A stretch of 62,697 nt of DNA, filler included, from Dugesia japonica (Eukaryota), in NCBI GenBank assembly GCA_001938525.1. It is 6 parts of 6 records of this genome, joined end to end, with 100 filler letters (N's around TTAATTAATTAA, not from the genome) between each part and the next. Parts side by side here need not be neighbours in the genome. Positions count along the whole stretch, not along the records: positions 17,592 to 30,216 come from MQRL01623152.1; positions 30,317 to 42,585 come from MQRL01613385.1; 4 more parts are not named here. One strand, given 5' to 3'. Each line of letters starts with the position of its first letter. The stretch's first letter is position 1. The position numbers and the translations under genes are program-made. The notes beneath the pieces are model-generated. The model had not been told where the DNA came from. It saw only the letters and a program-made list of their open reading frames with translations, and did not search any database. Positions 1 to 62,697 of this stretch are shown one piece after another.

Positions 1-63
<63 letters not shown>
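1..63. repeat. (AAT)n microsatellite
   Basis: Pure AAT run at the window start. Confidence 0.95.
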
Positions 64-64
<1 letters not shown>

Positions 65-485
65 TTTTAAAATATTAGGAATCATCAATAAGGTCACGCT
101 TAAGTGTGAAACTTCACGCGTCAACTATGAAGGTTTACAAGTAAAAATATATGTAATTATTGAGGCTTATCACTAGTTTTACCTGAGAACAAAATAGATG
201 CGATAAATCTTGATCTCAGGTTTAAAAATTCATTATTTATATTAAGGTGTAAAAGTTCACAAGCTTTTTATATTGTAATGCCCAATGCGCCATGCGTCAT
301 GCATGAAAACAGAATAGGTACGAAAAATCTAGATCTAAGGTGTAAAATTTCACCCATAAAATACATTTATATTGTGAAAGTTCAGTATTTGCATTAAAAA
401 AATAATAACAAAATCAATTGTTTACGTAGAAGTGTGAAAAATAGCGCCAATGGTGTGAAAATTCAAACTTCAGGTATTAATTTCC

Positions 486-1088
486 ATTGTTTACATTAAA
501 TGAGTAAATATTCACATTTTATGTATCAATTTCAATTGTTTACATTAAATGAGTAAATATTCACATTTTANNNNNNNNNNNNNNNNNNNNNNNNNNNNNN
601 NNNNNNNNNNNNNNNNNNNNNNNNNNNNNNNNNNNNNNNNNNNNNNNNNNNNNNNNNNNNNNNNNNNNNNNNNNNNNNNNNNNNNNNNNNNNNNNNNNNN
701 NNNNNNNNNNNNNNNNNNNNNNNNNNNNNNNNNNNNNNNNNNNNNNNNNNNNNNNNNNNNNNNNNNNNNNNNNNNNNNNNNNNNNNNNNNNNNNNNNNNN
801 NNNNNNNNNNNNNNNNNNNNNNNNNNNNNNNNNNNNNNNNNNNNNNNNNNNNNNNNNNNNNNNNNNNNNNNNNNNNNATTGTTTACATTAAATGAGTAAA
901 TATTCACATTTTATGTATCAATTTCCATTGTTTACATTAAATGAGTAAATATTCACATTTTAGGTATCAATTTCAATTGTTTACATTAAATGAGTAAATA
1001 TTCACATTTTANGTATCAATTTCAATTGTTTACATTAAATGAGTAAATATTCACATTTTATGTATCAATTTCAATTGTTTACATTAAA
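486..1088. repeat. 49-bp tandem minisatellite, partly hidden by an N gap
   Basis: Unit ATTGTTTACATTAAATGAGTAAATATTCACATTTTATGTATCAATTTCA at 486 and 535, with four or more further copies after the gap. Confidence 0.95.
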
Positions 1089-1832
1089 GGTTTGAACCAC
1101 TTTGGCGCTCGACAGCACGTATCCACCTACTAACCAAAACTTAATCAATGACTTCAAATCATGAAATTATATTAAGAAAAAGATTTTTCCGAAAAACGAT
1201 TACGAAAAATATTGTAATTCATTTCATAAAAACAATTTGAAAAATTATTCAATGTAATTCCATTGAATCATTAGAAATAAATGTTTCAAATCAATATTAT
1301 AGTTCAATAACTATAAATAGCAAAACAAATTTCATCGAAACCATAAATATGTATGGAAATTGCTTTAAAATCTATTTCGATGTTCGAACTAATGTTAATT
1401 TAATCTGATTAAAATATTTTTATGATAGGAAATATGTGAAAATTTAAATTTCTCAGATTGATTTAATGCGAACAGAATTTAATTAACTACTGATTATGAA
1501 ATTCATCTACTTGACATAAGTTAAAATCGAGACTACTACTGTCAATTAGTAAAGGTCGAGAAATGAAATAATTGATGGAAAGCAATTTCAATTACAAGCT
1601 AGCATTGATTATCTTAAATTTATCAACTGATTGATGTAAAATAAATTTTATCAATAAATTATTTTGATAAGTTTAATTATAATAAATTAATAATAATGAT
1701 AATAATAATAATCTTAATAATAAACACCCACTGACTCACACTAGAACGCTTCAGTTAAACAAAATATTTTCAACTTGAACTTTAAGGTTTATATATTTTA
1801 AACTTTTAAATCTTTATTTATGTGCTTAAAAG

Positions 1833-2260
1833 TTTCCAGTAATTTTGGCTTTCTCTATGACCATTAATTATGCACAAGGTCAATAATTTCATAAAGTTGG
1901 TATGTATTTGTTTGAACCAGTTGCCTTTACTCGCTGCAAAAATCATGAAAAGCTTAGAGTGTTTATCAACGAATCACTTAATCAAGGAAAAATTGTTAAT
2001 GATCCTTGTTTTTTTACGAAAAAAATTTTGCTATTAACCCATTCACTGGAATGCTCGCACTCAAGTATAAAATTCAATAATAATTTGTATAATGTGTTGT
2101 AATTAGCAAACTAATAACATAGCAGTTAACAAATATTTAAATTAGTTTGGGGTAAAGATGTAGATCCGATTAACTATGGTTTTGTGTGTAAATTACCAGA
2201 ACGTTTACTAAATGATTCAACAAAATTTACTCGTAATGTTGTGTATACCGAAATAATTTA
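1833..2260 (+). pseudogene. Helitron Rep/Hel Pif1-helicase C-terminal fragment
   Basis: FPVILAFSMTINYAQGQ*FHKVGMYLFEPVAFTR matches the Helitron FPxxLAFAMTINKSQGQT..VGxYL..PV motif; ends FTRNVVYTEII*, the typical terminus. Confidence 0.85.
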
Positions 2261-2949
2261 GCAAATAAATATTAACGCTTCATTGTATGAAGATTAAATT
2301 TAATTACTCCTCTTTTTTCNAATTCCCACCCAAAGAAACTTTGCAAAATATTCTCATTTTAAGATTGAAATTTTAAAAAAATTCAAAAATTACGGGCGCC
2401 TGAGAATAAACTATTATATTATTAAATAGTAATATTACTAATAATTATGAAGAAAAATTAATAATGGAATGATAAAATCGACTTGTTTTAATGTTAAGAA
2501 TAGAGTATTAGGTTAATGTGAGTAATAATATTACCGAGAATTATAATAATTCGATTTGGAAATAATTAATAGTAATTACCAGTTTACTATTTTTCAATGC
2601 TTTATTATCTCAAGAATATTTTTATCGTGAATATTGACGTTAGATATATTCTGCGTTATTTATATTTCAGTATTATTAATACTAGTGTAATTTCCATATA
2701 CTAATTATATGAAATTTAATTGTAATTACTTTTTATTTTGAATTGAAGTCAAATCGATGACTGTAGAATAAGTTAATAATAAAGCTATTTCATGCCTATT
2801 CGTTGTTGTTATTATTATGTTTCATAACGGTTATTTATTATTATTTGTAATAATATAAAAGATATTATCCATTAATTAATATTAGTCAGTAATTAACTAT
2901 TCCTCTATCGATTATTGAGAATTTATTACCCCCTAACAACAACAACAAT

Positions 2950-2950
2950 G

Positions 2951-3007
<57 letters not shown>

Positions 3008-3080
3008 NNNNNNNNNNNNNNNNNNNNNNNNNNNNNNNNNNNNNNNNNNNNNNNNNNNNNNNNNNNNNNNNNNNNNNNNN

Positions 3081-3136
<56 letters not shown>

Positions 3137-3151
3137 TAATAATAATAATAA
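2950..3151. repeat. (AAT)n microsatellite with N gap
   Basis: AAT run; explains the poly-Ile ORFs. Confidence 0.95.
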
Positions 3152-5669
3152 TTGATTATCAAAGATGTATGATGGATAGAATTTCTTAAATAGTTGAGAT
3201 TAAATATTATTATGTAATTTTCATTTAATTTAATTTTTATTTTAGTTGGTGTTTTGCTTTAATTTGGAGTGTATATTTATGTTTATAATTTGTATTACAA
3301 TAGAATTTGCTACCGCAATTTGTTTTGTTAAAGCTTTAGTAACTATTAATAAGCGTTTTGTAAATTTTTGATTGAGGATTTTGTAAATCTTTGTAGTAGA
3401 TTTAGAAATTTCCGTGATAAAACATTCTTATTAATTAGTTATTATCTGAAGTGTTCATCATTGATTATTATAAACATTTTACTGGTTATTAAACCTTTTT
3501 CCTGAAGCAGTTTTAATATTATTGATTTGATCAAAAATATGAAAACATATAATAATAAAGAAGATCCAGATAAAAGAGTGGGTTTTAATAATAATTAAAA
3601 ACAGTTTTAATTATAATAGACAAAAATAACATTCATTTGTATCATAAAAGTAAATATGTATTGAATGAAAGATTAAATAGAGCGCAGAAAATTACAATTT
3701 AGTTCTTTACAAAAGAAAGAACGAAGTATTGATGTAAAGATATCCTTCAACATTTAGTATCAAATCAAAACAAAATAATATGCTCAGATATAAAACAATG
3801 CCAACTAAAACAAAGAAAATTGTAATATATAATATAATAACAATCAAATTCTGCACCAAAATGTTTTTCTACTCTTACATTTTTGACCAATCAAATTTTT
3901 CACCAAAAAATGCTGATACCTTTCCTCCCCCGGGTCTTAGTGTAGTGCGTCAGTATGTAGCTACCATGGTGCACAGATAATAATACATACAGATCATGGA
4001 AAATAATTTGAATCAAATCTCTTCCAACAATTAGCTAAAGGTTGGATTTAGATTCCTAATAGCCCGAGTTGAATATCTTTTCTTAGTAACCGGCTTGTTT
4101 ATTTCTCTTCTGCACTGAATACTTGAACATTAAGATGCTGTTGTCCTGTTATTCTAGTCGTCTTGCGGAATATGTTAAACGTAATTATAATTTGATTAAT
4201 TTAGTCACCTTTCTCTCTTTAAAATAATTTATTTGTGGTCATTTTTCTTTGGTATTATTTTGTATTGATAATAATATAATTGAAAATTATGATGATGAAT
4301 GAAAATTTTACAGTAAAAATTACCAAATTGATAATATCTGTAGTAATGATGAATGTATTGAGCTACATAAATAATGTAAAAGTTTAGAATAATATTCTTG
4401 TTTTAATAAAAAATAATTATTATAAAAAGTATTAAATAAATAGCAATAGATGTTATAAGAACTGTTGCTACAATATTTATAATATTCTCTATTTTTCAAC
4501 AAGTTTTCGTGTCTGTAATTAAGTCAATCAGGAAATATATACGATTCATGTTGAAGTACGAGCAATAATGTATAAAGGGTAAAGCGATGTGAGGTGGGAT
4601 TAATTATCCAGAGCAATTCTATTAAACTCTAATATTATCAAAACAATAAAAAGATGCATTGAATTAAATCATTTTTCTGACGTTGTGTGAATATTGTTTC
4701 AGTAATAACCGAAAAGAAGTGACTCACTAGTCACTTGTAAAAATGCACCTAATTTAATAAACTTTGCTGAGATTGTGTGGATTTTGTTTCAACAATAAGC
4801 GAAAGTATTTTTAAAAAGAAAAATATAACCATATAACCATATTTACATATAACCATATAATATATTTGATTGAGAAGAGGATCAAATTTTAGGGATCACC
4901 CATACGGCATATATACTTGCTACGCCACTGAGTACAAGACCTCTGTTTGCTTTACATGGTTATATTTTGATAAAAATAGAAATCCATTTTATTCCTCATA
5001 AAACATGCTACTACAAATTTGCAATCTTTACTTTTAAACAAGGTGTTCTATTTTTCATTTTATGGAAATGAGACATTTTCCGAAAATATATTTAATGTGA
5101 TATTCTGGATTTAGATTATTCATAAAGACCAATTTCAAAAAATTTGATGAAAATTATTTTTCAGGAATATTTTAACAAATATTAATAAATTTTTTTTCAT
5201 TAAAAATTTCATTTAACATCGTGTAAAATATCTAAAATTTATTTTTTCTATCTATAAACCGGTTTTATTATTTATTGCATTTTTTATTATTTTATAATTA
5301 TTTTACATTTTAATTTAAAATTTATTAATAATTTTAAAATAAAAATAACACATCAATTTCTTAATTTGTTGTTTATGAAAATTTACTGATTTTTTCAGAA
5401 TTTTAAATTGGTTTTAAAAAATTTTAAAATAAATAAAAAAAATTTTAAAAATATAAATATAATAAAAACAAGTCTAAAAAAATTAATAAAAAAAATAATA
5501 AATACAATAAAAATTTGATAAATGCAATTCTCATAAATATGTCAAAAAAAATTCATTTTAATTCGATTAGTGTAATCTAAGATTTTTACCCAATTTGTGA
5601 CAAATTTAGAACTCCAATTCTAATTTGTGTCTAATTCTTATTAAAAATTCTTAAAATAAAAAAAGCAAT

Positions 5670-7037
5670 TAAGTTTAAAAGAAAAAGGTGAAATTCTACA
5701 AAATAGAACTTCTAAATAATTTAAAAGCTAATGCAATATGTAAAATTTACAAAGTGAATAAAAGTCAAATTTCTCGAAATCAAAGGAAACTATTATGGAT
5801 TTCATTGGATAAACTTATGAAAAGCTCAATAAAGTGAACCAAATTCAAAAAAGTATTGGTTTTTGACTTTGAAAATGTAGTATATATCTGGTTTTTAGAC
5901 GAAAGAATTACCAATAATTTTCGTAATTAGTGAAACTTTGAAAATTAAGACTTTTGTGTCTTATAGGAGATTAACTCCAAATATTACATTTCAAGTCAGC
6001 CTAGGTTGGGTAGAAAAGTTTCAAAGATTATATGGTATATATTTATTGAAAATTAATTGAGAGAAGCTTTTTGCTAATCATTCAGTGTTTCTGAATTTAT
6101 TCAAAAAAATTTCTGTGGAATCAGTTCTTCTAAATTTCTTACTTGAACAAATCTTTAATTATTATGAGACCGGTTTGATATGCAAAAATTTATATTATAA
6201 AACTTTAATAATGCAAAGAGAAAATTATACATCAGGAAGAAAAAAATCTAAAGAAAGAATCACGGTTACGTCTTGGGTTAATGCAACTGGTACTCACAAG
6301 CTTACCTTAGTTGTTCTTGGGAAGGCAAAGAATTTACGATGTTTTAAAAATGCAACATTGCCGGATATTTATTATAAGTCATCCATAAATGCAGTTTTAA
6401 TGCTGTATTGATACCACTAGTAACTCAAAATTTAGTTTAAAAAGGTTTACCAATGAAAAAGGTTCTCCTGTTGGATAATGCAACATTAATCGTAAATCAA
6501 TTATACAACCGCCGGATCAAGGTCTTATTAACTGCATAAAGATAACATATAGGAAAAAGCTACTATGCATCTTGTTAGCATTGAGTGATAAGATAGTCAT
6601 TAAATTATAAAAAATATGTCTGAAAGATTTTCAATTTTTATTATGAACTGAAGTGCGGCAATCCACTATATTAAATGAGTAAAAACATCTATTTCTGGCT
6701 ACGGAAAAATCATATGTTGATGATTTTGATGAGGATGATATTCTATTGGCCGAACTTTATCGATCTACCCTGTAGATTTTTCAGCACTGGAAACTACACT
6801 AAATGATGAGAAAATACAAGCTTGGGATCTAGGAACAAATAAATATTTAAATTCATTAATTACCGATGAAAGTATTTTAGAAGATAATCAACATTAAGGA
6901 CCGAATACAAATAAATTTGAAAGAAGTTAAAAACAATGTGAACATTTTGTTAATGAGGGGAAAAATGAAAAACTATCAACTCAAGAAATATTACTACAAA
7001 GAAACTTAAGAAAAAAAGCAGTTTTGGGTAAATTTTA
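5670..7037 (+). pseudogene. Tigger/pogo (CENP-B/Jerky-like) DDE_1 transposase, decayed
   Basis: VYIWF, FQVSLGWVEKF, QIFNYYETGL, GRKKSKERITV..NATGTHKL..LGKAKNLRCF, LLLDNA and QPPDQG motifs, with stops and frameshifts. Confidence 0.88.
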
Positions 7038-7329
7038 AAAAAATTAAATCGTTTTTTGGTTATATAAATCTGTTTTCTTTGCTTCTTTCATATTTGGATA
7101 AAATTATTAATTAAATAGAAATTATTCTGTAAGTTTAATTTTACCTGTTTAGCCAGTTAAAAATTCTATAACCAAATTCTATAACTGCAACAAAATTCGT
7201 CAAGAGTAGAATAGGTTTTTATACAGCAAAAGTTAAGGTTAGTTTATAATATATAATAAATATAATAGAAATATTAAAACATACATAAAGAATTTCATTG
7301 AAATAATCGCTATGATCAAATTGTAGTTT

Positions 7330-7512
7330 TATAGATATTCTAATTTTTTTATTCGAATTGTATTTTTCTTGAAGAAGACAATAGTCGATAATTCGACTTT
7401 CTATAAAACAACAATTTGATGATTGACGCAATTATTTTAATGAAATCTCAAATGCGATCAATGGTTAATTGTCCAACAATTATTCTCACAATAATTGTAA
7501 TTGTAAAATTCA
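7330..7512. repeat. Dispersed copy of the 25.6-27.1 kb foldback family
   Basis: GATCAATGGTTAATTGTCCAACAATTATTCTC..ATTGTAATTGTAAAAT is near the reverse complement of about 26135-26215 and similar in direct orientation to about 25762-25822. Confidence 0.7.
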
Positions 7513-8626
7513 TAGAACTGTNACCATCAACCATGGACTTTTGGATTTATACGTTAAATAAAGAAATTGATTATTTTACAACAAAATAAACATGTATTTC
7601 AAATCCAAAAATTATAAAAGTAATTAATTTACTCAATATATTTTCTTGGAGTAATTGTTTAGAATGAATTGTGTAAAAATTGCAAAAAAACTATGAAGAC
7701 AGTTAGAATAATAGAAATATTCAAACAAATGAAATACAACAATGAAAATGTATTGTTTAAAACAAAGACCATAAATAACTGTGGTAAATACATGTTTTCA
7801 ACAGTTATAGTATGGTTTATATTGTATAGCAATCAAAGGATAGATATGAATAGAAATCCCAAAAGATAGTTGAAGAATAGAAATAAGCAGTTAAATACTT
7901 ACATAAATATAAAAAATTATCATTGAAAATGTTGCCATTGGTAACAATTTTGAAAGAAGAAAGATCAATAAACTGTAGAGGTTTCACTTTGAACCAAATC
8001 TTCATAACAATAATCATTTGTACAATTATCAAATATAAGCGTGATATTAATNNNNNNNNNNNNNNNNNNNNNNNNNNNNNNNNAAATAATTAAATACGTA
8101 TTAAATAAATTAATTTATAAAAATAAATATAAAAATTCATATATATATATATATCAAACAGTCGTTTTTTTATACATAACACTTTATAGTATATTTTTAC
8201 AGTATAAACGTAAATAATTTGCTATCATTAATATCTTTTGCTACCAAAGAAAACTAAGAATTTCAATTAATAGTTAGTATAATCATCATTATTTCTTAAA
8301 ACTTACAAAATTATGTTGCTCATTGATTCAACTAGTAATTTACACAATTATATTGATATTTCTTCCCAAAATTTAAAAATAATTTTGCATTAATCTTCTT
8401 CTTTCTTATAGTATTCCAGTAATGTTCTTTTTCATGTAACCCCATAAATTTTTATTGGATTTAAATCGGGACTCTAGACAGCCATTTAAGCACATTTATT
8501 ATGTTTATTTCAAAATATTATTTAGTATATATTATTGAGATTGTTGTCTTGAATAAATTTTAGTTACTTCAAGATTTATTACTTTGCAGATTTCTTTGGG
8601 AGGCAATTCTTATATATATATATATA

Positions 8627-8868
8627 TGTTGGGGTGAAACACCCCTAAAGGAAAGGAAAAGAAATAAAAGGAAAAGCAACCGGAAAAAAAGAAATGAAGA
8701 GAAAATAAAGAANATACAAGAAATGTAAACCAACATAGGATCAGTAATCAAGAAAGAATTATTAAATAAAAAGAATTAACAAGAAAAATATTATAAAGAA
8801 ATAATTAATTAATATGGAAAAATTAATTAATTTTAAAAACTAAATTCTCGAAAATTGGATAAAAATCT
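8627..8868 (+). mobile_element. Probable LTR end (TGTTGGGG...) inserted in a (TA)n tract
   Basis: TGTTGGGGTGAAACACC follows (TA)n; its exact 17-bp reverse complement is at 42742-42758. Confidence 0.55.
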
Positions 8869-8968
8869 NNNNNNNNNNNNNNNNNNNNNNNNNNNNNNNN
8901 NNNNNNNNNNNNTTAATTAATTAANNNNNNNNNNNNNNNNNNNNNNNNNNNNNNNNNNNNNNNNNNNN
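8869..8968. other. Artificial scaffold spacer N44-TTAATTAATTAA-N44 (also at 17492-17591, 30217-30316, 42586-42685, 51079-51178)
   Basis: Identical six-frame-stop 12-mer centred in 100-nt N blocks, five times. Confidence 0.95.
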
Positions 8969-9179
8969 TAAAAGTGTTATGATAGATAAAAATAGAATAT
9001 TAACTTCGGAATTAGAAATTATAGACAAAAGTATTGAAAGAAGTAATGATGAGATAATTGAGGAAAATTATGAGATTTTAGAAAATTTTGATAACTGGAA
9101 TGATCCTTTAAAAATTAAAAAGAATATAAATACAAATGTTCCTATAATGACAATAGATGAAATCATGGAAGAAACATAA

Positions 9180-12100
9180 ATTGTTTATAACATTATGCAA
9201 GGAAATTAGATAATTGTCTGCAATGAATTGGCATGTTGCTCTTTAGACTGTATGAATTGTAGTTAGTTCTTTAATGATCGCTTTCAGAAAGGTTTAAGTT
9301 GTTCATAAATTTGTGAGCATAATCTGATGAGGTTAAACAGGTTGCTAGAAGACATGTTTTTGAAAGGCTTTTCTATTTTTGGAAATATATATCCCAATAT
9401 CAGTATGAAGGACATTGCACAACTTAGACTTTGAGCTGTTATTGATTAGTATATTGAAAGAGAAGTTGTAATTAATCAGTTTAGTGATTTTCAGGGCTAT
9501 TTAATTCTCTTCAATAAGAAAGCGCAGTTTAAGTTTATGAGCTTCTTTAGATCTTTTTATTAACGTTCTTACTCTGGTCTATCTGTATGCAGTAATATTA
9601 GCTTTATCTTGAAGTGGAATAGTGTTATTAGGCCAATAAAGACCTTTTTCAATTGAATATGTGCTATTGTTTCTAAATCTGTGTTTGCTAGTGTGCTCAA
9701 GTTTTCTAGTCGTAAACACTTTGAAACAATTGTTTAGAGAATTGAGGATCTGGAAGGCATTTATTATACCTTGAATACAGTACTCATCGATTGAAGGAAG
9801 TAAACCTAATCCACGAGTTTAGATGAAACGTAAAAAAAGGCATTATTGTGACTGCTGTTTGTTGCTTGAATGATGTTTTTAATTAATCCTTTGATAATCT
9901 GAGCGTATCCTAGTTGTCCTGTACTGCCATCAACAATTTTGTGATAGGGGTTATTCAGTTTGATATGGAGAATATCTCTGCTCCTCATATCATATATTAT
10001 GCTTCAATGAATAAACATTTTGCAAGCTTGAAATTATTTGTAACGGATGAAGATTGCTTTCTGTGATTTTTCCAAAGTCTTCTATTGCATTGTTAATGAT
10101 GTCTTGAAAGTTGTTTTTTTAGCTTCTCCAAATGGTACTTCCAAGTAATTGTATAGGTTTTCATCATTAATATTTGGAATCGCTTCATTGTAAATTTTGG
10201 TATTGGAAGTTTTCTTGGGGTTTTCTTTAAGATTAAAGAATTCATATTTGCTTAGTCTGGACTTGAGATAACTTGTATTAGTGAGGCTTATAATTTTGTT
10301 TATCATATAATTCATCTGAATGTAATTGTTGGAGATAATTACAAAATTGTCTGCATAAGCTAAAATGGCAACATTGTACCTATTGAGAGTTAGAAGAATT
10401 GTCTTTGAGGTTTCTCTAATGATGAAATCAATGATCAGGCTTAAAAGCGTCATTGACATTGAACATTCTTTTTTGACTCCTTTGATGATTTTGATATCGC
10501 TTGTTATTATGTCTAGACATTTATAAGAAGAGTAAACATCTCTTTATATCTCCTTAAGAATAGCAACGGTCTCATGATGTAATCCAATACGTTTGAGCAT
10601 TTACAAGAGCAAATCATGAGGAATACTTTCAAAGGTGTATGTTAGATCAAGCCAAGTAAGGTTAAGATTCCATTTCTCGTGCTCAGCTTTTTCACGAATT
10701 AATTGTATTGTAGCATTGTGTTGTGAGCATCTATTTGAGATATTAACCGCATTTTGAGTTGGTGAGAGTAAGTTTCTTACTGAAATCCAATTGAGAATTA
10801 TGTTGTTAATAACAATTGCAAATAGTCGGTATAAGGTATTCAAAATTTATATAGGTCTCCAAGATGAGACTTCATGAGATTCATCTTCTTTACCCGGTTT
10901 CAAAATGAGATTAGTAAAGAACTTTTTCGATTAATCAGGTATATTTTTAATCTTTAGAATTCTGTTAAAGGGAGCCTGTAGAAATAGAAGATTGTAATCA
11001 ATTTGAAGCCAATCGGAGTAAGTGATTAAATACATTTTGGGTGAGGATTTTAAAGTGCTATTGAAAGCAGTTCTGATTTCCATTAATGTTATTTGGTTGT
11101 TAATGTGAAAATCCTCAAAAGCTGGAATATCAAGAAATTTAAACTTATCTAAGTTTAGGTTTTCCGGCAGAATCGAAGTGAAATGATTGATAAGATTCTC
11201 TTTAGTTGGTATTGAGACTCAAATTGTAGATCCAAGAATTTTATAAAATACTTTCGAAAGGTTTTTTATATATCTGCTTTGACGTGAGTATTTGGTCTCA
11301 GTGAGATCATCTCTGATTTTGTGGAAAGTGTGTTTTGCTCCTTCATTCATAAGTTTTGTAGGAACTATTTTGAGCAGTTCTCTAGATGCTTCATTGAGGC
11401 TTCGGTTGTGTTCTTTGTGCCTTCTCTAAATCTTTTAATGAAAGGAATCATATTTGGTTCCAAGGTAGTATAATTGGATGTGTGAATGAGTTTGATATAA
11501 TTGTTGGATTATATTTCCTGTCTATATTGCTTAGTATCTAGTACAGTGAGGTTTTTGTTATTGAGGAGAAATTTTGTAAAATGTATTACGAATATCCCAC
11601 AATCATGCTCACCTCTTTCAGTAGGATGATTGTACGATGTTGTAATTGTTAGGTTGATGTTGTCTTTAGAAGAGCAGAAATTATTTTGTTGAGCTTACCA
11701 TGAAGATCTATTTATTCGAGTGAGATATGTGTAAAGGCTAGATCAATCAGGATGGATTCACTTTTATCTTTGTCTACATAGAAAAGGATCCAGTGAGTGT
11801 TGTTCCAATTGTAAGAGAGAATTACTTTCTTGGTGTTTTAAAGACGACTTAATGGAAACTATGTATAGACATCAACCCGGTAATTGTGCATGAGAGCATT
11901 TCCTATATGGGGATTGATGAACAGACTGTTTTTATCTAAGAGAAATTTGTTGAGGTAGCTTGAATGACATGGTTGCTTAGTCATAGTTGCGAGGCATCCG
12001 ATTCAATGAGTTAAAAATCTTCAGCCTTGTTTGATACAGTTGGTTGACTCTTGAAAGCTTCTATGTAGTGGATTAAGTTTTTGAAGTTAGAACTGTAACC

Positions 12101-12260
12101 ACCTTTACATAGATTAATATTGTCAGTTTCTTTAAGATAATTTTTTAGATAGATATTGAGATGTTCCTTGATATTGATAATGTTGTCAATATTTTTGAAG
12201 TATGTTCTACAACTTTACCCATTCTTTGCTGAGTGTAAACATGGTTTTAAACAGTTAAAT
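9180..12260 (-). mobile_element. NeSL-like (R2-group) non-LTR retrotransposon, decayed: possible zinc finger, Ulp1-like protease, RT, CCHC remnant
   Basis: RT motifs SSWRPI, LYRLFA, LLSPTQ, WLDLTYTFESIPH, IIKGVKKECSMS, ILAYADN; upstream NNTHWILFYVD and HDCGIFVIHF; multiple stops. Confidence 0.85.
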
Positions 12261-12716
12261 TTTTTTGATAGTTTGACCAAAGTTGTTAACGAAAATAGTT
12301 TAATAAATAAGAAAATTAACTTCATGTAATAAAGTTAGAAAATTTAATTAAAAATATATTTTAATTATAAAATTTTTTAAAATGAATTATTATTTAAATT
12401 TATTTTTTTTAAATATTTTTAAATAACTTTGGTCAAAATTAAATGAAAATATTAATTTGTTTTAAAAATTTGTTTAAAAAATAATTTGATAGTTTATGTT
12501 TTTCTTTTGTCTTGAATAAATATTGGAATGAAAAGTGTTAATTTTTTTAATGCAAAAATGAATGTTGCAAAATCATTTAATATTGAGTATAAGGAAATAA
12601 TTATTATTTAATAGTTTTAACCAATAGAAAGGGATTAAATTCAAAATTAAGATTTAATCAATTCTATTCAATTATAATTATCTTATCAAGCATGTGTTGT
12701 AGAAGTGAAATAAATT

Positions 12717-13340
12717 ATGTCTACAAATGTTAGTTTTGATTTGGAAAATGAATTACCAATTGAAGATTTACCTAACATGGTGGCNNNNNNNNNNNNNNNN
12801 NNNNNNNNNNNNNNNTTATTGCCGAAAATGTTCTGCAGAGGAGATGATATTGAGAAATTCATCAAGCTGTGCGAATTGTATTCTGAAACTAAAAACATCA
12901 CCCAGATGAAACAACAAGATAGATTAGTCTCGTGTTTGTTAGATGAAGATTTATTTGAAGAATATGTAAACACGTTAAAAGTCGAAGGTTTTCAGGCTCG
13001 TTTACGTATGGCATTTGAGAAAGAAAAAAATGTTATCAAAGACTTTCAAAATTTGATTAACTACAAGCGTGGAAATGAAGAGATTCAAATTTATTTTAAA
13101 AATGTAAAAGGTTTAGTAAAGAGATTATTTACAAGTAAAGATTTTATTGAGGAAAGAATGGTAGTAAAGATGCAAGTTTTTTGTTCATATAACAAAATAT
13201 TTGAGGAAGAAATGACTTTAAGAAAACGACAGAATATAGAAGAAATTGAAAACACAATGGTGTTAGTAGATCAAGTAGAGAAAAACAGTGATTAAGTTTA
13301 TGCAGTTGGAAGTTACGCGAGAGTTACAAATCGAAAAAAT
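12717..13340 (+). mobile_element. Ty3/Gypsy gag fragment
   Basis: LPKMFCRGDDIEKFIKLCELY and INYKRGNEEIQIYF capsid-like motifs; related pieces at about 52.5 kb and 54.7 kb. Confidence 0.6.
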
Positions 13341-13369
13341 TACTAATACATATATTAAAGGATCAGTTA

Positions 13370-27623: not shown

Positions 27624-29004
27624 CTATTTTCAGAAATTTATCATTAAGAAAAAATAAAATTACTAAGATTCTAAATCAAATATAATAAATTTGAAATACT
27701 TTCATATTATCTAAGTATTTAAAGTAAACAAAATAATTGAAGTATGAAGTAAAAGTTAAGTACAAAATAAGAGTACAAAGAAAAATTATTGATTTTTTAA
27801 AAACAATGGCACGTTAAGATATTGATACATATTTTAGCTTTTCATTTTTAAATTAAAAATGTGAATTTCTACATTTATTTTTGTGAGATGAGTCTATGAC
27901 AATCATAGATTAATTCAAAAGATATTTTGATAATTTATTAAAAAATATTTTTTTAAAAACATAGATAAAGAAAATAGATTTGCTTTTTTAAACAAATTAA
28001 ACAAGCTAAATGATTTGAAATTCCATTTAAACTTTTAAAATTTTTTAATAATTTTTTTTTAAAACAATCTGATTTTATTTAGTTAAAATCTTATTAATTA
28101 ATTATTAATAATAATTAATTAAAATCTAAACCTTCCTAAAAATCAAAGTCGAAAAATTTAACAATGCCATTCATCTTTTCACCATTCCAAATATTACTTA
28201 ATAAATAAAATTTAGTGCATTAATCTGATGGTTTTTCTTAAATTGCATATTAATTTTTTAAAATACTACGTTTTAGAACAAATTTTTATAAGAATTATAA
28301 TTAATCCTAATTTTTTTTAAACTTTATTTCTTATATAAATATTTCTGATTTGAACACTCGATTTGCGTCGTTCCAATTTGTTAAATAATTTATTTTACTT
28401 TCATTTTCAAAGCTCTCTCGTTTACATTTGGTTTGTACATTGTTCAAATTAATATAAAAAATATCGCCCATTTATTTCAATAAATCAATTTTCAATATAA
28501 AACAGTGTTAATATAGAAATGTTATTACTACATTTAAACAAATTATTACATAAAAATTAAATTATTCAAAAGCGAAAACAAATTTGTTTAGAATTCAAAT
28601 TGTAAGTTTTAAAACGTTTCCAATTTGGAAGAAAAGCTATTGAAATTGAAAGAAATCTGGGTTTAGCATCTAGTAGAGTAAGAAATGTTTAATTGAGATG
28701 CGGATCAATTAAAATGATTTTTTGTAAAACAGGTACATCATTACAAGCTGAGCAAATAAGAAAGGTAAGAAGTTCAGTTATATTAAAATGGAGTCACTTN
28801 NNNNNNNNNNNNNNNNNNNNNNNNGTATTTGAATAGAAAACCAAAATAAGTGGAAGAGCAAAATGGTAATTTAAAACAAAGTTGTAGGAATTTTCAATGA
28901 AATATAAAAGTAAATAAAATTAAAATTTGAAGCCAGTTAAGGTTTGTTTTAATGTTTTCCAAACTAGAGCACATTTAGATGTTGCATTAAGAGAAATTAG
29001 CAGT

Positions 29005-29330
29005 GTAGATACAACACGCAATGAAAAATGAATTTTATATGACAATCGCATGTGTTCAGCACATTGGTTGGACCCCGACGAAGCGTCAAAACACTTTCAC
29101 GAATCAGAACTTTACCAAAAGAAAGTTGTACACACCATTTAGTGGTATATTAGATGCATAGTTCATTATTACTTTTGGACTATTAGAGAAACAATTATTA
29201 AAAATATATAATGCCAGGAAGTCGATAAAATGTACCAAAAACTGTAAAAACTTGGTAAAGAATTGGTCAACACAGTAAATCCTATTGATTCTCTTGACAA
29301 TGCTCGGTCANACGTTGCACAAATTAGGAA
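29005..29330 (+). pseudogene. mariner transposase catalytic fragment
   Basis: EK*ILYDNR..HWLDPDE..ELYQKKV..W..IVHY..CQEVDKMYQKL..LVN..DNARS.VAQ. Confidence 0.85.
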
Positions 29331-32061
29331 TAATGCCATTGAACAAAATGATGATTCAAAACAAGGCTGAAAGCATTTTCAAAAGAAATTAGAAATAATT
29401 TAACATAATCTAATAATGAAAATGTAGAAACATTTCAAGTTAGCTAGGCTGGTTTGAACGTTTTAAAAAACTTTTCTATTTCCAGTGTTTTGAATTGCAT
29501 CATCATTATCTGGCCCCAATTAAAAACGGAAATCGAGGTTTTGGTTTAATTATTTATAATTATTTTTTACAATATTTTTATTTGTCCAAATTTTGGAAAA
29601 TTCAAAGAATCTTACAATAAAAATTATACAAAACTGTAAGAAAATAGTAGTTGTGCAGCTAAATTTTTGAGATTTCAGTTTTGATTTTCTTCAAAATTAA
29701 AAAAAAAGTTTATTCAAAATAAGACAAAATTTTTTGAGAAATTAAAAAATTAATAGGATAATTAAAAATTGAAACATAAAGAGTTATTGTGAAATTATTA
29801 TATTTTAAATATTTTAAAAAAATTGTTTGACTGAATTAATTTTAAATAAAATAAATAAAAAATCTTCTTTTTTAATAAATAATATATGAAATCAACAACT
29901 CTTCTTAATTCAACAATGAGTGTCTTAGACTCATCTAATAATAACTATAGAACACTAAATGTTATTTTTCATAAATTCATCGAAGAATTTTCAGTGAGAA
30001 TTTAATTTATTTCCACATAAAATTTACAAAATAGCACTATTTTATAAAAATTATAAAAAAGATGTCATGACAAAAAGAATATTAAGTTGGAAAGAAAGTT
30101 TCCGCACTACTTTGTAATATGCATATATTTAGTTATTTAATCTTTATTTATTGTTATAACTATATTTTTTTATATAAATAGATGTTGTTTGAATATTAAC
30201 TTGTATTTTAGCGCTANNNNNNNNNNNNNNNNNNNNNNNNNNNNNNNNNNNNNNNNNNNNTTAATTAATTAANNNNNNNNNNNNNNNNNNNNNNNNNNNN
30301 NNNNNNNNNNNNNNNNAACATTAAAAAATACAGAAATCAGTCATCAATCATATCTTGATTGTTACAATCAGGACAAAAAAGTGTCAGTAGTTTTTAACCA
30401 GCAATATTTTATCAGGTTTTTTAGGTGGGGAAAATTTTTTATGGGAATTTTTTATAGGAATCCGGGCAAATCGTTCATGTTTAAAAAATATGAAAATTGT
30501 AAAATTTTTTAAATTAATTTTTTATAAGAATCCGGAGCATCAAAAATTTTAAAAATAATTTTTTCAATTTTTACAATATATAGTTATTCTTAGATATATC
30601 GACTCAGAATTTTACGGCGATCATATTTGGTTTTCTCAGTATTTTACACAGGATTTTTTCGAAAAAATAATTTCTTCTCAAAATACGTCAAGAAACTGTT
30701 TATTCGATAAAAAATTATTCGCTGATTCTAAACATGTTCACCTAAATAGGGTAAATAGGGAAAATGGGGGGGGGTAAAATAGGACTAAAATGGGGGTAAT
30801 CGTATATTAATATTTTAATTAATATTGTATTATATTTGATTCAATTTAATTTCAATTATATTTGTTTTAATATATTTCGATTAACGCATTCACTTTTTAT
30901 TTAAAATTTTTTAAGTAAGTGATTTATTTTAAAATTATATGTTAATTTAAATAATTAGACAAAATATGAAGCCAATGAAGAATCTGAAAGGAATTTAATC
31001 AAGAAAAATGAAGATGATTATGTTAATATGAATGATTTTTAAATATTTTATGCTTAGTGGTAAAATTTATTACAAATTTATTTACTATTTATTTATAAAT
31101 TTAATATTTAATTAATTTATTGACTCTTTTGTCATTTTATCTGTTATTTCAATTAATTAATATATTAAGATTTTGATTATTATTATTAATTGATTTAATT
31201 TTCTTTAGATAATTGTTGATTGAATTTTTATCCTTTTTACTAATTATTATTATCTCTTGTTTATTATTCTTTTTTCTTTTGAATTATTATTAAAATAATT
31301 ACTAATTATATCTCCATTATTTAAAATAAATTAATTGTATATAACCAGTTTTAATTTTTAGAATTTCCTTATTTAAAAGAAAAATATGCTACTGGTATAA
31401 GAATAAATGTAATCAACCGATATCCCATTAAAAGTGTATTAAATTACTTAATAGGCGTTGGGTTTTCAATGTTAACATGTGTTAAGAAAATATATATATA
31501 TATATACCTGGGGTTAATACTCATATTTATATCTACATGTTTGTTAAAAGTCATTAAAATAATAAAACCCTTTTTGGTGATTTAATAAGAGAATTGTCAT
31601 AAATTTATATGCTCATAGTTACATATTATATCCCAAGAGAATTCGCAAACTAATTATTAGACTCCAATTAACAATAACTTGGATAAATGCATATGGGATT
31701 AATAAATATTGAACTAAAATGTATATTTATATATGCATGTGTGTATGAATAAATGTGCGGAGTTTGAATCGTTAAGACGGTGAATTGATTAACGATTAAT
31801 GAAGCCATCAAACACTATAAGTCTGGGAGTAATTTTTAAAAATTCCAGCAAACTAGAAACAATATTAAAGATGTTTAATTTAAAATCATGAGTCTTTAAA
31901 ACCACAACTAAAATATAAATCTATTTTTGTAATAAACGTCCATAACCGTGTAGATAACAAGCCGTGGATTAAAATTTTCCGTTTTTAAATTAAAACCGCT
32001 TGCTGCTTTAGCGTAAGACGGACTAACACTCTGGTCCGCTGGACCCAAACTAAAGGGCCGG

Positions 32062-32193
32062 ACTGCACTCCCATAACGAGGTTTCACCGGAACCAAACCG
32101 AGAGAGTGTAAGAGACACACGACGCTAAAAAATGCTTATGGTTTTCATGAGTATACCCCTACTATCACAATTTAACTCATGAACACCCAACAA
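32062..32193 (+). repeat. 132-bp GC-rich direct repeat, copy 1
   Basis: Ungapped match to 32983-33114 with 15 mismatches counted by eye; contains the inverted repeat TTCATGAGT..ACTCATGAA. Confidence 0.92.
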
Positions 32194-32982
32194 GCAATTT
32201 TTGAGGGCTCAGCCGGGATTTCATTTACATCATTAGTTTTTTACATTTCAAGACAAAATTTTTTTGGGTATCAAATAAGTTGCGATCATTCTCATTAAAC
32301 CTTGTTTTGACATTTTGTTAATTTTTAGCTAACAGGTAGATAGGACAAGTGTTGGTATAATTAAAAAATGAAAATGAGTTTTAATAATTGATAAAATGCA
32401 CCCGTAAATGTGGTAGTGGGGATTGATGATCATAAACTAAAATTAATGAGAAATTAATTGATAATAAAAAATTTTACTCAGAAAATAAAATCGATGATAT
32501 TTTATTATTAAAAATGAATTTACTTTGAAATGACGTTGAAGTTAATGTTGATTAACAAAGATTTATATCTGGTAAAATCGATTCATCTTAAACTATGTTG
32601 AAATTATTTATTGGCTAACAAAGCTTAAATTGATTTATGTTGAAATAAAATTGTTTTACCCCAATAAAAAGATAGCACTATCGTTTATTAATCATAATGA
32701 AAATCGAAAATAAAAAAAGTATTTTTCTACTTTGAATGTTCGACATGAATTGAAATATCACCGTTTGATAGACTCGAAGTACTCCCTATCATTTGATGGC
32801 GAACCACTTGATCTATGATTCTCTGCTAAATGGTCATAAAGAACAAAAATTAGTATGAGAGGAAGAGACAAGTGACTTGTCATAATCTATGATCATATTT
32901 TATTTTTATTATTGGTTAATGATTTTAAAATAATACCGAAACTTCAGTCGAGCAATGAAGGGTATTACGAGGAATCTTAAAT

Positions 32983-33114
32983 ACTGCACTCCCATAAAGA
33001 GGAGTCACCGGAACCAAACCAAGAGCGCGTAAGGGACACACGACGCTAAAAAATGCTTGTGATTTTCATGAGTATGACCCTACTATCACAATTAAACTCA
33101 TGAAAGCCTAACAA
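32983..33114 (+). repeat. 132-bp GC-rich direct repeat, copy 2
   Basis: About 89% identical to copy 1. Confidence 0.92.
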
Positions 33115-33172
33115 TAATATTATTATTAATATTAATATAATTTCATTAAAATAAAATGATGAACTTCTTCAT

Positions 33173-33495
33173 TTGGCATGATGATACCATATTATACATT
33201 ATTGTTCTTCATATGTGATGAACTTATTTAGTTATAATAATATAAACATTTATTATTTTGTCATCTATGATGACCTTATTGTTTTTTTTTAATAATTTAC
33301 TATCATTTACATTAGATGTTGACTTATTAATTGAATATTACAACATTTATAACTTAATTTAGCATGATATCATATCATACATTATCATTCATATATGATG
33401 AACCTATTTATTTAAAAATATAAACATTGATTATTTTGTCCTCTATGAAGACTTTATTATTGGTGACCTATTAATTAAATAATTCAACACTATAA
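33173..33495. repeat. Degenerate tandem duplication, about 185-bp period
   Basis: GCATGAT..GATGAAC..ATATAAACATT.ATTATTTTGTC.TCTATGA present twice. Confidence 0.7.
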
Positions 33496-33524
33496 AGTCC
33501 AAGTATATATATATATTGTATATA

Positions 33525-33665
33525 TAATGGATAAATGACGAATTCCCTGCAAGGTTTTACCTTTTTTGTTCACTTACATGTTTAATACCTAAAAAATAAC
33601 AATATAAAATTGTGTATTATGAAAGTAAATTGTAAAACTAACAGGAATTCGTCATTTATACATTA
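33525..33665. repeat. Inverted repeat, about 25-37-bp arms
   Basis: TAATGGATAAATGACGAATTCCCTG ... CAGGAATTCGTCATTTATACATTA. Confidence 0.85.
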
Positions 33666-34033
33666 CTTAGGTTTTGTCTTGGATTTTTTATTTTTATTAT
33701 TTTTAAATATAATTATTTTATAGTTAAAATCAAATGGATTCTAATAATACACTTGTAATAAATGGAATAAATATAGTAAGTGGATCAACTGAAGAAAATT
33801 TTTATAAACTCTTAAAAAGCTATAATTTTTTTGAAAATTCAGTTTTAACATTTTCTAGACAAAAAGATGTAAATGAGAAAATATTTAAGAGAATTTAATT
33901 TTTCTTATAATAGAAGAACAATGATTAAAACTCATAAAAGAGATGTTAATGGACAATATGAATCTTTACCCAAAAAGTTTGAACATTTTTATTTTTTATT
34001 ATTTTATTTTTTTTATATTTTTGCTTTAGAAAA

Positions 34034-34760
34034 ATGAAAGTTTATAAAACCTCCACAAATTGTGGAAGTGTTTGTATGTTTAGAGTTGATTTAAATTGTA
34101 ATTATTGTAATTAAATTATTACTCGACAAAATCATGCAAGATCACATTACAACAGTGAATTGCACAAAACACAAGTTCTAAAATTAAAAGAAGAAACTAA
34201 AAAATTGTTTGATGAATTACTCTGGTCGAGAGGTGAATAATTATAAAATTAATGAAACAAGAAAGTTATTTAAACATTTAAAGAATATAAAATATTACAA
34301 AATCGAATATTTTAAAGAAAGTAAAATTGAATTAACTAGAAATGTTCAACGATTAAATTTTAAATTAATAAAAAAGAAAATAATTAAAATTGTTGATGTA
34401 TATTTTGATTATTCGAAAAGATGATGTTGAGATTGAGTGTAAATTTTAATTACACTAAAGATGAAAAAAGATTATTTAATTCATATTTAAATAATGAAAG
34501 AATTTGTAAAACAGTGAAGCAAAAATTATTGTAATTGATTTAATAAATCAACTTCAAAGATATATGGAAGATGAAGATCAAAACGAATCTGGATGGAATA
34601 AAGATCATATTGTTGATTTTAAAATTGAACTTTCTAAATATCAATCATTGGTTGGATCATCTTATAAAAAATTACCCTTTGTTAAACAAGATATAATTAA
34701 TATTAAAAATAAAGATGAAAAATGTTTTATATATTCTATTTTAGCTCATAAACATTTGGA
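34034..34760 (+). pseudogene. Maverick protein-primed PolB, N-terminal region only
   Basis: Zinc finger CNYC..HARSHYNSELH, then ESGW..IELSKYQSLVGSSYKKLP..IINIKNKDEKCFIYSILA, as in invertebrate Polinton PolB N-termini; truncated. Confidence 0.75.
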
Positions 34761-34779
34761 TTTAGATTTTTATTTTCAT

Positions 34780-35300
34780 CTTCATCCAACTTTGCTCATT
34801 AACATTAAAATGTTCATTTAAATTATCATCCCTTTTATTTTAGAGAATATTTAGGATTTAATAATTCAGAATATGATTTTTTAGCAATTGAATAATCACT
34901 TAAAATAATAATTTTATAAATCTAAATATTTTTAGGTAAAACTAAAGTAACTATCTACAATATATTTATCGTTTAATAGAATTTCTTGTTATTCTACAAA
35001 AAAAGTCAATTCTTGTTTTTTTTAATAAAATTGTATTCAAATACTTTTGGAATATTATCAATTATTACATATATTTCAAAAAACGAAATATCACAATATC
35101 CTTGAATTGTAAAATAAGCTTTATCTCTTGTTAGATTAAAAGGAAAATAAAGTTCTAATGGTTTTTCAAGAAAATAAAATTTTATTATGTTATCATTCTG
35201 TTTTGGGGTTGGATTACTTAAAATTTCTTTTCTTTTTATTTTAAATGGTGGTATTAAACCATAATAACTTGGTAATTTATAATGATTATTAATTATTCAT
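34780..35300 (-). pseudogene. Decayed Maverick ORF of unknown function downstream of the protease
   Basis: Co-oriented, abutting frame HYKLPSYYGLIPPFKIK..PLELYFPFNLTRDKAYFTIQG, with frameshifts. Confidence 0.4.
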
Positions 35301-35682
35301 TAATAATTTCATCAAAAGTTTTGTGTTGAAGAGAGTATAAAAAAAATAAACATAATATTCCACAAATACTAGTTTCATAAGGTTGAACTTGAATTTTATT
35401 ATATACATTTANATGTTTTTCAATTTCTTTAAAAGGTTTTAATCCATAAGAATCAAAATAATAACCTTTATAAAAAGCAACCCAATGACTTACATTTTGA
35501 TTTTGAATGATTTCCGGTTGATTGGAAGGAAATGGATTTATATCTTTCAAGATTTCAGTCACAACTTCATCTTTCATTAAAACCTCAATTTCAAAATTTA
35601 AAAAATCTGAAATAAAATACAAATCAAAATTAGTTTTAGTATTTATTCCAAATGTTTTTAAAAAATCTAAGATTGTATACAT
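35293..35682 (-). CDS. Adenain-like (clan CE) maturation cysteine protease of Maverick
   Basis: TNFDL..VLMKDE..SHWVAF..YYFDSYGLKP..QVQ..SICGILCLFFL, with catalytic His, Asp, Gln and Cys in order. Confidence 0.88.
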   Translation of the reverse strand: MYTILDFLKTFGINTKTNFDLYFISDFLNFEIEVLMKDEVVTEILKDINPFPSNQPEIIQNQNVSHWVAFYKGYYFDSYGLKPFKEIEKHXNVYNKIQVQPYETSICGILCLFFLYSLQHKTFDEIINE

Positions 35683-36325
35683 TTTCTTATATGAACTAAT
35701 ATAGAAATAGTTTGTCCACTAAAATCTATTGGATTATTATTTCCATCTACAACACTAAATTTTAAAGAATCAATATACCTAGAATTTAATCTTGAATACA
35801 TTGAAGAATTTTATAACCAAAACCTACAGTATTTACAGGAAAAGAATATAATAAATTTGATGGAGTACTGTGAATATAATTATTACCTTTAAGAAAATTC
35901 AAGTTATATTCATCATATTTATATTTGAAATATCAATCTTATTTACAGAATAATATTTTCCTGGTAAATATTTTTTAGGTGAAAAACCCAAGATTGTATG
36001 AAAAAAAGATTTACCATCAAATTTGATTGTATGTTTTGTTGTTAAATTACATTTTGTTGTTGATCTTTTAATTTATTAGATATTTCTTAAATTTCATAAG
36101 CACCAGGCTCAATCGTTTTTTGTTCGTATTGATGGGACCCTTAGGAATTTTCTTTTAATTTAAAACCATTATTTTTACTAGTAACATTAAAAATTATATT
36201 ATAACAACTAAAACATATTAATCCCATTTCATAATCAGAATCTAATTCTATTGGAAATCTTAAATCAACTTCTAAATTAAATTCTTTACCAACAACTAAA
36301 AATTGATAAGAACTTTTCTTTATTT
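35670..36325 (-). pseudogene. Maverick minor capsid protein (penton), frameshifted
   Basis: FPIELDSDYEMGLICFSCYNIIFNVTSKNN, EPGAYEI, ILGF, LLYSFPVNTVGFGYKI, IDSLKFSVVDGNNNPIDFSGQ. Confidence 0.82.
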
Positions 36326-36363
36326 TAAATTTACTAAATCAAAAACTACTACTAAAACTACCA

Positions 36364-37179
36364 CTACACAAAATATTTATTTTTATAAAGATATTTTTCT
36401 TTGGTAATTAATTCTTGGTTTAATAATTCTTGAAAAACCAATTTAATTTCTTTGTGTAAATTTTTATGACCTGCTTTTACTGCTGAAATTAATGTTAATC
36501 TTTCAAATAAAGTTATTGGATCTGAGTTTGAAGTAAAGTCAAAACCTTCTCCTTTAATAATATCTTTTTCAAGAGTTGGTTTAATAATCTTGCTTAAATA
36601 ATTACAATAAGCAACTCTAATATTTAATTTATTTAAATAAATATCAAAATTACTTACTTCCTTACTTTCTTTTCCTAAAATTAAATTCATTACTTCTTCA
36701 GTATAAGGTATTTGTTCTTTTGATAAAAAGTATTTCTTTCCGTTTTCTTCAAATAAATTTATTACTGTATCGGGTTGTATTGGATAAATTAATTTTTGAA
36801 ACTTTTTATCAAAAATATCTTCAGTTTTAATTTCTGGCTTAATTAAGTTAGATAAATTATTTTCTTGGGGATCATCAATTTTAGGAAAGAATGGTATTCT
36901 ATTTTTTTGTTTTAAATAAAGTTGTGTGAATCAAGTTTTAAATGTTTGTAAATCAGATTGTAAATCAGGTTTTAAATTAGATTGTGAATCAATTTTTAAA
37001 TCAGGTTTTGTATTTAATTTTTCAATAGCTTTAATAGTAGGTTGTTGTTCAAANGTTAAAGTATCTTGTAAAGTTTTCGATTCAATTACATTACCAGTTA
37101 ATAAATTATTATAATCATCTTGAGCTTTAATTAAATCTTTCAAAAGTTTTATTCTTGTCAATGTTTCTTCATTATCCAT
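36364..37179 (-). pseudogene. Conserved Maverick accessory ORF, split by a frameshift
   Basis: N-terminal QQPTIKAIEKL; C-terminal GEG..DPITLFERLTLISAVKAGHKNLHKEI..QEL resembles the Polinton DPNELxxRLxLL..GN..NE motif. Confidence 0.65.
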
Positions 37180-37190
37180 TTTATTTAGGA

Positions 37191-37712
37191 TTATGTTGAG
37201 GATTTTTCATAAGGTTTTAATATAAACCATCACCACTAGTATTTATTTGTACTCCTTTTTTAAAGTATTTAGTAATCATCTTTAAATGGGACCCTTTGGG
37301 ATCTGAATTTGATAAACTATTTTTTAAATATTTATGAATTGCACTTCCTTCATAAGGTTTTAAGTAAAGTCCTGATGCAGAACTAGTTTTATTATCATGA
37401 AGTTTTGATTGACTCAGAACTTAATTTTTCTATTTAAATTAATTTTTTTTCTGTAATTCAACTAGCTCAGTTTCTTTTTGTTTTTTAATTGCATCTCTAG
37501 AATTACTTGCAGTTGATGCTATTCTAGTGGCAATTGTAGCCGGTATTGCAGCAAGAAAAGCAAATCCAACTTAATGTTCTTTAATTAATTTCTTTTTTAT
37601 TTCTTCTTTAACTTTATTACCAATCCAATAGTTTTTACCATTATTTTTTTACAGATTTACATTTATTTGAATTTATCAAATCAATTAATTCTTGTTCTGA
37701 TACTGAAGACAT
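37191..37712 (-). pseudogene. Putative virion core or membrane-active protein of Maverick
   Basis: *VGFAFLAAIPATIATRIA hydrophobic helix, then SGLYLKPY and GDGLY(L)KPY motifs; internal stops. Confidence 0.6.
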
Positions 37713-37754
37713 TTTATTTAAAATAATAATATTACCAATAACTATATACTTAAA

Positions 37755-38310
37755 ATGTCTAAAAGAATTCAAAAACTTGAAAAACTCAAAAAACAATTTT
37801 CGTTCGTTGATATTTATTTTTCAATTATTGATACTGATGCAATTATAATTCTTCAAGAGAGTTTGGATCTTATTTTTAATAATATTGTTACAAATATTAA
37901 AAAAAACTCAAGTTAAAGCCAAACTTGAAGAAATTGAAAGTGAAGATCAAAATGAAAGTAAAGTCTGAAATTGAAGATGAATCTGCTTCTGAAAGTGATC
38001 TTGAAGTTTTAATTAATAAAAAAAAACTCAAGCCACTTTGGAGAGAATGGAAAATGAAGATCAAATTACAGTTAATCTCTCTTTTTCAGAAGATAGTGAA
38101 ATGATTGTTAAACAAAATGTTGAAGAAGTAATTGTTAAATCGATTGTTAAGGAACCAGAATCTGAAAGTGAAGTTGAAAATGTAATTCCAAAACAAAAAT
38201 TAAAAAAGACTACACCAATATTTGGGTCCCATCCAAAATAAAATTCCTAAATTAAAACAAAAAACTGAAAGTTCAATCCCAAATCAAAGTAAAATCCCAG
38301 TAAAACTCAG
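37755..38310 (+). pseudogene. Divergent acidic (Glu/Ser-rich) ORF of the Maverick, frameshifted
   Basis: MSKRIQKLEKLKKQ.. starts 42 bp from the opposite-strand ATG; ESEDQN repeats. Confidence 0.45.
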
Positions 38311-39169
38311 TAGATTATGGATCATCACTGTCTGATAGAAAGAATGGAGGAACGAGTATTGGGGCAGCTGATGGACGACACGCAGTTCGCTACTGAGACG
38401 CAGGACTCAGTGATCGCCAAGGTCGAGTCACTGCGGAAATAAATGTGTTATTAATTATCCTAATAAATTCATATTATATTTATATCACAATGTTGTTTTA
38501 AAGTTATGCTTACGGGCTACAGAGGCGGCAAAGGGTCGACTAACGAAAGTGAATTTTAGTTTTACTTGTTTTATTATAAAGAGAGTGGCCTATGAATTTT
38601 ATGTGGTGTGGAATTCGGATTTTTAATTTTAATATCAATTAATGAAATTATGGTCAACTCATTTTAATACCTTTTCTAATAATCAGTCATCCTGAATTAT
38701 TTTAGTGAGTAAAGCCCAAGGCGATACATCCAGGAAGAAGCTGGTAAATGCACAGAAAATATGGATGGAGGAGCGCAGAGAGCTACGAAATTAGGTGCTC
38801 TGATTAAAGGGCCAGGAGATAAAACACTCATCTAAGTACCAACAGCTTAAAGAGAAGGAGTTGGCACTCCAACAGGCTAACCGACTCATGACCAATGTCA
38901 TTAAATACAAAGTTTTTAGTTCTAATTAATGTCTGTTGAACAAGAGTTACTAAGTTCAATGAGTTATTGTGGTACATAGAAATAGAGAAAAAGACGCGAT
39001 ACCGCAAAGTCGCGCTGAACCCGTGGAATGAAGGGGCATGGTACAGATGTACCATAAACGCTCGAAGTTTCTAGGTATGCCCCTAGATTATTGGTTTAAT
39101 AGTTAAAGATAAAATGGGGTGGAGAAATATGAATGAACTAATAACTAAAAAACAAAACCCTAGCAACCC

Positions 39170-39900
39170 AACATATGTAAAAGAATTTGGATTATTACAG
39201 ATCATAAAGCAATTAATTTTATGATAAATACAAAAAACCTGTAACGCCACACTTTCAAACATGGCGGAAGTTTTTGGGCAATTTAGATATTAGAATGAAA
39301 TATTGAAAATGAGAGTTGCATGGCAGATGCAATGTCTAGGAAGGAATGTCCATAATACCATTAATGTCAAATGATTCATGAAAATCCTAAAAAAGGCAAA
39401 ATTAAAACAAAGGTTTTTGCAATAGAATTTACAGAAAACGGATTAAAATGATAAAAGAACTCTGAAGAAATTGAAAATATTAAAAAAAATATTTTTTCTA
39501 ATAAAGTAGAAGATAAAATCTGGATTCCATTTGATAGAAAAGTTGAATTTATCAAAGAAATTCATCTTAGTTTATGTCATGAACTAGTTTATGTCATAAC
39601 ATAAAATAATAAAATTTTCAAATTATTTTGAAAATTACGAAAAATTAAAACTTATAAAAACCTTAAAAAAAAATTATAACAATTCTAAAATTATAATCAA
39701 TTTAGTAAAAAGTGCTGTCTGTATATTAATACTTGGATTCCATTTGATAGAAAAGTTGAATTTATCAAAGAAATTCATCTTCGTTTATGTCATGAAAGAA
39801 TTAAGAAAGTATATGATTTTGTTCGAGAAAACTTTGAAATGAAAAATACTTTAAAAGCAATTATGTTGTAGGGAGTTGCGAATTTAAAAAGCGAAAAAAA
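39170..39900 (+). mobile_element. Ty3/Gypsy RNase H end and integrase zinc-binding fragment
   Basis: KEF..TDHKAINF, ADAMSRKEC, WIPFDRKVEFIKEIHL.LCH; 63-bp duplication at about 39520 and 39734. Confidence 0.75.
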
Positions 39901-40912
39901 CAGGAAAATCGAAAGATAATAAAATATTATGTGATCAAGATATATTTTTATCGATTTCTGTGAACATTATCACGAAAAGTTTACATTATGCCTATTATAC
40001 AGCACTCTCTCCCAATAATTTTGTAAATTGTTTGGATAGAATTTTAAAATTTGAAATTTCAACATGCGCATTATTTTTATGCTCAGCAATATTACTACCA
40101 CTACCAAAACGATTATGCTCTTGAATCCTTGTACAAAGATGACGGCAATCACTCCAATGACAATTTTATTATTTTATAGGATTTCAAAAAAATTTAATAC
40201 AGTTTAAAATTAAAAATTTTTTTAAATATTTGAAAGACGTTTTTTGATTTTTATAGGATTTTAAATTGTAAAAAAAATTTCATAAAATATTATTATAGGA
40301 ACATGTTATTAGAACCAAAAAATTTTTATTAGAAAAAACTTCAATATTTAAAATTAAGAATTATGATTATAGCCATCTTATATTCACCATAATTGCTTGA
40401 ATATTTTTTTAAATAAGACAGACTAAATAAAATTATTTTTCATTTTTGTCTGAAGTTGACGGTTGATCCGTCAAAATATATAACAAAAATAAATTTATTT
40501 TAAATGGCGTTATTTATTTTTCATAAAACATTTACCGTCATTTTGTACATATTTATTTATAAATTAATAATAAATTGTTTTTTATTTTCATTTCTATCAA
40601 ACTTAAATTTTTTTCATAATCTTCTTTATATTTTTAAAGCTTTTTTACTATTATATTTTACTTCGGGAATTTTTTAGTTTTTTGGCAATCGATTGCTTAA
40701 TAAAAAAAATAATAATATTAATAGGGAAAATATAGGCAAAACTTTAGACAAAAAGTTGCAATTTTATTAATGGAAATTTCTTATTTTTTTCTACCAAATT
40801 ATTCAAACTTCATTGTTTTAACTGGGATTTATCATTGGCTTTATTCCGACTAATAAATAAGTAAGTATAATAAGAAATTATGTATTAAAATTATTTAAAA
40901 ATCTATTAAAAA

Positions 40913-41580
40913 AACATTGGAAAGAATGGATTCAACAATGATAATCCTGATTATTGGGAATATGACATCGAAAGATACCTTAACTATGAGATTGACGTAA
41001 TCATCGTCGATGAAACTGATTATGAGCATTATAAAACTTTTATTGGGGAATTAAAAAGAGAATTGAGATTCTATCAAATTAATCATATTAATGTGACAGT
41101 TAAAAGTAGTAAAGTTGAATGTGCAATTGAAAAACAGGTAAAATACACCTAAAATGCAAGCGTCTTGACGTATCCCACATTTACAATTACTAATAATAAT
41201 GATAACCCAAACCTAGCAAATAAACTTATTAAATTAATTATTTTTTTATTTTATTATTATTTTTTTTATATTTTATTTTCAAATTTTATTATTTTAGATT
41301 TGACCTTAAGAACCATACGTAATTATACGCCGAAAAATACATAGCCGTTTTCAGACGAAGAAACCCCATTAAATGGGCATCGTAGATCGGTTGTCGCAAG
41401 GATATCAACTAGCAGGAATCAGAATCTACTAGCTGATTGGGAGTGTCCCTTTGACGATCTAATGATGAAACTCTTCTAAGGCATAGAATTTTTAGATAGT
41501 ATCAAAGGACTATCGAAAACACTATGAACACTCGAGACATCAAATACAAAGTGGTGGACTTCTTTTTGCCATGTAAATGC
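40913..41580 (+). pseudogene. Exon-like segments of an unidentified, decayed gene
   Basis: About 75-codon open frame (NPDYWEYDIERYLNYEIDVIIVDE..) ending CAG|GTAAAA; next ttttag..|GTAAGG segment has in-frame stops. Confidence 0.3.
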
Positions 41581-41895
41581 GTAAGGTTATCACTAATCAA
41601 ACACTAGCCAGGCTCAGTCGGCACTGCTTTCGTTAGAAGTAGTAACAAGGCCTAGTGCTTACATTTAGGTAACATTACACCTTACTGTATTCAATTTATT
41701 TCTATATTTTCTTGTCTATTCCCTTCATAATAATTCTTATATACACTCATATTTTGCTGTGACATAGTTTTATCTATTTTTTTTTGTCAAAACCCAAAAT
41801 GCCGCCCCAATCAGCTAACTCAGATCCCTCAACTTATCTTTTCACATTAACGCATTATCAATAATTTTAAGTCACGCATAATAAATAAAAGTATT

Positions 41896-42122
41896 TCAAT
41901 AGACTTCCGAGATTATATAGATATTGTCCATATGATATATTAAGTCCTTCAAATTTCTTTGTTCTGATGTATAAGCATTTTTATCACCATAAACAATACC
42001 GGTAAGATAATTAAGCATATGGTAATAAATATGCATAGAAAATGGCATGAGAATTGTTAATATATAAATCTCATTGTGCGAAAAGTAAAACCCTTCAGGA
42101 CAATCGTCGAAAATTTGGATTA
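41896..42122 (-). CDS. Possible exon, unknown product
   Basis: Pyrimidine-rich ttgttag acceptor, then an open frame IQIFDDCPEGFYFSHNE.. Confidence 0.3.
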
Positions 42123-42525
42123 CTAACAAAAAAACAACATTTTGATTTAAGCTTTTTAATTTATTGAAATTTTAAAAGAGATTAAACCAATAAAGCAATA
42201 AATATTGAGATAACTAAATTCAACATTTATCTATTATTATATGCTTGTGAATAATGTAAAAATAGATATAGTAGATTCGAAAAAGAATTGACTTATCATT
42301 TATTACGAAGGACTTATTATCCAAAGTAATATAATGCTTTAATTCGGAATTTACTATTAAGAAATCATTGATTTTTTTGTAAATAATTTTTACTATTATC
42401 ATTTTTATTATTGCTGCTTGATTATAATTATATCATAATTATTATTACTGTAATTATATTATTATAATCATTACATTCTTATCATTATTGTAATTATTAT
42501 ATTCATCATTAGTGTTTCATTATTG

Positions 42526-42526
42526 C

Positions 42527-42585
<59 letters not shown>
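42526..42585. repeat. (ATT)n microsatellite
   Basis: ATT run abutting a spacer. Confidence 0.9.
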
Positions 42586-42685
42586 NNNNNNNNNNNNNNN
42601 NNNNNNNNNNNNNNNNNNNNNNNNNNNNNTTAATTAATTAANNNNNNNNNNNNNNNNNNNNNNNNNNNNNNNNNNNNNNNNNNNN

Positions 42686-42758
42686 TAATGTAGATCTTTC
42701 AAATTTCGTGTCTACCTACGCCATTATATTGGCCTTACTCCGGTGTTTCACCCCAACA
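42686..42758. mobile_element. Probable LTR end ...CCCCAACA
   Basis: GGTGTTTCACCCCAACA is the reverse complement of 8627-8643. Confidence 0.5.
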
Positions 42759-43379
42759 AAAGCATTAAAATGAAAGCATAAGCCAATAACAGCAAACGCA
42801 TTTTAAAATTAATTTTTATTTTTGCATTCTGGATTAAGTGTTTTATTTTACAATTGGAGATCAGTCCCCTAGCAAAACCCCTTTAAGAATTTTATCTAGC
42901 GTTTCTATGCTAGATTTTTTGAATAAAACTGGTGACTCGTAACCCGTAGTCCGAGTGCTTGCTTGCATTCCTTTGGTTCGGGTTCTTATTCCCCTTATTT
43001 CAATCGCTTAAGAGACAATATAACAAAAGCGATAATGTTAAGACATTTATTTTTACATTCAGATTAACATCTATGATTAGGTTGAGGACTCGTCATTAAA
43101 ATTAAAGGCAGAAGAGGGGAAATAACCTTTAGAGATCAGGGGTAGCTTACTATCTCCGCGCATACAATACCTCGGTAAAATATTCTCTATTTAAAAAAAT
43201 CCTACCCAACAGAAAATAAGCAATGATTACATAGGGAAGAGAACAAACAAATCATACAATTGATAAATTAGATCCTACCATTGAAACAAAAATCTAAAAT
43301 CAACTACAAAAATCTAACTACTAGATAGATGGTGCATAACACCATTAAACCAAACCCACCACCAGGCGGAAAATTTTAA

Positions 43380-43800
43380 AATTGGTGTTTAACTTTTGAA
43401 AATAAATTTAAAAAAATGCTGATAATTTTTTGAGTGAAATTTTCAAAAAATTTCAAGAAAGGATGCAATTTTTGGGTTAAACTTTTAAAAATTATTGATG
43501 TTGGTATTTGACGAGGTAACTTCATTAGATGAAGAATAGTAAAACTTCAAGCGTTACAACACCAAAACGGTGCGAGAATTAAAGTTGAGTAATAAAAACA
43601 TGTACTTATGTAAATTGACGTGCCATCTACAGTTAGAAAAATAATTTAAGAAACGAAGAATTACTATAAATCGAAGGTTAAAAAAGTGAGTTTACTCTTG
43701 AATAAAGAGTAAAAACCTGAATAATTTCGAGGGGCAAATTACCGAATCCACTTCAAAAGTCTGAGAGAAGGCATTTAAACAAATTCTTTGCAAGGTTCTA
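43380..43800 (+). mobile_element. Highly decayed Ty3/Gypsy RT C-terminal fragment
   Basis: LKINLKKC..MQFLG..GI..KTVREL..AFKQI pattern. Confidence 0.45.
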
Positions 43801-44257
43801 ACGGGTGGTAAGCGAATAGCGCCTCCGACATCAAGATAAACTGAGTTGCCTAGGTGGTATATCACCAACTTTTTAAAGCTATATTAAGAGAAATAAGGAA
43901 TTTCTGATTTATTATTTTTATTTAAAAAAATATCATATATTTGAAAGTTTTAATAAATTTTTTGATAAATAATTTTTAAATAAAATGTATTATTTAATAT
44001 ATGTAAAATTGTGTAAAAAATGTTTCTCAGAAGTTTGATTATTGCTATTTTGAATTATAAATAAGACCTACAGAAATACTAACAAAGGATTTTTCAAAAA
44101 ATGGTGTGTTTTAATGTGTCAATGTATTTTGATAAATTCAAGATTTTTTGAATTGTTTTATTTTAATTTCTTTAATTTTAGTACTTAGTTGCAAAACTTT
44201 ATTACTTATTAATAATATTTGAATATCATGAATGTTATATAAAATTTTAGAAATTTA

Positions 44258-47200
44258 ATGAGCGAAATTTCATTACAGCCTTTGGTTGAAACAACTTTAA
44301 GTGTAGTTTTAGAACCAAATTCTATAGATTTAAGTTACAAAGTCAATGATCACCACACAAATAATTTTTCACTATCACAAGAACGAAGTGAAAGTGATTC
44401 TATTCAATGTTATATGAATCCAACAAACGCATTGTCATTTATTAATAATTCCAATGTTTTCCAAACTGTGGAAGATGACTGCGGTGAAATATATTATGCA
44501 TGCCTTGGTCCTAATAATAATAATATTGTTAATCACCCGGAACAAGTTTTACAGTTAATTCCTCAAAATCAGATTTCCAATTATATTATTTCAGATAAGG
44601 AATATGCAAATGTAAATTTTGTAAATAGCTCTGTAATCAATGAAAATAATTATTATGATATTCACAATTCTACCTACGATTCTTCTAAATTTCATTATGA
44701 AAATTTGGTGACTAACTCTCATAAATCGATTTGTAATAATGGTAAGCAAATATGTGAAGTTTGTTCTCTTGAATTTCCTTCTAAACGAACATATTTGAAG
44801 CATATGTCTATTCATGAAAACGATCGTGAATTTAAGTGTTCTTGGTGTAAATTAAGCTATAATCATGAGGTCAATTTGCTCGTTCATATTGCAATAATTC
44901 ATTCAAATGAATGCACTGTAGTTGATGAAGTTAGTCAGGAAATTAATTATAAGTGTGCAATTTGCTCTTGCATATTTTCTAGAAAAAAAGCTCATCAAGC
45001 TCACTGTTTAATTCATCAGGTTGATGAAGAATTACAATGTGAACACTGCACATCGCTGTTTAAATGTAAAATTCTTCTTGATCGACATTTAAATGATCAT
45101 AAAATTGGAGATGAATGCTCTGAAAGCAAGATGCCAACAAATTATTTAAAATGTAAAATATGTCATGAAATATTTGAAAATGTGGGTAATGTAAAGAAAC
45201 ACTATATAAGATGTCACCCTAAGAATAAGTTGCAGTGGAATGAAGAAATGGAATCAGCAAAATTGGAAGAAACTATTGTTTTAGATGAAGAAAAGTCAGG
45301 TAAGCGGAAATCTAGTAAAATAGCTTGTCAGACAATTAAGTTATATGCGCAAGGTCGAACTCAGAATAATGAAATAAAACAGGATAGTAACAAGTCATTA
45401 AATAAAAGAGGAAGGCCCAAAAAATCTGAAGGTAAATCATTGAAAAGTAATAGTAGTTGTATGGTTTGTAATAAATCTTTTAAAACACCAATTTTGTTAC
45501 GTCGTCATGAAGTAACTCACACTGGTGTTAAAGAATTTGAATGTCCAATTTGTAAAAAAGGGTTTACTCAAAAATCCTCTGTAAAAATTCACATGGTTGT
45601 TCATGATAATGTGAAAGGATTTTCATGTCAATTTTGCAGTAAGACATTTACATATGAGCATAATATGAATACTCATATTAAAGTGATTCATAAAAACAAT
45701 GATATGCTATCCAAATCCCAAGAAGCAATCGTAGTAAATGAATCTAATGAACTCCCAAAAAATGCAGTTAACGCTGAATCGCAAGATGCAAGATTAAGAA
45801 AAATAGACTGCGTCTCTGAAGTTGTTAATCCTTCTACAAATGATGATGCTGAAATTTCTCAATATTTGTGGAATGATAATCCGTTAGACCATTCTCTCGT
45901 TGACAATATGTCATATCAGCCTAATCAAACTGTTAGTGATAGTTATATGCCATCTGCAGTTAATTTTAGTAAAGTTGATTGGGATAAATCTCATCAAGGT
46001 ATTCTTCTATCTGAAGATATTGAGCGAATTGATAAAGAAACGGGTCAAGTCCAAATTCATGAAGTTATTAAAGATCAAGTCACAGGTTTTAAAAGATTTC
46101 GTTGTCGATTTTGTTGTAAACTTTTTAGGAAAAGTTGTGATTTAACTAGGCATGTTCGTCTGCATACTCAACTCAAACCATTTCAGTGTTACATGTGTCA
46201 TAAAAGTTTTCGTTTGAAATCAATATTAAAAAATCATTTCAAATCTCATTGGAAATTGAAAGAATATTCGTGTGAAATATGTAAAAAAAGTTTCAATTTG
46301 AAACAGACATTAAAAGTACATCAGCAACTTCATAATCCAAATACTTTGAAATATTGCTGTAAATCGTGCGATAAACAGTTTAATACATCATTTCATTTAA
46401 AATACCATACTAATACTAATCACCGAGTTGTAATTCAGGATCTAGAAGAAATTGCGAAAATTGAAACCGAGAAAGCTATAAAACCTTTGATCTGGAATGA
46501 ATTACTGAATCAGCCAGTACCGATTCCTGATGTTGAAAGAAAAAAATTAAATAATCGTCTCTTTAAGTGTAATCATTGTGGCAAGTCTTATAAATTCAAA
46601 AAATATTTAAATGAACATTTAAAAGATCATTTATCTGCTAATAAAACCAATATTTGTCATTTTTGTAATAAATCATTTGTCACATATCGATCCATGCAAC
46701 AACATTTGCGTACTCAACATTTAAATCGAAGAAAATTCTCTTGCTTACAATGTCCGGCATTTTTTATTACAAAAGCTTCTCTTATTCGACATGGATTAGT
46801 TCATTCCAATTCAAAACCTTTCGCTTGCCCACTTTGTCTAAGACGATTTAAAGCGAAAATCTACTGTGATCGGCACATCTCAGCAAAGAAATGCAGTAAA
46901 CGGAAATCAAATTTTAACAAATCTGAAGTTTCTAAAATTGGAGAAAGCAATTTGTTGATTGGTTCAATTAATTCTTTAGTCAATCCATTAGAAACAGAAA
47001 TAATGACTAATGGCCAAACTGAAACATTTGCTAATTTTCGATTGGAAGATTTAGATTTGAATACGTCGCATTCATCAAACATTTTAGTCACGAATTATGT
47101 AAATGAGTTCTCGTCATTTCCTAGCACAGAGAAATACATGATAGTGTCTCTTGATAATCCTACTGGAAAAGACCATATAAACAATCAGAATGTCAATTCT

Positions 47201-49033
47201 TGTAATCAAAACACATATTACACATCTAACATTCTTCTTGATGATTCATCTTTGCTAGAAATTGCTAGAAGTCAAATCGATAACAGTACAGACTCATCTG
47301 AAAATATAATGGGTCTATTAGAAGGTCAAATAGGAGTTACTCCTATCGATATTGGGTCATTATTTGCCGTTCAAAGCTTCAATGGAAATTTGACTTCGAT
47401 TCCGGGTCAATTAGTTGATGGAACTATTCAGTCGAGTGACATTGATTATCCTCAGCAAGATAATATTTACTACTATCAAACAATTAATGAGATTTCATCA
47501 GAATGTCAAGAGCCCCCAAAGGGCTCTTTAGCCGACAAATTTCCTATACTAAAAGCTTCTTTATTTTCTGATGAAGAATTAAATAACTCTAAAGTAACAT
47601 CCAGTGTCCCGGTTTATAGTAATAACAATAATGCTCAGTTTATTTTACCTAGTGATAATAATCAATTGAATGTGTCTACTGCTACAGGTATAATAGAAAA
47701 AATACACGATATGAAATTTTATCATGGGTGTGCTAATTGTGATCAGCAATTTAAAAATTCAGCAACCTTAGTTCAACATGTCAAAAATAGTCACAAAATT
47801 CAAAGAGATTTCGTGTGCAATGTGTGTCACAAAGCATTTTCCGCAAAATTATCATTATGGGCTCATTCCAAAACTCATATAGATTCTCGTTCATTTGGTT
47901 GTTTCGTTTGTATAGCTTGTAACCAGAGATTTATATCAGTGCCGTCTTTAAGTCGACATGTTAGAATGCAACATAATGATAATTTGAATCTTTATCGATG
48001 TACACATTGTAATAAAGTTTATAAAACCACACGAGAACTTGATTCGCATATTAAACAACTTGTTTCAGATTATGACGCTTTAATTATTGATTCTAATATT
48101 ATAGAAAATTCAAATTCCAATGAACTGTTAATAACAGGACAATTTGCCAAGTCTAATACTGACAGAGCTAATGAAGTAGATATTGATAAAGTTTATTTTA
48201 CCAGCTTGAACAGTTCTCAAATCGACCATATTGCAACTTTAGATGTTTCAAGTGCATCAAAATTATCATTGAAAGAATTGATTAAAGCAGCTAAAGAAAC
48301 TAAAGAGTTATCAAAATTAACCGATTTTAACAAATCAACAATAGATTCTCTATTGAGTTATCCTTACAGTTGTTCGATTTGCCACAAAGGTTTCAATAGA
48401 GCTTCCAATTTACAACAACATTTATCGGTTCACACAAAACTGAAGCCATATCAATGCACAAAGTGTCCAAAACGGTTCAGACATCGTTGTAGCTTGAAAA
48501 CACATGAAGCTACAAAGCATTGTTCAGTTACGAAATTGCTCAGATGTCATTTATGTTTGAAATTACTTAGGTCTCAAATAGCATTGAGAAATCATATGAA
48601 ACTTCATATGCGAAATTATGAGTTTCATTGTAATATATGTTTTAAAGGTTTTGATACATTAGAAGAGCATTCTAAACACGCTGAATTAAAGCATAGCCAA
48701 AATAAAGGTACGTCAAAATTCACTGAGACAATTAATAGTGAAGTAAAAGAAATTGCTTCAGAAATTCCTAAAAAATTATTCAAATGTCTTTCTTGTTCTT
48801 TTATTTTTAACACAAGATCAAAATATGACAATCATTTTTGTGTTGGTTTAAATACAGAAAAGTCACAACTGAATCGTTGTTGCGATAAAACTTTTGAATC
48901 TACTTCTCAGTTGCTTTATCATATGCAGGAAGTTCATAATCAAATTATTCAATATAATTGTGCTCAATGTAATATCATGTTTGCCCAAGAATCATCATTT
49001 ATTAATCATCAAAAGTCTGTACATCATTTATAA
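44258..49033 (+). CDS. ZNF236: Zinc finger protein 236-like, about 27 C2H2 fingers in clusters plus an AT-hook
   Basis: Intact 1591-aa ORF. The clusters CEVCSLEFP..FSRKKAHQAHCLIHQVDEELQC, CRFCCKLFRKSCDLTRHVRLHTQLKPFQC and KPFACPLC..YCDRH parallel ZNF236 as I recall it; KRGRPKK; AATAAA at about 49125. Confidence 0.85.
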   Translation: MSEISLQPLVETTLSVVLEPNSIDLSYKVNDHHTNNFSLSQERSESDSIQCYMNPTNALSFINNSNVFQTVEDDCGEIYYACLGPNNNNIVNHPEQVLQLIPQNQISNYIISDKEYANVNFVNSSVINENNYYDIHNSTYDSSKFHYENLVTNSHKSICNNGKQICEVCSLEFPSKRTYLKHMSIHENDREFKCSWCKLSYNHEVNLLVHIAIIHSNECTVVDEVSQEINYKCAICSCIFSRKKAHQAHCLIHQVDEELQCEHCTSLFKCKILLDRHLNDHKIGDECSESKMPTNYLKCKICHEIFENVGNVKKHYIRCHPKNKLQWNEEMESAKLEETIVLDEEKSGKRKSSKIACQTIKLYAQGRTQNNEIKQDSNKSLNKRGRPKKSEGKSLKSNSSCMVCNKSFKTPILLRRHEVTHTGVKEFECPICKKGFTQKSSVKIHMVVHDNVKGFSCQFCSKTFTYEHNMNTHIKVIHKNNDMLSKSQEAIVVNESNELPKNAVNAESQDARLRKIDCVSEVVNPSTNDDAEISQYLWNDNPLDHSLVDNMSYQPNQTVSDSYMPSAVNFSKVDWDKSHQGILLSEDIERIDKETGQVQIHEVIKDQVTGFKRFRCRFCCKLFRKSCDLTRHVRLHTQLKPFQCYMCHKSFRLKSILKNHFKSHWKLKEYSCEICKKSFNLKQTLKVHQQLHNPNTLKYCCKSCDKQFNTSFHLKYHTNTNHRVVIQDLEEIAKIETEKAIKPLIWNELLNQPVPIPDVERKKLNNRLFKCNHCGKSYKFKKYLNEHLKDHLSANKTNICHFCNKSFVTYRSMQQHLRTQHLNRRKFSCLQCPAFFITKASLIRHGLVHSNSKPFACPLCLRRFKAKIYCDRHISAKKCSKRKSNFNKSEVSKIGESNLLIGSINSLVNPLETEIMTNGQTETFANFRLEDLDLNTSHSSNILVTNYVNEFSSFPSTEKYMIVSLDNPTGKDHINNQNVNSCNQNTYYTSNILLDDSSLLEIARSQIDNSTDSSENIMGLLEGQIGVTPIDIGSLFAVQSFNGNLTSIPGQLVDGTIQSSDIDYPQQDNIYYYQTINEISSECQEPPKGSLADKFPILKASLFSDEELNNSKVTSSVPVYSNNNNAQFILPSDNNQLNVSTATGIIEKIHDMKFYHGCANCDQQFKNSATLVQHVKNSHKIQRDFVCNVCHKAFSAKLSLWAHSKTHIDSRSFGCFVCIACNQRFISVPSLSRHVRMQHNDNLNLYRCTHCNKVYKTTRELDSHIKQLVSDYDALIIDSNIIENSNSNELLITGQFAKSNTDRANEVDIDKVYFTSLNSSQIDHIATLDVSSASKLSLKELIKAAKETKELSKLTDFNKSTIDSLLSYPYSCSICHKGFNRASNLQQHLSVHTKLKPYQCTKCPKRFRHRCSLKTHEATKHCSVTKLLRCHLCLKLLRSQIALRNHMKLHMRNYEFHCNICFKGFDTLEEHSKHAELKHSQNKGTSKFTETINSEVKEIASEIPKKLFKCLSCSFIFNTRSKYDNHFCVGLNTEKSQLNRCCDKTFESTSQLLYHMQEVHNQIIQYNCAQCNIMFAQESSFINHQKSVHHL

Positions 49034-50539
49034 ATATTTATTTGAAGAAAGATTTTGAGGTATTGTTTTAAATTCAAATGTATTTAATATATAATTCGAA
49101 GACATGTATATTTTTTTCATTGTAAATAAAAATTAGTTTTGATACCATTAACTTTTAAAATCAATTGGTAAAGTTTTCCGAGTAAACTTGTAACTAAAAT
49201 TTTGGATGTTATCACAGTTCAATAATTTGAGTTAGAATATTTTTAATTTTATTTAAATCACATTTAATTACGTGATTATTGTAATAATACATTAATATTC
49301 AGTTATAAAATGTTACATCTAGTTTCGATTATATACCAAATTATCGGGTTAAAACAGTGCTTAATTTTTATCAAATCGAAACCATGTAATTCTCAATGTG
49401 TACCTGCTTCCAACGAAGGGGTAAATCATGAATTTCTCTTGTTTAATTCAATTTGCATTCAGTATCAGGATACTCAGAATGAGGCGAAGTAAAGATTAAA
49501 AAAATTGTTAAATTCGATGAAAGAGAATGAAGCGATATTCAACAAGGAAACTCGGAAGAAGAAAACAAGATAACCAGAGAAAGAAGTTGTGCAAAATAAG
49601 CGGATTATTGTGTCCCACTGGAGTCTAGTAATTAGACGACAAATATATAGGAGGAAATCTGAAATTTTAGGAAATGCAAATGTTGGGTATAATTGGTTTG
49701 TGATTTTACGGCTGTTGATTTTATCCCCTGTGTATATGTCAATACTATACTATATAATAAATATTCAATGATGTAAATAGAGTTATATAGTGTAAATTGC
49801 CTTATATAAATAAATAAATAAACACTTGTAAAAGTACCCTTTTATTTTTGATGTATACACAAANNNNNNNNNNNNNNNNNNNNNNNNNNNNNNNNNNNNN
49901 NNNNNNNNNNNNNNNNNNNNNNNNNNNNNNNNNNNNNNNNNNNNNNNNNNNNNNNNNNNNNNNNNNNNNNNNNNNNNNNNNNNNNNNNNNNNNNNNNNNN
50001 NNNNNNNNNNNNNNNNNNNNNNNNNNNNNNNNNNNNNNNNNNNNNNNNNNNNNNNNNNNNNNNNNNNNNAATTTTTCACCAATTAAAACAAAATCAATAA
50101 ATTTCAGCATAAAAATAATGTTCAATAATAAATTCAGATTATTTAAAAACTTTCCCAGTAAAAAACAAAATCAATAAATTTCAGCATAAAACTAAAATAA
50201 TTGAAACACTATACAAATAAAATAAAAATAATTGAAACACTATACAATTTATAAAAATAAAATAATTAAAATAAATAGTGTCATTAAAGGAATATGATTT
50301 ATGATCAATATTTGGATTGACATCTGGATGATCGAATTATGTTTGATGAACTGATTGAGGATTGATTGAGGTGATGTGATGTTATGTTTGGATGANNNNN
50401 NNNNNNNNNNNNNNNNNNNNNNNNNNNGATTGAGGTAATGTGATGTTAAGTTTGCGTGTTGTGCATGCTGTGTTTTGTGTGTTACAAATGTATCCCAACA
50501 CAAAATTTGTTAAAAACTAAGGCTACTTAAGCAACTACG

Positions 50540-50800
50540 AAAAAGAAGCAACTGAAATGTTCGAAATTATATTTGTGACTGTTAAGGGACATTCAAGAAA
50601 AAAAGGAACAAAAAAATACATACTGGCTATAATAGATCTATATCATATATAAAGAGACAAAATAGAGAACAAATGGATTTTTAGATGTGTTTGCTCAAAT
50701 GAAATTAGAGTAGATTGTTGGTAGGCATTCGAATCATGAGTAATGAAAGACTTTATAAAGAAGTTAGATTGTAAGGCAATTTTGGACAGTTCGACATTTT
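50540..50800 (+). mobile_element. Gypsy integrase fragment
   Basis: KKYILAIIDL, ENKWIFR, EIRVD..AFES. Confidence 0.55.
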
Positions 50801-51199
50801 CACGGTATTAAGAAGGTAGATTGGATAAGTACAAACAAAGGAAAGATAACAGGAACAAGTGAAGTACAGATCGTTTTTTAATAAATATTAGAAGTGTTGG
50901 GCTAACTAACAGATTGAAACGAAAGAACATAAATGCGGTTAATTAAATAATAATCTCCGTAGAAAATAACTGAAAAATAAAGCAAATAAATTAGGGAGCA
51001 TTATAAACAAAAGAAATGAAAACAATAACGTCGCAATGCAAGAAATATTGAAGGAACGAATAATAATTATTAATGTGTNNNNNNNNNNNNNNNNNNNNNN
51101 NNNNNNNNNNNNNNNNNNNNNNTTAATTAATTAANNNNNNNNNNNNNNNNNNNNNNNNNNNNNNNNNNNNNNNNNNNNTACATATATTTAATCGGTAAA

Positions 51200-51954
51200 A
51201 TATACACCATTTTTTCGATTATTTGTCGCCATCTTTGAGGAAGCTTCATGATTCCATCCTCCCAGAACTTGTCAACTTTTTAGGATTGTTAAATACAAAC
51301 CATTTTTTATCACCAGTTATCATTCTTTTCATAAACGAATCATCGGTGTTTCTTACAAGTAACGAATTNNNNNNNNNNNNNNNNNNNNNNNNNNNNNNNN
51401 NNNNNNNNNNNNNNNNNNNNNNNNNNNNGAATCGATTGGAAAATGGTTACCAAGGCCATTCAAATGTCTTGAAACAATCACATGAGAGATTTTGAGTTTT
51501 TCTGCGATTGATCGTGTTGTGGAATGAGGATAAATTTGAAGAATTGATTCAATGGCATCACCATCAACGACACTAGGCCTGCCCGAGCGCTCGCTGTTTT
51601 CTAATTTAAGATATTCGCTTTTAAATTGCGCAAACCATTTATAAACCGTGCTTTCCAGAACGGCGTCATCCCCATAAACAGAACAAATCTTTCTTTTGGT
51701 TGAAGCACTATTTTTCCCTTTTCTGAAATAATACAGCATTAAGGGCCTGAAATGGAACTTTTTCCTTTCCATTTTGATAGATAATTTTACGATTTAGAAA
51801 TTTAAAAATGTGATCATTAATTATGTCAAGTGATGAAGTAAAACAAAGTTTTTATGATAAAATATATATTACTAAATTATATTAGTAACTTATATCTCGT
51901 TTAGGTGTTCAAATACAATATAGTAAAACTCTACGAACTTATGTTACAACCTAA
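51200..51954 (-). mobile_element. mariner element, 5' half with TIR
   Basis: MERKKFHFRPLMLYYFRKG..VYG..TVYKWFAQFK..RSGRP, then MITGDKKW; TIR TTAGGTTGTAACATAAGTTCG flanked by TA at 51955. Confidence 0.92.

Positions 51955-62697: not shown

Follow-up and report, generated by a model that had tools for sequence, protein, structure and literature searches.

A probable dead Maverick/Polinton fragment with a truncated polymerase gene in the planarian Dugesia japonica

A compact cluster of virus-like genes in the Dugesia japonica genome raises the question of whether it belongs to a Maverick lineage that spreads with borrowed enzymes or is the remains of one inactivated element. The original prediction, made on a 62,697-nucleotide stretch of joined assembly records (hereafter the window), favored a deletion derivative and allowed for a non-autonomous subfamily. 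Our analysis indicates that ~33600-38100 is probably a Maverick/Polinton fragment carrying penton, protease and polymerase-start genes: a single dead copy, in this reading, whose middle was deleted and whose ends were lost through later rearrangement. It is likely a real but ordinary fossil, one aged copy among many relatives rather than a new helper-dependent subfamily.

To identify its genes, we built profiles from 26 Polinton contigs (loci L003-L028; L001 was dropped as a false match lying on a phage) and ran them against 2603 pieces of the window. The polymerase start, penton, protease and PZ-like gene were all recovered within 3 kb (Table 1). Profiles and reading frames agree with the predicted layout of a single segment with a minus-strand GLYL-motif gene, conserved ORF, penton, protease and unassigned ORF, and profile and structure searches likewise agree on a Polinton/Maverick origin. 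A Pfam scan of window ORFs yielded nothing significant (the protease reached only E 0.5, and the fragments that open the element body had no match), and Rfam returned no match. The locus has the features of a defective fossil: several clustered core genes, stops, frameshifts, large losses and related copies in the host. Counting by hand on the frame maps gave no fewer than 13 lesions across 2,688 coding bases.

Table 1. Features of the segment that holds the element (positions are those of the window).
Feature	Position	Strand	State or remark
Spacer-free segment	30317-42585		element located inside it
Probable pPolB 3' remnant	30318..30390	+	from another copy or a displaced piece; holds the letters read as target duplication and terminus
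Very high-copy repeat	30386..31134	.	summed depth 66,228 and 26,263 in run X1, above the element body
Coding-like fragments	33734..34034	+	frames at start of repeated element body
pPolB 5' stub	34035..34755	+	broken N-terminal region, then start of vOTU-like domain with Cys motif; without exonuclease and palm
Junction zone	34756..35010		convergent polymerase stub and minus-strand module; breakpoint somewhere within
ORF X	35009..35296	-	open frame; 96 open codons adjoining protease stop
Adenain/Ulp1-type (clan CE) maturation protease	35296..35682	-	frame open, one undetermined base
Penton (minor capsid protein) pseudogene	35670..36338	-	at least 2 in-frame stops, at least 3 frameshifts
Conserved Polinton protein, PZ-like	36364..37179	-	one internal stop, 36931-36933
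GLYL-motif gene	37217..37712	-	broken into at least 3 frames
Acidic ORF	37755..38240	+	frameshifted; repeated-body signal fades here, right part of element missing

In the minus-strand module, the protease matched its profile at E 4.5e-19 and 15 locus ORFs by tblastn (best E 2e-11), and its His, Asp, Gln and Cys are invariant among 12 aligned sequences. A structural model (pLDDT 84) had clan CE proteases as its top fold matches, including those of adenovirus, Sputnik and an adintovirus, none at E ≤1e-3; a PDB sequence search and the phage collection gave no match. Over the matched parts, the protein is 27-46% identical to those of the 26 viral-contig Polintons; it is closer to unnamed proteins, at 44-51%. 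The adjoining penton was found as four colinear profile pieces (E 2.9e-9, 3.7e-5, 0.27 and 1.7e-6) and matched 7 of 11 family members by tblastn. A model of an intact relative matched known pentons (BFVD E values to 6e-15; mavirus penton at Z 11.7, rmsd 11.6, 233 aligned), and the family is predicted to fold as a single jelly-roll penton.

The conserved ORF next to the penton, labeled here as PZ-like, matched through its C-terminal part a family present in 8 of the 26 loci (E 2.4e-6), the sole match among the 2603 pieces. A word-indexed search with its 188-aa ORF was blank (78 candidates), and RepA-like atlas rows for this ORF were set aside, their recognition lying below the reliable level and the Polinton family match being preferred. 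The GLYL-motif gene gave a weak match, though the best of the 2603 pieces, to a profile of six locus ORFs bearing the motif (E 0.038), and matched neither PLA2 nor gasdermin in Pfam. It appears to resemble the small, basic, core-protein-like genes that adjoin PZ or the protease in Polintons, and may be linked to the pX-like domain.

On the plus strand, positions 34510-34755 match 599 proteins at E ≤1e-3 and the pPolB profile at E 7.8e-17. This homology ends abruptly, as predicted, within a few bases of 34760: 84 of 151 tblastn matches stop at 34755 and 148 by 34770. Some 995 residues lie beyond this point in 12 of the 18 full-length relatives scored. This copy has lost ~3 kb of polymerase sequence, and with it the vOTU His and every catalytic motif. 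The 599 protein matches came from an unindexed search; among the 40 candidates of a word-indexed search with the stub, none was a long relative. We assigned 34035-34509 by eye as the stub's N-terminal (terminal-protein) region, for which the profile score was no better than controls (58/150). Between 34756 and 35010, no significant pPolB continuation was detected in any plus frame.

The genes expected to complete the module, which the original prediction had also failed to see, had no profile match in the segment. A 19-sequence packaging ATPase profile gave nothing below E 0.87 in the window, and no Walker A motif occurs in six frames of the segment. A profile of nine locus integrases gave nothing below E 1.5 in the element, while detecting an rve piece on another segment (E 0.002); because this copy is a fragment, the absence of integrase says nothing about its parent. 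Major capsid was likewise without a profile match in the segment. By position, ORF X could be a truncated major-capsid gene, as it lies one gene away from the penton, the usual location of major capsid (PMC4028283). Alignment scores for ORF X as major capsid did not exceed those of shuffles (11/40; 32-261/300), and it had no relative in Pfam, the atlas or the viral contigs.

We next consider where the element ends. A left terminus had been proposed at 30386, flanked by the target duplication AGTGTC. This proposal fails on several counts. AGTAGT/ACTACT occurs in the segment at chance frequency (5 seen, 7.5 expected); the first 50 bases agree at 29/50 positions with their best inverted counterpart there; and the segment contains no ACT followed by AGTGTC. 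No 100-1500 bp terminal inverted repeats with a 5-8 bp target duplication were found in 30317-42585, a segment that may end before the partner. Among the matches listed, six host contigs in X1 and seven in X2 match the window through 30390 and then diverge, so the supposed target-duplication hexamer is part of a repeat. The sequence at 30318..30390 was itself the top piece of 2603 against a pPolB C-terminal profile, weakly (E 0.11), and was significant pairwise against one of eight pPolB C-termini (0/200 shuffles) but not against the other seven. The high-copy repeat that begins at 30386 is possibly the end of some Polinton, but its membership in this element is not supported: between it and the element body at ~33600 lie ~2.5 kb of mosaic DNA, mostly low in copy number, with X1 depths of 26-620 except at two copies of a short repeat.

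To place this copy among its relatives, we compared the window with host contigs from runs X1, X2, X3 and X7, the best of which may include the source sample. Contigs at ≥80% cover every bin of the body, with summed depth (which is not copy number) in the thousands in three runs and at 1,394-14,886 in X1. Depth in X1 climbs from 96 to 3,240 in bin 33589-33997, which also contains a small inverted-repeat element, and falls from 1,394 to 64 at the right side of the body. Among the matches listed, near-identical contigs inside the element have depths of only 5.9-12.2 (36776-37023 in X3; 37691-38012 in X1, X2 and X3), comparable to 4.2-6.3 in the low-copy flank 31391-31817, and window-identical contigs overall lie at 4-13. 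Such depths in a highly repeated family point to what is likely one aged copy. Together with decayed genes and the lack of paired ends, they argue against the suggested non-autonomous subfamily.

The description as a deletion derivative remains the likeliest reading, although these data do not separate it from two nested copies that meet here. The junction could instead mark the meeting of two different Maverick copies, one inserted in the other or both brought together by rearrangement within a cluster of repeats, or it could be a place where the assembly has joined repeats; we regard this as unlikely, but several observations fit it. The probable third polymerase piece, located 3.7 kb upstream and sharing the strand, is in the wrong order, making the locus a mosaic; among the contigs listed, none bridges 34755-34826; and X1 depth is 2,765-6,462 on the polymerase side compared to 10,456-14,886 over protease and penton. 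However, the PZ-like bins (2,977-4,880) have depths like those of the polymerase side, which means that depth does not divide the two sides, and contigs of three runs (depth 9-13) cross the right junction at 38310. Moreover, polymerase and structural modules are normally convergent in Polintons, judging from the locus gene orders, which makes one deletion the simplest explanation.

We consider it quite improbable that the locus descends from a non-autonomous subfamily of some age, in which a Maverick with a deleted polymerase retained the terminal-protein region and some of the capsid module, multiplied in trans with the aid of intact helpers and later decayed. Here the position of the breakpoint matters. 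One X7 contig parts from the window at 34826, where 268 letters of different sequence stand in place of the polymerase side, while others span 34826-35102, one class joining 34950 to 35018 at depth 61.6. A breakpoint before 34826 would leave one contig without the junction, whereas one after 34826 would mean that several copies have it. A polymerase-like register followed by eye to ~34975 would put the breakpoint inside this shared stretch, but it did not exceed controls (72/150; 116/500; 175/1000), and the missing paired ends and low depth of window-identical contigs also count against a subfamily. Mobile polintons that lost polB but kept structural genes have been reported in the butterfly Pieris mannii and others; they possess terminal inverted repeats and occur as dispersed, near-identical copies, neither of which this copy shows (bioRxiv 10.1101/2025.02.07.637071). 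A fuller version, to which we give little credence, is a flatworm-type Maverick satellite subfamily that lacks the catalytic part of the polymerase, still carries its terminal-protein region along with a cassette for capsid assembly, is amplified by intact helpers, and encodes in ORF X a highly diverged or novel capsid protein.

In the single-copy reading, replication of the parent would have relied on a protein-primed polymerase (terminal protein, vOTU, exonuclease, palm) and its integration on a retroviral-type integrase, and it would have built capsids that the protease matured, as PMC11161782 and PMC4028283 describe for such elements. Deletion would then have removed the middle, including the ~3 kb of polymerase gene, and later rearrangement the ends. 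With the catalytic part of the polymerase gone and no ATPase, integrase or paired ends detected in the segment, the present copy could presumably not replicate, package itself or, for want of paired ends, be mobilized in trans. Gene order and deleted content are deduced from distant relatives, since no intact member of its family was encountered.

Comparable remains are common. The available text of PMC8097293 describes 96% of vertebrate Maverick loci as defective, many without ends, and some genomes as holding hundreds of defective copies with several core genes, stops or frameshifts and no discernible terminal repeats; this copy differs in its invertebrate, AT-rich host and in proteins distant from the 26 viral-contig Polintons. 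Mavericks are described as abundant in planarians, with their very AT-rich genome (PMC8532177; bioRxiv 10.64898/2025.12.11.693146, in part). Intact Polintons and adintoviruses with a TP-vOTU-EXO-PALM polymerase share the polymerase N-terminal motif and the penton, adenain, PZ-like and GLYL-motif genes (PMC11161782, PMC8502044 and PMC4028283, in part; L003-L028), and the GLYL-type gene adjoins PZ here as in L004 and L007. In contrast, the polymerase here is cut after the vOTU Cys, ATPase, integrase and a recognizable major capsid were not detected, and the order GLYL-PZ-penton-protease-X occurs in none of the 26 loci. For the PLA2X or GasderminX gene of adintoviruses (Starrett et al.), the weakly matched GLYL-motif gene is a candidate, in which no PLA2 or gasdermin domain was detected. 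A literature search by name for non-autonomous or defective Polintons or Mavericks surfaced only Tlr1; Repbase was outside its scope, and named families may exist.

By itself, a single fossil has little importance. It does point to a large family of Mavericks with proteins far removed from the ones in viral-contig collections, and finding intact members in nature could close a hole in the sampling of Polintons. Should the junction turn up repeatedly with paired ends on either side, helper-dependent Mavericks would gain a further example, and retention of the terminal-protein region in cis could be put to the test; with PolB-less mobile polintons already reported, even this would be a variant rather than a new kind.

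The open protease frame, which had been set against frameshifted neighbors, is indeed open, but so are a 188-codon PZ-like piece and the 96 codons of ORF X. At the neighbors' lesion rate, a 384-base protease would remain open by chance with P ~0.16 (0.06-0.32 for 20 to 8 lesions), and chance rather than selection presumably explains it. A host-adopted protease kept open by selection is hardly credible: despite the open frame and full set of catalytic residues, the longer neighboring frame is open as well and this copy bears short deletions compared to 11 relatives.

The element lies inside a single segment, 30317-42585 (GC about 22%), of a window whose several segments are linked by N/TTAATTAATTAA spacers, and it is probably an inert, internally deleted Maverick fossil, the likeliest reading of this copy. 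Set against known classes, the copy belongs with defective Maverick fossils and outside the intact Polintons. Published accounts put 96% of vertebrate Maverick loci as defective (PMC8097293) and describe Maverick/Polinton remnants in nematodes (bioRxiv 10.1101/2024.01.15.575659).

The plus-strand PolB N-terminus that the original prediction saw ending abruptly at about 34760 was confirmed. The stub frame is matched by 599 proteins at E≤1e-3; among 14 long matches, two carry DNA_pol_B_2 and eight an endonuclease VII-like motif. An alignment of ten long stub relatives retrieved 26 viral-contig loci, which are Polintons, since scanning eight proteins encoded beside the polymerase relatives turned up two hallmark genes, one for a double jelly-roll capsid and one for an A32 ATPase. 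Back-mapped polymerase matches end at 34755 in 84 of 151 cases and by 34770 in 148. The 12 of 18 full-length relatives that have a scorable motif continue for a median of 995 residues beyond the stub end, with a His-Tyr motif 92-125 residues past the Cys in 11 of the 12. Mapped onto the TP-vOTU-EXO-PALM scheme described for Polinton polymerases (PMC11161782), the stub would have kept the vOTU Cys and lost the vOTU His, exonuclease and palm.

Past 34755, no plus-strand frame scored above controls as a polymerase continuation; by eye, a polymerase-like register extends to about 34975. Upstream of 34510, a putative N-terminal part was likewise assigned by eye only, and its score was reached by 58 of 150 controls. 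At least one contig from X7, a public host run, departs from the window at 34826 (268 unlike letters); parts of 34826-35102 are covered by this contig and another contig class (depth 61.6), and none among the matches listed bridges 34755-34826. A breakpoint before 34826 would be absent from the X7 contig's copy, and one after it would be shared by other copies.

The window was cut at its stop codons into 2,603 pieces, which were scanned with profiles built from the viral-contig Polinton loci. For comparison, adintovirus accessory genes follow PMC8502044. Much of the predicted minus-strand cluster was recovered. The adenain-like protease matched at E 4.5e-19, and its 11 relatives (44-51% identity) all have the same His, Asp, Gln and Cys; Peptidase_C5 is touched by 8 of 12 aligned sequences (best E 3e-4), and clan CE proteases top the fold ranking of its model (pLDDT 84), none at E≤1e-3. 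The penton appears as four colinear pieces; an intact relative, modelled at pLDDT 77, has 66 minor capsid/penton matches at E≤1e-3 and resembles the mavirus penton (Z 11.7). The conserved ORF, a 188-aa frame, belongs to a family found in 8 of 26 Polinton loci (E 2.4e-6), labelled PZ here. For the GLYLKPY protein, the GLYL-motif profile match is weak (E 0.038).

Integrase, ATPase and major capsid, not visible to the original prediction, gave no match in the element in the scan of window pieces with ATPase, integrase and two major-capsid profiles. The major capsid gene is usually reported one gene from penton (PMC4028283), as is ORF X here; ORF X resembles major capsid no better than shuffles do and has zero relatives in the protein atlas or viral contigs. 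The protease is indeed open beside frameshifted neighbours, but a neighbouring 564-base frame is open too; at the neighbours' rate (at least 13 lesions in 2,688 coding bases, counted by hand from frame maps), 1.9 lesions are expected in the protease's 384 bases, with P(0)=0.16.

The element family is large in the host: summed contig depth over 33589-38087, which indicates family size only and is not copy number, is 1,394-14,886 in run X1, with a similar profile shape in X2 and X3 (the public runs used come from one organism and contain 11-43% of sampled words). Planarians reportedly show Maverick expansions and piRNA control (bioRxiv 10.64898/2025.12.11.693146; PMC8532177), and butterfly polintons without PolB are described as mobile (bioRxiv 10.1101/2025.02.07.637071). 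The copy falls outside the non-autonomous Maverick elements, a class that the original prediction raised as a possibility, and an amplified, helper-dependent subfamily is improbable; the deletion derivative of the original prediction stands as the likeliest reading. Across the segment, 1,582 of 22,260 X1 contigs are at least 99% alike. Among the matches listed, near-identical contigs have depths of 5.9-12.2 within the element and 9-13 across 38310, and low-copy flank contigs 4.2-6.3, in runs of which the best may contain the source sample itself. As near-identical contigs lie at flank-like depth, this version of the element is likely one locus.

While the observation was largely real, the proposed left end with a target duplication at 30386 found no support. 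AGTAGT/ACTACT occurs 5 times in the segment against 7.5 expected, and neither an inverted partner nor a fitting second target copy was found there. Reference sizes of terminal repeats and targets follow bioRxiv 10.1101/2023.08.22.554363. Host contigs follow the window through 30390 and only then diverge (at least 6 in X1, at least 7 in X2). The repeat that they share therefore takes in both the proposed target duplication and five letters of the proposed terminus. Among the 2,603 pieces, the one ending at about 30390 scored highest with a profile of polymerase C-termini, though weakly (E 0.11), and it was significant in 1 of 8 pairwise tests against polymerase C-termini. From 30390 to about 31130, repeat depth exceeds that of the element body. 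Possibly this repeat is a genuine Polinton terminus that became attached at this site via a five-base overlap; nothing links it to this element, and about 2.5 kb of mosaic, mostly low-depth DNA intervenes between about 31130 and the element body.

Features of the window and of viral-contig Polinton loci (L handles)
Position	Strand	Feature	Remark
34510-34776	+	polymerase stub frame	
35009-35296	-	ORF X	96 codons, abuts protease stop
35412; 37054		single undetermined bases	protease gene; PZ-like gene
32062-32193; 32983-33114		short repeat	two copies, 89% identical; summed depth in thousands; no Rfam match
33525-33665		MITE-like element, 141 bases	directly upstream of element body; 22-base inverted ends, 21/22 complementary
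38309-38313		AGTAG	right boundary of the original prediction; outward-facing, low-depth sequence
38906-40541		high-copy repeat	internal 70-base duplication; no Pfam match (one frame tried)
44243-49033	+	C2H2 zinc-finger ORF	next segment; 1,596 codons, unbroken; candidate long single-exon host gene
6061-6408; 10085-10543; 16933-17331; 51431-51793		transposon fragments	other segments; types DDE_1, reverse transcriptase, rve integrase, mariner HTH
L002:686-2059; L027:2740-4248		Polinton ORFs	protease fused in frame with integrase
L003:10220-11251		344-aa ORF, GLYL motif and protease	separate genes in L005, L013, L025; the fusion may be natural or a sequencing error
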